A stretch of 37,908 nt of DNA, from positions 1 through 37,908 of the forward strand of contig DATHRW010000270.1 in NCBI GenBank assembly GCA_035464955.1. Reading direction: 5' to 3'. Below the pieces are notes generated by a model that was not told the DNA's origin, ran no database searches, and saw only the letters and a program-made list of their open reading frames with translations. The stretch comes from Gemmatimonadales bacterium. GTDB lineage: Bacteria > Gemmatimonadota > Gemmatimonadetes > Gemmatimonadales > GWC2-71-9. Made by a program: the position numbers and the translations under genes. Below, piece by piece: positions 1-37,908 of this stretch; positions within the stretch are counted from its first letter, which is position 1, and each line of letters begins with the position of its first letter.

Positions 1-1533
1 GTGAACACGGTGCTGGATGGTTATCTCAACTACGTGGTGCCGCGGAGCGTCGGACCTGGCACGCTGGGTCTCACGGCCGGCTACTCCTATTCCGAGTCCA
101 ATGCGGACTATCCGTGGTTCCAGGCCGAGGGGTTGGCGACCGATCTGCTGGGTCCCAATGGCATTCCGTCGGCCCAGACGTTCCAGAACTTCCTGGACGT
201 GCAGGACAGCAAGCTCATCTCCTTCTTCGGGCGGCTCAACTACAACATCAACGACCGCTACCTCCTGGCGGCGAGCATTCGTCGCGACGGATCGTCGCGC
301 TTCGGGCCCGGCAACGAGTGGGGCACGTTCCCCTCGGTCGCGCTGGCGTGGCGGCTTTCCGAGGAGCCGTTCATGCAGGGCCTGACGGGGCTGTCAGATC
401 TCAAGCTCCGTGGCTCGTGGGCTCGAACCGGCAACCAGGCGTTCGCCAACTATCAGCAGTACACTGCCTATCTCGTTGGCGATGCCCAGTCGCAGTACTA
501 TTTCGATGGCGAGTTCATCAGCACGATCCGGCCGGGCGCGGTCGATCCCAACATCAGGTGGGAAGAGACCCGTTCCGTCAACCTCGGCCTCGATTTCGGG
601 TTTTCGAACCAGCGCTTCAGCGGCGCCATCGACTGGTATGATAAGAAGACCTCCGACCTCATCTTTACCGTGCCCGTGGCGGCCGGCACCAACCTGTCGA
701 ACTTCGTCACGACCAACATCGGCAGCATGCGGAACCGAGGCATCGAGTTCAGCCTCGGCGCCCGGCTCCTCGAGGGCGGGTCGGACGGCCTGAGCTGGAA
801 TGCCAATTTCACCGCCGCCCATAACAGCAACGAACTGCTTACGATCAACCCGGTCGTAGGGGAAGCGGCACAAATCCTGGTCGGTGGCATCGCCGGCGGC
901 GTGGGCACGACCATTCAGGTCCTCACGCCCGGCGCCCCGATCAACTCCTTCTTCCTATACGAGCACAAGCTCGACGCCAGTGGCAAGCCGATCTATTCGG
1001 ACGAGAACAATGACGGCTCGATCAACGAGCAGGACCTCTACGTCGATCGGAACAACGATGGCGTGATCAATGTCGACGACCGCCGGCCGTTCAATGACCC
1101 GGCGCCGAAGTGGAACATCGGGCACTCGTCCTACCTTGCCTATCGCAACTTCGACTTCGGCTTCACCCTCCGGGCCTACTTTGGGAACTACGTGTACAAC
1201 AACGTGGCGTCCAACCTGGGCACGTACTCGGAGGTCACCCGCGGTTCACCCTACAACCTCCACTCCTCGGTGCTCGAGACCGGTTTCGAGACACCCCAGT
1301 ACCTGTCGGACTATTACGTGGAGGATGGCAAGTTCCTGCGGATGGACAACGTGACGGTCGGCTACTCGTTCAACCTGCGCGGCCAGTCGGCCCGCGCGTT
1401 TGCGACCGTGCAGAACGCCTTCACCATCACCGGCTACAGCGGTGTGGACCCGACCGCGGGGCTGAATGGCATCGACAACAACATCTATCCTCGCTCGCGC
1501 ACCTTCACCGGCGGCCTGAGCCTCCGATTCTGA
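1..1533 (+). CDS. susC: SusC/RagA-type TonB-dependent outer-membrane receptor, C-terminal ~510 aa (5' end outside the window; the GTG at position 1 is not the true start)
   Basis: Beta-barrel-like sequence ending in the canonical C-terminal aromatic residue (...GGLSLRF). Contains DxNxDGxIxxxD loops typical of SusC-like receptors. A SusD-like gene follows 42 nt downstream. Confidence 0.85.
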   Translation: MNTVLDGYLNYVVPRSVGPGTLGLTAGYSYSESNADYPWFQAEGLATDLLGPNGIPSAQTFQNFLDVQDSKLISFFGRLNYNINDRYLLAASIRRDGSSRFGPGNEWGTFPSVALAWRLSEEPFMQGLTGLSDLKLRGSWARTGNQAFANYQQYTAYLVGDAQSQYYFDGEFISTIRPGAVDPNIRWEETRSVNLGLDFGFSNQRFSGAIDWYDKKTSDLIFTVPVAAGTNLSNFVTTNIGSMRNRGIEFSLGARLLEGGSDGLSWNANFTAAHNSNELLTINPVVGEAAQILVGGIAGGVGTTIQVLTPGAPINSFFLYEHKLDASGKPIYSDENNDGSINEQDLYVDRNNDGVINVDDRRPFNDPAPKWNIGHSSYLAYRNFDFGFTLRAYFGNYVYNNVASNLGTYSEVTRGSPYNLHSSVLETGFETPQYLSDYYVEDGKFLRMDNVTVGYSFNLRGQSARAFATVQNAFTITGYSGVDPTAGLNGIDNNIYPRSRTFTGGLSLRF

Positions 1534-1575
1534 GCGCGTGACCATGGACTCGAGTATTCGAGAAAGGACGAACAC

Positions 1576-3150
1576 ATGAACCGCAGCACGCGCAAAGTGC
1601 TCACCCTCGCCGGGGCCGTCCTGGCCCTGAGCGTGGCTGGCTGCACGGACACGGTTGTGGAGCCGACGAGCACGATCACCGATGCGAACATCTTCAGCGA
1701 TCCGGCCTCGTATAAGGCCTTCCTCGCGAAGATCTACGCGGGGCTCGCCGTGAGCGGGCAACAAGGCCCGGCCGGACAGCCCGATATCTCAGGCATCGAC
1801 GAGGGCTTCTCGCAGTACCTGCGCCTCTACTGGGAGGCGCAGACCTTGCCGACCGACGAGGCAGTGATCGGCTGGGGCGACGTGGGCCTGCCCGAGATGA
1901 ACACGCAGCTGTGGGCCTCGTCGAACTCCTTCGTCGTGGCGATGTATTACCGGCTTTTCTTCCAAGTCGGGATGGCGAACGAGTTCCTGCGTCAGACGAC
2001 CGACGCCAAGCTGTCGGAGCGGGGCGTGTCGAGCTCACTCCGGGCCGAGATCGAGACCTATCGCGCCGAGGCCCGATTCCTCCGGGCGCTCAGTTACTGG
2101 CACGGCATCGATCTGTTCGGGAACATCCCGCTCGTGACCGAGGCCGACCCGCTCGGTGCAACACCGCCGGCGCAAGCCACGCGGACCGAGATCTACGACT
2201 TCATCGTGAGCGAGTTGACCTCCGTCCAGAGTCAGCTCCCCGCGCCGGGTGGGAACAGTTACGGCCGGGCGACGACCAGTGCCGCGTCCATGCTGTTGGC
2301 GCACCTCTACCTGAACTCGGAGGTCTACACGGGCACGCCGCGGTACGCCGAGGCCCTGGCCGCGGCGCAGGCCGCCATCGCGGGGCCCTTCAGCCTGGAT
2401 CCCAATTATCAGGACATGTTCCTGGCCGACAACCACACGTCGCCTGAGATCATCTTCCCTGTCATCCAGGACGGCGTGCACACCAAGACGTGGGGTGGCG
2501 TGACGTTCCTGGTCCACGCCGCGTGCGGCGGGAGCATGCAGAACGCCGACTACGGGATCGACGGCTGCTGGTGGGGACTGCGCCTCAAGCCTGAGGCCTA
2601 CAACAACTATGCCGCCGGAGACGGGCGGGCCTCGTACTTCTACACGACGGGCCAGGCGGTCTCGATCGGCAGCATCAGCAACTTCAATGATGGCATCGCC
2701 GCGCCCAAGTATCAGAACGTGACCTCGGGCGGGGCGGCCGGATCGCATTCGACCCACGTGGACACGGACTTCCCGATGTTCCGCCTGGCCGATGCGTACT
2801 TGATCTACGCCGAGGCCGTGTTGCGAGGCGGTGGTGGGACCCGGGGGCAGGCGCTGACCTATGTGAACGCGCTCCGGCAACGTGCCTACGGCGACAACAG
2901 CGGCGATATCACCGACGCCGAGCTCACGCTGGACTTCATCCTGGCGGAGCGGGGCCGCGAACTGTTGTGGGAGGCCCACCGGCGGGTCGACCTCATCCGC
3001 TACGGTCTCTTCACCGGCGCCGGCTACATCTGGGAGTGGAAGGGAGGAGTGCAAGCCGGTACGTCTACCGATGCGTTCCGGGATCTCTATCCGCTTCCGG
3101 TGTCGGAGATCGTGGCCAACCCGAACCTGATCCAGAATCCGGGCTACTGA
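1576..3150 (+). CDS. susD: SusD/RagB-family nutrient-binding outer-membrane lipoprotein
   Basis: Lipoprotein signal MNRSTRKVLTLAGAVLALSVAGC. SusD-type motifs are present: RALSYWHGIDLFGNIPLV, FRLADAYLIYAEAV, ILAERGRELLWEAHRRVDLIRYG. AAAGGA Shine-Dalgarno about 8 nt upstream. Position right after a SusC-like gene. Confidence 0.85.
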   Translation: MNRSTRKVLTLAGAVLALSVAGCTDTVVEPTSTITDANIFSDPASYKAFLAKIYAGLAVSGQQGPAGQPDISGIDEGFSQYLRLYWEAQTLPTDEAVIGWGDVGLPEMNTQLWASSNSFVVAMYYRLFFQVGMANEFLRQTTDAKLSERGVSSSLRAEIETYRAEARFLRALSYWHGIDLFGNIPLVTEADPLGATPPAQATRTEIYDFIVSELTSVQSQLPAPGGNSYGRATTSAASMLLAHLYLNSEVYTGTPRYAEALAAAQAAIAGPFSLDPNYQDMFLADNHTSPEIIFPVIQDGVHTKTWGGVTFLVHAACGGSMQNADYGIDGCWWGLRLKPEAYNNYAAGDGRASYFYTTGQAVSIGSISNFNDGIAAPKYQNVTSGGAAGSHSTHVDTDFPMFRLADAYLIYAEAVLRGGGGTRGQALTYVNALRQRAYGDNSGDITDAELTLDFILAERGRELLWEAHRRVDLIRYGLFTGAGYIWEWKGGVQAGTSTDAFRDLYPLPVSEIVANPNLIQNPGY

Positions 3151-3170
3151 GCTCGGGGTCAGTCACTTGA

Positions 3171-3216
3171 ACGAGTCCGCAGCTCCGCCGTGTTCCGCGG
3201 CGGAGCTGCGGCTCGT
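3171..3216 (+). terminator. GC-rich stem-loop between susD-like gene and first amylase (possible terminator/attenuator or mRNA-stabilising hairpin)
   Basis: Perfect 14-bp stem ccgcagctccgccg (3177-3190) / cggcggagctgcgg (3198-3211) with a 7-nt loop. The stem is extended by acgag/ctcgt with one bulged base. Only a short T-run (TT) follows. Confidence 0.4.
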
Positions 3217-3239
3217 TTAGAGGCTACCGGTTCCGTTCC

Positions 3240-4823
3240 ATGGCTCTTCTCCGCCGCCTCGCTGCGGCCGGATTCCTCGCAGTGGCCGCACTGGGGTGTA
3301 GCGATTCGCTCTCGACTCCCCCAGACTCCGGCCCGCCGCCGGCTGGCCGGCCGGTGTTGGCTCCCACGTATCGCCCCACCGGCCGCGCCGCAGCCGGCGA
3401 CGTGGCGGTGCACCTCTTCGAGTGGCGCTGGGCTGATATCGCCGCCGAATGTGAAACGGTACTCGGCCCGGCCGGCGTTACGGCGGTGCAGGTTTCGCCG
3501 CCGCAGGAGCACAGCATCGTCCCGGGCTACGACTGGAGCGAGCGCTACCAGCCGGTAAGCTACAGCATCGCGCGGAGCCGCTCCGGCACCGGGGTCGAGT
3601 TTGCCGATATGGTCAATCGCTGCCGGGCGGCGGGCGTTGGCATCATCGTCGACGCGGTGATCAACCACATGACCAACTTTCCGAGTCCGGGTGTCGGGAG
3701 TAACGGCACGGCCTACACCAAGTACAACTACCCCGGCCTCTACACGCCTTCCGACTTCCACCCAGCCTGCACGGTGTCGAATTACCAGAGCGCGGCCAAC
3801 GTGCAGGACTGCGAACTACTGTCGCTCCCCGATCTCGACACGGGGCTCGCGTCGGTACGGCAAAAGATCGCCGATTACTTGCTCATGCACGTTCGGCTGG
3901 GCGTCGCGGGCTTCCGCATTGACGCGGCCAAGCACATCCAGCAGGTGGAGCTGGACGACATCCTCGCCCTCGTCAACTCGACCCTTGCCAGCGAAGGGCG
4001 CCCACTGCCGTACGTCTTCCTCGAGGTCATCGGGGGAGCGGGTGAAGCGCTATCTCCGCGCGACTACTTCGGTGCCGGATATCGTTCCGGCGGTGCCGCG
4101 GATATCACCGAGTTCACCTTCGTCGGTGTGGGTAACAAGTTCCGCGGCGTAAGCGGCGAATACATCGCCCAGCTCAACCCGAACGGCACCTCCGGGAACC
4201 GGTTTTCCGAGGCCGCCTGGGGACTGATGCCGGCCGACAAGGCCGTGGTATTCCTGCAGAATCACGACACGCAGCACCAGTGCGGTATCGGCTATCGCGA
4301 TGGCGATGCCTTCCGACTCGCCAACGTGTGGATGCTGGCACAGCCCTACGGGTACCCGTCCATCCTGTCGAGTTACGCCTTCGATTGTCCGCTCGGGAAC
4401 AGCATGGGCCCGCCGTCCGACGCCAACGGCAACACCAACCCGGTGGCCTGCGCGGCGAGCCTGGAGACGGCAACGGTAGGCCAGTGGGTCTGCGAGCACC
4501 GCGACCCCTACATTCGGAACATGGTGGAGTTTCGGCGAGTCGTCGCGGGCACCGATATCAACCACTGGTGGGACAACGGCGCCAACGCCATCGCCTTCTC
4601 GCGCGGCGACCGGGGCTTTGTGGCGATCAACCTCGAAGGCGCGACCATGACCGCGGCGATCGCCACGGGCTTGGCACCCGGCACCTACTGCGACCGGCTG
4701 ACCGGAGGCGTGGCAGGCACCTCCTGCGCGGGCACGTCCATCGTGGTGGACGCAACCGGCACGGTGCAGCTCAGCCTGGCGCCGGGTACGGCCATCGCCA
4801 TCGACACGACGACGCGGATCTAG
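3240..4823 (+). CDS. GH13 alpha-amylase, lipoprotein (animal/actinomycete-like amylase type)
   Basis: Lipobox in MALLRRLAAAGFLAVAALGC. N-terminus VHLFEWRWADIAAECETVLGPAGVTAVQVSPPQEH matches the animal/Streptomyces-type amylase signature. GH13 regions I-IV are present: DAVINHM, GFRIDAAKH, FLEVI, FLQNHD. Confidence 0.9.
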   Translation: MALLRRLAAAGFLAVAALGCSDSLSTPPDSGPPPAGRPVLAPTYRPTGRAAAGDVAVHLFEWRWADIAAECETVLGPAGVTAVQVSPPQEHSIVPGYDWSERYQPVSYSIARSRSGTGVEFADMVNRCRAAGVGIIVDAVINHMTNFPSPGVGSNGTAYTKYNYPGLYTPSDFHPACTVSNYQSAANVQDCELLSLPDLDTGLASVRQKIADYLLMHVRLGVAGFRIDAAKHIQQVELDDILALVNSTLASEGRPLPYVFLEVIGGAGEALSPRDYFGAGYRSGGAADITEFTFVGVGNKFRGVSGEYIAQLNPNGTSGNRFSEAAWGLMPADKAVVFLQNHDTQHQCGIGYRDGDAFRLANVWMLAQPYGYPSILSSYAFDCPLGNSMGPPSDANGNTNPVACAASLETATVGQWVCEHRDPYIRNMVEFRRVVAGTDINHWWDNGANAIAFSRGDRGFVAINLEGATMTAAIATGLAPGTYCDRLTGGVAGTSCAGTSIVVDATGTVQLSLAPGTAIAIDTTTRI

Positions 4824-4842
4824 CCACGGAGGAATTCCATAG

Positions 4843-6243
4843 ATGCGGAATCGTCTCTTCATAGCTGCGGCCTTCCTCTCGGTGGCGTGCTACTCCACCA
4901 CGGCACGGCCCGCGGCGGACCAGGTCCCGGCGCGCGTCCTGGCACCGGACACGTCGTGGATCGCCCTGGCACCGGATACCTCCTGGGTTGCCCGCAGCAC
5001 CATCTATGAACTGTTCGTCCGAGATTTCTCCCCCACCGGCGATCTTCGGGGCGTGATCGACGGGCTCGACCGGATTCAGGCAGTCGGAGCCAACGTCGTC
5101 TGGCTCATGCCGATCTACCCGATTGGGGTGGTAGGCCGGAAGGGAACTCTTGGATCGCCCTATTCGGTGCGGGACTACTACGCGATCGATTCCGCGCTGG
5201 GCACCGTGGCCGACTTCCGGGAGTTGGTGAGTGCCGTGCATGCGCGTGGGATGAAGCTCATTCTCGACTGGGTGCCGAACCATACTGCCCTCGATGCCGT
5301 CTGGGTTCTGGAGCACCCGGACTTCTATGTCCGGGACGACGAGGGTAAGCCAATCGTCCCGCACGACCTCGAAGGCAATCCCACCGACTGGACCGATGTG
5401 GTGCAGCTCGACTATCGCAATCCCGCGTTGCGCCGTGCGATGATCGCCGCCATGCGCCACTGGCTGGTTGACCTCGGTATCGACGGCTTTCGCGTGGACG
5501 TGGCCGGCTTCATTCCCGACGTCTTTTACCGCGAGGCCATTCCGCAGTTGCGGTCCTCCGTCCTACGGCCAATCCTCCTGCTCGCGGAGTGGGGCGACCT
5601 CAAGATGCACCGGCTCGGCTTCGACCTCACCTACGCGTGGGATTCGTACAGCCGGCTCAAGGAGGTCTGGCGTGGTGCGTCGGCTTCCATCTTCGTCCCG
5701 GCCGAGGTGGCCGACAAACACGCGATACGACCAGGGGGGATGCGGCTCCGCTTCACCACCAACCACGACGAGACCGGCTGGGACGATCCGCCGCTCGAGA
5801 TCTTCGGCAGAGTCGCAGGCGCGCGGGCGGCCTTCGTCGCGATGGCACTCTTACCCGGCCGGCCGCTGATCTACAACGGACAGGGCGTCGAGAGCCCTCA
5901 GAAGCTCCGCCTGTTCGAGCGGGACCCCATCGCATGGGACCAACCTCGAGCGGCCGAAGCCCGCGCCCTTTACCGGCGGGTGCTGGAGTTGTCGCGCACA
6001 CACTCGGCCTTTCGTGCCGGGGACCTCCGCGTGGTCGAGACCAGCGCCCCCGACGATGTGATCGCCTACCGCCGGGGCAACACTGCCGTGCTGGTGAACG
6101 CCCGGCCGCGGGAGGTACGCATCATAGTCCCCGGCTTCGACGTGGCGCGCTCGCTCGATCTGCTGTCGGGCCGCACCCAGCAGGGCGACACCGTCATGCT
6201 GCCGGCCTACGGTGCGATGGTGCTCGAGCGGCGGGGGCGCTGA
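4843..6243 (+). CDS. GH13-family alpha-glucan hydrolase, lipoprotein
   Basis: Lipobox in MRNRLFIAAAFLSVAC. GH13 regions are present: LDWVPNHTA, GFRVDVAGF, LLAEWG, FTTNHDE. GGAGGAA Shine-Dalgarno about 9 nt upstream of the ATG. Confidence 0.8.
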   Translation: MRNRLFIAAAFLSVACYSTTARPAADQVPARVLAPDTSWIALAPDTSWVARSTIYELFVRDFSPTGDLRGVIDGLDRIQAVGANVVWLMPIYPIGVVGRKGTLGSPYSVRDYYAIDSALGTVADFRELVSAVHARGMKLILDWVPNHTALDAVWVLEHPDFYVRDDEGKPIVPHDLEGNPTDWTDVVQLDYRNPALRRAMIAAMRHWLVDLGIDGFRVDVAGFIPDVFYREAIPQLRSSVLRPILLLAEWGDLKMHRLGFDLTYAWDSYSRLKEVWRGASASIFVPAEVADKHAIRPGGMRLRFTTNHDETGWDDPPLEIFGRVAGARAAFVAMALLPGRPLIYNGQGVESPQKLRLFERDPIAWDQPRAAEARALYRRVLELSRTHSAFRAGDLRVVETSAPDDVIAYRRGNTAVLVNARPREVRIIVPGFDVARSLDLLSGRTQQGDTVMLPAYGAMVLERRGR

Positions 6244-6248
6244 CATCC

Positions 6249-8861
6249 GTGAAACGGAGAAGCTTCGTCGAAGGAGTGACGGCGGCGGGCTTTGCCGCAG
6301 CGCTCGGCTTGCCGCGCTGGCTCCGGGGCCGCGCCGCGGCACCGGCCCGCCGCGTGTCCCGACTCGACACCGGCTGGAAGTTTCTGCGCGACGACCCGGC
6401 CGGTGCGGCGAGCCCGCGGCTGGACGACGCGGCCTGGCAGCCGGCCACCCTGCCGCACACTGCCCGCATCGAGGCGCTGGTCACCGGATCCGTGGGCTCG
6501 CCGGAGGCTCAGTGGCAGGGCGTCTGCTGGTACCGCCGCACCCTGCGCTTGGAGCCGGACACCACCGGCCGGCAGGTCCTGCTCCGGTTCGATGGCGCCA
6601 TGAACGTGGCCGACGTCTGGCTCGACGGCGAGCGCGTGGGCGGCCACCAAGGCGGGTATCTCCCGTTCACGATCGATCTGAGCGAGCGGGTGCGGCCCGG
6701 TGTAGGCCACGTGCTGGCGGTGCGGCTCGACAATCGCGACGATCCAGTCACCGGCCCCAAGCCGATGGCCCAGCTCGATTTCAACATGTACCACGGGCTG
6801 TATCGGCCCGTCTACCTGGTTCAACAAGCTCGGCTGCACATTACCGACCCGCTGCTGGCGGATCGTCCGGCGAGCGGCGGCGTGTTCGTCACCTACCCGC
6901 GCGTCTCGCACGAGTCGGCCACGGTGCGGGTGCAAACTCATGTGCGAAACGCGTACCCGATGCCACGCAATTTCCGGGTGCGCGCGACGCTTCGCGCGCC
7001 CAACGGAGCGATCGCCGCCACTGCCACATCCGCCATCGTAACGCTCGCGTCGGACGCCGACACTGACGTGTCGCAGGAACTGGGAGTAACCACGCCGGCG
7101 CTCTGGAGCCCCGCCGCGCCCAGCCTCCATACGCTCAGCTGCGAAGTGGTGACCGACGCCGGCACGGTGGACGCAGAGACAATACGGGTCGGCATCCGGC
7201 GCTTCGCCATCGCACGCGATGGCTTTCACATCAACGGTGAGCGGATGTTCCTGCGCGGCACCAATCGGCACCAGGAGTACCCATACATCGGCTATGCGCT
7301 GTCAGACGCGGCCCAGTACCGCGATGCGCTGAAGATCAAAGAGGCCGGCTTCGACTACGTGCGCCTGTCGCACTACCCCCATTCGCCTGCCTTCATGGAC
7401 GCCTGCGACGAACTCGGCTTGGTGGTCATGAACTGTATCCCCGGGTGGCAGTATTTCAACTCGGATCCCGCGTTCGTCGAGTTACAATATCGCAATTGCC
7501 GCGACTTGATCCGGCGGGACCGCAATCACCCGTGTGTCATTCTGTGGGAGGTGTCGCTCAACGAGTCGGCCATGCCGCCGGAGTTCGTGGCCCGAACCCA
7601 CGCCATCGCGCACGAGGAATACCCGGGCGATCAGTGCGTCACGGCAGGATGGATGCGGGGCTACGACGTCCACATCGACGCGCGCCAGCACGGCGGGTGC
7701 CGCAACGCGCAGGACGGCCTTTGCCTGGTGAGCGAATACGGCGACTGGGAATACTACGCCATGAACGCCGGCCTGGGCCAAGGCACCTGGCAGGACCTGA
7801 CGCCGGCGGAGAGCAATAGCCGGCAGCTGCGCTGGCAAGGGGAACGGGCTCAGCTGCAGCAAGCGGCAAACTTCCAAGAGGCGCACAACGACAACCTGGC
7901 CACCGTCGCGTTCGCCGACGGGCTCTGGGTGATGTACGACTACAACCGGGGCTACGCGCCGGACATCGAGTCATCCGGTTGCATGGACATCTTCCGGCTG
8001 CCGAAATTTTCACACTACTTCTTCCAGAGCCAACGCTCCGCGAACGAACGGCTGCCGGCCGCCACCTCCGGTCCCATGGTGTTCATCGCAAGCTACTGGA
8101 CCCCGTCCTCCGATCCTCGGGTCCGCGTCTTCAGCAACTGTGACGAGGTCGCCCTTCACCTCAACGGCCGGCTGCTGAAACGAAAGGGCCCCGACCAGGA
8201 CCGCATGAGCATCCGGCTCGCCCATCCGCCGTTCACCTTTCACACGGGTGGCTTCCGGCCCGGAACCCTGGAAGCCGTGGGGTACATCGCAGGGCGCCTG
8301 GCAGCGCGACATGTAGTGCGCACGCCGGGGACCATCGACCGCCTGACCCTGGATTTTGACTTGTCGGGGCGCCCGCGTGACCCTGAGCGCACGGATACCA
8401 TCTTCTGCTACGCGTCGCTGGTAGATGCCGCCGGCACGGTCGTGCCCGACGCGTGGGAGAACGTGGCCTTCGGCGTGACGGGCGACGCGACGCTGGCCGG
8501 CGCCACCGCGTGCTCGACCGACGCCGGCATCGCCAGCATTCTCGTCGAGCCCGCCCCGGGCGCCTCCCGCGTGGCGGTATGCGCGCTGGCGATCGTCCCG
8601 CTCGGCGGCTCGGTGCGGATCCTGAGCGCAGGGCAATCGTTTGAGGGCCGAGCACCGCCGTACGAAATCCGCTACACCACCGATGGCTCGGAGCCCGGGC
8701 CGGCCTCTGCGCGCTACCGCCCTACTGCGCGAATCGGGACGCAGGTGCGCGCCGCATTGTTGGTGGAGGGAAGGGTGGTGGCGTCGCTCGCCGCGGATCG
8801 GCCGAAGTACCGGATTCCGCCCAGCGCGCCGCCAGACCGGCGGGAGCCGTTCCATCGATAG
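6249..8861 (+). CDS. GH2-family glycoside hydrolase with twin-arginine signal and C-terminal chitobiase/hexosaminidase-C-like tail
   Basis: The GTG at 6249 is in frame with the 5589 ORF and lies 5 nt after the stop of the preceding GH13. TAT-like leader VKRRSFVEGVTAAGFAAALG. GH2 motifs are present: LLRFDGAMNVADVWLDGERVGGHQGGYLPFTIDLS, TNRHQEYPYIGYA, NHPCVILWEVSLNES. Tail YEIRYTTDGSEPGPASARY. Confidence 0.8.
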   Translation: MKRRSFVEGVTAAGFAAALGLPRWLRGRAAAPARRVSRLDTGWKFLRDDPAGAASPRLDDAAWQPATLPHTARIEALVTGSVGSPEAQWQGVCWYRRTLRLEPDTTGRQVLLRFDGAMNVADVWLDGERVGGHQGGYLPFTIDLSERVRPGVGHVLAVRLDNRDDPVTGPKPMAQLDFNMYHGLYRPVYLVQQARLHITDPLLADRPASGGVFVTYPRVSHESATVRVQTHVRNAYPMPRNFRVRATLRAPNGAIAATATSAIVTLASDADTDVSQELGVTTPALWSPAAPSLHTLSCEVVTDAGTVDAETIRVGIRRFAIARDGFHINGERMFLRGTNRHQEYPYIGYALSDAAQYRDALKIKEAGFDYVRLSHYPHSPAFMDACDELGLVVMNCIPGWQYFNSDPAFVELQYRNCRDLIRRDRNHPCVILWEVSLNESAMPPEFVARTHAIAHEEYPGDQCVTAGWMRGYDVHIDARQHGGCRNAQDGLCLVSEYGDWEYYAMNAGLGQGTWQDLTPAESNSRQLRWQGERAQLQQAANFQEAHNDNLATVAFADGLWVMYDYNRGYAPDIESSGCMDIFRLPKFSHYFFQSQRSANERLPAATSGPMVFIASYWTPSSDPRVRVFSNCDEVALHLNGRLLKRKGPDQDRMSIRLAHPPFTFHTGGFRPGTLEAVGYIAGRLAARHVVRTPGTIDRLTLDFDLSGRPRDPERTDTIFCYASLVDAAGTVVPDAWENVAFGVTGDATLAGATACSTDAGIASILVEPAPGASRVAVCALAIVPLGGSVRILSAGQSFEGRAPPYEIRYTTDGSEPGPASARYRPTARIGTQVRAALLVEGRVVASLAADRPKYRIPPSAPPDRREPFHR

Positions 8862-8959
8862 GACGGCTTCGACCCGCCACGTTGACGATGGGGAGGGATC
8901 GATCGTGCAGTTCTGCCACGGGTGCGCTGAACCGGTTGTCCGTCGTGCGCGTCAGGCGG

Positions 8960-9349
8960 TTATGGTCTGACCGTGGCCGTACTGTTGAACAACCGGGGGG
9001 TGATCACGAAATCAACGATCGTGCCGGGCGCGACCAGCATGGGACCCGACCGGGCTTGCTCGCGCGCGGGCGAGCGCGGGGGAGGCTTCGCCTGAAACTC
9101 GAGCTGACCGCTGCCGATGATTGTTTGAGGAATCTCGAATTGGCCCACCATTCCCGGATCCACCGACCCCAGCCGGTGGGTGGTTCCGGCGCCGATCACG
9201 AAGATCTCCAAGGCGAGCGCATAGTTGTTGGTCACCTCGACGCGGACCGGGCTACCGGACGGCTCGGGTGCTTCGCCGCCGCCGCCGCGCGCGCAGGCCG
9301 AGCCGACGAGCAGCAGCAACACCGTGAGAACCCACGATCCGTGACGCAC
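8960..9349 (-). CDS. Small hypothetical lipoprotein (129 aa), opposite strand to the surrounding locus
   Basis: GTG start with AAGGAAGG Shine-Dalgarno about 6 nt upstream. Signal/lipobox in MRHGSWVLTVLLLLVGSAC followed by a Gly-rich linker. No recognisable family. Confidence 0.55.
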   Translation of the reverse strand: MRHGSWVLTVLLLLVGSACARGGGGEAPEPSGSPVRVEVTNNYALALEIFVIGAGTTHRLGSVDPGMVGQFEIPQTIIGSGQLEFQAKPPPRSPAREQARSGPMLVAPGTIVDFVITPRLFNSTATVRP

Positions 9350-9628
9350 GTGACCTTCCTTTCATCCAGCGTCTCACTGTGACGCTCCGGAACACAAGCG
9401 CCGTCGATTCGGAATATGCCGATCTCTTCGCACCGGCGCCAGCACAGGCACGCTACGCACGATCGGCCACCGCCTACTCCCGTCATTCCGCTGGCGGAAG
9501 GCAGCCGGTGACCCTAGCTTTTCGCCGGGCGACGATGGCCGGCCGCCGCCGGCCGTTCGACCAGCAGGATTGGTACTCGATACCCCTGGGAATCTTCATG
9601 CGTCATAACGCTGCACCCTCCGGCCGGA

Positions 9629-11554
9629 GTGGTGCGTCCGCCGATGGATGAGCTGAGGACCGTCCGCTCGCTCGCCCGCGCCATGGGAGTTCATGTGCGC
9701 TACACGGACGGGCTGGGCAGGCGCGTCGTCGTGGCGCCGGAAACACTGCTCCGCGTCTGCGCCGCGCTTGGCGCCCCGGTCGAGCGACCCAGTGATGCAA
9801 CGGACGCGCTCCGCGCCCATCGCGCGGCTACCAAGGCCGCGAAACTCCCGCCGGTCCTGGTCGCATGGGATGGAAGGCTCCCCTCGCTCGCGGTGCCGGA
9901 CGTCGGCCGGGTCCGAGCTGAGATACACTTCGCGAACGGCGAGATCCTCCCGTTGGAGACCGACGGCGCCGCCCTCCGTGCGTCTCGCCCGTTTCCGCTG
10001 GGCTACCACCGGCTCACGGTCGATGCTTCAAGCACGCTCCAGACCGCGACCGTGATCGCGGCGCCTGTCATGGCTTGGCGCCGGCCGGGCGATCATCGGA
10101 GCTGGGGAGTCGGCACCGAACTCGCCGCGCTTCGCTCCGCGCGGAGCCGCTCCCTGGGCGACCTCTGTGACCTCCGGGCCGTGTGCCACTGGATCAGCGA
10201 GCGGGGCGGGGACCTGGTCATGGTGCTCCCCTTGCTCCCGACCTTCAACACCAATCATCCCGAGCCAAGTCCCTATTCCCCAGTGAGCCGTCTCTTTTGG
10301 TCCGAGCTGATTCTGGATCTGGGGGAGGGCCACCGGCCGTCACCAGCCGGCGAGATTCTCGACGTGACCCGCGCCAACGCCGAGGTCCGACGCGCCCTGG
10401 CGGGGCACCCGATGCCGAGTTCTTCCGAGCTCGACGACGAGCTGACTCGCTACGCCCGTTTCCGAGGGGCGCAGGCCCGGCTCGGCAGAAACTGGCGCGA
10501 TTGGCCGGCACCTGCCCGGGCCGGCACCTTGGAGCCCGAGCATGTGGATCCTGAGGAGGAACGCTTCCATCTCGTGGCCCAGTCGCTGGTGCGCCGGCAG
10601 CTCGACGAGCTGCGCCATGGCCTGGAAGCGGGTGGGATGCGGGTCGGTCTCGACCTGGCGGTTGGCGTCCACCCGGACGGGTACGATCCGTGGTCCCGGC
10701 AGGCGCTGTTCGGTCAAGGAATGTCCGTTGGCGCCCCTCCGGACCAGGGCTTTCCGAGCGGACAGGACTGGGGCTTCCCACCGGTGTTGCCCCAGGCGTC
10801 GCGCTTGGAGGGTCACCGCTACGTGGCGGCGTCCATCGCCCACCAGGCGTGGCTCGCGGGGGTGCTCCGGATCGACCACATCATGGCCTGGACCAGGCTC
10901 TACTGGATTCCTCACGGGTTCGGGTTGCATCAGGGGACCTACGTCTCGTATCCCGCGGAGGAGCTGTTCGCCATCCTGACGCTGGAGTCACATCTCAACC
11001 AGTGCGAGGTGGTGGGAGAGAACCTGGGCACCGTTCCCCCGGAAATCGACGAGGCACTGCCGCGCCACCGGATCTGGGGAACCTACTTGGCGCAGTTCCA
11101 GGCATCGAAAGACCCGGAAGTGGCACCTCCGGCCGGCACCGACATGGCGCAGATAGGCACGCACGACACGCCGACCTTCGCGGGCTGGCTCAGTGGTGCA
11201 GACATCGACGAGCGGGTGCGCTACCGTCTCCTGGCGGAGGGGAGCGTCGCAAGGGCGCGGGAGGAACGGTCGCGCGCTGCCACGCGGCTTGCAACGCGAT
11301 TGGATTGCGAGGTGGACACGCCCCATGAGTTCCTTGCCAGACTCTTGGAGTGGCTCGGCCAGTCAGAGAGCCCGCTCGTCGTTCCCTGGCTCGAGGACCT
11401 ATGGCTCGAGGAGCGGGGGGTCAACCTGCCCGGCACGCGCTCGTCGGAACGCGCGAACTGGCAGCGACCCATGCAGAAGCTGCTCGACGAAATATTCAGC
11501 GACCCAGAGATCGACGCGCTGGTTCATCGACTCCGCCGCGCCCGGAACCCGTAA
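9629..11554 (+). CDS. malQ: 4-alpha-glucanotransferase (amylomaltase, GH77) with ~140-aa N-terminal extension
   Basis: GH77 motifs are present: WGVGTELAALRS, PYSPVSRLFWSELIL, RIDHIMAW, VVGENLGTVP, GTHDTPT. The start could instead be the ATG at 9644. Confidence 0.9.
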   Translation: MVRPPMDELRTVRSLARAMGVHVRYTDGLGRRVVVAPETLLRVCAALGAPVERPSDATDALRAHRAATKAAKLPPVLVAWDGRLPSLAVPDVGRVRAEIHFANGEILPLETDGAALRASRPFPLGYHRLTVDASSTLQTATVIAAPVMAWRRPGDHRSWGVGTELAALRSARSRSLGDLCDLRAVCHWISERGGDLVMVLPLLPTFNTNHPEPSPYSPVSRLFWSELILDLGEGHRPSPAGEILDVTRANAEVRRALAGHPMPSSSELDDELTRYARFRGAQARLGRNWRDWPAPARAGTLEPEHVDPEEERFHLVAQSLVRRQLDELRHGLEAGGMRVGLDLAVGVHPDGYDPWSRQALFGQGMSVGAPPDQGFPSGQDWGFPPVLPQASRLEGHRYVAASIAHQAWLAGVLRIDHIMAWTRLYWIPHGFGLHQGTYVSYPAEELFAILTLESHLNQCEVVGENLGTVPPEIDEALPRHRIWGTYLAQFQASKDPEVAPPAGTDMAQIGTHDTPTFAGWLSGADIDERVRYRLLAEGSVARAREERSRAATRLATRLDCEVDTPHEFLARLLEWLGQSESPLVVPWLEDLWLEERGVNLPGTRSSERANWQRPMQKLLDEIFSDPEIDALVHRLRRARNP

Positions 11555-11581
11555 ACTCCAACCCTGAGGCCCAGGTCTATC

Positions 11582-13138
11582 ATGGGATCACCAGCCACCG
11601 CGCCCGCCATGCGGCCCAAGCCGCGCCTGACGTTCTGGCAGATCTGGAACATGAGTTTCGGATTTCTGGGCATCCAATTTGGCTTCGCACTGCAGAACGC
11701 GAACGTGAGCCGGATTTTCGAGACGCTGGGTGCCAGTGTCGAGAGCATTCCGCTCTTATGGATTGCCGCTCCGGTGACCGGGCTCGTGGTTCAGCCCATT
11801 GTGGGCTACTTCAGCGACCGCACCTGGAACCGCCTGGGCCGCCGCCGGCCCTATTTCCTTGGCGGTGCCATCCTCGCCTCGCTGGCCCTCGTCGCCATGC
11901 CGAATTCTCCGGTACTCTGGGTGGCTGCCGGCATGCTCTGGATTATGGACGCCTCCATCAACATCTCCATGGAGCCGTTCCGCGCCTTCGTGGGAGACAA
12001 CCTGCCGTCGGAGCAGCGCACCACCGGGTTCGCGATGCAGAGCTTCTTCATCGGCACCGGTGCCGTGGTAGCGTCCGCGCTGCCCTGGCTGCTCACGACC
12101 CAATTCGGCGTGGCCAACGAGGCGCCCCCGCACATGATTCCCGACTCGGTGCGCCTCTCCTTCTATCTCGGCGCTGCCGTGTTCTTCATTGCGGTGCTGT
12201 GGACGGTCATCAAGTCGAGGGAGTACTCGCCGGAGGAAATGGCCGCTTTCGAGGACAACCAGGAGCGCGAAGGTCAGACCAGAGAAGTACGGACGGCAGA
12301 GGAGTTTGCGCTAAACGGGTCGCGACAGTTGCGCCTGGGGTGGATCCTGCTCATCGTGGGCGCGGCCGTCAGTTTCTGGCTCGCCAGCGCCGCGATCTAT
12401 CAGGTCATGATCCTGTCGGCCGGGATCGGCGTCGCCGGCCTCTTACTCATCATCAGCGGGCTCATGCAGCGCGGTGGCAAGTACGATAGCGGCTTCATCA
12501 CTATCCTGAACGATTTCCAGGACATGCCCCATACCATGAAACAGCTGGCATGGGTGCAGTTCTTCTCGTGGTTCGCCCTCTTCGCCATGTGGATCTACAC
12601 CACCGCGGCGGTTACCAGTCACATCTACGGCACTACCGACACCACCTCGGCACTGTACAATGAAGGAGCCAACTGGGTGGGTGTTGCGTTCGGCGCCTAC
12701 AACGGTGTCGCCGCGGTAGTGGCGTTCGGCATTCCGGTGCTCGCGAAGCACACCAGCCGGAAAATGACCCACGCCATCTGCCTCGTGTGCGGCGCCGTGG
12801 GGCTCGGCTCCATTTTTGTCATCTCAGACCCCCGGTTCCTGCTGGGCTCCATGGTGGGTGTGGGGATTGCCTGGGCGAGCATCCTCTCGATGCCGTACGC
12901 GATCCTGACCGGGTCTCTGCCGCCCTCGAAGATGGGATACTACATGGGCGTCTTCAACTTCTTCATCGTCATTCCCCAGATCGTTGCGGCCGCGATCCTC
13001 GGTTTCGTCGTCGGACGCTTCTTCGGCGGGCACGCTATCTACGCCCTCCTCGTCGGGGGGGTGTCGCTCGTGCTGGCCGCGGCGCTGACGCTCCGCGTTG
13101 AGGATCGCGACGATGTGGCGGCGAAGGTTACGTCATGA
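11582..13138 (+). CDS. MFS/GPH-type sugar transporter (SLC45-like, probable maltose/maltodextrin importer)
   Basis: About 12 predicted TM segments. DRTWNRLGRRRPYFLGG motif typical of the GPH/SLC45 family. Located between malQ and an amylase. Alternative start at 11609. Confidence 0.8.
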   Translation: MGSPATAPAMRPKPRLTFWQIWNMSFGFLGIQFGFALQNANVSRIFETLGASVESIPLLWIAAPVTGLVVQPIVGYFSDRTWNRLGRRRPYFLGGAILASLALVAMPNSPVLWVAAGMLWIMDASINISMEPFRAFVGDNLPSEQRTTGFAMQSFFIGTGAVVASALPWLLTTQFGVANEAPPHMIPDSVRLSFYLGAAVFFIAVLWTVIKSREYSPEEMAAFEDNQEREGQTREVRTAEEFALNGSRQLRLGWILLIVGAAVSFWLASAAIYQVMILSAGIGVAGLLLIISGLMQRGGKYDSGFITILNDFQDMPHTMKQLAWVQFFSWFALFAMWIYTTAAVTSHIYGTTDTTSALYNEGANWVGVAFGAYNGVAAVVAFGIPVLAKHTSRKMTHAICLVCGAVGLGSIFVISDPRFLLGSMVGVGIAWASILSMPYAILTGSLPPSKMGYYMGVFNFFIVIPQIVAAAILGFVVGRFFGGHAIYALLVGGVSLVLAAALTLRVEDRDDVAAKVTS

Positions 13139-13163
13139 GATTACCATGGACGGTGGTCGGGAT

Positions 13164-14861
13164 ATGAAGAGTCTGCTCCGTGCCATAGTCCTGCTGAGCC
13201 TCGGCGCGTGTGCGGCGACGGCGCGCCATGCCGGTTCTCCCGGCGCTGGCCGTGGAGCAGGAGAGCATCGATCGGCCCTGGCCTCAGACCCGGCCGCGTT
13301 CTGGAACAGCGCCACGATCTACTTCTTGCTGACCGACCGCTTCGAGAACGGCGATCCCACCAACGACCTCGCCCTCGGCCGTGCACAGGATGGCGCAGTG
13401 CTCCGGAGCTTCCAGGGCGGAGACCTCGCCGGAGTGCTCCGGAAGATCAACCAGGGCTACTTCGATAGCCTCGGCGTTGACGCCATCTGGCTGACTCCTT
13501 TCGTGGAGCAGATTCATGGGAGCGTCGACGAGGGAACCGAGACAACCTACGGCTACCACGGCTACTGGACCCGCGACTGGACCGCGGTGGATCCGGCGCT
13601 GGGCACCGACGACGATGTGCGCCGGGTGGTGGATGCGGCGCACCGGCGCGGCATCCGTGTTCTAATGGATGCGGTCATCAACCACACGGGGCCCGTCACG
13701 CCCTTGGACCCCCAGTGGCCCGAGGATTGGGTCCGCACCAGCCCCAGATGTACCTACCAGAGCTACGCGACGACGGTCGAGTGCACTCTGGTGGCCAATC
13801 TCCCGGACGTGCTGACCGAGCGCGACGATCCAGTCGAGCTTCCCCAGGCGCTGGTCGAAAAGTGGAGGCAGGAGGGCAGGGCCGATCAGGAGTTGAGCGA
13901 ACTCGGCGCGTTCTTCCGGCGTACCGGGTATCCCCGCGCCCCTCGCTTCTACATCATGAAGTGGCTCACGGACTGGGTACGCGAGGTTGGCTTCGACGGG
14001 TACCGGGTCGATACCTCCAAGCACTTCGGCGAGTCGGTCAGCGCGGAGTTGAAGCGCGAGGCCGAGCGGGCATTCGCGGACTGGAAGCGAGCCCACCCGG
14101 GCCAGGTCCTAGACGACCTCCCGTTCTACATGGTGGGGGAGGTCTACAACTACGAGGTGCGCCACGGACGGGACTTCGATTTCGGAGACCGGACCGTGGC
14201 CTTCTTCGACTACGGTTACGACGGTCTCATCAATTTCGGCTTCAAGCGTGACGCGGCGGCGTCGCTGGACAGCCTGTTCTCGCTGTACTCCGCCATTCTG
14301 CATGAGGGAGCGCTTCGGGGCGTCGCGGTTCTCAACTACCTGAGCTCGCACGACGACGGGGGTCCATACGACCGGGACCGGCAGGATCCCTACGGTGCCG
14401 GCACTCGCCTGCTGCTCGCGCCGGGTGGCGCCCAGATCTACTATGGCGATGAGCTGGCGCGGCCGCTCAGGGTCGCGGGCGCCGAGGGCGATGCCAATCT
14501 CCGTTCGTTCATGAACTGGACGGACCTCGAGCGCGGAGGCACGACGGCGGAGCTGCTGGAGCATTGGCGGAAGCTGGGCACGTTCCGCCGAGCCCACCCG
14601 GCTGTCGGGGCGGGCGAGCATCGCCGGCTTCAGGCGGCGCCGCACATCTTTAGCCGCACGCTCGAAACAGCGGGGCTTTCCGATCGCGTGCTTGTGGCGA
14701 TGGACCAGGGCAAGGGCCGGAAGACCATCCCGGTTTTCGGCGTGTTTCCCGACGGGACCGAGCTGATGGATGCCTACTCCGGGATGGCAGGCACAGTGAC
14801 CAACGGTGCGATCGCGCTCACGACGGGATATGATCTGGTGCTCTTGAGCGAACGGCGGTAG
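13164..14861 (+). CDS. GH13 alpha-amylase, lipoprotein
   Basis: The internal ATG at 13164 gives the lipoprotein signal MKSLLRAIVLLSLGAC and avoids overlap with the MFS gene. GH13 regions are present: DAVINHTG, GYRVDTSKH, MVGEVY, YLSSHDD. Confidence 0.85.
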   Translation: MKSLLRAIVLLSLGACAATARHAGSPGAGRGAGEHRSALASDPAAFWNSATIYFLLTDRFENGDPTNDLALGRAQDGAVLRSFQGGDLAGVLRKINQGYFDSLGVDAIWLTPFVEQIHGSVDEGTETTYGYHGYWTRDWTAVDPALGTDDDVRRVVDAAHRRGIRVLMDAVINHTGPVTPLDPQWPEDWVRTSPRCTYQSYATTVECTLVANLPDVLTERDDPVELPQALVEKWRQEGRADQELSELGAFFRRTGYPRAPRFYIMKWLTDWVREVGFDGYRVDTSKHFGESVSAELKREAERAFADWKRAHPGQVLDDLPFYMVGEVYNYEVRHGRDFDFGDRTVAFFDYGYDGLINFGFKRDAAASLDSLFSLYSAILHEGALRGVAVLNYLSSHDDGGPYDRDRQDPYGAGTRLLLAPGGAQIYYGDELARPLRVAGAEGDANLRSFMNWTDLERGGTTAELLEHWRKLGTFRRAHPAVGAGEHRRLQAAPHIFSRTLETAGLSDRVLVAMDQGKGRKTIPVFGVFPDGTELMDAYSGMAGTVTNGAIALTTGYDLVLLSERR

Positions 14862-14913
14862 GCTTGCGGTCGGGTGCGTCCAGGCAACGGCCGGCGCCCA
14901 CACTGGAGGATGG

Positions 14914-16962
14914 ATGAAATTGGTATGGAGGCTTGCTCGCCGGGGGTTCATCCTCGCGACACTGGCGCTGTCAACATCTGCGGCCGGCGCGTCGGCACAG
15001 GAGCCGGTGCGGGTTGCCTCGCCCGACGGCCGGAACATCGTGACGGTCGAGACTCGAGCGGGCGCGTTGCTCTACAGCCTGGACCGTGGGGGCCGGAAGG
15101 TCGTGCTCCCTTCCCGACTGGGCTTCGCGTTCACGGACGCTCCGCCCCTCCGCGACAGCCTGAGGATTACCGGCACCGAACGGAACATGGTCGACGAGAC
15201 GTGGGAGCAGCCGTGGGGCCAGGTGGCCCGGGTACGCGACCACCACAATGAGTTGCGCGTGTCGGTCGCCGAGATGTCGCAGCCCAACCGCCGCTTCACC
15301 GTTGTCTTTCGAGCCTTCGACGACGGTGTAGGGTTTCGCTACGAGTTTCCCGAGCAGCCCGCGCTCCAATCGTTCGTGATCACGGACGAGCTCACCGAGT
15401 TCTACCTGGCCACCGATGCACGAGCGTGGTGGATTCCAGCCAACGACCCGACCCACCGGTACGAGCTCATGTACGGGTCGTCGCCGATGACCACCCTGCC
15501 CGAGGTGCACACGCCGCTCACGATGGAGACCTACGACGGGCTCTACCTGGTGATTCACGAGGCGAACCTGGTCGACTATGCGGGGATGAACCTGACCAGT
15601 TCGCGCGACCGCAGGTTGCGGGTGACGCTGACGGCATGGGCGGACGGGGCCAAGGTGTATGGCCGGGCGCCGTTTGTGACGCCGTGGCGGACCATCCAGC
15701 TGGCCGATCGTGCCACTGACCTGGCGCCCTCGGTCATCGGCCTGAACCTGAACCCGCCCAACGTGCTCGGCGACGTGAGCTGGATCGAGCCGATGAAATA
15801 CGTCGGCATCTGGTGGGGGATGCACATCAACAAGGTGACCTGGAGCTCGGGTCCCCGGCATGGCGCCACGACCGCCAACGCCCGGCGGTTTATCGACTTC
15901 GCCGCCGACAACGGCTTCGGTGGGGTGTTGGTCGAGGGGTGGAATGTCGGGTGGGACGGCGACTGGATAGCCAACGCCGACTCGTTCTCGTTTACCAAGC
16001 CCTACCCGGACTACGACTTGGAAGGCCTGGCCAAGTACGCCCGCCAGAAAGGCGTGACCCTCGTCGGTCACAACGAGACGTCTATGGGGGTCGAAAATTA
16101 CGAGCGACAGCTGGAGGACGCCTTCGACCTCTACCAGCGTCTTGGGATCAGGGCGATCAAGACCGGCTATGTGGGTGACAAGACGGCTCAGGGCCACGCA
16201 CACCACGGCCAGTACATGGTACGGCACTGGCGGAAGGTGATCCAGGAAGCGGCGCGGCGCGGGATCATGCTCGACGTGCACGAGCCGATCAAGGACACCG
16301 GGGAGCGCCGGACCTATCCCAACATGATGACCCGGGAGGGCTCCAGGGGCCAGGAATACAACGCCTGGGCCGGAGACGGCGGTAACCCGCCCGAGCACGA
16401 GACGATCCTTTTCTTTACCCGGATGCTCTCAGGACCGATGGACTTCACCCCCGGGGTGTTCGACATCCTGATTGCGTCGACCGACGGAACGCCGCGCCCG
16501 CCCGAAGCGGCGCGGGTTCGCACCACCCTGGCCAAGCAGCTCGCGCTCTATGTGGTGCTCTATTCGCCGATGCAGATGGCGGCGGACCTGCCCGAGAACT
16601 ACCAGGGCCAGCCTGCGTTCCAGTTCATCAAGGACGTCGCGGTGGATTGGGAAGAAACCCGGGTGCTCGAAGGCCGGATCGGCGACTACGTGGTCGTGGC
16701 GCGGCAGGAGCGAGGAGGCCCGGACTGGTTCATCGGTGCCATCACGGACGAAGAGGCCCGCACGTTTGAGGTTCCGCTCGCGTTCCTGCCCGCTGGACAG
16801 CACTTCGTTGCGGAGATCTATGCCGACGGCGAGGGGGCCCACTGGCTGCACGACCCGTTTCCCATGTCGATCTCGAGCCGTCCCGTCGACGCGGGGTCCA
16901 CGCTCCGCATGCAGCTTGCACCGGGCGGCGGCCAGGCCGTTCGGATCCGCCCAGCAGAATGA
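14914..16962 (+). CDS. susB: GH97 alpha-glucosidase (SusB-like)
   Basis: Sec signal, then VASPDGRNIVTVETRAGALLYSLDRGGRKVVLPSRLGF, typical of the GH97 N-terminus. Also GVLVEGWN and VGHNETS. GGAGG Shine-Dalgarno 4-5 nt upstream. Confidence 0.85.
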   Translation: MKLVWRLARRGFILATLALSTSAAGASAQEPVRVASPDGRNIVTVETRAGALLYSLDRGGRKVVLPSRLGFAFTDAPPLRDSLRITGTERNMVDETWEQPWGQVARVRDHHNELRVSVAEMSQPNRRFTVVFRAFDDGVGFRYEFPEQPALQSFVITDELTEFYLATDARAWWIPANDPTHRYELMYGSSPMTTLPEVHTPLTMETYDGLYLVIHEANLVDYAGMNLTSSRDRRLRVTLTAWADGAKVYGRAPFVTPWRTIQLADRATDLAPSVIGLNLNPPNVLGDVSWIEPMKYVGIWWGMHINKVTWSSGPRHGATTANARRFIDFAADNGFGGVLVEGWNVGWDGDWIANADSFSFTKPYPDYDLEGLAKYARQKGVTLVGHNETSMGVENYERQLEDAFDLYQRLGIRAIKTGYVGDKTAQGHAHHGQYMVRHWRKVIQEAARRGIMLDVHEPIKDTGERRTYPNMMTREGSRGQEYNAWAGDGGNPPEHETILFFTRMLSGPMDFTPGVFDILIASTDGTPRPPEAARVRTTLAKQLALYVVLYSPMQMAADLPENYQGQPAFQFIKDVAVDWEETRVLEGRIGDYVVVARQERGGPDWFIGAITDEEARTFEVPLAFLPAGQHFVAEIYADGEGAHWLHDPFPMSISSRPVDAGSTLRMQLAPGGGQAVRIRPAE

Positions 16963-17009
16963 ACGCTCACTAGAGAGCGGTCTACTCCTTCCCGAACTCC
17001 GGACCCACC

Positions 17010-19055
17010 ATGAGCCCTGAGAGCTTTCAGATTTCGGTTTGGGACATCTTGATCTTTGTGGCCTTCGTGGTGGCCGTCGTGAGCATCGGCCTGATCAAGA
17101 GCAAGAGCGAGAAGGGCAGTGAAGACTACTTCCTCGCCGGCCGTGGTTTGAGTTGGTGGCTGATCGGGTTTTCGTTGATCGCCTCCAACATCTCGACCGA
17201 ACAATTCGTGGGCATGAGCGGGAACGCCGCGAGCCATGTGGGCCTCGCCATCGCCAGTTACGAGTGGATGGCGGCCATCACACTGGTCGTGGTGGCGTTC
17301 GGATTTCTGCCGTATTTCTTGCGCGCCGGCATTTACACCATGCCGGAATTCCTCGAATACCGCTACACCGGCGGGGCGCGCACCATCATGGCCGTCGCCA
17401 CCATCCTGATCTACTTGCTGCTGCTTGGGTCGGTGACGTACTCCGGTGCCCTGACCATCAGCACGCTCGCCGGGAAGGCGGGGTATTCCTTGAGTCTGGC
17501 TACGGGCTCCTTGGTCATCGGCGTCATCGCCATGGCCTACGTGACCGCCGGTGGCCTCAAGGCCTGTGCCTGGGCCGACCTTCTCCAGGGCAGTGCGTTG
17601 ATCGTGGGTGGGGCGGTGATCCTCTGGTTCGCCTTTCAGAAACTGGGCATGGCGACCGAGGGGGCCGCCGTGCTCAGCGCCCAAACCGGGGCCGTGAGCA
17701 TCCTGCCGCTGGACCCCAACGCGGGGTCGCTGGAACGGTTCTGGACGCTCAACCAAACCAGGATGAACATGTTCCTGCCGTCCTCGGACATCATCCTGCC
17801 GTGGACCGCACTCCTGCTCGGACTGTGGATTCCGAATTTCTACTACTGGGGCCTCAACCAATACATCACGCAACGCACCCTCGGCTCGGCGTCGCTGGCC
17901 CAGGGGCAGCGGGGCATCGTCTTCGCGGCCTTCATGAAGTTGTTCATCCCGTTCGTGATCGTCGTGCCCGGCATCATCGCGTTCAATCTCTACTCGGGGC
18001 AAATGCGGCTCGAAGCCAGCGGGGACACCGCCAACAGCCTGGCGCGCTATCTGGCTGCCAATCCCCGAACCCAGTTCGTCGAAACCGCCGTGGCACCGCC
18101 GGACGATCAGGTGGCGGCGTGGCAGACCGACCGATACCTATTGGCGATCTACCCGGACCAAGGGGCCATCCAGGCTCTTACCACCCGAAACCCGAATGTC
18201 CTGCCCATCACGCAGGACGCGTTCGGCAAGATCACGGTGGGCGAGTTCACGGTCTTCATTTCAGAAGATCAGTCGTGGGCGGCGGTCAACCCGGGCCTCG
18301 CGGCTGAAATCGGAGCCTTCAACCGGCGGGTCACGGAAGCGGCCCGGGCCGCGGGACGTGCCCCCGCCACCGAGAAGCTGATCGCCTATAAGTACGATAC
18401 GGCACTGGCCCAGCTGCTCGGCCATGTGCTGCCGCAGGGCATTGGACTGGTCGGCTTTGTACTGGCTGCGTTGCTCGGCGCGGTGGTCAGCTCGCTCGCG
18501 GCCATGCTGAATGCGACATCCACCATCTTTGCCATGGACGTCTTCAAGAAATTCATCTCCCCGAAGGCCACTCAGACGACGGTGGTGCGGGTGGGTCGCT
18601 TTTCCGTCGTATGCTTTGCAGCCGTGGCGGTGTTGTTGGCGCCTCAGCTGGGCAATCCGGCCATCAGCAACAGCATCTTCACCATCATCCAGGAAGGCCA
18701 AGGCTTCATCTCGCCCGGCATCCTGGCCGTGTTCGCCTTTGGGCTCATCATCAAACGCGCGCCGGCCGTCTGCGGCACCGTGGGTCTCGTCACCAACATT
18801 GTGGCCTACGGCCTGCTCAAGCTCGCCGTGCCCAGCCTGCAGTTCCTGAACCGTATGGCCGTGTGTTTCGCCTTGTGTCTGGCGATCATGGCGGTAATCA
18901 CCCTGATCCGCCCGCTGCCCCAGCCGATGGAGTTCCGCCAGAATACCACCATCGCGCTCGAGTCGTCCCGCACCGCTAAGATCCTCGGTGTGGTCGTGGT
19001 GGCGATCGTGCTCTCGTTCTACCTCCTGTTCAGCCCGCTAGGGGTATCACGATGA
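17010..19055 (+). CDS. Sodium:solute symporter (SSS/SGLT-like sugar transporter) with a large hydrophilic insertion
   Basis: SGLT-type N-terminus GRGLSWWLIGFSLIASNISTEQFVGMSG and multiple TM helices. A roughly 140-aa non-hydrophobic segment lies between TM blocks (about nt 18000-18420). Confidence 0.85.
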   Translation: MSPESFQISVWDILIFVAFVVAVVSIGLIKSKSEKGSEDYFLAGRGLSWWLIGFSLIASNISTEQFVGMSGNAASHVGLAIASYEWMAAITLVVVAFGFLPYFLRAGIYTMPEFLEYRYTGGARTIMAVATILIYLLLLGSVTYSGALTISTLAGKAGYSLSLATGSLVIGVIAMAYVTAGGLKACAWADLLQGSALIVGGAVILWFAFQKLGMATEGAAVLSAQTGAVSILPLDPNAGSLERFWTLNQTRMNMFLPSSDIILPWTALLLGLWIPNFYYWGLNQYITQRTLGSASLAQGQRGIVFAAFMKLFIPFVIVVPGIIAFNLYSGQMRLEASGDTANSLARYLAANPRTQFVETAVAPPDDQVAAWQTDRYLLAIYPDQGAIQALTTRNPNVLPITQDAFGKITVGEFTVFISEDQSWAAVNPGLAAEIGAFNRRVTEAARAAGRAPATEKLIAYKYDTALAQLLGHVLPQGIGLVGFVLAALLGAVVSSLAAMLNATSTIFAMDVFKKFISPKATQTTVVRVGRFSVVCFAAVAVLLAPQLGNPAISNSIFTIIQEGQGFISPGILAVFAFGLIIKRAPAVCGTVGLVTNIVAYGLLKLAVPSLQFLNRMAVCFALCLAIMAVITLIRPLPQPMEFRQNTTIALESSRTAKILGVVVVAIVLSFYLLFSPLGVSR

Positions 19056-19109
19056 TCCGTTGATCGGTTGAAGCCAAGCGGCAGCGGCACCCTCGCGAGT
19101 CCGCCGCAC

Positions 19110-19982
19110 TCAGTCGACCGTCCGCAAGAAGCGTAGCACCTCCGCTGCGAAGCGCTCCGGCTCGGCCCAATTCACGGTGTGGCCACCGCCGGCCACCACG
19201 ACCCGTTGCGCACTGGGAATGCCATACACGAGAGTCTCGGCGACGAGACGGACCATAGCCATTTCCTGGTCGCCGTGGATGACAAGTGTCGGTGTGGCTA
19301 CTGACTGCAGTTCGTCCACACGGGGAAGCGGCGCCAGGTTCAGCGGCGCCGGTGGATCCAGAAGATCGGTGCCCGAGTACGTCTTTAGCATCTGCTCGGC
19401 CCGCTCCATGACGTCCCGAGATAACGGTCCGCCGCCAAACGAGTTGGCGGCCCAACGTGCAATCGCAACACGCAAGGAGTCCACGCCATACTGTTTTCCC
19501 AACGCAATCCAGTGCGCAATCGGAGGCCCCTTCGTACTTGGGGGAAGTGCGAGATCCGCCACGGTCGGACCGGGGCCGAACAAGACCAGGCCCCGGACCA
19601 TCTGGGGATACCGAATGGCGAACGTAAGAGCCACACTCGCTCCCTGCGAATGACCCATTACATGCGCACGCGTGTGGCCGAGGTGAGCGAGTAGTCCAGC
19701 CAGGTCTGCCGCATCTGCCGTGAGGTCCGGCTTGCCGCTCGCATCACCAAACCCTCGACGGTCATACCGGATCACCGTATAGTGCTCGGCGAGGGCCTCG
19801 ACGTCGCCGTCCCAGTAGTGGTGGTTGACGGCCCATCCATGAATCAGCACGAGCGGCGGGCCGCTGCCCTTCACCACGTAGGGCACAATGACGCCGTTGA
19901 TCTCGGCCGCCGTCGTTTGGGCCTGCACGGGGGCGATGAACACCATGAGAAGTAGGAAGGGAAGAGATGGTCTCGCGGTCAT
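19110..19982 (-). CDS. Secreted alpha/beta-fold hydrolase
   Basis: Signal peptide MTARPSLPFLLLMVFIAPVQAQ. HGWAVNHHYWD and nucleophile elbow GHSQGA. GGAGG Shine-Dalgarno about 9 nt upstream. Lies 42 nt downstream of the fusion gene on the same strand. Confidence 0.8.
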   Translation of the reverse strand: MTARPSLPFLLLMVFIAPVQAQTTAAEINGVIVPYVVKGSGPPLVLIHGWAVNHHYWDGDVEALAEHYTVIRYDRRGFGDASGKPDLTADAADLAGLLAHLGHTRAHVMGHSQGASVALTFAIRYPQMVRGLVLFGPGPTVADLALPPSTKGPPIAHWIALGKQYGVDSLRVAIARWAANSFGGGPLSRDVMERAEQMLKTYSGTDLLDPPAPLNLAPLPRVDELQSVATPTLVIHGDQEMAMVRLVAETLVYGIPSAQRVVVAGGGHTVNWAEPERFAAEVLRFLRTVD

Positions 19983-20023
19983 GATACAAGCCTCCAGGGG
20001 TGTGGTCTCGAGTCTCTCCGATT

Positions 20024-23000
20024 TCAGTCACGAATCCAGATAGTAGCGGCCCGAGGTGCCAATCGAGCGGTCATAGATCCGTCCGTTACTTCCACAGCAT
20101 CGACACCGGGATACGCCGTGCGGTATGTGCCGTTCACCGCGCGGACCGTAATGGTCTGCGGCCGATCGGAGATGTTAAACGCGACGATCGCGCGCTGCGC
20201 GCCGAGCGCCCGCTCGTAGGCGAAGAGACCGCGGGCATCGTCGGTTGCGAGAAAGGATACCTCGCCGTCGACGAAAAGGCGGAGGTGGCGCTTTCTCAGG
20301 GCGATGAGGTCGGCATAGACCCGATAGAGCGCCGTGTCGGGCGCTACCCTGTTGCGAGGGCGGCGCCGGCTGAACGGGTGAGTAGTCTCGTCGTCGTAGC
20401 GGAGGTCGGCCCACACCAGTGGCTTCCGGGGGTCCGGGTCGTCCGCGCCCCACATCCCCACCTCGTCGCCGTTCCAGATGTGGGGTGCCCCGATGTAAGT
20501 GAACTGCTGCACCAGAATCATCTGCTGGATCCGGCGAGTGCGCTCGTCGGGCCGGTCGATCCGGTAGTTCTGGTCCTCGCTCGGGTTCGCATGGTACTTG
20601 TATCGGCCCGGATTGTAGATCGATGTGCCGAAGCGCGGGGTATCGTGGCTCGCCGTCAAGTTCATCATCACCCGGAGATGTGACGGGTCGATACCCATGT
20701 TCAGCGAATCGAGCTGGGCCGCGTATTGTGAGGCGCTGAGTCGTGGCGGAGCACCGGCGAAGAAACTCCTGGTGGGCGCGTACCAGCGGTAGTTCATCAC
20801 GGCGTCGAACACGTCGCCTTGGAGCCACGGCGCCGGGTCGTACATCCGGTCCGGCCACGACTCCCACCACACCTCGCCCACCAGGTACGCTTCCGGGTTG
20901 ATGCTCCGAACGAATCGCCGGTAGTCGCGCCAGAAGCCGAGTGGCACCATCTCGGCCACGTCGAGCCGGAACCCGTCGATGCCGTCCGACGGGTCGCCGT
21001 CGCCATTGGGGTCGAGCCAGCGCCGGGTCACATTGAAGACCAGGTCCCGGACTCCCGGGACGAGAGTGCCTTCGATGGCGCCGTGGGTCTGGCCCGCGGG
21101 CCGGCCGATCTTTTTCCACTCCGGGAGCGACGCGACGCCGACCCAGCCGCGGTAGGCGAACTCGTTGGTATCGGGGGTCGCGGGGTCGTCGAAGCGCGTG
21201 ATCTCGTACCAATCGGCGTACGGTGACGCCCGCTGGCGCGCCAGCACGTCCTGCCAGGCCCAGAAGTTGGTCCCAGTGTGGTTCCACGAGTAGTCCAGGA
21301 TGATGCGCATGCCGCGGCGGTGCACCTCGCGGACCAGGGCGAGGAATAGGCTGTCCGCTGCGGTCCAGCCCCAGGTGGTCGGGTCCCGCGGGGTCTCGGC
21401 CGTCATCCGCGCCTCGTCGCCGATCGGGTCGGGGCCGAAGTTCCGGTCGATGTGGCGATAGTTCCGGGCATCGAATTTGTGGAGCGATGGCGCGTCGTTG
21501 ACCGGGTTGAGATAGAGGGCCGTGACACCGAGTTGTTGGAGGTAGTCCAGCTGGTCCATCACACCCTGGAGGTCGCCGCCGTAGCGGCGGAACTGGACGG
21601 TACCGTAGAAATCCCTACCGGTCGCCTTGGCCCAGGGTTCCTGTCGATACCAGTCCTGGGTCCACGGCGTCGGCCGCCAATCTTTCGGCATCGGCTGTGT
21701 GGTGAAGCCGGCCACGTCGTGCGCGGTGGGGTCGTTGGACGGATCACCATTTCGAAAACGCTCGACGAAGATCTGGTACCAAACCGCGTCCGCCGCCCAG
21801 CCGGGCGTATCGAGGTTCACGTCGGTGCTCGGCCTTCCGAACAGGAACGTCAGCGGGTCGCGGAGCCGGGCGCGCCACGAGGCCTCGTTGTGGGTGGCGC
21901 CGGCGTAGCGCCGGACCGCGAAGTCCCGGCCCTCGACCAGTCCCTGGTCGACGAGCCAGGCGCGGACCGCCGCGTGGGTCGGCCCGTAGGCCGAATCGAG
22001 TCCCAGGGTGCCGTAATCGAACCAGTACCGGGTGTTGGGCGGAACCTTCCGCCCCGCTGCGATGTCCTTGATGATGTAGGGCGTCGTGTCCGGGTTCGCG
22101 ACCGCGGAGAGATTCGGGAAGACCTCCGCGACGACTGCTTCGGAGATCGGGAAGTGGGTGGACACACAGCCGCAGGCGCCGAACACGTCCGGGTGGTGGG
22201 TCACCAAGTAGAACGACAGGAGCCCGCCCATCGAGGAGCCCATGACCGCCGTGTTCTCCGGGCCGGTGAGGGTCCGGAACTCCCGGTTGACGCGCGGCAT
22301 CAGCTCCTCCATCAGGAACCGTGCGTACCTGGGTGCGCCGTGCCAGGGAGAGTACTCCGGCCCCCGTTCCGCGGTGCTCCACACCCCGACCACGATGACC
22401 GGCGGGATGGCACCACGGTCGACTAGCTGTGTCACCGCTTCGTCCACGCCCCAGTCGATGCCGGTGTTTGCAATGCGCGGGTCGAACAGGTTCTGCCCGT
22501 CGTGCATGTAGAGCACCGGATAGCGCGCGGCTGGCGCATCGTCGTAGCCCGGCGGCAGCCAGACCTCGACGTGGCGGGTCGGCCCCAGGAAGGCCGACCG
22601 GACGTCGGGCCAGTAGACCAGCCGGCCTTTGACTCCCGACCCCTTCCAATCGGCGATGTATTCCTTGGGGTCCTTCTTGAAGTCGGTGATCTCGTGGACC
22701 ACGACCGTGTCGCGGTGGATGACCAGCTGGTGGTTGGGCGGCACCGTGCCGCTCGGGCCCAGTGCCTCACGGTCCCAGGAACCGAGGGTGAATTTGTACT
22801 CGAAGGTTGTGCCCGGCGGGGCGGTGATCTGGGTGGAGCGCTCGCGACCCTGGCCGGTCATGGCGAGCCCATCGGGACGCCACGGGCCGAGCTGGGGCAG
22901 ACTGCCGGCCAGATAGACGGTGCCGGTGCCATCCGGCACGCGCACTCGGATGGTCGCGGTGCAGCATCGGGCTCCGGTATCCCGGTACCCCGGCGAGGAG

Positions 23001-23053
23001 CCCGGGCTTGGCGTGGCCGCAAGCAGCACGAGGAGTGTGAGTGTGCCGGACAC
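20024..23053 (-). CDS. Three-domain fusion: CBM20-like starch-binding module + PF00756-type esterase + GH13 (cyclomaltodextrinase/neopullulanase-like) catalytic domain
   Basis: The GTG at 23053 has a perfect AGGAGG 7 nt upstream and yields the signal-like MSGTLTLLVLLAATP. CBM20-like segment: VRVPDGTGTVYLAGSLPQLGPWRPDGLAMTG...FEYKFTLGSW. Esterase segment: VEVWLPPGYDD..YPVLYMHDGQNLFD, GSSMGG. GH13 segment: AVWYQIFVERFRNGDPSND, DYSWNHTG, GFRLDVAEMV, LVGEVW, LTASHDTPR. Confidence 0.8.
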   Translation of the reverse strand: MSGTLTLLVLLAATPSPGSSPGYRDTGARCCTATIRVRVPDGTGTVYLAGSLPQLGPWRPDGLAMTGQGRERSTQITAPPGTTFEYKFTLGSWDREALGPSGTVPPNHQLVIHRDTVVVHEITDFKKDPKEYIADWKGSGVKGRLVYWPDVRSAFLGPTRHVEVWLPPGYDDAPAARYPVLYMHDGQNLFDPRIANTGIDWGVDEAVTQLVDRGAIPPVIVVGVWSTAERGPEYSPWHGAPRYARFLMEELMPRVNREFRTLTGPENTAVMGSSMGGLLSFYLVTHHPDVFGACGCVSTHFPISEAVVAEVFPNLSAVANPDTTPYIIKDIAAGRKVPPNTRYWFDYGTLGLDSAYGPTHAAVRAWLVDQGLVEGRDFAVRRYAGATHNEASWRARLRDPLTFLFGRPSTDVNLDTPGWAADAVWYQIFVERFRNGDPSNDPTAHDVAGFTTQPMPKDWRPTPWTQDWYRQEPWAKATGRDFYGTVQFRRYGGDLQGVMDQLDYLQQLGVTALYLNPVNDAPSLHKFDARNYRHIDRNFGPDPIGDEARMTAETPRDPTTWGWTAADSLFLALVREVHRRGMRIILDYSWNHTGTNFWAWQDVLARQRASPYADWYEITRFDDPATPDTNEFAYRGWVGVASLPEWKKIGRPAGQTHGAIEGTLVPGVRDLVFNVTRRWLDPNGDGDPSDGIDGFRLDVAEMVPLGFWRDYRRFVRSINPEAYLVGEVWWESWPDRMYDPAPWLQGDVFDAVMNYRWYAPTRSFFAGAPPRLSASQYAAQLDSLNMGIDPSHLRVMMNLTASHDTPRFGTSIYNPGRYKYHANPSEDQNYRIDRPDERTRRIQQMILVQQFTYIGAPHIWNGDEVGMWGADDPDPRKPLVWADLRYDDETTHPFSRRRPRNRVAPDTALYRVYADLIALRKRHLRLFVDGEVSFLATDDARGLFAYERALGAQRAIVAFNISDRPQTITVRAVNGTYRTAYPGVDAVEVTDGSMTARLAPRAATIWIRD

Positions 23054-23120
23054 GAGGAATCCTCCTACGGAAAGCCGGTCACGCGGGAGATGACTGGACT
23101 CACAGGAGCAGGCCGGTGGC

Positions 23121-24350
23121 TCATTTGGTCGTTGCCTGGGCTCCCAGGGTAACGCGGAGTACCACATAACCACAGAATCCCGCGCCCAGCGAGCCGATCA
23201 GGATACCAAGCCGCTCCAATCCCAGGTAGGTCGTCGCGCCCTGCTCGAACGCGAGCGACGCGATGAAGAGGCTCATGGTAAAGCCGATGCCGCACAATAA
23301 TGCCGTGGCGTGCAATTGCCACCAGCCGACGCCCGTGGGAAGTGACGCGATGCCGAGCCGAACCGCAAGCCAGCATAAGAGCATTATCCCGACCTGTTTG
23401 CCGAAGAATAGCCCGGTCACGATACCGGTCGGCACAGGGTGCAGGATGTCGCTCATGGAGAGGCCCACGATCGAGACGCCGGCGTTGGCGAACGCGAAGA
23501 GGGGCAAGACGCCAAAGGCCACCCAGGGGTGGAGCGCATGTTCGAGGTGACGCAGCAGCGGCTCCGGTGCCGACGACCCCGACGCGTGGTCCGGACTCCT
23601 AAGCGGGATGAACATCGCCAGCACGACGCCCGCCAGGGTCGCATGAACCCCGGACTTGAGCACCGCAATCCACAGGGGGATGCCAATGACGAAGTACGCT
23701 GCAGGCTTCGTCACGCCAAAACGGTTGAGGCCGGTGAGGCCGAGAATGAGGACCGCCGCGATTATCAGCGAGAGCACACCCAGCTCGGCGGTGTAGAACA
23801 GGGCGATCACCACGATGGCGCCGAGGTCGTCGAAGATGGCGACGCTCAGGAGGAACGCCTTGAGGGCCGGCGGGACTCGTTTTCCCAGCAGGGACAGCAC
23901 CCCCAACGCGAAGGCGATGTCCGTCGCCGTCGGGATGGCCCAGCCCTTCATGGCGACGGCGTCACCCCAGTTGAACGCCGCGTAGAAGATCGCGGGGGCC
24001 AGCATTCCACCAATGGCGGCGACGGCGGGCAGGGTCGCTTGACGCAGGCTCGAGAGGTGGCCTTCGAGCACCTCGCGCTTGAGCTCCATACCGACGAGAA
24101 AGAAGAACACCGCCATCAGGCCGTCGTTGATCCACAAGAGCAGCGGCTTGTCGATTCCGTAGTCGCCGACGCTGACCGAGAGTCGAAGGTCGAGCAATGC
24201 GGCGTAGGAGCCTGCCAGCGGCGAGTTGGCGACGACCATCGCCAATATGGCCGCCGCCATCAATACCAGCCCGCCCGAGGCTTCCAGGCGGAGGAAGTCT
24301 TGGAGCGGCTTCAGTACCGTGTTGAACGGGGCGCGTTGGGGTATCTGCAT
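23121..24350 (-). CDS. nhaA: Na+/H+ antiporter NhaA
   Basis: From the internal ATG at 24350 the product is 409 aa: MQIPQRAPFNTVLKPLQDFLRLEASGGLVLMAAAILAMVVANSP... This is typical NhaA sequence and length. The upstream 65 codons are Arg/Ser/Pro-rich and overlap the next gene region. Confidence 0.85.
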   Translation of the reverse strand: MQIPQRAPFNTVLKPLQDFLRLEASGGLVLMAAAILAMVVANSPLAGSYAALLDLRLSVSVGDYGIDKPLLLWINDGLMAVFFFLVGMELKREVLEGHLSSLRQATLPAVAAIGGMLAPAIFYAAFNWGDAVAMKGWAIPTATDIAFALGVLSLLGKRVPPALKAFLLSVAIFDDLGAIVVIALFYTAELGVLSLIIAAVLILGLTGLNRFGVTKPAAYFVIGIPLWIAVLKSGVHATLAGVVLAMFIPLRSPDHASGSSAPEPLLRHLEHALHPWVAFGVLPLFAFANAGVSIVGLSMSDILHPVPTGIVTGLFFGKQVGIMLLCWLAVRLGIASLPTGVGWWQLHATALLCGIGFTMSLFIASLAFEQGATTYLGLERLGILIGSLGAGFCGYVVLRVTLGAQATTK

Positions 24351-24459
24351 CGGGAACTCGGGAGGGTAGCCGACTGGTGGACAAAGATTGTTGCGTCCGG
24401 TACGGCCACAATCGCACGCCGCGCGAGAAGTGCGAGTACCGGGGACACGCGGAAGCCTC

Positions 24460-24645
24460 CTACTGGTACCGGATCGCGTAGTAAATGACGTAGATCCACG
24501 ACAAGAGGCCGTGGAGGATGGCCCAGAGGATCGATTTGTTGGCACTCCACGAGATGGCGATCGCGAGCGCCGTGCCGAAGCCGATGCCTGCCTTGGCCGC
24601 GGTGCCCGAGTGGCTGCCTTTGGATTTCGGTGTGTCAGGGCTCAT
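24460..24645 (-). CDS. Small two-TM membrane protein (61 aa), hypothetical
   Basis: ATG at 24645 with AGGA about 8 nt upstream. Hydrophobic GIGFGTALAIAISW and ILWAILHGLLSWIYVIYYAI. No family recognised. Confidence 0.4.
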   Translation of the reverse strand: MSPDTPKSKGSHSGTAAKAGIGFGTALAIAISWSANKSILWAILHGLLSWIYVIYYAIRYQ

Positions 24646-24785
24646 TTGTCTGTCCTGGGTGAGTTGTAGCACAACACTCGCCGGCCAGTAGCTCAGTCGA
24701 CCTTACTGGGTCGCTCGTGGCCGGCATGCCGATTACTGACGTTCTCGATCGTGCCGCACCTGCATCATGCTCTTCCGCTCACTCC

Positions 24786-25148
24786 TCAAAAGAACGCCAC
24801 GTACAAGGACAAAACCAGAACGGAAAAAGCAGGGAGCGATTTTTTGAGGGGGTCTTTCACTTTGACATGCATCGCCACTGCGCCCAGCATCAAGATCGCC
24901 AACCCGACGGCCGCGGGTTGGGTCACGGCCGGCAGCCACACGCCAACCAGCAGCAGCAGGGCGAGCGCAACTTTCAGGACCCCGATCACGCCCACGGACC
25001 ACTCGGGAAGACCATAAGCCCGGAATTCCTCTTTCATGTTAGTGGCGTTGCCGCCGCGCCACTCGGTCGGCTTTCCGAATCGCAGCAGCCAAACATTTAG
25101 AATTCCCAGCGCGATGACGACTTGAATGATGGCACTCAGTGTATTCAT
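24786..25148 (-). CDS. DoxX-family membrane protein
   Basis: ATG at 25148 preceded by GAGAGGAG. The 120-aa product has about 4 TM segments and a DoxX-like pattern (LRFGKPTEW...EEFRAYGLPEW...GVLKVALALLLLVG...AVAMHVKVKDP). Confidence 0.7.
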   Translation of the reverse strand: MNTLSAIIQVVIALGILNVWLLRFGKPTEWRGGNATNMKEEFRAYGLPEWSVGVIGVLKVALALLLLVGVWLPAVTQPAAVGLAILMLGAVAMHVKVKDPLKKSLPAFSVLVLSLYVAFF

Positions 25149-25361
25149 CTGGCTTCTCCTCTCATTGCAGCCCGTGCTGGACCCCGCAGTGATCGGGTGA
25201 CTCACCAGACCCCATGGTCGGCAGCACTGCGCGGTTTGAGCTCCGACCTACGAGGCCCTAGCGGCGACGTTCAATAGGATATACCCGCCTCGTCCGGCTC
25301 CACAACTTGTCAACCAGAGCATGGAAACGGCCAGCCCCGCAGACTCGTATCCACTGAGCCG

Positions 25362-25892
25362 TCACGGCCGTGATTGGCCGCCAAATGTCGCGGCTGTGAT
25401 CAGGTAGAGAAGGCTTGCGCGGCCCTCGGCGTCGGACCTCGATCCCGCGCGCACCGCGCCGATCTTTTCGACCGCCCGCTGCGAGCGCAGGTTCTGCGGG
25501 CCGATACAAAAGACCACGCGATTCACGAAGTGGAAGGCATGCTCCAACATGAGCTGCTTCAGCTGGCCGTTGTAGCGCCCGCCCCAGTGGGATCGGGCCA
25601 GGAATGTCCAGCCAATCTCGACCTCGCTCGCCTCCTCGTCGTAGCCATGATACCGCGAGGACCCGATCACGGTGTGGCTGTCGGCATCGATGGCGATCAA
25701 CGTCCCGCCGGACGCCAAGGCCCGGCTAAAGAACGCCTGGAATTCTCCTACTTCGTGACGGGTCGGGACGGGATGCTGCTCCCAGATGAGGGGATCGGCA
25801 GCGACGCGGTAGAGGTCATCGTAGTCGTCGGAGCGAAGGGGCCTCAATATGACGAGGTCACCTCTGAGGACGGGTTGATACTCAAATGGCAC
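25362..25892 (-). CDS. GNAT-family N-acetyltransferase
   Basis: 176 aa with a RimJ/RimL-like pattern (LRPLRSDDYDDLYRVAADP...IGWTFLARSHWGGRYN...LMLEHAF). The GTG start lies 3 nt after the stop of the upstream membrane ORF, suggesting translational coupling. Confidence 0.8.
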   Translation of the reverse strand: MPFEYQPVLRGDLVILRPLRSDDYDDLYRVAADPLIWEQHPVPTRHEVGEFQAFFSRALASGGTLIAIDADSHTVIGSSRYHGYDEEASEVEIGWTFLARSHWGGRYNGQLKQLMLEHAFHFVNRVVFCIGPQNLRSQRAVEKIGAVRAGSRSDAEGRASLLYLITAATFGGQSRP

Positions 25893-25895
25893 GGG

Positions 25896-26255
25896 TCACT
25901 CACCCCCTGCCGACGAAGTCGTGCTGCGATGCCGGATTGCTAGACCTCCCAACACGACCGCGGCAACTGCCGCGATCACGTTAGCGCGAGCGACGGGCAG
26001 GCCGAAGGCCCAAAGCGCCGCGCGCAAGCCCGCGAGGGCAAACACTGCCACCAAGACCCGTTGTGTCCAGAGGTGCCAGCGAACCTGTGCCGGCTTCTCA
26101 CGATGGAACACCCAGAGCGTGACACCCGCACCGAGAAACAACACGGCCTCCGCTCGTACCACCCATGCCATGTTGAACCCGGTGACGAGGCGGACCGCGA
26201 AGTCGGCCGCTCCGACGATCAGGATGAACAGTGTCCAGCGCCATGCCCACTCCAT
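25896..26255 (-). CDS. Hypothetical 4-TM membrane protein
   Basis: ATG at 26255 with GAGGG 8 nt upstream. Product MEWAWRWTLFILIVGAADFAV... has four hydrophobic segments. The longer 26342 start would overlap the small ORF upstream. Confidence 0.5.
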   Translation of the reverse strand: MEWAWRWTLFILIVGAADFAVRLVTGFNMAWVVRAEAVLFLGAGVTLWVFHREKPAQVRWHLWTQRVLVAVFALAGLRAALWAFGLPVARANVIAAVAAVVLGGLAIRHRSTTSSAGGE

Positions 26256-26298
26256 CCGAGGCCCTCGTTGGCGTGACCGCCGCCGGTTGGCGGTCCGA

Positions 26299-26460
26299 TT
26301 ACTGGAAGTAGTATCGGCCGATGCGACGCCCAAGGTAGACACCCACTGCCGTTCCCACGACGCTGAGGACGAAGGCCGTCATGGTGCCCACTAAGGACCC
26401 GGCACACCATCCGAGCCAGCCTCCGACGAGTGCGCCGACGAAGGCCAAGAGTCTCGACAT
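26299..26460 (-). CDS. 53-aa glycine-zipper-like small membrane protein (not in the supplied ORF track)
   Basis: My own translation gives MSRLLAFVGALVGGWLGWCAGSLVGTMTAFVLSVVGTAVGVYLGRRIGRYYFQ*. The ATG at 26460 is 3 nt after the TAG of the GH53 gene. GxxxG-rich hydrophobic hairpin. Confidence 0.35.
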   Translation of the reverse strand: MSRLLAFVGALVGGWLGWCAGSLVGTMTAFVLSVVGTAVGVYLGRRIGRYYFQ

Positions 26461-26463
26461 ACC

Positions 26464-27537
26464 CTAGCGGCGTCGGTACTTGTCGAACACGGTGATGACC
26501 GGCCTGGCGTTGCAGTCCGCGTCGAAGTAATCCCGGTCGCAGGCGCTCGCTGGTTCCCACCAGAAGATGCCCTTGATCCGTCGGTCGGAAATACCCAGCA
26601 GCGTCTCGTTCACGGCCTCGAGGAATGCCTTCCGGGGGCCTCCCGGGGCGTCGTTGGAGAAGGGGGGCAACTCGCCGGCCTCGTACTCGTGGGGCCGGTA
26701 GCCTACCTCTACCAGGATGACGTCCTTATCCGGGTAGTTGTCCAGGATGGACAGGAAGTTGTCCCGCAGTTCCAGCAGGTTACCGTGCCACCACGGATAA
26801 TACGAGAGCCCGATGATGTCGTAGGGGATATGGTAATCGTGGAACCGATCGAAGAACGCCTTGGTACCGTCCGTGTCGGCCCCGTTGTCATAGTGCAGCA
26901 TGATCAACGGGCGCGTAGCCCGGTCGCGGCCCGCGTCGATGCCGTCGAGCGCCGCCTTGAACAGCTTGCCGAAGTTGTCCCAGTGCTCCGGCAGCCGGCC
27001 CAGCGGCCACATCATCCCGTTCCGGACCTCGTTCCCGATCTGTACCATCTCGGGCATGACGCCGGCTTCCCTAAACGCGCGAATGGTGTTTCGCGTATAC
27101 CCAAACACCGAATCGGCCAGCACAGCGATGTCGGTGGTGTCCCATGCCCGAGGTGTCGGCTGCTGCTGCGGGTCGGCCCAGCCGTCGGCGAAGTGGTAGT
27201 CGAGCAAGAACTTGAAGCCGCGCGCCTTGGCGTCCTGCGCCAGCGCGATGGTATACGCCAGGTTATTGGGTAGCTCTGTCGGCGTGTGGAACAGGCGAAG
27301 TCGGATCCAGTCGTAGCCGTGGTCCCGGAAGATATCGAGCCCCGGCCGGACCACCCCATTGTCCTTGAACTGGATGCCGCGGTCTCGTTCGGCCCACCTG
27401 AGAAACGAGAGATCGGCTCCGACCGCGTAGGTGAGCGTGACACCAAGAGCGGAGTCGGGCTCCTGGGCCAACAGGCCGCCCGAGGTTGGAACGAGAGCAC
27501 CGAAGCAGAGTGTCGAGCGAAGGATCAGATGACGCAT
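26464..27537 (-). CDS. GH53 arabinogalactan endo-beta-1,4-galactanase, secreted
   Basis: The internal ATG at 27537 gives the signal MRHLILRSTLCFGALVPTSGGLLAQEP. GH53 pattern: GADLSFL...FKDNG...DIFRDHGYDWIRLRLFHTP, VQIGNEVRNGMMWPLG. Confidence 0.85.
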   Translation of the reverse strand: MRHLILRSTLCFGALVPTSGGLLAQEPDSALGVTLTYAVGADLSFLRWAERDRGIQFKDNGVVRPGLDIFRDHGYDWIRLRLFHTPTELPNNLAYTIALAQDAKARGFKFLLDYHFADGWADPQQQPTPRAWDTTDIAVLADSVFGYTRNTIRAFREAGVMPEMVQIGNEVRNGMMWPLGRLPEHWDNFGKLFKAALDGIDAGRDRATRPLIMLHYDNGADTDGTKAFFDRFHDYHIPYDIIGLSYYPWWHGNLLELRDNFLSILDNYPDKDVILVEVGYRPHEYEAGELPPFSNDAPGGPRKAFLEAVNETLLGISDRRIKGIFWWEPASACDRDYFDADCNARPVITVFDKYRRR

Positions 27538-27608
27538 GGGCGAGGCTCTGAGTTGAAGGAACCAACGGATCACGCGTAACGTATAGGCCGTCGCGGCGCA
27601 CCTACCGG

Positions 27609-28544
27609 TCAGCGACCCCAGTATCGGCTGACCGCCACTGGGTAGGACAGGATTGGGTTCGAACCATGATCGGCGCCGGTCGTCATATCCATCTGCCACC
27701 GGAGCCCCGGCGGGGCATCGGCGGTGAGCGTGGCCCGGATCGCCTCGAATCCGCTGAGCATCCGGTTGCCCTCCTCAGATCCGAGGCTCAGGTACAGGAA
27801 TGTCTGGTCTGTAGGACGCTCACGCAACGTTCGTTGGAGGACAGAAACGATTGCCTGTCTGCCCACCCACGTCGACGGGCTGAACACGAAGCGCGCGTCG
27901 AACAGCGACCAACGCTCGGCGAACGCATACAGCGCGAAAAGTCCTCCCAGTGAGTGCCCAACGAGAATCCGAACGGGTTCGGTGCGGAATATCTCGTCGA
28001 CTGCGGGGATGGCCTCGGTCTCGAGGAAACGAAGATATCGGTCACCCTGCCCGCCGGCCGAATGCATGATGCGCTGGGGAGGAGTAAAGTCCTCGGTGCG
28101 ACCGACACTGCTCCGGGGCAGCTCCACGACGATGGACGGTTCGGCGATACCGGCCTGCGCCAGTGTCTGCGTGGCTCGATAGACCATGTCACCGTGAGAA
28201 GCATCGAGAACCCAGAGCACGGGGAATCGTCGGTCCGGGTCGGACGCGTACTCGATTGGCAGGCGTATTCCCAGCTGTACCGACTCGCCGAGCACGTCTG
28301 AATGGACCGCGAGTTCGGAGCGTGAGTCCTCGTTCACCGGTCCGTTGTACGAGGTCTTGATCAGCGCAATCGCCGCGCCGGCTCCGACCACGCCGCCCAT
28401 GCCCGCGGCCACAACGAGTCCAGCCATGGCCAACAGGCCGATCTTGAGTCGTGTCATGACTGGGCGCTGCCTATCCTGAAGACTGGGAATGGAGGGCTCC
28501 GGCGGATAGAACATCTGGAAGAGATCTCGGAGAACGGGCTGCAT
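27609..28544 (-). CDS. Membrane-anchored PF00756-type (esterase D / siderophore-esterase-like) alpha/beta hydrolase
   Basis: AGAGGTGA Shine-Dalgarno 5-6 nt upstream of the ATG at 28544. TM anchor LKIGLLAMAGLVVAAGMGGVVGAGAAIALI. FPVLWVLDAS and nucleophile elbow GHSLGG. Confidence 0.75.
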   Translation of the reverse strand: MQPVLRDLFQMFYPPEPSIPSLQDRQRPVMTRLKIGLLAMAGLVVAAGMGGVVGAGAAIALIKTSYNGPVNEDSRSELAVHSDVLGESVQLGIRLPIEYASDPDRRFPVLWVLDASHGDMVYRATQTLAQAGIAEPSIVVELPRSSVGRTEDFTPPQRIMHSAGGQGDRYLRFLETEAIPAVDEIFRTEPVRILVGHSLGGLFALYAFAERWSLFDARFVFSPSTWVGRQAIVSVLQRTLRERPTDQTFLYLSLGSEEGNRMLSGFEAIRATLTADAPPGLRWQMDMTTGADHGSNPILSYPVAVSRYWGR

Positions 28545-28574
28545 CGGTCACCTCTTGCCGGGCCCACGCTGTGC

Positions 28575-29093
28575 TCAGTCTTCCGACCACACTGCCAGTT
28601 CGTTTCCGCTTGGGTCCGCGAAATGAAAGCGGCGGCCGCCGGGAAAGTCGAACGGCTCCTCGACGATCCGCCCGCCCGCCTCGCGCACTCGCCTGAGGGT
28701 CAGGTTGAGATCGCTGGAATACAAGATGACCAATGGCCCGCCGGTCGATACCTCCGGCACGAGCCGGAATCCTCCGGCCTCGCCGTCCGGCTTTCGAATG
28801 CCGGCATAGTCCGGTCCGTAATCAGTGAACGTCCAGTCGAATGCCGTCGCGTAGAATCGTTTGGACTCGGCCATGTCCGTAACGGAGAATTCGATGTAGT
28901 CGATACTGTGATGAACGTGAGTGTCGGCTGGCATGTTCTGTGACTCCCTTGATGTCTGCGGCGCTTCCCCGCCAGGCCTGCACGAACACAGAAACGCCGC
29001 CGCGAGCAGGAGCGGGGCCCTTTCCCAGGCCCTGCGATGGGTCCGAGCTACGACACGGCCTGGGTGACTCGCGCTCGTGCCAAGCGGATGCAT
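28575..29093 (-). CDS. VOC-family (glyoxalase/bleomycin-resistance fold) protein, possibly lipoprotein
   Basis: C-terminal 119 aa are VOC-like (IDYIEFSVTDMAESKRFYATAFDW...PGGRRFHFADPSGNELAVWS). The ATG at 29093 has GGGAGG about 7 nt upstream and gives a signal with LLLAAAFLCSC. A cytoplasmic form could start at 28934, which also has an AGGGAG Shine-Dalgarno. Confidence 0.7.
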   Translation of the reverse strand: MHPLGTSASHPGRVVARTHRRAWERAPLLLAAAFLCSCRPGGEAPQTSRESQNMPADTHVHHSIDYIEFSVTDMAESKRFYATAFDWTFTDYGPDYAGIRKPDGEAGGFRLVPEVSTGGPLVILYSSDLNLTLRRVREAGGRIVEEPFDFPGGRRFHFADPSGNELAVWSED

Positions 29094-29296
29094 CACTGAC
29101 CTCCCTTCGGACGAAGGCTCAGCCGGCCCCGAACCGCGACCGGGCCTCAATGCTCCGCGACCATACCGCCGGTTCCCACCTGCCGCAAGCGCCATGGCCG
29201 CCGAATGCCGGTATCTTACCTGTTTCTGCCCACCCGCTCCATTGGCCATGGGGATGCTATGAAGACACTGACCGACCACGCGGCGGCAACCACCCG

Positions 29297-30979
29297 ATGA
29301 GCGCGCCGCTTCGCGCCCTCGAGCGAATCCACCGGCAGTTCGGACCGGGCCTCGCTGAGCGGAAGGCCATCCTGCTGGATCGCCTGGCGTCGCGGCGGCT
29401 CCCTACCGCGCGCGCGGTGAGCCGGCTCCACGAAGTGCTCTGTTACCTCCGCGCCTATCCGGATTCCCCCGCAGTCTTGGAGCGGGTAGAACAGATGCTG
29501 ATGCAATTCTCGGGGCGGCGCGACCTTCGCCGCCACGCGGCGGAACTCCAAGACAGCGGAATCGCGGGGACCCCGACCTACTATCCGTTCTTCCACCCCA
29601 CGGCGGTGTGGCTGGCCTCCCGCTGGCCGTCGCGGCTCACCATCTCATGGCCGGACCTGGAGTATCCCGACCGGCTGGACCGGATCCTCCCCCTGCTCGC
29701 GCTCTGGGCCGAGACTCCAGGACTGGACGAAGCCCCGCTGTCGGTCCGCGACTGGATCCGGCGGATGAAAGGCCCCAAGGAAACCGACGCCGTCTTCCTG
29801 GTTCGCAGGATGGAAGCGGTGCGGGCGGAACTGCCGGTAAGGGAAGTGGTGTTCGAAGACTTGGGGATCATGTTCAAGCTGTCGTCGGGTCCCGACACTC
29901 CCGCTCGCACCCACGCCCGGGTGCCGCGCGGCCGGGCACACTACGTGACCCGTCCGCTCGACACCGCGCGCCCGGACCTGCGACTGGCCCTCCGAGATCG
30001 TCCCCGCCGCGTGACCGCGGTGCCGCGCACCGAGGCCCAGCGGCTGATCGACCTGGCCAGGGAAGCCATGGTGGCCCGGAGCCGCGACCTCGATACCTTC
30101 GCCTACGGCGATCCCGACGATGTTCGGATCGTGGACATGGGGGACGGGCTCGAATTCGTCGCCATCGGCCTCATTCCCGAGCGCCGGCTCCTGCTCGAGG
30201 CGGTCTACGGGTTTCTCACGCTCAAGAACGGCGTACCGATCGGCTACGTGCTGAACAGCGCGCTCTACGGTTCCGCCGAAGTGGCCTACAACGTGTTCGA
30301 CACCTATCGGGGCGGCGAGGCCGGCCGGGTCTACGGCCAGGTGCTGGCCATGCTCCGCCATCTGTTTCGGGCCACCGCGTTCACCATCTATCCGTACCAG
30401 CTAGGCGGGGAGGGGAACGACGAGGGGCTCAAGTCCGGCGCCTGGTGGTTCTATCAGAAGCTCGGCTTCCGGCCCCGCGACCCAGAGGCCGTGACCCTCA
30501 TGAAGTCCGAACTGGCTCGGATGCGTCGGTCCGCGAGCCATCGATCGACCCGGGCCACGCTGAAGCAACTGGCCGAGCACAATATGTACTACCACATCGG
30601 CCGGCCTCGGGAGGACGTGATGGGGGTGTTTCCGCTCGCCAACGTGGGGCTGGCGGTGACCGACGCCTTGGCCCGGCGCTTCGGCGCGGACCGGGACGCC
30701 GCCGAGCGGGTGCTCGACCGGGAAGTGGCCCGCATGCTCGCGACCGGCAGCCGGCGCGGCTGGAGCGCGGGCGAGCGGCTGGGGTTTGCGCGCTGGGCTC
30801 CGCTGGTCGCTGCGCTCCCGGATGTGGCCGCTTGGACGCTAGCCGAGCGCCGGGCGCTCGCACGGGTGATGCGCGCCAAGGGCGGGCGCCGCGAGTCCGA
30901 CTTCGTGCTCCGGTTCGATGCGCACCGCAGGCTCCGGCGGGCGGTGGCCGCCCTGGCCCGGGATGCCCGGGTCCCATGA
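29297..30979 (+). CDS. Hypothetical 560-aa protein with a GNAT-like segment in its C-terminal half
   Basis: ATG at 29297; the upstream part of the 679-aa ORF overlaps the VOC gene region. No family recognised. The segment LKNGVPIGYVLN...YRGGEAGRVYGQVLAMLRHLF...SGAWWFYQKLGFRP resembles an acetyl-CoA-binding GNAT core. Confidence 0.6.
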   Translation: MSAPLRALERIHRQFGPGLAERKAILLDRLASRRLPTARAVSRLHEVLCYLRAYPDSPAVLERVEQMLMQFSGRRDLRRHAAELQDSGIAGTPTYYPFFHPTAVWLASRWPSRLTISWPDLEYPDRLDRILPLLALWAETPGLDEAPLSVRDWIRRMKGPKETDAVFLVRRMEAVRAELPVREVVFEDLGIMFKLSSGPDTPARTHARVPRGRAHYVTRPLDTARPDLRLALRDRPRRVTAVPRTEAQRLIDLAREAMVARSRDLDTFAYGDPDDVRIVDMGDGLEFVAIGLIPERRLLLEAVYGFLTLKNGVPIGYVLNSALYGSAEVAYNVFDTYRGGEAGRVYGQVLAMLRHLFRATAFTIYPYQLGGEGNDEGLKSGAWWFYQKLGFRPRDPEAVTLMKSELARMRRSASHRSTRATLKQLAEHNMYYHIGRPREDVMGVFPLANVGLAVTDALARRFGADRDAAERVLDREVARMLATGSRRGWSAGERLGFARWAPLVAALPDVAAWTLAERRALARVMRAKGGRRESDFVLRFDAHRRLRRAVAALARDARVP

Positions 30980-31028
30980 CGTGCCGATCTTCGGGACTGG
31001 CGATCGTCGCGACGCGGCCGAGCGGTCG

Positions 31029-31502
31029 TTACGTCGCCAGCTCTCGTGTCATGAACACACTGTTCGGGTCGTCGATGTAATGCGCAAAGGGTCCGCACGG
31101 TTCAAAGCCGAACCGGGCGTAGAGGGCCCGTGCGGGGGCAAACGCTTCTTGCGAGCCGGTCTCGAGGCTGAGGCGACGATAGCCACGGGTCCTCGCCACG
31201 TGGAGGATGTGTTCGAGTAGCGCCGCCGCAACGCCCGTCCGCAGATGGGACGACGCGGTTCGCATCGATTTGAGTTCGGCATGGTGTGCATCCAACTCCT
31301 TGAGCGCACCACAACCCGCCAGCGTCGATCCCTGCCACACACTCCAAAAGGTCACGTCGGGCGCTCGCAAGCCGTCGAGGTCCAGTACGTGGACGCTCTC
31401 GGGTGGAGAGATCTGGGAGACGGCATCGAGGTGCTCGTGCAACAACCCGATCACCTCGGGTCCGGTTAGGTCGTCCGGGCGAATATCGAACGGGCGCATC
31501 AT
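31029..31502 (-). CDS. GNAT-family N-acetyltransferase (157 aa)
   Basis: Typical GNAT pattern: TLAGCGALKELDAHHAELKSMRTASSHLRTGVAAALLEHILHVARTRGYRRLSLETG...ARALYARFGFEPCGPF. Confidence 0.85.
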   Translation of the reverse strand: MMRPFDIRPDDLTGPEVIGLLHEHLDAVSQISPPESVHVLDLDGLRAPDVTFWSVWQGSTLAGCGALKELDAHHAELKSMRTASSHLRTGVAAALLEHILHVARTRGYRRLSLETGSQEAFAPARALYARFGFEPCGPFAHYIDDPNSVFMTRELAT

Positions 31503-31625
31503 GGAGGAACCTCTACCTCCGATCGGCGTCTACTCGGCCGGCCGAACCACCACCACGGGAGTGGGGTCGGGTCCATCTGGCCGTCCTCGATGGCGGGCTC
31601 GACGTTCGGCTGCGCGGTGTGTGCC

Positions 31626-31970
31626 TCAGCGGGGCGGTGCGTCGGGGCGATCAGCGCGTTGGTACTTCGTGAGTAGGCGCTCGGCAAAATCCAGGCGCTC
31701 CTCGAGCTCCTGCAGCCGCGGTTGTAAATCGTCGATGGTGTCGAGCAAGTGCTCGTTCTGGTCGATGGCGTCGAGCGAATGCTCAGTCCGAGCGTCGGCT
31801 TGGTTGCGGGCCATGAGGCGCCGCGCGCCGAGCGCAAACAGTACCGCGAACAGGGCATGGATGGTGGCATGCGATGGCTCGCCGGGTTGAGCGGCAAACC
31901 ACACGGCGGCGAGGTTGCCGAGCGAGAGGAGCCATGCGACCGGTACCCAGGCGCGGTGTTTGAACCACAT
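31626..31970 (-). CDS. Hypothetical membrane protein with C-terminal coiled-coil (start uncertain; the ORF track starts at GTG 32042)
   Basis: Two hydrophobic segments (WVPVAWLLSLGNLAAVWFA, ATIHALFAVLFALGA), then LQPRLQELEERLDFAERLL. The first 24 codons of the long version lie inside repeat copy A, so I prefer the ATG at 31970. Confidence 0.45.
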   Translation of the reverse strand: MWFKHRAWVPVAWLLSLGNLAAVWFAAQPGEPSHATIHALFAVLFALGARRLMARNQADARTEHSLDAIDQNEHLLDTIDDLQPRLQELEERLDFAERLLTKYQRADRPDAPPR

Positions 31971-31993
31971 GGATGCGTCCAGCGTTGGGAGCT

Positions 31994-32100
31994 GCCTGAC
32001 GGGTTCTGTGACCGTGGCGAGCCACCTGGCCCGTCTGCTCACAAATCAACGACTTCCGCCCAGCCAGGCAAGTCCGCCCATTGCACGAAGGGGCCAGGGC
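31994..32100. repeat. Repeat copy A: roughly 105-nt homolog of copy C
   Basis: aatcaacgacttccgc (32044-32059) is identical to 37783-37798. The flanks align with copy C: cgtgcaatgggcgg vs cgtgcagtggccgg, and acgggccaggtggctcgcc vs gcgggccggctggcccgcc (minus-strand reading). It ends with GCCTGAC (31994-32000). Confidence 0.4.
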
Positions 32101-32222
32101 CAGCGCCCGGGCGGGAGGCTCAGGCCGCCGGTTGCCCGAACGTGAGCCACGATCAGCATCACCACCAGTGGAAGGCCGACAACCACCACGGCAGCGGCAA
32201 CCACGACCCTCCTGATCTTCAT
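32046..32222 (-). CDS. Possible 58-aa small membrane ORF (not in ORF track)
   Basis: ATG at 32222 preceded by GGGAGG. N-terminal TM segment in MKIRRVVVAAAVVVVGLPLVVMLIVAHV. The C-terminal third is encoded by repeat copy A, so it may be fortuitous. Confidence 0.25.
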   Translation of the reverse strand: MKIRRVVVAAAVVVVGLPLVVMLIVAHVRATGGLSLPPGRWPWPLRAMGGLAWLGGSR

Positions 32223-32288
32223 CGACCTCCCGCCCTGAGCGGCCGCTGTACGCGTCGCGCGTCATTGGGCGGGCTGGCTCATCCGCTT

Positions 32289-32327
32289 GCTCACAAATCA
32301 GCGACGATTGGGCCGTGTGGGTTGAAC
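32289..32327. repeat. Repeat copy E: partial copy sharing a 17-mer with copy A, followed by a GTTGAAC core-like heptamer
   Basis: gctcacaaatcagcgac (32289-32305) matches gctcacaaatcaacgac (32037-32053) at 16 of 17 positions. GTTGAAC sits at 32321-32327. Confidence 0.4.
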
Positions 32328-32362
32328 GAATCCCACGCCAGCGGCGGATCAGACCAAACCAG

Positions 32363-34660
32363 TCACGGCAGCGTCGCGCTCGACCTCTGGGCCTCGATCT
32401 CCTGACCGCCCTGGTGAATCACCAGGGCGGTGGTGTTGCCGCCGGCATCCGTCCGGAACGTGATCTGCACGGCCGCTTCGGTGAGATAGAATTCGGTCTC
32501 GGATGTCGGCCACAGCTGGACCCTGTCCTGTCCGGTCGGCTGCGCCCAGAGCGTGGTGTCTTCCCGCGTGATGACCAGCTCGCCGAGCCCCGGAACCTGG
32601 TACGTCCCCACGTGCCGATCCAGCACGGCCTGGCTCAGGTGCACCGGCTTCGGCTGCGGCCAGACGTTGTCGCGGGGGTTGCGGTCCGGAAAGCGCTTGT
32701 GGGGATCGAGCGTGATCTTCGCGATCTGCCGCCCGCCAAACTCGAGGTCCGCGTCGAAGGTGCGGCCGCCGTTGAACCAGACGTCCACCGGGAAGGTGAC
32801 CAGAGCGGTTGTCGAATCGGTCATCACGCTGTTTGTCATGGCGACGATGGCCGGTCCGGTGGGCTCAAATTCCACCTGGAGCACGACCGGCGACGGCATC
32901 TCGCCGTCCTGCCGAACCGTCACCACGGTGTGCGGCCCTTGGGTCGTCACCTTCTGAAGCGAGGCGTCGACCGACTCGGTCGTCCACAGCCAGTAATACC
33001 AGAACCAGCCTAGATCCTGGTGCAGCGCGGTGTTCATGAAGAACGCGTAGTCCCAGGGCGTGGGGTGCTTGAAGCGCCAGGCATGGGCGTAGGCGCTGTG
33101 CGCCCGCCAGACGGCGCTGTCGCCGACGATGCCGCCCAGCATGGACAGCATCATGGGCGCCTTGCCGTAGGCCACGAACCCGTACATCGGACCGGCGTAG
33201 TTCTCATCCCACATGAGCGGCGGCTCCTGCTCGTTGCCGCTCATCTGGCCGTACGACTGCCCCGGCCCGTCGAGCCCGGCGTCCGGTGCGCGGTGGTTGC
33301 GATCGTTGGAAGACAGGATGTTCATGTACTGATTGAACCCTTCGTCCATGAATCCCCACCACGTCTCGTTCACCCCCACCATCATCGGCCACCACTCGTG
33401 GCCGACCTCGTGATCCGCCGCGCCCAGCGCCGACATGATGAACATGGGATACTCCATGCCCAGCTCGGGGCCGTCAGCGACCGTCAATTGCGGGAAGGCA
33501 TAGGGCATCCAGAGTTGCGAGTAGAACTCCAAGGCATGGCGCACCCGTTCCCCAACCTGATCGAAATGATGAGGCGCCGCTTCGTGGCCGGGCAGGTAGA
33601 GGATGTGGACCGGGATGTAGCCCTTGCCTGGGATGTTGGCTCGCGTGGCGTCCCAGGCGTAGCTCTTGGACGTGGCCCAGGCCACGTCGGCTACGCTATC
33701 GGCGACGAAATGCCACCTGAGGCGAGTGCCCGGGGCGGTGGATCTTCCGGGCCCCAGACTGTCGGGATCGACAACATGAATCTGGTTATCGGACTCCAAC
33801 ACCGTGGCGAGACGGGCGCGCTCGGCCTCGGTCAGCACTTCGTCGGGATTCTGTAATACACCGGTCGCCCCCACGATCCAGCCCGCAGGCACCTCGTACG
33901 TCACGTCGAAGTGTCCGAAATTGTTGTAGAACTCAGCACTGCCCAGATAGGGATCCGTGTCCCAGCCCTTGTAGTCGTCGTACACGGCCACTCGCGGGTA
34001 CCATTGCGCGACCTGGTACACCGTATCGGCCGAGCGGCCCATGCGCAGGCCGCGCCCCGACGGAATCAGCGGCACCTGAAACTGCCACTCGATGTCCAAT
34101 GTGGCAGAGCCGTGAGCGGCGACCGGTGTGCTCAACCGTACCCGGGCGCTGGTCGTATTGAAGTTGTGCGCCGTCGGCTCCGTCGGCGGTCCCGATGGAC
34201 GGCGAAACCCGCCTTCGCCGCGCGCGGCCGGCGTCGTCAAGTCGATGGTCTGACCGTCAATGGTCAGGCTGGTGACGTTCATGCCGCTGGTGATTTCGGA
34301 CACCGACCTGTTGCGCGGCGAGTTCTGTGCAAAGATGTTCTGGTCGAGGCGGAAGTAGATGTCCCGCATGGCCTCCGGGCTGTTGTTGTGCAGCACAATG
34401 GTCTCTCTGCCCGTCACGATGGAGGTGGCCGGGTCGAGGCTCGCATGGATCCTGTAATCCACCGACGTCTGCCAGTAGTTGGGCCCGGGCCGACCGGTCG
34501 AGTCGCGCGTGCCCGCTTGATGCGCGCGCTGGATCATGTTGGTGATGGGAATGGTGCGGCGAATCGCGCGGGGCGGCTGCTGGCCGAACGCCTGGTCCGT
34601 CCAATTGGGAGCGAGCAGCCCGGCGGTGGCGAGAATCAGGAGAGTGCGTTGCATGGTCAT
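32363..34660 (-). CDS. Secreted M1-family (gluzincin) zinc metallopeptidase
   Basis: Signal MTMQRTLLILATAGLLAP. Zinc motif HEVGHEWW plus downstream FMDEGFNQY (HExxH-18-E). Confidence 0.85.
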   Translation of the reverse strand: MTMQRTLLILATAGLLAPNWTDQAFGQQPPRAIRRTIPITNMIQRAHQAGTRDSTGRPGPNYWQTSVDYRIHASLDPATSIVTGRETIVLHNNSPEAMRDIYFRLDQNIFAQNSPRNRSVSEITSGMNVTSLTIDGQTIDLTTPAARGEGGFRRPSGPPTEPTAHNFNTTSARVRLSTPVAAHGSATLDIEWQFQVPLIPSGRGLRMGRSADTVYQVAQWYPRVAVYDDYKGWDTDPYLGSAEFYNNFGHFDVTYEVPAGWIVGATGVLQNPDEVLTEAERARLATVLESDNQIHVVDPDSLGPGRSTAPGTRLRWHFVADSVADVAWATSKSYAWDATRANIPGKGYIPVHILYLPGHEAAPHHFDQVGERVRHALEFYSQLWMPYAFPQLTVADGPELGMEYPMFIMSALGAADHEVGHEWWPMMVGVNETWWGFMDEGFNQYMNILSSNDRNHRAPDAGLDGPGQSYGQMSGNEQEPPLMWDENYAGPMYGFVAYGKAPMMLSMLGGIVGDSAVWRAHSAYAHAWRFKHPTPWDYAFFMNTALHQDLGWFWYYWLWTTESVDASLQKVTTQGPHTVVTVRQDGEMPSPVVLQVEFEPTGPAIVAMTNSVMTDSTTALVTFPVDVWFNGGRTFDADLEFGGRQIAKITLDPHKRFPDRNPRDNVWPQPKPVHLSQAVLDRHVGTYQVPGLGELVITREDTTLWAQPTGQDRVQLWPTSETEFYLTEAAVQITFRTDAGGNTTALVIHQGGQEIEAQRSSATLP

Positions 34661-34671
34661 AGCCCGGTGGG

Positions 34672-34816
34672 AGTCACAGTGGTCGACCGACGTCCGGCTT
34701 GAGATATCACATCAGGACGTCTTCGGCGAGGCGTCGGTTTCAGCATCTCATCACAACGACAAAGCTGACCACCGCGATCCGAATTGCGGGGACGGGGCCT
34801 GCCTCGGGCTGTGACT
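34672..34816. repeat. Repeat copy D: 145-nt intergenic element bracketed by an 8-bp perfect inverted repeat
   Basis: AGTCACAG (34672-34679) pairs with CTGTGACT (34809-34816, overlapping the DUF885 stop codon). There is an internal 7-bp stem GACGTCC (34689-34695) / GGACGTC (34715-34721). The core ctcatcacaacgac (34747-34760) is related to the family core. Confidence 0.35.
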
Positions 34817-36662
34817 AGCGAGCCTCGCTTCGGAGGTACTCGTCGATGTTCCTGGCGAGCACGTCGAGCGGCACGTTGCCGCCGCGCACCACGGCATCGT
34901 CGAACGCCTTGAGGTCGAACGTCGCGCCGAGCGACGCCCTGGCCCGCTCGCGCTGGCGATTGATCTCGCTGTGGCCCACCTTGTAGCCGCAGGCCTGTCC
35001 CGGCCACGAGCAATACCGGTCCACCTCGCTGGCGACCTCTTCCGGGTTCGACCCGTTCACGTCCACGAAGTACCTGACGGCCTGCTCGCGGGTCCAGCGC
35101 TTCGCGTGAATGCCCGTGTCCACTACCAACCGGCAGGCTCGGAAGGCGATCGATTGCAGGTAGCCGAGGCGCCCGACGGGATCGTCGTCGTAGGCGCCGA
35201 GTTCATCGGCGAGCTGCTCGGCGTAGAGCGCCCAGCCTTCCGAGTAAGCGTTGAACGCGAGCATCTGACGGATGAGCGGCATCGCGTGGGTGTACTCGCC
35301 TTGCCAGATGTGACCGGGAATCGCCTCGTGGAAGGTCAAGTCCGCCAGGCTGTACTTGCTGTGCAGGGCAGTGGTCCTGAGGTTGATCCAGAATCGGCCG
35401 GGGATCGTTCCGTCGATCGACCCCGCGCCGCCGTACGCACCCGGAGCGCCCGGCTCTTCCTCGGGCGGCAGCCGCTTCACCTCCATGTGTGGATCGACCA
35501 CCGTGTCGAATGCGCGCGGCATCTGGGCCTCGATCCAGTCGAGCCGCTCCTCGATGAAGGCCATGATTTCGGCGCGGCCCTCGTCGCCTTCGGCGAACTG
35601 GTAGCGGGGATCCGTCGCCAGGCCCTTCATCCGTTCGCCCACGGAGCCCTGCGAGTAGCCGACGTGCTTCAGGAGCGTGTCCATCTGCGCGTGCAGGCGC
35701 TCGAGCTCGCTCTGGCCCAGCCGATGGACCTCGTCCGGTGACATGGAGGTGGTGGTCGAGGCCTTGAGCGCCCAGCGGTAGAAGTCCTCGCCGTGGGGCC
35801 GCGCCGCGATGCCGGCGTCGGTCGTCGCTACCGCGCGCTGTGTCTCGAGTTCGCGGATCTGCCGATCGAGCGCCGGCGCCACCTCCTGCACGGCGATCGT
35901 CCGCGCCCGGGCGGCCCAGTCCTCTGGAATGTCCTTCGACCGTCGCTTGATCGACTCGACGAGGATCCCGCCGTCGCGTGCGTTCGTCGCGGAGAGGCTC
36001 ATCTGCCGGACCGCCTTGTCGATCAGGAATGCCGGCGGGACGAGCCCCTGTTCACGCGCCGTCTGGATGCGACTCAGTTCGCCGTCCAGCTGCTTCGCGT
36101 ACGACTGCAGGCGCGCGAGATACGCCTCGGCGTCGGCGGCGCTCTCGATCCGATGATCGCTATCGAGGAACCGGGGGATGTCGAGATAGGCGCCGACATT
36201 CTGGATCACGACGTACGGCGTGTTGCGCCAGCCTCCGACGGTGATGTCGCCGTAGGGGAGCGCGAAGCCTTTGAGTGACGTCGCGTAAGCACTCCGCACC
36301 ACCTCGAAGCTGGTGCGCGTTGCGTATGACAGGGCGCTCGCGTCGAAGGCATTGAGTCGGGCCAGGTCTGTTCGGAGCCGTTCCGCGATCCGCTGCTGGC
36401 CGGCCGCGGACCGATCGGCCAGTTGGGAGCGGAGGGCGGCCCTCGCCCCGGTATCGATGCCGAGCGAGGTTGCCTGCTCCGGGACCAGGCGCAGGAGATT
36501 GTCCGCCACCTCGTCGAGCAGTGCCTGGGCGTCGACGTCGTTGGGCGTGGTCGGCCGCGCCGCGCCGCCACGGCTCATTGCGGGGATGAGTGGGATGGCG
36601 GCTACCGCGGATCCCAGGGCTGCGAGGACCTCTCGGCGGGTGAGGAATCGTCGGTGGGTCAT
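34815..36662 (-). CDS. DUF885-family protein (metallopeptidase-like), TAT-exported
   Basis: The ATG at 36662 gives the twin-arginine leader MTHRRFLTRREVLAALGSAVAAIPLI. DUF885 hallmark HEAIPGHIWQ. Length 615 aa. Confidence 0.8.
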   Translation of the reverse strand: MTHRRFLTRREVLAALGSAVAAIPLIPAMSRGGAARPTTPNDVDAQALLDEVADNLLRLVPEQATSLGIDTGARAALRSQLADRSAAGQQRIAERLRTDLARLNAFDASALSYATRTSFEVVRSAYATSLKGFALPYGDITVGGWRNTPYVVIQNVGAYLDIPRFLDSDHRIESAADAEAYLARLQSYAKQLDGELSRIQTAREQGLVPPAFLIDKAVRQMSLSATNARDGGILVESIKRRSKDIPEDWAARARTIAVQEVAPALDRQIRELETQRAVATTDAGIAARPHGEDFYRWALKASTTTSMSPDEVHRLGQSELERLHAQMDTLLKHVGYSQGSVGERMKGLATDPRYQFAEGDEGRAEIMAFIEERLDWIEAQMPRAFDTVVDPHMEVKRLPPEEEPGAPGAYGGAGSIDGTIPGRFWINLRTTALHSKYSLADLTFHEAIPGHIWQGEYTHAMPLIRQMLAFNAYSEGWALYAEQLADELGAYDDDPVGRLGYLQSIAFRACRLVVDTGIHAKRWTREQAVRYFVDVNGSNPEEVASEVDRYCSWPGQACGYKVGHSEINRQRERARASLGATFDLKAFDDAVVRGGNVPLDVLARNIDEYLRSEAR

Positions 36663-37028
36663 TGGCCACGGCTCCGGGTGAGAGACTCCCGATCGCATCT
36701 CGAATTCGATGCTGACGATTCGGCGGTGGATGGTAGGAGAAGGTCCGAGCGGAACCGTCCGAGGTCAAGGGGAGCCGCCGCCGCACCGGTCACGCAGCCC
36801 GTCGCGCATGTAGGCTGGTTTCTGGCGACGACTGAAGAAGCCAACGAAGACGAGCGTGACCACAATCTGCGCAAGAATGATCAACGCAATGAGCGTAGGC
36901 CGGTTCGCGAGCGCAGACTCAGGCACCGTGACCTGAGGCGATAGCAGGGATAGGTTGGCGACGTTGAACAGGACGATGAGTGTAAGAAGTGCCCTGCCGC
37001 CCTGGTAGACCCGCCCGCCTGTGCACTA

Positions 37029-37088
37029 AACAACGACTTCCATCAGACTGGTAAGGCCCGGGCCACTGCACGCGGTGGTTAGGCTGCC
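37029..37088. repeat. Repeat copy B: half-copy homologous to the right half of copy C, ending in GTTAGGCTGCC
   Basis: caacgacttcc (37031-37041) and ccactgcacgcgg (37063-37075) are identical to 37787-37797 and 37818-37830. It ends with GTTAGGC (37078-37084), abutting the mazF stop codon. Confidence 0.5.
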
Positions 37089-37421
37089 TTACGCTGCAAA
37101 CATCTCCTGCAGCACCGCGAGCGATTGGGTGACGGCCTTGGATGAAAGCTTGCCAAGGCGCCGGACCAGGCGACGAGTGTCGACGGTCCGGAGCTGGTCC
37201 AGCACGACAACGCCCGACCGCTTCTGAAAGCGACAGGGCACTCGAAATGGGTAGGGATGGCGGCCGGTCGTCATCGGGGCGACAATCACCGTCGTCAGGT
37301 GTTCGTTGAGTTCATTGGGCGATACGATCACGCACGGTCGTGTCTTCTTGATCTCGCGCCCGAGCGTTGGGTCGAGCGCGACCAGGAAGACGTCACCGCG
37401 CCGTGGCCATGCGGTCACCAC
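37089..37421 (-). CDS. mazF: MazF/PemK-family type II toxin (mRNA interferase)
   Basis: PRRGDVFLVALDPTLGREIKKTRPCVIVSPNELN...VIVAPMTTG...VVLDQLRTVD is the classic PemK/MazF pattern. The GTG start overlaps the antitoxin stop (GTGGTGA). Confidence 0.85.
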   Translation of the reverse strand: MVTAWPRRGDVFLVALDPTLGREIKKTRPCVIVSPNELNEHLTTVIVAPMTTGRHPYPFRVPCRFQKRSGVVVLDQLRTVDTRRLVRRLGKLSSKAVTQSLAVLQEMFAA

Positions 37422-37663
37422 TGCCAGTCCGTCTTGTCGAACTCAGTCGATACGAGCCCGTCGAGCACGCCCTCTCCCCCTCGTTGCCGAATCTCCTGTG
37501 CTGCTTCAGCCCATCCCGCCCGGGGCGCAGCCGAGGCGGCAAGGAGGATCCCCTCCGGCTCGAGGCGCAACTCGACCTCTTCGCCGAGTCCGGCCTGTTC
37601 CAGGAGGGGTTTCGGGATCCGGATACCCTGCGAGTTTCCGATACGGACGATGCGAGTTTTCAC
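37415..37663 (-). CDS. mazE: AbrB/MazE/SpoVT-type antitoxin
   Basis: MKTRIVRIGNSQGIRIPKPLLEQAGL is a swapped-hairpin AbrB-type DNA-binding N-terminus. GGAGG Shine-Dalgarno 8 nt upstream of the GTG. 7-nt overlap with the toxin gene. Confidence 0.8.
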   Translation of the reverse strand: MKTRIVRIGNSQGIRIPKPLLEQAGLGEEVELRLEPEGILLAASAAPRAGWAEAAQEIRQRGGEGVLDGLVSTEFDKTDWQW

Positions 37664-37669
37664 GGGTGA

Positions 37670-37710
37670 GCCTCCGCAATGGTAACCACAATGTAATTAC
37701 CTGCGGAGGC
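37670..37710. promoter_or_regulatory. Probable MazE/MazEF operator: 9-bp perfect inverted repeat spanning the -10 region and the Shine-Dalgarno
   Basis: gcctccgca (37670-37678) and tgcggaggc (37702-37710) are exact reverse complements. A nested near-palindrome ggtaac..attacc lies between them. Confidence 0.4.
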
Positions 37711-37718
37711 GTGTGCAA
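37690..37718 (-). promoter_or_regulatory. Sigma-70-like promoter for mazEF (TTGCAC - 17 nt - TACATT on the minus strand)
   Basis: The -35 TTGCAC is the reverse complement of 37713-37718. The -10 TACATT is the reverse complement of 37690-37695, with exact 17-nt spacing. It lies in a locally AT-rich island about 30 nt upstream of the antitoxin start. Confidence 0.4.
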
Positions 37719-37733
37719 GTAGGTGGAAGGGCA

Positions 37734-37839
37734 GCCTAACGAATTCCGCGTCAGCGGCGGGCCAGCCGGCCCGCCTCAGGCCAATCAACGACTTCCGCTG
37801 AAACCGCAAGGGCCCGGCCACTGCACGCGGCTGTAAGGC
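37734..37839. repeat. Repeat copy C: 106-nt imperfect palindrome with attC-like architecture
   Basis: The ends are GCCTAAC and GTAAGGC. The 18-nt arm (37746-37763) pairs with the 20-nt arm (37811-37830) with one mismatch and two bulged bases. It shares a 16-mer with copy A and about 50 nt with copy B. Confidence 0.5.
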
Positions 37840-37908
37840 AGCGCCGCACCTTATCTAGTGTGACACACCAGGTGTCTGATGAAGGTACGTGTCGTCAACA
37901 AGTTGCTT

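Follow-up and report, generated by a model that had tools for sequence, protein, structure and literature searches.

Intergenic repeats near the end of a Gemmatimonadales contig are very probably attC sites of a lineage-specific integron family

The last 6 kb of a Gemmatimonadales contig (DATHRW010000270.1), analysed here as a window of 37,908 nt, raised the question of what kind of element recurs in the gaps between consecutive minus-strand genes. The original prediction had listed six related palindromic copies (A to F) and offered two readings as equal, a cassette array (attC sites) lacking a nearby integrase and a REP/BIME- or MITE-like family. Our analysis upholds the former and not the latter. 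The repeats are very probably attC sites of a sedentary chromosomal integron family specific to the Gemmatimonadales and are labelled as such below. Elements of this kind are known, here in a lineage that has received little study.

A single family of 107-nt repeats

To score the window copies we utilized a model of 107 positions built from 45 copies of the family. A, B and C proved to belong to one family of ~107 nt. E, placed at 32289-32327, is real but consists of two fragments spanning 32250-32351. D (34672-34816) and F (36691-36726) are unique sequence, gave no match by covariance model (CM), nhmmer or blastn and were ruled out as diverged copies.

37734-37839, minus strand: attC C, near intact (CM 99.3 bits, full length; nhmmer E 1e-23)
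37004-37084, minus strand: attC B (nhmmer model positions 27-106, 54 bits, E 6.5e-16; CM 34.9 bits)
34672-34816, no strand assigned: the former copy D, a unique imperfect palindrome (DNA fold z = -2.6), not a family member
32324-32351, minus strand: E remnant 2 (E2), model positions 4-31 (nhmmer E 0.22, not significant alone)
32250-32305, minus strand: E remnant 1, model positions 6-60 (nhmmer E 2.8e-5)
31994-32099, minus strand: attC A, full length but degraded, model positions 1-107 (CM 57.1 bits, E 1.4e-13)

E scored 13 bits as a partial CM match and the right end of its remnant 1 may reach GTTGAAC at 32321-32327. The shared stretches reported earlier were recovered. The 16-mer AATCAACGACTTCCGC occurs without mismatch in A and C and with three mismatches in B (3 matches against 0.29 expected), A and E have 16 of 17 positions in common, and CAACGACTTCC plus CCACTGCACGCGG are common to B and C. 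The alignment of A with C, put at roughly 85 nt, spans the entire ~106 nt. The first 31 kb of the window contained no copy, as had been stated, in searches with the CM (filters off) and nhmmer --max. The palindrome at D was not conserved 3′ of DUF885 orthologues.

The copies differ in their state of preservation. C has 2 of its 24 stem pairs broken in the CM alignment and is the only copy in the window which still folds well, as a long imperfect hairpin of -32.8 kcal/mol. The description of the family as palindromic holds for C but not for A and B, whose single strands show no better folding than shuffled sequence. Along the top strand (minus, that of the genes) C carries R″ GCCTTAC with one mismatch to RYYYAAC, the L″/L′ stems and R′ GTTAGGC; read on the plus strand, which would be the recombinogenic bottom strand, the boxes are GCCTAAC and GTAAGGC (one mismatch). 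B keeps R″ (GCCTAAC), L″ and the centre while its R′/L′ end (model positions 1-26) is missing or unrecognisable, leaving a single R box; its homologue in the contig of another MAG (L060, 2841-2947) is full length. A has lost 6 of its 24 stem pairs, its two R boxes are degenerate (GCCTGAC and GCCAGGG), and it is probably a dead relic.

The repeats have the anatomy of attC sites

The family consensus ends in GCCTAAC...GTTAGGC, with sharp boundaries at CTAAC and GTTAG that fit RYYYAAC/GTTRRRY. Between these ends lie the stems CCGCGT/ACGCGG, CAGTGG/CCACTG and CGGGC/GCCCG, and the inner L″/L′ stem is set off from the R stem by unpaired spacers of 5 and 2 nt. In an alignment that was itself fitted to the model, 95.4 % of stem cells were paired compared with 20-42 % when partners were slid, and compensatory changes affected 12 of 24 pairs, a level reached in 0 of 500 shuffles. 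The structure is better conserved than the sequence. A bulged C was found in 72 of 74 copies with a second bulge (G in 56 of 74) 7 nt further along the same arm, both in the 3′ arm of the strand that does not carry the genes. In attC sites strand choice comes from extrahelical bases on one arm of the folded bottom strand, and the bulges would be the equivalent signal here.

The central 13-nt core A[A/T]TCAACG[A/G]CTTCC is nearly invariant, even where the stems have diverged by compensatory changes. Conservation of the centre over the ends in the window copies had been raised as a caveat against attC sites. It does not hold, because attC sites are homogeneous within large sedentary integrons (PMC4889954) and the ends of intact relatives are as conserved as the centre; the ends of the window copies have simply decayed.

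Cassette arrays and an integron integrase in related genomes

A scan of 185,579 species genomes placed multi-copy loci in Gemmatimonadales MAGs only. We identified 67 copies, including co-oriented arrays of 17, at least 17, at least 10 and at least 10 sites with a median spacer of 513 nt (range 185-1874 nt), while 510 kb of unrelated control loci yielded one match. One MAG carries at least 37 cassettes. The longest ORF lies on the top strand in 39 of 55 cassettes (p 0.001), its stop often within CTAAC, and the arrays also include tandem ORF-less cassettes of ~190 nt, in which no covariation indicative of structured RNA was detected.

At one of these loci (L061) the first attC is immediately preceded, on its upstream side, by an integron-integrase gene (4574-5535). 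When its two frameshifts, which could be those of a real pseudogene or an error of long-read assembly, are read through, the gene reaches 450.6 bits against TIGR02249 (cut-off 265). Among solved structures it is closest to VchIntIA (2A3V, E 1e-83), to which it aligns over the full length including the IntI-specific insertion. A candidate attI (GTTAGAC) is found 175 nt downstream of the gene and the first attC ~400 nt downstream. This is the only integrase found beside the exact attC family, as a metagenome search for IntI relatives returned no second example (best identity 65 %). The family model also detected attC sites beside 10 independent IntI genes of 55-65 % identity in metagenome contigs, all 15 matches having the polarity expected of arrays reading away from intI. 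The other large array, at the end of L045, abuts housekeeping genes without an intI. Together the attC anatomy, the arrays and the adjoining integron integrase in a relative support the cassette-array reading.

Signs of cassette recombination

Homologous cassettes share downstream attC sites that are 93.7 % identical, whereas their upstream attC sites are 84.8 % identical, the background level; in these comparisons the attC tracks the cassette upstream of it. Complementarity between flanks extending at least 5 nt beyond the core was found in 11 of 41 cassettes against 4 of 52 single sites (Fisher p 0.014) and 3.5 % of random pairs. Homology breaks at GTTAGG in a cassette of 587 nt shared by two MAGs at 100 % identity and also between the toxin-antitoxin (MazEF) cassette of the window and L060, where nucleotide homology starts exactly at GTTAGGC. 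Cassette shuffling, breakpoints and cassette-level flank complementarity are all indirect, comparative signs consistent with a crossover at G|TT. In Logan unitigs of public runs, apparent 5-kb read joints (32057 to 37061 or 37811) were rejected as excision or rearrangement and reflect other attC copies cross-mapping onto A, B and C.

The window holds a probable eroded array or CALIN

Four gene features accompany the sites.

37855-37908, minus strand: 3′ end of the upstream cassette gene, cut at the contig end and read from an overlapping ENA contig (L001)
37415-37663, minus strand: mazE-like antitoxin (PF04014; 90 % amino acid identity to L060)
37089-37421, minus strand: mazF/pemK-like toxin (PF02452, E 1e-29; 96 % amino acid identity to L060)
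34815-36774, minus strand: DUF885 gene together with a conserved promoter/leader of its own, in which the former copy F lies

The overlapping ENA contig is 1.6 kb in length and adds 89 nt. The TAG stop of the upstream gene sits 16 nt ahead of attC C. This site is part of the cassette with a gene end at 37855-37857, the remainder of that cassette lying past the contig end. The mazE-like gene is the first gene of the toxin-antitoxin cassette, which starts with TTAGGC and runs from 37739 downward, and the TAA stop of the mazF/pemK-like gene falls 3 nt ahead of the R″ region of attC B, the cassette's own site. The same MazEF cassette (89.6 % nucleotide identity) is found between attC sites in L060. 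Site B has lost its crossover end, so that the window cassette is probably no longer excisable and is fixed in place.

The proposed pattern of gene, repeat, gene was overstated, as D and F are not copies and DUF885, and probably the M1 peptidase, lack attC boundaries. DUF885 shows 80-92 % amino acid identity across hundreds of Gemmatimonadaceae contigs, nucleotide homology of the window to L164-L168 is confined to 34793-36774, and the promoter/leader, with a conserved TTGACC... motif, travels with the gene in other genomes. The eroded array thus encloses a conserved core gene, DUF885, that is not a demonstrable cassette. An attractive but unproven idea is that B (model positions 27-106) and E2 (model positions 4-31) are halves of one attC split by a 4.65-kb TM53-DUF885-peptidase insertion; it is weakened because E2 is not significant alone and the unit conserved in other genomes is DUF885 alone and not the whole block.

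Under the established integron model the bottom strand would correspond to the plus strand of the window, folding as 5′-GCCTAAC (R′), GAATC, a long stem whose 3′ arm carries two bulges, TG and GTTAGGC (R″). An IntI tyrosine recombinase would bind the folded strand and exchange strands at AA|C, which corresponds to G|TT on the top strand, so excising and inserting cassettes of a gene plus its attC. The array starts at the contig end and reads inward along the minus strand, and any integrase would lie beyond 37908. No tyrosine recombinase or integrase was detected anywhere in the window by tblastn or Pfam. With C near intact, B deprived of its crossover end and E and A decayed, what remains visible is best read as the eroded tail of an array or as a CALIN, with the core gene DUF885 lying between its sites. 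To count as a CALIN, a cluster needs two or more attC sites and must lack intI over 4 kb to each side; C and B lie 650 nt apart and the contig stops 69 nt beyond C.

Alternative explanations

We consider it highly improbable that the copies are REP/BIME-like or MITE-like selfish repeats, propagated by a transposase such as a RAYT and having nothing to do with integrons. Such an origin would account for intergenic, lineage-specific copies with terminal inverted repeats and, in the window, a centre better conserved than the ends. Target-site duplications are absent, however, with 43 of 46 sites lacking a flanking direct repeat of at least 2 nt, the same as random, copies within arrays are strictly co-oriented at cassette spacing, and flank complementarity is a property of the cassette and not of the element. 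REP/BIME elements are palindromes of ~20-40 nt, dispersed genome-wide, often in alternating orientation and accompanied by a RAYT transposase, whereas the unit here is 107 nt and its copies are clustered in few arrays. The termini fit RYYYAAC/GTTRRRY, an integron integrase adjoins, and Pfam scans limited to ~25 flanking ORFs in parts of L007, L045 and L061 revealed no transposase or RAYT. Equally improbable, and also rejected, is a role as terminator or attenuator hairpins, as small RNA genes or, for the invariant 13-nt core ATCAACGACTTCC, as the transcription-factor site of a dispersed regulon, despite the location between co-directional genes and the hairpin potential. There is no T-tract, promoter- and terminator-like consensus matches are not in excess at the sites, an Rfam scan of the window and one array locus matched no family, and spacers of 190 nt are not those of operon punctuation. 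The core always lies inside the 107-nt element and is absent from the related attC sites of other lineages though their stems are conserved.

Within the integron explanation it is possible, with the balance tilting against it, that the window copies form the promoter-distal part of a complete and perhaps active integron with intI and cassettes just past the contig end, in which case they would not be an isolated CALIN. Array polarity points to that end, the best-preserved site C lies nearest to it, and many attC copies with other flanks occur in the same metagenomes; moreover the window seems to be a whole contig that ends 69 nt past an attC, the kind of break that repeats cause in short-read assemblies. 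Against this, no sequence beyond 37908 was retrieved, and the homologous MazEF mini-array of L060 sits on a separate contig, apart from the main array of its MAG, and has degenerate R boxes (GCCTAGC, GTCAGCC, GTGACGC), which suggests that it is an old detached CALIN.

Relation to known integrons

The window resembles CALINs as described in 2016 (PMC4889954) in having at least two attC sites with no intI in 37.7 kb on one side, and a 17-site array in CAWFGG010000009.1 likewise ends at housekeeping genes without an intI; it differs in that its cluster borders the contig end on the other side and most of its sites are too degraded to count. The Vibrio cholerae system of VCR sites and VchIntIA (PDB 2A3V) is similar in site length (~100-130 nt), in having R boxes of the form RYYYAAC/GTTRRRY, a second stem and bulges on a single arm, in sites that are highly homogeneous within an array, the centre included, and in tens of small co-oriented cassettes, mostly of unknown function and including toxin-antitoxin genes. 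The Gemmatimonadales sites differ in host and are unrelated to VCRs in sequence outside the R boxes, and their bulges (C and G compared with the classic T/G) and spacers (5 and 2 nt) set them apart from both class 1 and VCR sites.

The phylum of the Gemmatimonadales is abundant in soil and poorly cultured. Its integrons have been reported at phylum level only (PMC8618304), and our data add for the Gemmatimonadales a well-defined attC family that is specific to the lineage and comes with a covariance model. Taxon-specific attC signatures of this kind let metagenomic cassettes be assigned to hosts, and the arrays are a reservoir of small genes of unknown function. In the window itself the attC identity explains the contig break, and an integron tail can be seen to decay where it lies, its toxin-antitoxin cassette having been immobilised when a crossover site was lost.

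A second function of the Gemmatimonadales attC family beyond IntI recognition is unlikely; were there one, the core could bind a host factor or a second protein or contribute to a signal for cassette genesis, and the ORF-less cassettes could supply regulatory RNAs, or promoters for an otherwise silent array co-oriented with intI. Atypical integrons in which intI is co-oriented with the cassettes are found in Treponema denticola and its relatives (PMC3607928). The Gemmatimonadales family differs from these in phylum and attC sequence, and its integrase is frameshifted in the only copy seen. The layout is nevertheless shared, the intI of L061 pointing toward attI and the array, and it recurs in 13 of the 15 model matches beside related IntI genes in metagenome contigs.

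A repeat family in Gemmatimonadales genomes

A pattern common to repeat copies A, B and C from the end of the window (CAACGACTTCC-N18-32-CAYTGCACG) was searched for in bacterial and archaeal genomes, each species being represented by one. Single matches occurred in many taxa at about the number expected by chance, and multi-copy loci, which reached 7 matches per 8 kb, were confined to Gemmatimonadales MAGs. Alignment of 44 matching copies together with C delimited a sharp unit of ~107 nt, which on the window plus strand reads GCCTAAC GAATC CCGCGT CAGTGG CGGGC ...54 nt... GCCCG G CCACTG C ACGCGG TG GTTAGGC. The original prediction had proposed a covariance model scan of relatives; built from this alignment, such a model (R1) recovered 67 copies in Gemmatimonadales loci and gave 1 match in 510 kb of unrelated loci from the same pattern scan. 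Contig CAWFGG010000009.1 contains 17 co-oriented sites across 14 kb, and MAG MFD09779.bin.2.16 carries co-oriented arrays of 17+, 10+ and 10+ sites that three contig ends cut off. Array spacers range from 185 to 1874 nt (median 513).

The features of the family match those of an integron attC site on every test available here. Its ends fit the R-box consensus RYYYAAC/GTTRRRY and the inner long stem is broken by two single-base bulges, both on the same arm. In a model-fitted alignment of 74 sites, including diverged sites and sites of unrelated integrons, stem cells were paired in 95.4 % of cases versus 20-42 % with slid partners, compensatory double changes occurred in 12 of the 24 pairs, and 0 of 500 shuffles reached these stem values. 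The bulged C is present in 72 of the 74 sites, while the outermost R-box pairs are those most often broken, as expected of chimeric sites.

attC sites at the end of the window

attC copies (positions on the window; E-values of the two E remnants are from nhmmer; R1 E-values are rough)
37734-37839, C, 99 bits, R'' outer box with one mismatch
37004-37083, B, model positions 27-106 only
32324-32351, E, second remnant, E 0.22
32250-32305, E, first remnant, E 3e-5
31994-32099, A, 57 bits, 6 of 24 pairs broken, degenerate R boxes

Genes at the window end (every gene in the last 7 kb is on the minus strand)
37663-37415, minus, mazE
37421-37089, minus, mazF
36926-36765, minus, 53-aa membrane ORF
36662-34815, minus, DUF885
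34660-32363, minus, M1-type peptidase
between the M1-type peptidase and GNAT genes, minus, two small ORFs
31502-31029, minus, GNAT acetyltransferase

Searches of the window by unfiltered R1 and by nhmmer at its most sensitive setting matched nothing outside A, B, C and E, which share one orientation; the first 31 kb is free of copies, as the original prediction stated, and D and F, also proposed as copies, are not members of the family. A and C carry identical copies of the 16-mer AATCAACGACTTCCGC, and B has it with 3 mismatches (3 matches versus 0.29 expected from shuffles), and the A/E and B/C sequence matches are as originally described. The alignment of A to C, put at ~85 nt, is real and in fact spans the full ~106 nt. 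The description of the copies as palindromic holds for C alone, which forms a convincing long hairpin; the folds of A and B do not surpass those of shuffled sequence.

B (model 27-106) and the second E remnant (model 4-31) complement each other as portions of a single site, and they flank a 4.65-kb block containing the 53-aa ORF, DUF885 and the M1 peptidase. They may represent a single attC split by insertion or rearrangement. D (34672-34816) separates DUF885 from the M1 peptidase. It is an imperfect palindrome of unique sequence, 145 nt long, with ends GTCACAG...CTGTGAC and a DNA fold z of -2.6; conservation of it 3′ of DUF885 orthologues was not seen.

Integrases associated with the sites

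In L061 (CAVOGR010000007.1) the array starts ~400 nt downstream of a gene matching the integron-integrase model TIGR02249 in three frames. Read through two frameshifts this gene scores 450.6 bits over the whole model (cut-off 265) and has a full-length alignment to VchIntIA (2A3V, E 1e-83) that covers the IntI-specific insertion. The frameshifts, near L061 positions 4950 and 5100 within intI (4574-5535) at the head of the array, both lie outside long homopolymers; in this sole cognate integrase they may reflect either a real pseudogene or Nanopore assembly error. A GTTAGAC between intI and the first cassette could be the attI crossover. The L061 intI points the same way as its cassettes, an atypical layout shared with the integrons of Treponema (PMC3607928).

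R1 also matched beside 12 IntI relatives (55-65 % identity) from metagenome contigs. All 15 matches were polarity-consistent with R1 modelling the bottom strand in arrays that lead away from intI: 13 sit downstream of the integrase gene and on its opposite strand, 2 upstream of it on its own strand. The matched sites share with the family the bulged C, the GAAT spacer and the stems, the latter maintained by compensatory changes, and differ from it in central sequence. A Pirellulales MAG locus (L013) encodes an IntI homologue of 55 % identity (6446-7363), 1.6 kb from a single, apparently chance, pattern match (4765-4808); no site of the Gemmatimonadales family was found in this locus.

The original prediction had weighed a cassette array against a REP/BIME- or MITE-like family. 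The attC anatomy and the integrase beside the array of a relative favour the cassette array, and the lack of target-site duplications at the attC copies argues against the MITE-like reading.

Cassette behaviour

The longest ORF ran opposite to the modelled strand in 39 of 55 cassettes (binomial p 0.001), often spanning the cassette with its stop within CTAAC. Homologous cassette pairs had downstream attC sites 93.7 % identical, compared with 84.8 % for upstream sites, which do not exceed the background of 83.7 %; 15 of 20 pairs follow this pattern, but the pairs lack independence from one another, a limit common to several of the cassette statistics. Complementarity of at least 5 nt past the CTAAC/GTTAG core was found between start and end in 11 of 41 cassettes, compared with 4 of 52 when both flanks came from a single site and 3.5 % for random pairs (Fisher p 0.014; binomial p 1e-7). 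Circular cassettes that open at G|TT would leave this complementarity as their mark. Two MAGs of different GTDB species share a 587-nt cassette at 100 % identity (L059 4376-4962 and L007 5577-6163); its downstream neighbours differ and homology toward the next cassette stops at GTTAGG, which suggests recent cassette exchange. Both the attC assignment and the cassette behaviour are drawn from comparison of sequences.

Some cassettes of 189-191 nt lack an ORF and carry a variant attC (centre AATTCAACGGCTTCC), with 6 homologous copies, three in tandem (L082 2083-2975; L059 3145-3333 and 4079-4268; L003 1416-1606). Their indels are not multiples of three; Rfam returned no match, and variation was too low for a structure test.

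Judged by comparison with L060, from another MAG, the window MazEF pair is a true cassette. L060 holds it at 89.6 % nucleotide identity in another gene neighbourhood, with homology beginning exactly at GTTAGGC and extending into a full-length L060 attC. Since site B, the attC of the window cassette, lacks the R'/L' end, this toxin-antitoxin cassette is probably immobilised in situ. Just 5′ of mazE, an inverted repeat also kept in L060 (GGTAACC-ACAATGT-AATTACC, 37682-37702) is plausibly a MazE operator; a promoter scan there found no consensus sigma-70 site.

In a protein look-up the longest contig encoding the window's protein measured 37,908 nt, so the window is apparently a whole contig; it stops 69 nt past C, consistent with the assembly having broken in a repeat array. 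Soil metagenomes (run X1) contain the window sequence at 99-100 %. Given the array polarity, any attI and intI would sit beyond this end, and with one side missing the array is callable neither as a CALIN (an attC cluster without intI) nor as part of a complete integron. As Gemmatimonadota integrons (PMC8618304), the homogeneous attC sites typical of large sedentary integrons (PMC4889954) and co-oriented intI are all known, the array is a further case of a known element, to which it adds a defined family of attC sites and an illustration of how an array erodes.

DUF885 and the remainder of the window

DUF885 is not demonstrable as a cassette. It is 80-92 % identical across hundreds of Gemmatimonadaceae contigs, with nucleotide homology limited to the gene and its own leader and neighbours varying in every genome. 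The leader (window 36663-36774; L166 3975-4085; L168 7920-8000) carries a motif, CC(C/T)CTTGACC...GGA(C/T)(C/T)TTCTCC, which travels with the gene, and is likely its own promoter or regulatory region; the proposed copy F sits inside it, with the conserved TTGACC. On contig L166 two attC sites of the family are likewise found just upstream of DUF885, so the gene borders a recurrent variable region.

Around the DUF885 orthologues of L166 (3438-13379) and L168 (3418-7907) are long runs of small co-oriented cassette-type genes (glyoxalase, SnoaL/DUF4440, DinB, YjgF, Cdd1, DUF1801, AHSA1). Recognisable attC sites are scarce or absent in these runs, which may be fossilised cassette arrays.

Elsewhere in the window, a putative long ORF of up to 679 aa (28940-30979, plus strand), without a Pfam match, lies amid minus-strand glyoxalase, esterase and GNAT genes. 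Positions 1-19055 and 20024-23173 hold, on an apparent Gemmatimonadota contig, a SusC/SusD-type starch/maltodextrin utilisation locus with a TonB-dependent receptor, a SusD-family protein, several GH13 alpha-amylases, GH2, GH77, GH97, and MFS and SSF transporters, and a further GH13-esterase fusion on the opposite strand.

Follow-up and report, generated by a model that had tools for sequence, protein, structure and literature searches.

Self-promoted toxin–antitoxin (TA) cassettes are an enriched class in sedentary chromosomal integrons and are regarded as a hallmark of them, the superintegron of Vibrio cholerae containing 19 TA cassettes (PMC13108822). Clusters of attC sites that lack an integron integrase are classed by IntegronFinder as CALINs (PMC4889954), and integrons have been reported in Gemmatimonadota (PMC8618304). 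The locus described here is a mazEF pair near the end of a 37,908-nt contig of a Gemmatimonadales bacterium, which was analysed over its whole length and is hereafter called the window. The initial annotation had likened the pair to a mobilisable integron cassette on the strength of an 11-bp inverted repeat around it, and had invoked self-promoted TA cassettes as typical of large chromosomal integrons, a premise that is borne out by the literature (PMC13108822). We find that this reading was right in kind, as the attC family concerned adjoins an integrase that passes the TIGR02249 cutoff and a homologous mazEF cassette occurs in four contexts, and that several of its particulars require revision. 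Very probably, the repeat consists of two R-box cores and four extra pairing bases, the cores being those of two attC sites in the chromosomal integron of a Gemmatimonadales bacterium, and mazEF is a TA cassette near the integrase-distal, decaying end of the array. The genes and the repeat are arranged as follows.

37089–37421, minus strand: mazF toxin gene, 110 aa, PemK/MazF endoribonuclease family (Pfam PF02452, PemK_toxin, E 1e-29, full length)
37415–37663, minus strand: mazE antitoxin gene, 82 aa, AbrB/MazE/SpoVT fold family (Pfam PF04014, MazE_antitoxin, E 1.7e-8)
37664–37729, minus strand: putative promoter/operator region within the cassette, from computed palindromes and a layout common to relatives
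37730–37740: right arm of the repeat, in which the R' core of attC D runs into the start of the mazEF cassette (minus strand, TTAGGCTGCC)
37078–37088: left arm of the repeat, comprising the R'' box GCCTAAC (37084→37078, minus strand) of the cassette's own attC and 4 further bases

MazF matched PDB chains of MazF, Kid and PemK with E-values of 1e-12 to 1e-9 and has thousands of homologs, and MazE matched 7d2n_E with an E-value of 0.003. In an exact-protein lookup the MazF of the window had no match, and its MazE was found only in L001, which is the same locus on 1.6 kb. The antitoxin gene comes first and the two genes overlap by 7 nt, so that by domains and by its antitoxin-first, overlapping operon the pair fits type II MazEF, with toxicity and neutralization predicted. 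Upstream of mazE we observed a putative promoter with a −35 element TTGCAC (37718–37713), a 17-nt spacer and a −10 element TACATT (37695–37690), as well as a Shine–Dalgarno sequence GGAGG (37675–37671) and a 9-bp inverted repeat, GCCTCCGCA/TGCGGAGGC (37710–37702 and 37678–37670), on either side of a GTAATTAC palindrome. A TTGACA-17-TACATT layout with the operator palindrome is kept in the relatives L114, L108, L098, L046 and L003. As a strict sigma-70 scan returned no match, we infer the promoter function from this arrangement; the conserved palindrome is a candidate operator, which would point to autoregulation.

Sequence comparison confirmed that GTTAGGCTGCC at 37078–37088 has its exact reverse complement, GGCAGCCTAAC, at 37730–37740 (11 bp, perfect), that the arms enclose only mazE, mazF and 66 bp of upstream DNA, and that the left arm abuts the mazF stop, TTA at 37089–37091 being the stop codon of the minus-strand gene. 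The window is GC-rich. Across its whole length there are 39 k-mer pairs of perfect 11-mer inverted repeats with arms ≤ 1 kb apart, compared with 24 ± 5 pairs expected from first-order Markov simulations; the repeat is therefore by itself unremarkable, and the assertion that an 11-bp repeat within 700 bp would be unlikely by chance is wrong when judged window-wide. This abundance, and the finding that ∼60 of 74 mazEF relatives have no such bracket, would suit an ordinary chromosomal TA module that an inverted repeat happens to enclose. We nevertheless give that explanation next to no credence. Directly next to any one given mazEF pair, a bracketing repeat of 11 nt is rare, with only ∼4 of 2220 shuffles (∼0.2 %) of the flanks of 74 homologous mazEF loci reaching ≥ 11 nt, and where relatives do have brackets these always start at the GTT core, at the same position. 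Moreover, both arms lie inside significant matches to an attC model, which, together with the arrays found in a scan of GTDB genomes, effectively refutes coincidence. Random pairs of sites of the window's attC family share ≥ 11 nt in only 1.6 % of cases.

The suggestion that the arms are integron core sequences was upheld, each arm being the R-box end of an attC site of ∼106 nt. The sites recognized in the window are given below.

37734–37839, minus strand: attC D, essentially intact (covariance model R1, 98.9 bits, E 4e-24, full length)
37012–37084, minus strand: attC C, which belongs to the mazEF cassette itself and retains only the centre and the 5' arm, the 3' arm being absent here
32321–32350, minus strand: B2, displaced 3' arm of attC C (profile positions 83–110), with R' GTTCAAC (32327→32321)
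32245–32318, minus strand: B1, partial attC (profile positions 54–108) that has lost its 5' arm and directly abuts B2
31994–32099, minus strand: attC A, full length and decayed (covariance model, 59.8 bits, E 7e-14)

The family to which they belong has the complementary R''/R' boxes and the imperfect hairpin, with an L box, an unpaired central spacer and an extrahelical base, by which attC is defined. The hairpin has a 2-nt/5-nt spacer and stems of 6 and 7 bp, between which a G bulges from the AAC arm of the top strand; the bottom strand has C at the bulge, as opposed to the usual G. The top strand of attC D reads R'' GCCTTAC (37839→37833; one R-box mismatch to the family consensus), a 2-nt spacer, the 6-bp stem CCGCGT and the bulged G, followed by a further stem, ACGCGG, AATTC and R' GTTAGGC (37740→37734), which places the crossover point between G37740 and T37739. 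As single-stranded DNA it folds over its whole length; it could be aligned with 43 members of the family and is identical in L001. The cassette of which it forms part is the one upstream, with an NAD(P)-binding-like ORF that ends at ∼37857. For attC C the covariance model gave 34.0 bits, 13 pairs of the 3' arm being broken, and nhmmer covered profile positions 4–86 with 57.0 bits; in the left arm of the repeat, the 4 bases beyond its R'' box, GGCA, pair with the cassette start. B1 was detected by nhmmer (21.3 bits, E 2e-7), and as a whole site it scored a non-significant 10.3 bits with the covariance model. AttC A, with R'' CCCTGGC, R' GTCAGGC and ∼11 broken pairs, is the last recognizable site of the array: with filters off, the covariance model gave no further significant match in positions 1–31900 of the window. 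There are 3–4 sites, all on the minus strand, as are all ORFs of the window, with D the only intact one and A, B and C decayed or broken.

Against an integron stands the observation that no integrase or recombinase, attI or Pc is present in the 37.9-kb window, such that the contig alone would be a CALIN in the terms of IntegronFinder. The decay of sites A, B and C, the R-box mismatch of D and the C at the bottom-strand bulge likewise weigh against it. The contig ends at 37908, 69 bp past attC D and inside the array, a break that is caused by repeats.

Scanning GTDB genomes for the window's attC family, we found co-oriented arrays of 3–7 sites, 300–2500 bp apart, in several Gemmatimonadales MAGs. 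Single matches of the DNA pattern, among them those in Bifidobacterium and Burkholderiales, were set aside as coincidental. The family consensus is GCCTAAC...GTTAGGC, and conservation runs from ...CTAAC to GTTAG..., ending exactly at RYYYAAC and GTTRRRY, with unrelated flanks. In one MAG, L032, an array of this family begins ∼400 bp after an integron-integrase gene, the stitched product of which scores 450.7 bits on TIGR02249 (cutoff 265). This intI reads in three frames, which may reflect either a pseudogene or long-read indel errors. Inverted repeats of ≥ 10 nt were shared by 21 % of adjacent pairs of sites in the arrays versus 3.4 % of random pairs, and the principle from which the initial annotation had argued, namely that the first bases of a cassette complement its own R'' box, holds across these arrays. 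Furthermore, cassettes reassort between MAGs, as 11 of 11 pairs with one common flank have an unrelated other flank.

These data also bear on whether the repeat belongs to a dispersed intergenic palindrome (REP, BIME or MITE-like), a regulatory palindrome or a terminator, in which GTTAGGC would be coincidental. The element is indeed an imperfect palindrome of ∼106 nt between genes, the window holds no integrase, and an Rfam scan of 30.9–37.9 kb returned only a chance miRNA match and no matching family. Yet copies elsewhere stand in tight, co-oriented arrays rather than singly, one of them directly after the integrase that passes the TIGR02249 cutoff; their conservation stops exactly at the two core motifs, flanks co-vary across cassettes, cassettes reassort at the sites, and no copies were found in the first 31,900 nt of the window. 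REP or MITE elements are characterized by many solitary copies, scattered between genes and flanked by target-site duplications, and have no tyrosine recombinase of their own; the copies of this family are clustered in arrays next to intI, and we consider such an origin very unlikely.

The minus strand of the window is the top strand of the array, as four lines of evidence indicate. First, on the minus strand it is the AAC arm that carries the bulged base, and this is the arm from which strand is assigned (PMC5027507). Secondly, intI of L032 runs in the direction of the strand that corresponds to the minus strand of the window, as it does in L003, an integron in which boundaries were mapped. 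Thirdly, the long ORFs of the arrays are sense to that strand as well; counting the longest ORF per array interval, 20 are sense and 8 antisense, and all clear long ORFs are sense. Finally, attC identity follows the upstream flank, near-identical attCs being accompanied by common upstream flanks. The duplicated cassettes of L028 are undecisive on attC orientation, as the attCs on both sides differ, and the pairs shared between MAGs served for this purpose.

It follows that the strand was reversed when GTTAGGC at 37078 was taken as a core site on the plus strand: positions 37078–37084 are the R'' box (inverse core) of the cassette's own attC, which is site C after mazF and not the upstream site D. 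Likewise, the 663-bp unit that had been put forward as the recombination unit is cargo only, as a cassette includes its attC. The plus-strand geometry implied by the earlier assignment, with a core GTTAGGC at 37078, a cassette running 37079→37839, D as its own attC and mazEF inverted, would give a cassette with an almost intact attC that could still be mobile. It draws on the intactness of attC D, on the symmetry of the inverted repeat, which fits both readings, and on the inverted orientation of homologous mazEF, with attC upstream of mazE, in L003, L004 and L005. We hold this geometry to be improbable, as each of the four lines above marks the minus strand as top, all ORFs of the window lie on the minus strand, and the R' of D would have to read GTAAGGC, without GTT.

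On the minus-strand reading, attC D would end in the core GTTAGGC and the mazEF cassette would start at T37739, just past the crossover point, and then run, in top-strand order, through its own promoter/operator, mazE and mazF to its own attC C, whose R'' box GCCTAAC comes right after the mazF stop. Were such a cassette excised as a circle, its own attC would have an R' box whose 3' half came from the first bases of the cassette; these bases are therefore complementary to the cassette's own R'', and the ends of the cargo form an inverted repeat. MazEF would act as an addiction module that penalizes loss of its part of the array, and the integrase and the rest of the array would lie beyond the contig end at 37908.

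In the window, the terminal loop of attC C appears to have been interrupted by 4.65 kb of ordinary genes, which leaves the 3' arm and R' of the site at 32350→32321. The block and its contents are listed here.

32356–37006, minus strand: 4.65-kb block interrupting attC C, with a 53-aa membrane ORF, DUF885 and an M1-like peptidase
36765–36926, minus strand: 53-aa membrane ORF within the block
34815–36698, minus strand: DUF885 gene within the block
32363–34660, minus strand: M1-like peptidase gene within the block

Its edges carry a 5-bp direct repeat, AGACC, at 32351–32355 and 37007–37011, and both junctions are kept in strains ∼95 % related. A chimera of the 5' part of attC C and B2 scored 77.0 bits over profile positions 4–109, against 57.0 for C alone and 79.7 for the intact D, with the best C/B2 junction at 37010/32352; by BLAST, positions 14–41 and 42–118 of attC D match B2 and C contiguously. 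We considered whether the block is a transposon and rejected this, as it contains no transposase and its terminal inverted repeats are not significant (score 20; 95th percentile of controls 19). DUF885 was likewise rejected as a cassette, having its own promoter and terminator and no attC. Its orthologs have the gene alone in common, their neighbourhoods being different. Possibly the gene represents what was originally the flank at the distal end of the array, comparable to the situation in L127.

The mazEF cassette thus has no complete, foldable attC of its own, as the 3' arm, B2, is 4.65 kb away. Because the hairpin required by the integrase can no longer form, the description of the unit as mobilisable fails for this copy, which, judged from its sequence, is probably immobile, a cassette by descent that is now most likely fixed in place. 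It is conceivable, if unlikely, that breaking up the attC of a TA cassette with a gene block, as here with a 5-bp direct repeat, was selected because it locks a stabilizing TA pair into an array. In public runs, among them X1, where the strain is present at ∼100 % identity, we found no excision joint, no empty site and no alternative junction for the window's mazEF cassette. Metagenome contig ends at 37083/37084 and 37730/37731 were examined as alternative cassette junctions and rejected as other attC copies, these contigs matching only 24–32 nt of conserved attC arms.

A search for the unit in other contexts gave a divided answer: the window's own cassette was found elsewhere only in L001, which is the same locus, whilst a homologous unit is present in four contexts. 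This second unit, of the L003 type, lies in the L003 integron array on a 4.67-Mb contig (ERZ25072999), encodes a MazF 81 % identical to that of the window, and shares its array with an IntI that scores 411.7 bits and matches PDB 2a3v over its full length (E 3e-84). Its breakpoints fall inside CTAAC/GGTT (the G/TT core), and it is demonstrably a mobile cassette in a chromosomal integron. In L003, L004 and L005 the mazEF unit travels with an attC upstream of mazE, i.e. inverted, whilst in at least four other relatives (L114, L108, L046 and L064) the cargo is in the same sense layout as in the window. The promoter is conserved in these four relatives, and compensatory stem changes occur in L114, L108 and L046; across attC families the stems co-vary (CCGCGT, CCGCAT, GGCGTT and GTTGTT). 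Set in GTTxx...xxAAC brackets at near-equal distances from the start and stop codons, mazEF cargo with its promoter is combined with at least four attC families that are lineage-specific and unrelated to one another. One could envisage the R'/R'' bracket as a unit of exchange in its own right, at which cargo is swapped or flipped without involvement of the attC body, or attCs that are rebuilt around a constant cargo. We think neither likely; either, if true, would be relevant to the unsolved problem of cassette genesis.

The locus serves as a case study of a Gemmatimonadales lineage of chromosomal integrons, in a phylum whose integrons appear in surveys but have seldom been described, with its attC family defined and a covariance model provided. 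The lineage shows an integrase co-directional with the cassettes, as well as a TA cassette situated where an array decays at its distal end, and the analysis allows the genes in 31.9–37.9 kb of the contig to be annotated as integron cassettes and array remnants. Additionally, it supplies a small comparative set, made up of one TA cargo that occurs in several attC families and in both orientations and, besides this, of the interrupted attC; such a set could shed light on the formation of cassettes and on their fixation.

Compared with MazEF, Kid–Kis and PemIK (PDB 1ub4, 1m1f and 4mdx, among others), the pair shares by sequence the MazF/PemK fold and an AbrB-type MazE, an antitoxin gene that comes first, overlapping genes and a palindromic operator, but the MazF of the window reaches only E ∼1e-12 to solved structures. 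Among cassettes, the closely comparable L003 mazEF has a homologous promoter/operator (GTAATTAC) and a GTTAG...CTAAC bracket at near-equal distances from the start and stop codons, and differs in its attC family, in a cargo that is inverted relative to its attC there and sense here, and in being demonstrably mobile, in four contexts. The contig resembles a CALIN in having 3–4 attC sites, several of them degraded, and no intI; it departs from one in that it ends within the array, so that the absence of intI may be an assembly artefact, and in that the same attC family adjoins intI in a related MAG. With the TA cassettes of chromosomal integrons it has in common a two-gene type II TA pair with its own promoter, placed between attC sites of a chromosomal array, R'/R'' complementarity across the cassette and a presumed role in array stabilization. 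From the V. cholerae superintegron it differs in its Gemmatimonadales host, in an attC family unrelated in sequence to VCRs, in a bottom-strand bulge of C rather than G, in the integrase of the relative L032 being co-directional with the cassettes and not pointing away from them, and in the interrupted attC of the window copy, which is probably fixed. In sum, this is a known kind of element in the chromosomal integron of a soil bacterium, and none of its parts is surprising to a specialist.

The initial annotation placed an 11-bp perfect inverted repeat around the mazEF module, and exact matching confirmed it, with the left arm GTTAGGCTGCC at 37078-37088 and its exact reverse complement GGCAGCCTAAC at 37730-37740. 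The left arm directly adjoins the mazF stop codon, and the contents between the arms are limited to two genes and 66 bp of upstream DNA:

37089-37421, minus strand, mazF (PemK_toxin, E 1e-29)
37415-37663, minus strand, mazE (MazE_antitoxin, E 1.7e-8)

Upstream of mazE we observed a -35 element (TTGCAC, 37718-37713), a -10 element (TACATT, 37695-37690) and a 9-bp inverted repeat on both sides of GTAATTAC. As a strict sigma-70 scan called no promoter in this upstream region, the cassette's own promoter is a putative one, proposed from conservation. A repeat of 11 bp within 700 bp had been considered unlikely to arise by chance, which was not borne out: perfect 11-mer inverted repeats with arms ≤ 1 kb apart number 39 pairs in the window, compared with 24 ± 5 in first-order Markov simulations. 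When the flanks of 74 homologous loci were shuffled, ≥ 11 nt were reached in ∼4 of 2220 trials. By itself, the repeat is not beyond chance; as a tight bracket around one gene pair it is unusual, and the question is settled by what the arms belong to, namely the ends of attC sites.

Immediately outside each arm lies a longer direct repeat, from which a 21-base pattern was derived and scanned against one genome per GTDB species. This pattern was found in several Gemmatimonadales MAGs, where 3-7 copies in the same orientation follow one another at intervals of 300-2500 bp, forming arrays. A total of 43 copies could be aligned (∼89 % identity), in which the conserved stretch runs exactly from ...GCCTAAC to GTTAGGC..., with unrelated sequence on either side. 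The consensus fold (R'', 2 nt, 6-bp stem, bulged G, 7-bp stem, variable centre, return arm, 5 nt, R') is that of an integron attC site. The pattern also matched ∼20 Bifidobacterium genomes (L006, L011, L012, L015-L021 and others), always at a single site with a 19-nt gap; presumably, these represent a conserved gene matching by coincidence.

No recombinase was found anywhere in the 37.9-kb window, which is a whole contig ending inside the array. One array of the same attC family, in L032 (859-kb contig, MAG MFD09779.bin.2.16), starts ∼400 bp after a tyrosine recombinase gene, the stitched product of which scored 450.7 bits on NCBIfam TIGR02249 'integron integrase' (cutoff 265). This intI (L032:4589-5535) reads in three frames, and the two frameshifts mark either a pseudogene or long-read indel errors; GTTAGAC, ∼180 bp downstream of its stop, is a possible attI core. 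Additionally, a MazF homologue (P0009, 81 % identical) is located in L003, on a 4.67-Mb contig, within an array of at least 11 repeats. This array includes numerous TA pairs as well as duplicated cassettes and three transposases of the IS110 family. The IntI at the end of this array scored 411.7 bits on TIGR02249 and gave a full-length alignment with VchIntIA (PDB 2a3v, E 3e-84). Among the duplicated cassettes (L003:1-20330) are a 157+64 aa pair present three times, and RHH-PIN and DinB twice each, and every TA cassette is opposite in strand to the remaining cassettes. An identical mazEF unit occurs in four contexts (L003, L004 and twice in L005), with the shared block stopping inside CTAAC|GGTT at both ends; the L003-type unit is thus a mobile cassette, and its crossover takes place in the G|TT core. 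The assignment of the window module to integron cassettes was thus upheld in kind, through the attC family and the link to intI, but not in strand or in the extent of the unit.

The expectation that the first bases of a cassette complement its own R'' box was also upheld. Of 28 adjacent site pairs in the Gemmatimonadales arrays, six (21 %) have an inverted repeat of ≥ 10 nt between the R' flank of one site and the R'' flank of the next, compared with 3.4 % of random site pairs (1.6 % for ≥ 11 nt), and the 11 nt of the window fit a same-cassette pair. Furthermore, for 11 site pairs with one flank in common, within or between MAGs, the other flank was unrelated in all 11, which indicates that cassettes reassort at attC sites of this family.

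A covariance model built from the 43 copies was then used to search the whole window with filters off. The sites recovered, together with a partial site and a block discussed below, were:

31988-32105, minus strand, attC A (covariance model, 59.8 bits)
32245-32318, minus strand, B1, partial attC (profile positions 54-108, centre and 3' arm only)
32356-37006, intervening block of 4.65 kb (53-aa ORF, DUF885, M1-like peptidase)
36974-37090, minus strand, attC C (covariance model, 34.0 bits)
37728-37845, minus strand, attC D (covariance model, 98.9 bits, E 4e-24)

With filters off, there was no significant match in 1-31900. Site D is essentially intact, with the exception of its R'' (GCCTTAC); A is full length with ∼11 broken pairs; and C matches well in its 5' arm and centre, with unrelated sequence in place of the 3' arm. 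Four lines of evidence agree that the minus strand of the window is the attC top strand. The position of the bulged base identifies the top strand (Nivina et al., PMC5027507), and by this rule it is the minus strand. In L032, intI lies upstream of the array in the same direction as the equivalent of the window minus strand, as it does in L003, where boundaries were mapped directly. All clear long ORFs of the arrays are sense to this strand, and near-identical attC interiors (0.99, twice) occur only in pairs with a common upstream flank. As such, the mazEF cassette has its crossover at G37740|T37739, in the R' of D. Its own attC is site C, and the left arm (37084->37078, minus strand) is the R'' of that site. 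This reverses the geometry implied by the initial annotation, in which the core at 37078 would be read on the plus strand and D would be the cassette's own attC; the 663-bp stretch, described as the whole mobile unit, is the cargo plus R'' and not the unit of recombination.

The missing 3' arm of C was located elsewhere. By blast, D positions 42-118 match 37010-37087 (C) and positions 14-41 match 32325-32352 (B2), contiguous in D coordinates. In the family profile HMM, C alone covered positions 4-86 (57.0 bits), whilst its 5' part joined to B2 covered positions 4-109 (77.0 bits, best junction 37010/32352), compared with 79.7 bits for intact D. A 5-bp direct repeat, AGACC, is present at both junctions (32351-32355 and 37007-37011). 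From these alignments, the cassette's own attC is split in its terminal loop by the 4.65-kb block, which encodes no transposase and lacks significant terminal inverted repeats. Both junctions are kept in metagenome contigs of ∼95 % related strains, and the split is therefore old. With the 3' arm 4.65 kb distant, the attC hairpin cannot form and this copy would no longer be excisable on its own; the initial view of it as presently mobilisable is probably wrong.

The block itself varies. In runs X2, X3 and X6 (∼95 % related strains), 34969 is joined to 36824 with no microhomology, and the absent 1854 bp (34970-36823) comprise the bulk of DUF885 together with its promoter, and also part of the 53-aa ORF. 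DUF885 orthologues (L125, L126, L127 and L129; 88-93 % nucleotide identity) share only the gene plus 10-75 bp with window 34793-36774, and have different neighbours at every locus. In L127, DUF885 lies ∼700 bp past three attC sites of the window family on the same strand; hence the distal end of the array may ancestrally have bordered this gene.

Beyond B2 the order is B1, a 58-aa ORF, the decayed site A and then ordinary genes, an order that resembles an array decaying at its distal end. No ORF separates B1 from the immediately adjoining R' of B2, and B1 may be an empty or collapsed cassette; another attC reduced to its 3' half is found at L127:3239-3384. Further away, 1-24500 is a locus of the SusC/SusD type for the utilisation of starch or maltodextrin (TonB-dependent receptor, SusD, several GH13, GH77, GH97, GH2, MFS and SSF transporters, NhaA); the genome, assigned to Gemmatimonadales, has a GC content of 65 %. 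A candidate 679-aa ORF (28940-30979, plus strand) has no Pfam domain and lies in a stretch of 69-70 % GC, where long alternative ORFs of both strands overlap it, making its status as a real gene uncertain. At the other end, the 37,908-bp contig stops 69 bp past D, inside the array, and L001, the same locus from another sample, extends it by 89 bp. The ORF right of D (window 37846-37908, L001:1-143) terminates in ...ISRADVADFMLKQRVDETYLHQTPGVSH and a stop, resembles an NAD(P)-binding, NmrA/SDR-like C-terminus and ends 18 nt before the R'' of D; followed by D, it shows the ORF-then-attC order usual in a cassette, here the next one. This ORF differs from its L001 counterpart at several bases, while the two copies of the mazEF cassette are almost the same.

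Among 74 usable metagenome relatives of mazEF, ∼10-14 have an 8-12 nt bracket beginning at a GTT core at the same position and the rest have none; the TA lineage thus comprises both cassettes and ordinary chromosomal modules. Bracketed relatives include L114, L108, L045, L046, L098 and L064, four of which (L114, L108, L046 and L064) have the full window layout: an upstream attC ending GTTxxxx, a conserved TTGACA-17-TACATT promoter overlapping an operator palindrome, mazE, mazF, the stop codon, xxxxAAC and a complete attC. Stem changes between attC families are compensatory (CCGCGT, CCGCAT, GGCGTT; GTTGTT in L003), with the bulged G retained. The mazEF cargo accompanies several attC families and occurs in either orientation. 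We therefore considered that the bracketed cargo might be swapped or inverted on its own, without the attC body, which we regard as improbable.

In public runs, the mazEF locus was found in soil and sediment metagenomes. Read depth over the arms was 2-5x that of the flanks; thus, the arms are multi-copy. Contig ends were rejected as alternative cassette junctions, these contigs matching conserved attC arms only. Run X4 has mazF, mazE, D and the following gene in one unbroken stretch, and neither an excision joint nor an empty site was observed in the public runs.

Integrons have been reported in Gemmatimonadota (PMC8618304), and sedentary chromosomal integrons are known to be enriched in a class of self-promoted TA cassettes, thought to prevent cassette loss (PMC13108822). 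The window locus belongs to this known class. It differs from known examples in its lineage-specific attC family, in the integrase being co-directional with the cassettes in its relative L032, and in the interruption of the cassette's own attC; compared with known attC sites, the bulged bottom-strand base of this family is C instead of G.

Follow-up and report, generated by a model that had tools for sequence, protein, structure and literature searches.

The element at positions 37734–37839 of the window, by which we mean the whole 37,908-nt stretch of Gemmatimonadales DNA analysed here, is very probably an integron attC recombination site and belongs to a homogeneous, lineage-specific family of sites carried by sedentary chromosomal integrons of the Gemmatimonadales. 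The first-pass annotation had noticed this element, called site D below, as an attC-like imperfect palindrome. That reading has since been borne out, as far as sequence comparison can tell, by the membership of D in a repeat family, by the arrays in which this family is organised, by the linkage of family sites to an integrase gene (intI) in two relatives, by canonical core sequences, by a covarying stem with extrahelical bases at the expected places and by cassette boundaries that coincide with the cores.

In the mechanism that we propose, the plus strand of the window, which we take to be the bottom strand of the site, would fold into an imperfect hairpin when single-stranded. The hairpin would start with a 7-bp R box, in which GCCTAAC pairs with GTTAGGC (GTAAGGC in D). 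An unpaired spacer of unequal length on the two sides (5 nt vs 2 nt) would follow, then a stem of ~18 bp in which the arm facing AAC has two extrahelical bases separated by 6 bp, and a branched terminal region would close the hairpin. An IntI tyrosine recombinase would bind to the folded strand and cut AAC at its A–C step, and the cut would lead to excision or insertion of a cassette; with the cassette genes on the minus strand, the array reads from right to left. Both the cleavage point and the present-day activity of D are predictions, and the mismatches in the R box and the stem of D may lower its activity.

Read on the plus strand, D begins with R', GCCTAAC (37734–37740), which fits RYYYAAC, and continues with the unpaired spacer GAATT (37741–37745), an 18-nt 5' arm (37746–37763), a variable terminal region of ~47 nt with a local hairpin and the motif AATCAACGACTTCC (37764–37810), a 20-nt 3' arm with the extrahelical bases C37824 and G37816/17 (37811–37830), the spacer CT (37831–37832) and R'', GTAAGGC (37833–37839). 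These limits, which draw on the sequence, on folds and on the covariance model R1 described below, agree with the ones originally proposed, and so does the pairing of the terminal heptamers GCCTAAC/GTAAGGC at 6 of 7 positions. In the long arms, the single mismatch (C·A) and the two bulged bases on the 3' arm were found again when we paired the arms by hand, with 17 pairs in place of the 16 counted before. AAC, the two bulges and 17 of the 18 arm pairs are preserved in D. GTA in place of GTT in R'' produces an A·A mismatch one base off the predicted cleavage point. This T-to-A change had been listed as a deviation from attC; it is real in D but private to this copy, the consensus of the family having the canonical GTTAGGC. 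The start of the element, GCCTAAC-GAATYC in its general form, resembles the classical attC core and spacer.

Folding of both single strands, as the first-pass annotation proposed, gave energies that are not significant for a single copy. Compared with dinucleotide shuffles, a 126-nt stretch containing D had DNA-fold z scores of −0.73 (plus strand) and −1.48 (minus strand), and the exact element had −1.62 and −2.21, respectively. In the minimum-free-energy fold of D, a local 8-bp hairpin (GGCGGGCC/GGCCCGCC) forms at the expense of the uppermost 5 bp of the long-arm pairing. Taken singly, the hairpin of D is within chance for DNA of 70% G+C; the significance of D comes from its repetition, not from the fold energy of one copy.

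A search for further copies revealed three more on the same strand of the window, at ~32029, ~32281 and ~37013, the last of them 755 nt before D and directly after mazF. The pattern that we used for the family, CAACGACTTCC-N15-26-CCAYTGCACG, has 3 matches in the window vs 0 in 100 shuffles. When one genome per species was scanned for 185,579 species, loci with multiple matches were found in Gemmatimonadales metagenome-assembled genomes (MAGs) only; single matches occurred at several Gemmatimonadales/Gemmatimonadota loci and elsewhere mostly in Bifidobacterium and Pseudomonas. Applied to the 39 loci outside the Gemmatimonadota at which the 20-nt pattern occurs (294 kb), the model R1 gave a single match, of 50 bits, on a short contig binned as Anaerolineales.

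R1 was built from an alignment (A2) of 43 copies, all from outside the window, and the window was searched with filters off. All four copies lie on the plus strand. D (model match 37725–37849) scored 96.6 bits (E 5.5e-29). Copy A (31985–32109; 57.7 bits, E 1.6e-16) is a decayed attC with mutated cores (GCCTGAC, GCCAGGG), a partly compensated stem and an intact central motif. Copy C (36971–37094; 37.4 bits, E 5e-10, and the alignment) retains an intact half on the mazF side, with the canonical GTTAGGC at 37078–37084, and its R' and 5' arm are replaced or degenerate; it folds poorly (z +1.1 to +1.6), and its hairpin cannot form because the R' half has been replaced. Copy B (32271–32315; 11.9 bits, E 0.08; 69–74% repeat match) is a marginal remnant of which the central part alone is left. 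The family as a whole has more than 70 members, and the 71 sites with E<1e-8 make up a second alignment, A3.

The ends of the family members are those of attC sites. In the 43 non-window copies, conservation begins at (Y)CTAAC and ends at GTTAG(R), that is, at the canonical RYYYAAC/GTTRRRY, and the consensus reads GCCTAAC GAATC CCGCGTCAGTGGCGGGCC ... AATCAACGACTTCC ... GGCCCGGCCACTGCACGCGG TG GTTAGGC. The core-to-core length is 106–107 nt, inside the attC range of 57–141 bp, and sites vary in length and sequence mostly in the central region. The consensus folds (z ~ −3) into a 7-bp R box, a 5/2-nt internal loop, 6 bp, a bulged C, 6–7 bp, a bulged G, 5–6 bp and a branched top. In alignment A3, which was fitted to the R1 model and therefore favours structure, 95.6% of the cells are paired and compensatory double changes occur in 17 of 30 pairs; no shuffle out of 500 equalled this number, and the values from slid controls were far below it. 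Some swaps in divergent members can be seen by eye, such as CCGCGT/ACGCGG turned into CCGTGT/ACACGG or GTCCAT/ATGGAC and CAGTGG/CCACTG turned into CAGCTG/CAGCTG. The bulged C persists where the helices on both sides of it covary, and in a subfamily on ORF-less units of ~297 bp a T forms the second bulge, at exactly 6 bp from the first.

The two bulges occupy positions 16 and 23 of the 3' arm of the plus strand, with 6 bp between them, by our own count from the outer end of R''; the passages of Nivina et al. 2016 (PMC5027507) available to us state no origin for the numbering used there. Position 16 is a C, and position 23 is a G in the main family or a T in the subfamily. According to the same passages, R' of the attC bottom strand is 5'-RYYYAAC-3', and the arm facing the AAC triplet has the extrahelical bases close to L'', of which the first, usually a G, is at 16 and the last, a T, at 23/24, with a 6-bp stem between them; canonical spacers are 5–6 nt, and the attC sites of sedentary integrons are homogeneous and have large branched terminal structures (PMC5027507). 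The bulge geometry predicted from the sequences of our family matches that description, whereas the identities of the two bases (C and G/T in place of G and T) depart from it. The spacers are 5 nt (GAATC/GAATT) on the R' side and 2 nt (TG/CT) on the R'' side throughout the family, and the asymmetry first pointed out in D is a true trait of the whole family; in place of the ~5–6 nt of unpaired spacer expected on each arm of an attC, the R''-side arm has 2 nt.

Since the AAC triplet belongs to the 5' arm and the two bulges to the 3' arm, the plus strand of the window would be the bottom (recombinogenic) strand, and GCCTAAC would therefore be R' and GTAAGGC a mutated R''. The same choice of strand is suggested by the orientation of the ORFs and by the polarity of an attC at another locus, L136. 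In the window, mazE, mazF and the ORF upstream of them are all on the minus strand, which is the canonical cassette orientation. At L136, the first cassette after the attI shared with other loci has a textbook 85-nt attC (...TT[C]AAGCGG[A]CAGCCGCC...), whose extra bases are on the same arm and have the same polarity relative to intI as those of the family.

In Gemmatimonadales MAGs, the family forms arrays of 10–17 or more sites per contig, all on one strand, with units of 295–1980 bp (~0.3–2 kb). The contig CAWFGG010000009.1 contains 12 exact pattern matches across 14 kb on one strand, and CAVOGR010000008.1, CAVOGR010000007.1 and CAVOGR010000010.1 contain 10, 6 and 7 such matches at their ends. 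The units that are filled by one ORF are read mostly on the strand opposite to the plus reading, i.e., on the top strand, with a few reversed, and many short units are without a decisive ORF. Most of the array content has no Pfam match; an HTH antitoxin-like protein, a cupin and a serine hydrolase were also seen, as was a Gmad2 domain. Several cassettes are duplicated inside arrays, an IS110-family transposase is inserted in one array unit, and the GC3 of cassette ORFs is 0.6–0.76. A CRISPR-like array was ruled out, as the spacing is variable and ORFs fill the units.

An integrase gene adjoins the family in two relatives, where a family site lies 0.4–1.1 kb downstream of intI. The first is the array of CAVOGR010000007.1, which has at least 10 sites; here intI (4568–5538 of locus L041, read in three frames), which has the orientation of the cassettes, is ~400 nt upstream of the first family site. 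Repair of two frameshifts gives a product of 320 aa, which matches TIGR02249 (integron integrase) over its full length with 450.6 bits (cut-off 265). The frameshifts are probably assembly errors, because intact 320-aa orthologues exist (P0001–P0005, 95–97% identity). At the second locus, L138, an intact intI is followed by one cassette and then by an R1 site of 103.9 bits. The chromosomal position of intI is common to L041, L136, L137 and L138, with DUF4440, SDR, DUF6526 and a 163-aa gene upstream, and at all four loci transcription of intI runs in the direction of the cassettes. An attI-like stretch is conserved and closes with ...CATATCTCG|TTAGRC, and the order at L041 is intI, attI and array. 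Within the window, tblastn found no intI, in agreement with the first inspection. L137, whose intI is 95% identical to the array-linked intI, comes from ENA sample ERZ27272641; so does a 1.6-kb contig (L001), found by an exact MazE look-up, which is near-identical to the window and extends ~90 nt further. The shared sample may point to an association between the integrase and the window locus.

With crossover at G|TT, as in attC sites, the bases just beyond the core of a site would be expected to pair with the flank of its neighbour in preference to its own other flank. For 46 adjacent pairs of sites, the outer 7-nt flanks (GTTAG of site n vs the complement at CTAAC of site n+1) matched at 4.26 of 7 positions, which is higher than for random pairs (3.10 of 7, permutation p<1e-5) and higher than for the two flanks of one and the same site (3.52 of 7, Mann-Whitney p=0.013). 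The match between neighbouring sites of the window extends to 11–12 nt: at the two ends of the mazEF unit, GTTAGGCTGCC of site C and GGCAGCCTAAC of site D are perfectly complementary. Identity to a locus in another Gemmatimonadales MAG (L040) is 89.6% over window positions 37053–37749, which take in the intact part of C, mazF, mazE and R' of D, and this homology stops exactly after GCAGCCTAAC, i.e., at GCCTAAC. Past the boundary, L040 continues with a cupin cassette vs site D and another gene in the window, and nothing else is common to the two. In addition, two species-level MAGs share, at 100% identity, a cassette of 585 nt, whose neighbour differs on the single comparable side, the other side running off the contig end. 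The cassette boundaries read from these comparisons fall at the core sites. Conserved synteny with no cassette-level variation, which had been named as the contrary case, is not what we observed; cassette content differs between genomes.

D had been placed immediately upstream of MazEF, which is right as to position (mazE starts at 37663). D nevertheless belongs, as its attC, to the cassette that lies upstream of mazEF, and gives the mazEF cassette just its left boundary and its first six bases, TTAGGC. The mazEF gene cassette (about 36985 to 37739, minus strand) was delimited by the 755-nt repeat spacing, the L040 homology and the flank complementarity; its top strand starts with TTAGGCTGCCC at 37739 and ends in the cassette's own attC, the truncated copy C at 36971–37094. 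The mazE-type antitoxin gene (37415–37663, minus strand, 82 aa; PF04014 MazE_antitoxin, E 1.7e-8) and the mazF/PemK-type toxin gene (37089–37421, minus strand, 110 aa; PF02452 PemK_toxin, E 1e-29) are adjacent and co-oriented and overlap by 7 nt, which agrees with the definition of a type II toxin-antitoxin system of the MazEF/PemIK kind. With 59 bits, NF007386 MazF is below its cut-off, as are the NCBIfam MazF equivalog models. The stop codon of mazF is 4 nt from the core of attC C.

The cassette ORF that owns D is represented in the window by its 3' end (37855–37908, minus strand), the frame of which was read by hand from L001. Its stop codon TAG (37855–37857) is 15 nt before D, and the gene runs off the window end. 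A first impression of an NAD(P)H-binding protein was dropped; the 46-aa C-terminal fragment has no Pfam or NCBIfam match. On the top strand, the order is the upstream cassette, D, mazEF, C, a possible 53-aa ORF, DUF885, an M1-family peptidase, B and A. The DUF885 and M1 peptidase genes between C and A/B are core-like (GC3 ~0.85). Neither a family site nor any of the window's neighbour genes was found at 80 metagenome DUF885 loci of 74–83% identity, which are too distant for strain-level cassette presence or absence at the window locus. A scan of 36900–37908 found no sigma-70-like mazEF promoter and no terminator at the attC sites. The window holds the integrase-distal, decaying end of an array whose integrase, if there is one, would lie beyond 37908; given the truncation of attC C and the decay of A and B, this end may be immobile.

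One possible interpretation, to which we give the lesser but still appreciable weight, is that D is a fossil. It would then be an attC that no longer recombines, in a dead, integrase-less remnant fixed beside core genes, and its role would be no more than that of a passive hairpin or terminator between genes. Clusters of attC sites that lack an integron integrase form the CALIN category of IntegronFinder, and the remnant would be a decaying CALIN. The R-box mismatch (GTAAGGC) and the stem mismatch of D point in this direction, as do the lost R' half of C, the strong decay of A and B and the absence of intI from the window; the homologous mazEF cassette of L040 has mutated cores, too (CAC for AAC, GCT for GTT). 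Integrase-less clusters do exist in the lineage, since the 16-kb array of CAWFGG010000009.1 stops at a tRNA-Pro gene without any intI. The window resembles a CALIN in that it contains two or more attC sites, at a distance of 755 nt, and that intI is missing from the 37.7 kb on the sequenced side. However, D has kept its 96.6 bits, its AAC, both bulges and nearly all arm pairs, and the 95%-identical intI of L137 in the same sample as L001 suggests that an integrase may be present in trans. The array may also go on past the window end, as it runs off on the integrase-proximal side; the window would be a CALIN if no integrase follows beyond 37908.

A second thought concerns how the family is recognised. 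The terminal region contains a motif, AATCAA-NNNN-TTCC, that is close to the IHF consensus WATCAANNNNTTR and that has outlasted the cores in the decayed copies A, B and C and in a divergent L137 site. It is conceivable, but in our judgement doubtful, that the family represents a variant recognition mode, with C16/G23 bulges, the 5/2-nt spacer and AATCAA-NNNN-TTCC as a conserved motif of double-strand type.

The survival of this central motif in decayed copies would also be compatible with a structured RNA, an intrinsic terminator or a 3'-UTR stabiliser that is conserved for its function in the transcript. The element always lies a few nt past a stop codon on the coding strand and its stem is backed by covariation, both of which count in favour of such an RNA. 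We regard this explanation as improbable. The whole window gave 0 Rfam matches at gathering thresholds, Rfam being without an attC family; there is no T-run terminator signature at the element; and a role in RNA leaves the RYYYAAC/GTTRRRY bounds, the swapping of flanks between neighbours and the linkage to intI unexplained. Hairpins of attC sites in mRNA are known to have effects, and an RNA role could be a secondary effect of these attC hairpins.

A generic repeat of REP/BIME or MITE type, spread by a transposase or by recombination and unconnected to integrons, would likewise be repeated, palindromic, intergenic and placed just past stop codons, and isolated single copies of our family are known (L052, L053, L031). 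This account is largely refuted and has very little probability left. The genome-wide scatter that had been linked to such a repeat was not seen, and the copies are instead clustered in arrays: in two large MAGs, 35 of the 37 exact-pattern matches sit in one-orientation arrays. R1 found no credible match in window positions 1–31900 and none in 674 kb around DUF885 orthologues of related soil Gemmatimonadota. The arrays adjoin intI and attI, and their flanks pair with those of the neighbouring site, which insertion of whole units would not give. A chance imperfect palindrome in G+C-rich DNA, with which the single-copy fold energies in the shuffled range (z −0.7 to −2.2) would agree, is refuted by the family evidence, given the E value of D against a model made from other genomes and the number of family members.

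As an integron attC, D can be compared with well-studied systems, among them sedentary chromosomal integrons, whose general properties are treated in the parts of PMC8618304 and PMC5027507 available to us. One likeness is to the VCRs (Vibrio cholerae repeats) of the V. cholerae superintegron, the model sedentary chromosomal integron, which are also long attC sites (about 107–126 nt), highly similar within their lineage, with a branched variable terminal structure, and which also form large same-orientation arrays of small cassettes, the function of which is mostly unknown, with toxin-antitoxin cassettes among them. The two families are unrelated in sequence, and VCRs have three extrahelical bases, G, T and T, in contrast to two, C and G/T, in ours. 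The 5/2-nt spacers, the Gemmatimonadales host and the co-oriented intI further set our family apart, the intI of the VCR system being divergent. In Treponema integrons, intI is transcribed toward the cassettes, which is an atypical orientation (PMC3607928). The integrons at L041, L136, L137 and L138 share this co-orientation with the Treponema denticola type, although the phylum and the attC sequence family are different.

With class 1 attC sites, such as attC-aadA7, the family has in common the RYYYAAC/GTTRRRY cores, the bottom-strand hairpin, a bulge at 16 by our own count and a second one 6 bp on. Class 1 sites differ in their length of ~60 nt, their 3-nt loop, their G16/T23 bulges, their near-symmetric spacers of 5–6 nt and their very diverse sequences, whereas the sites of our family are 107 nt long and homogeneous and have a conserved internal motif.

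Our literature searches found no description of the attC family reported here. Homogeneous attC families, toxin-antitoxin cassettes, co-oriented integrases, integrase-less clusters and IS110-type insertions into arrays are all known in other integrons, and D is a sound but ordinary fresh example of a well-known gene-capture system. The general picture is unchanged, because a review (PMC8618304, in the part available to us) already counts Gemmatimonadota among the phyla known to have integrons. What our analysis documents is a sedentary chromosomal integron system in soil Gemmatimonadales, with its own attC family, arrays of at least 17 cassettes, a co-oriented integrase and toxin-antitoxin cassettes. 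The R1 covariance model could be used to assign metagenomic cassettes to the Gemmatimonadales lineage. For attC sites outside the Proteobacteria, the family indicates which features hold, namely the cores, the bulge position and the 6-bp spacing, and which drift, namely bulge identity and spacer symmetry. In the less likely case that AATCAA-NNNN-TTCC binds a host factor that aids hairpin extrusion or synapsis, the family would represent a host-factor-dependent attC design undescribed for model systems.

The attC family carries a central motif, AATCAACGACTTCC, which was seen in the window at 37789-37802, 32044-32057 and 37028-37041 and occurs family-wide in the general form AATCAA-NNNN-TTCC. 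It resembles the IHF consensus, WATCAANNNNTTR, and the two are alike but for the last base. The preservation of this motif is an observation partly biased by the initial search pattern; in the 25 attC sites lying outside that pattern, ATCAA and TTCC were still kept and the middle was variable. In decayed attC copies, which have lost their recombination cores, the motif was the best-kept part, and its general form was found again at the end of L137, in an attC that is divergent in other respects; L137 is one of the loci where the integrase gene intI occupies a shared chromosomal position.

Two attC remnants of the window lie ~5 kb past site C, the truncated attC of the mazEF cassette: a decayed copy, A, at 31985-32109 (57.7 bits with a covariance model of non-window copies) and a marginal one, B, at 32271-32315. 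Between site C and these remnants, within 32363-36698, are two large genes, coding for a DUF885 protein of 627 aa and an M1-family peptidase of 765 aa, and the codon usage of both genes is core-like. Among 80 DUF885 orthologue loci, we found neither an attC copy nor any of the window's neighbouring genes. At the other end of the mazEF cassette, the region upstream of mazEF (37668-37733) contains an inverted repeat, GGTAACCACAATGTAATTACC, which is kept in the copy of the cassette at L040 in another Gemmatimonadales MAG and may be the operator of the antitoxin; the region gave no match to a sigma-70 consensus promoter.

Elsewhere in the family, units of ~297 bp that have a ~170-nt spacer follow one another in runs (L055 2263-2984, L039 3028-3154 and L003 1597-1722), and no plausible ORF was found in the units of these three loci. 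They have an attC subfamily with compensated stems (a CAGCTG palindrome and a bulged T), are repeated in tandem, up to three times, and look similar to the ORF-less cassettes of other integrons.

On CAWFGG010000009.1, an IS110-family transposase (PF01548 and PF02371) lies inside one array unit, from L036 6417 to L030 248 (~102.4-104.2 kb of the contig). The first 681 nt of this unit match, at 97.7% identity, a HigA-like HTH cassette of the other MAG, there without the IS; the IS110-family element is thus an insertion sequence that has entered an array of cassettes. At least 17 sites make up the 16-kb array of this contig, and a tRNA-Pro gene lies ~400 nt from its end (L030 2241-2854). Because no integrase was found within the next 5 kb past this end, the array is a CALIN, a cluster lacking an integrase, next to a tRNA gene.

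Two MAGs, each representing a different species cluster, share a 585-nt cassette at 100% identity (L039 4385-4954 and L004 5586-6155), and its neighbours are unlike on the single comparable side, the other side being a contig end. This identity points to recent cassette exchange or to cross-assembly between samples of one project.

In the integron platform of L136 (11015-11478) and L137 (4454-4989), a brnT/brnA toxin-antitoxin pair separates the stop codon of intI from the conserved attI stretch, and the pair is followed by a short attC-arm-like fragment, CCACCGCGTGCAGTGGCGGG; in L041 the insert is missing and intI is followed directly by attI. The first cassette of the platform in L136 has a classical short attC of ~85 nt (12084-12170), with a bulged G and T, 6 bp apart, on the bottom strand. 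Since the same platform elsewhere carries the 107-nt family, its cassettes include at least two attC types.
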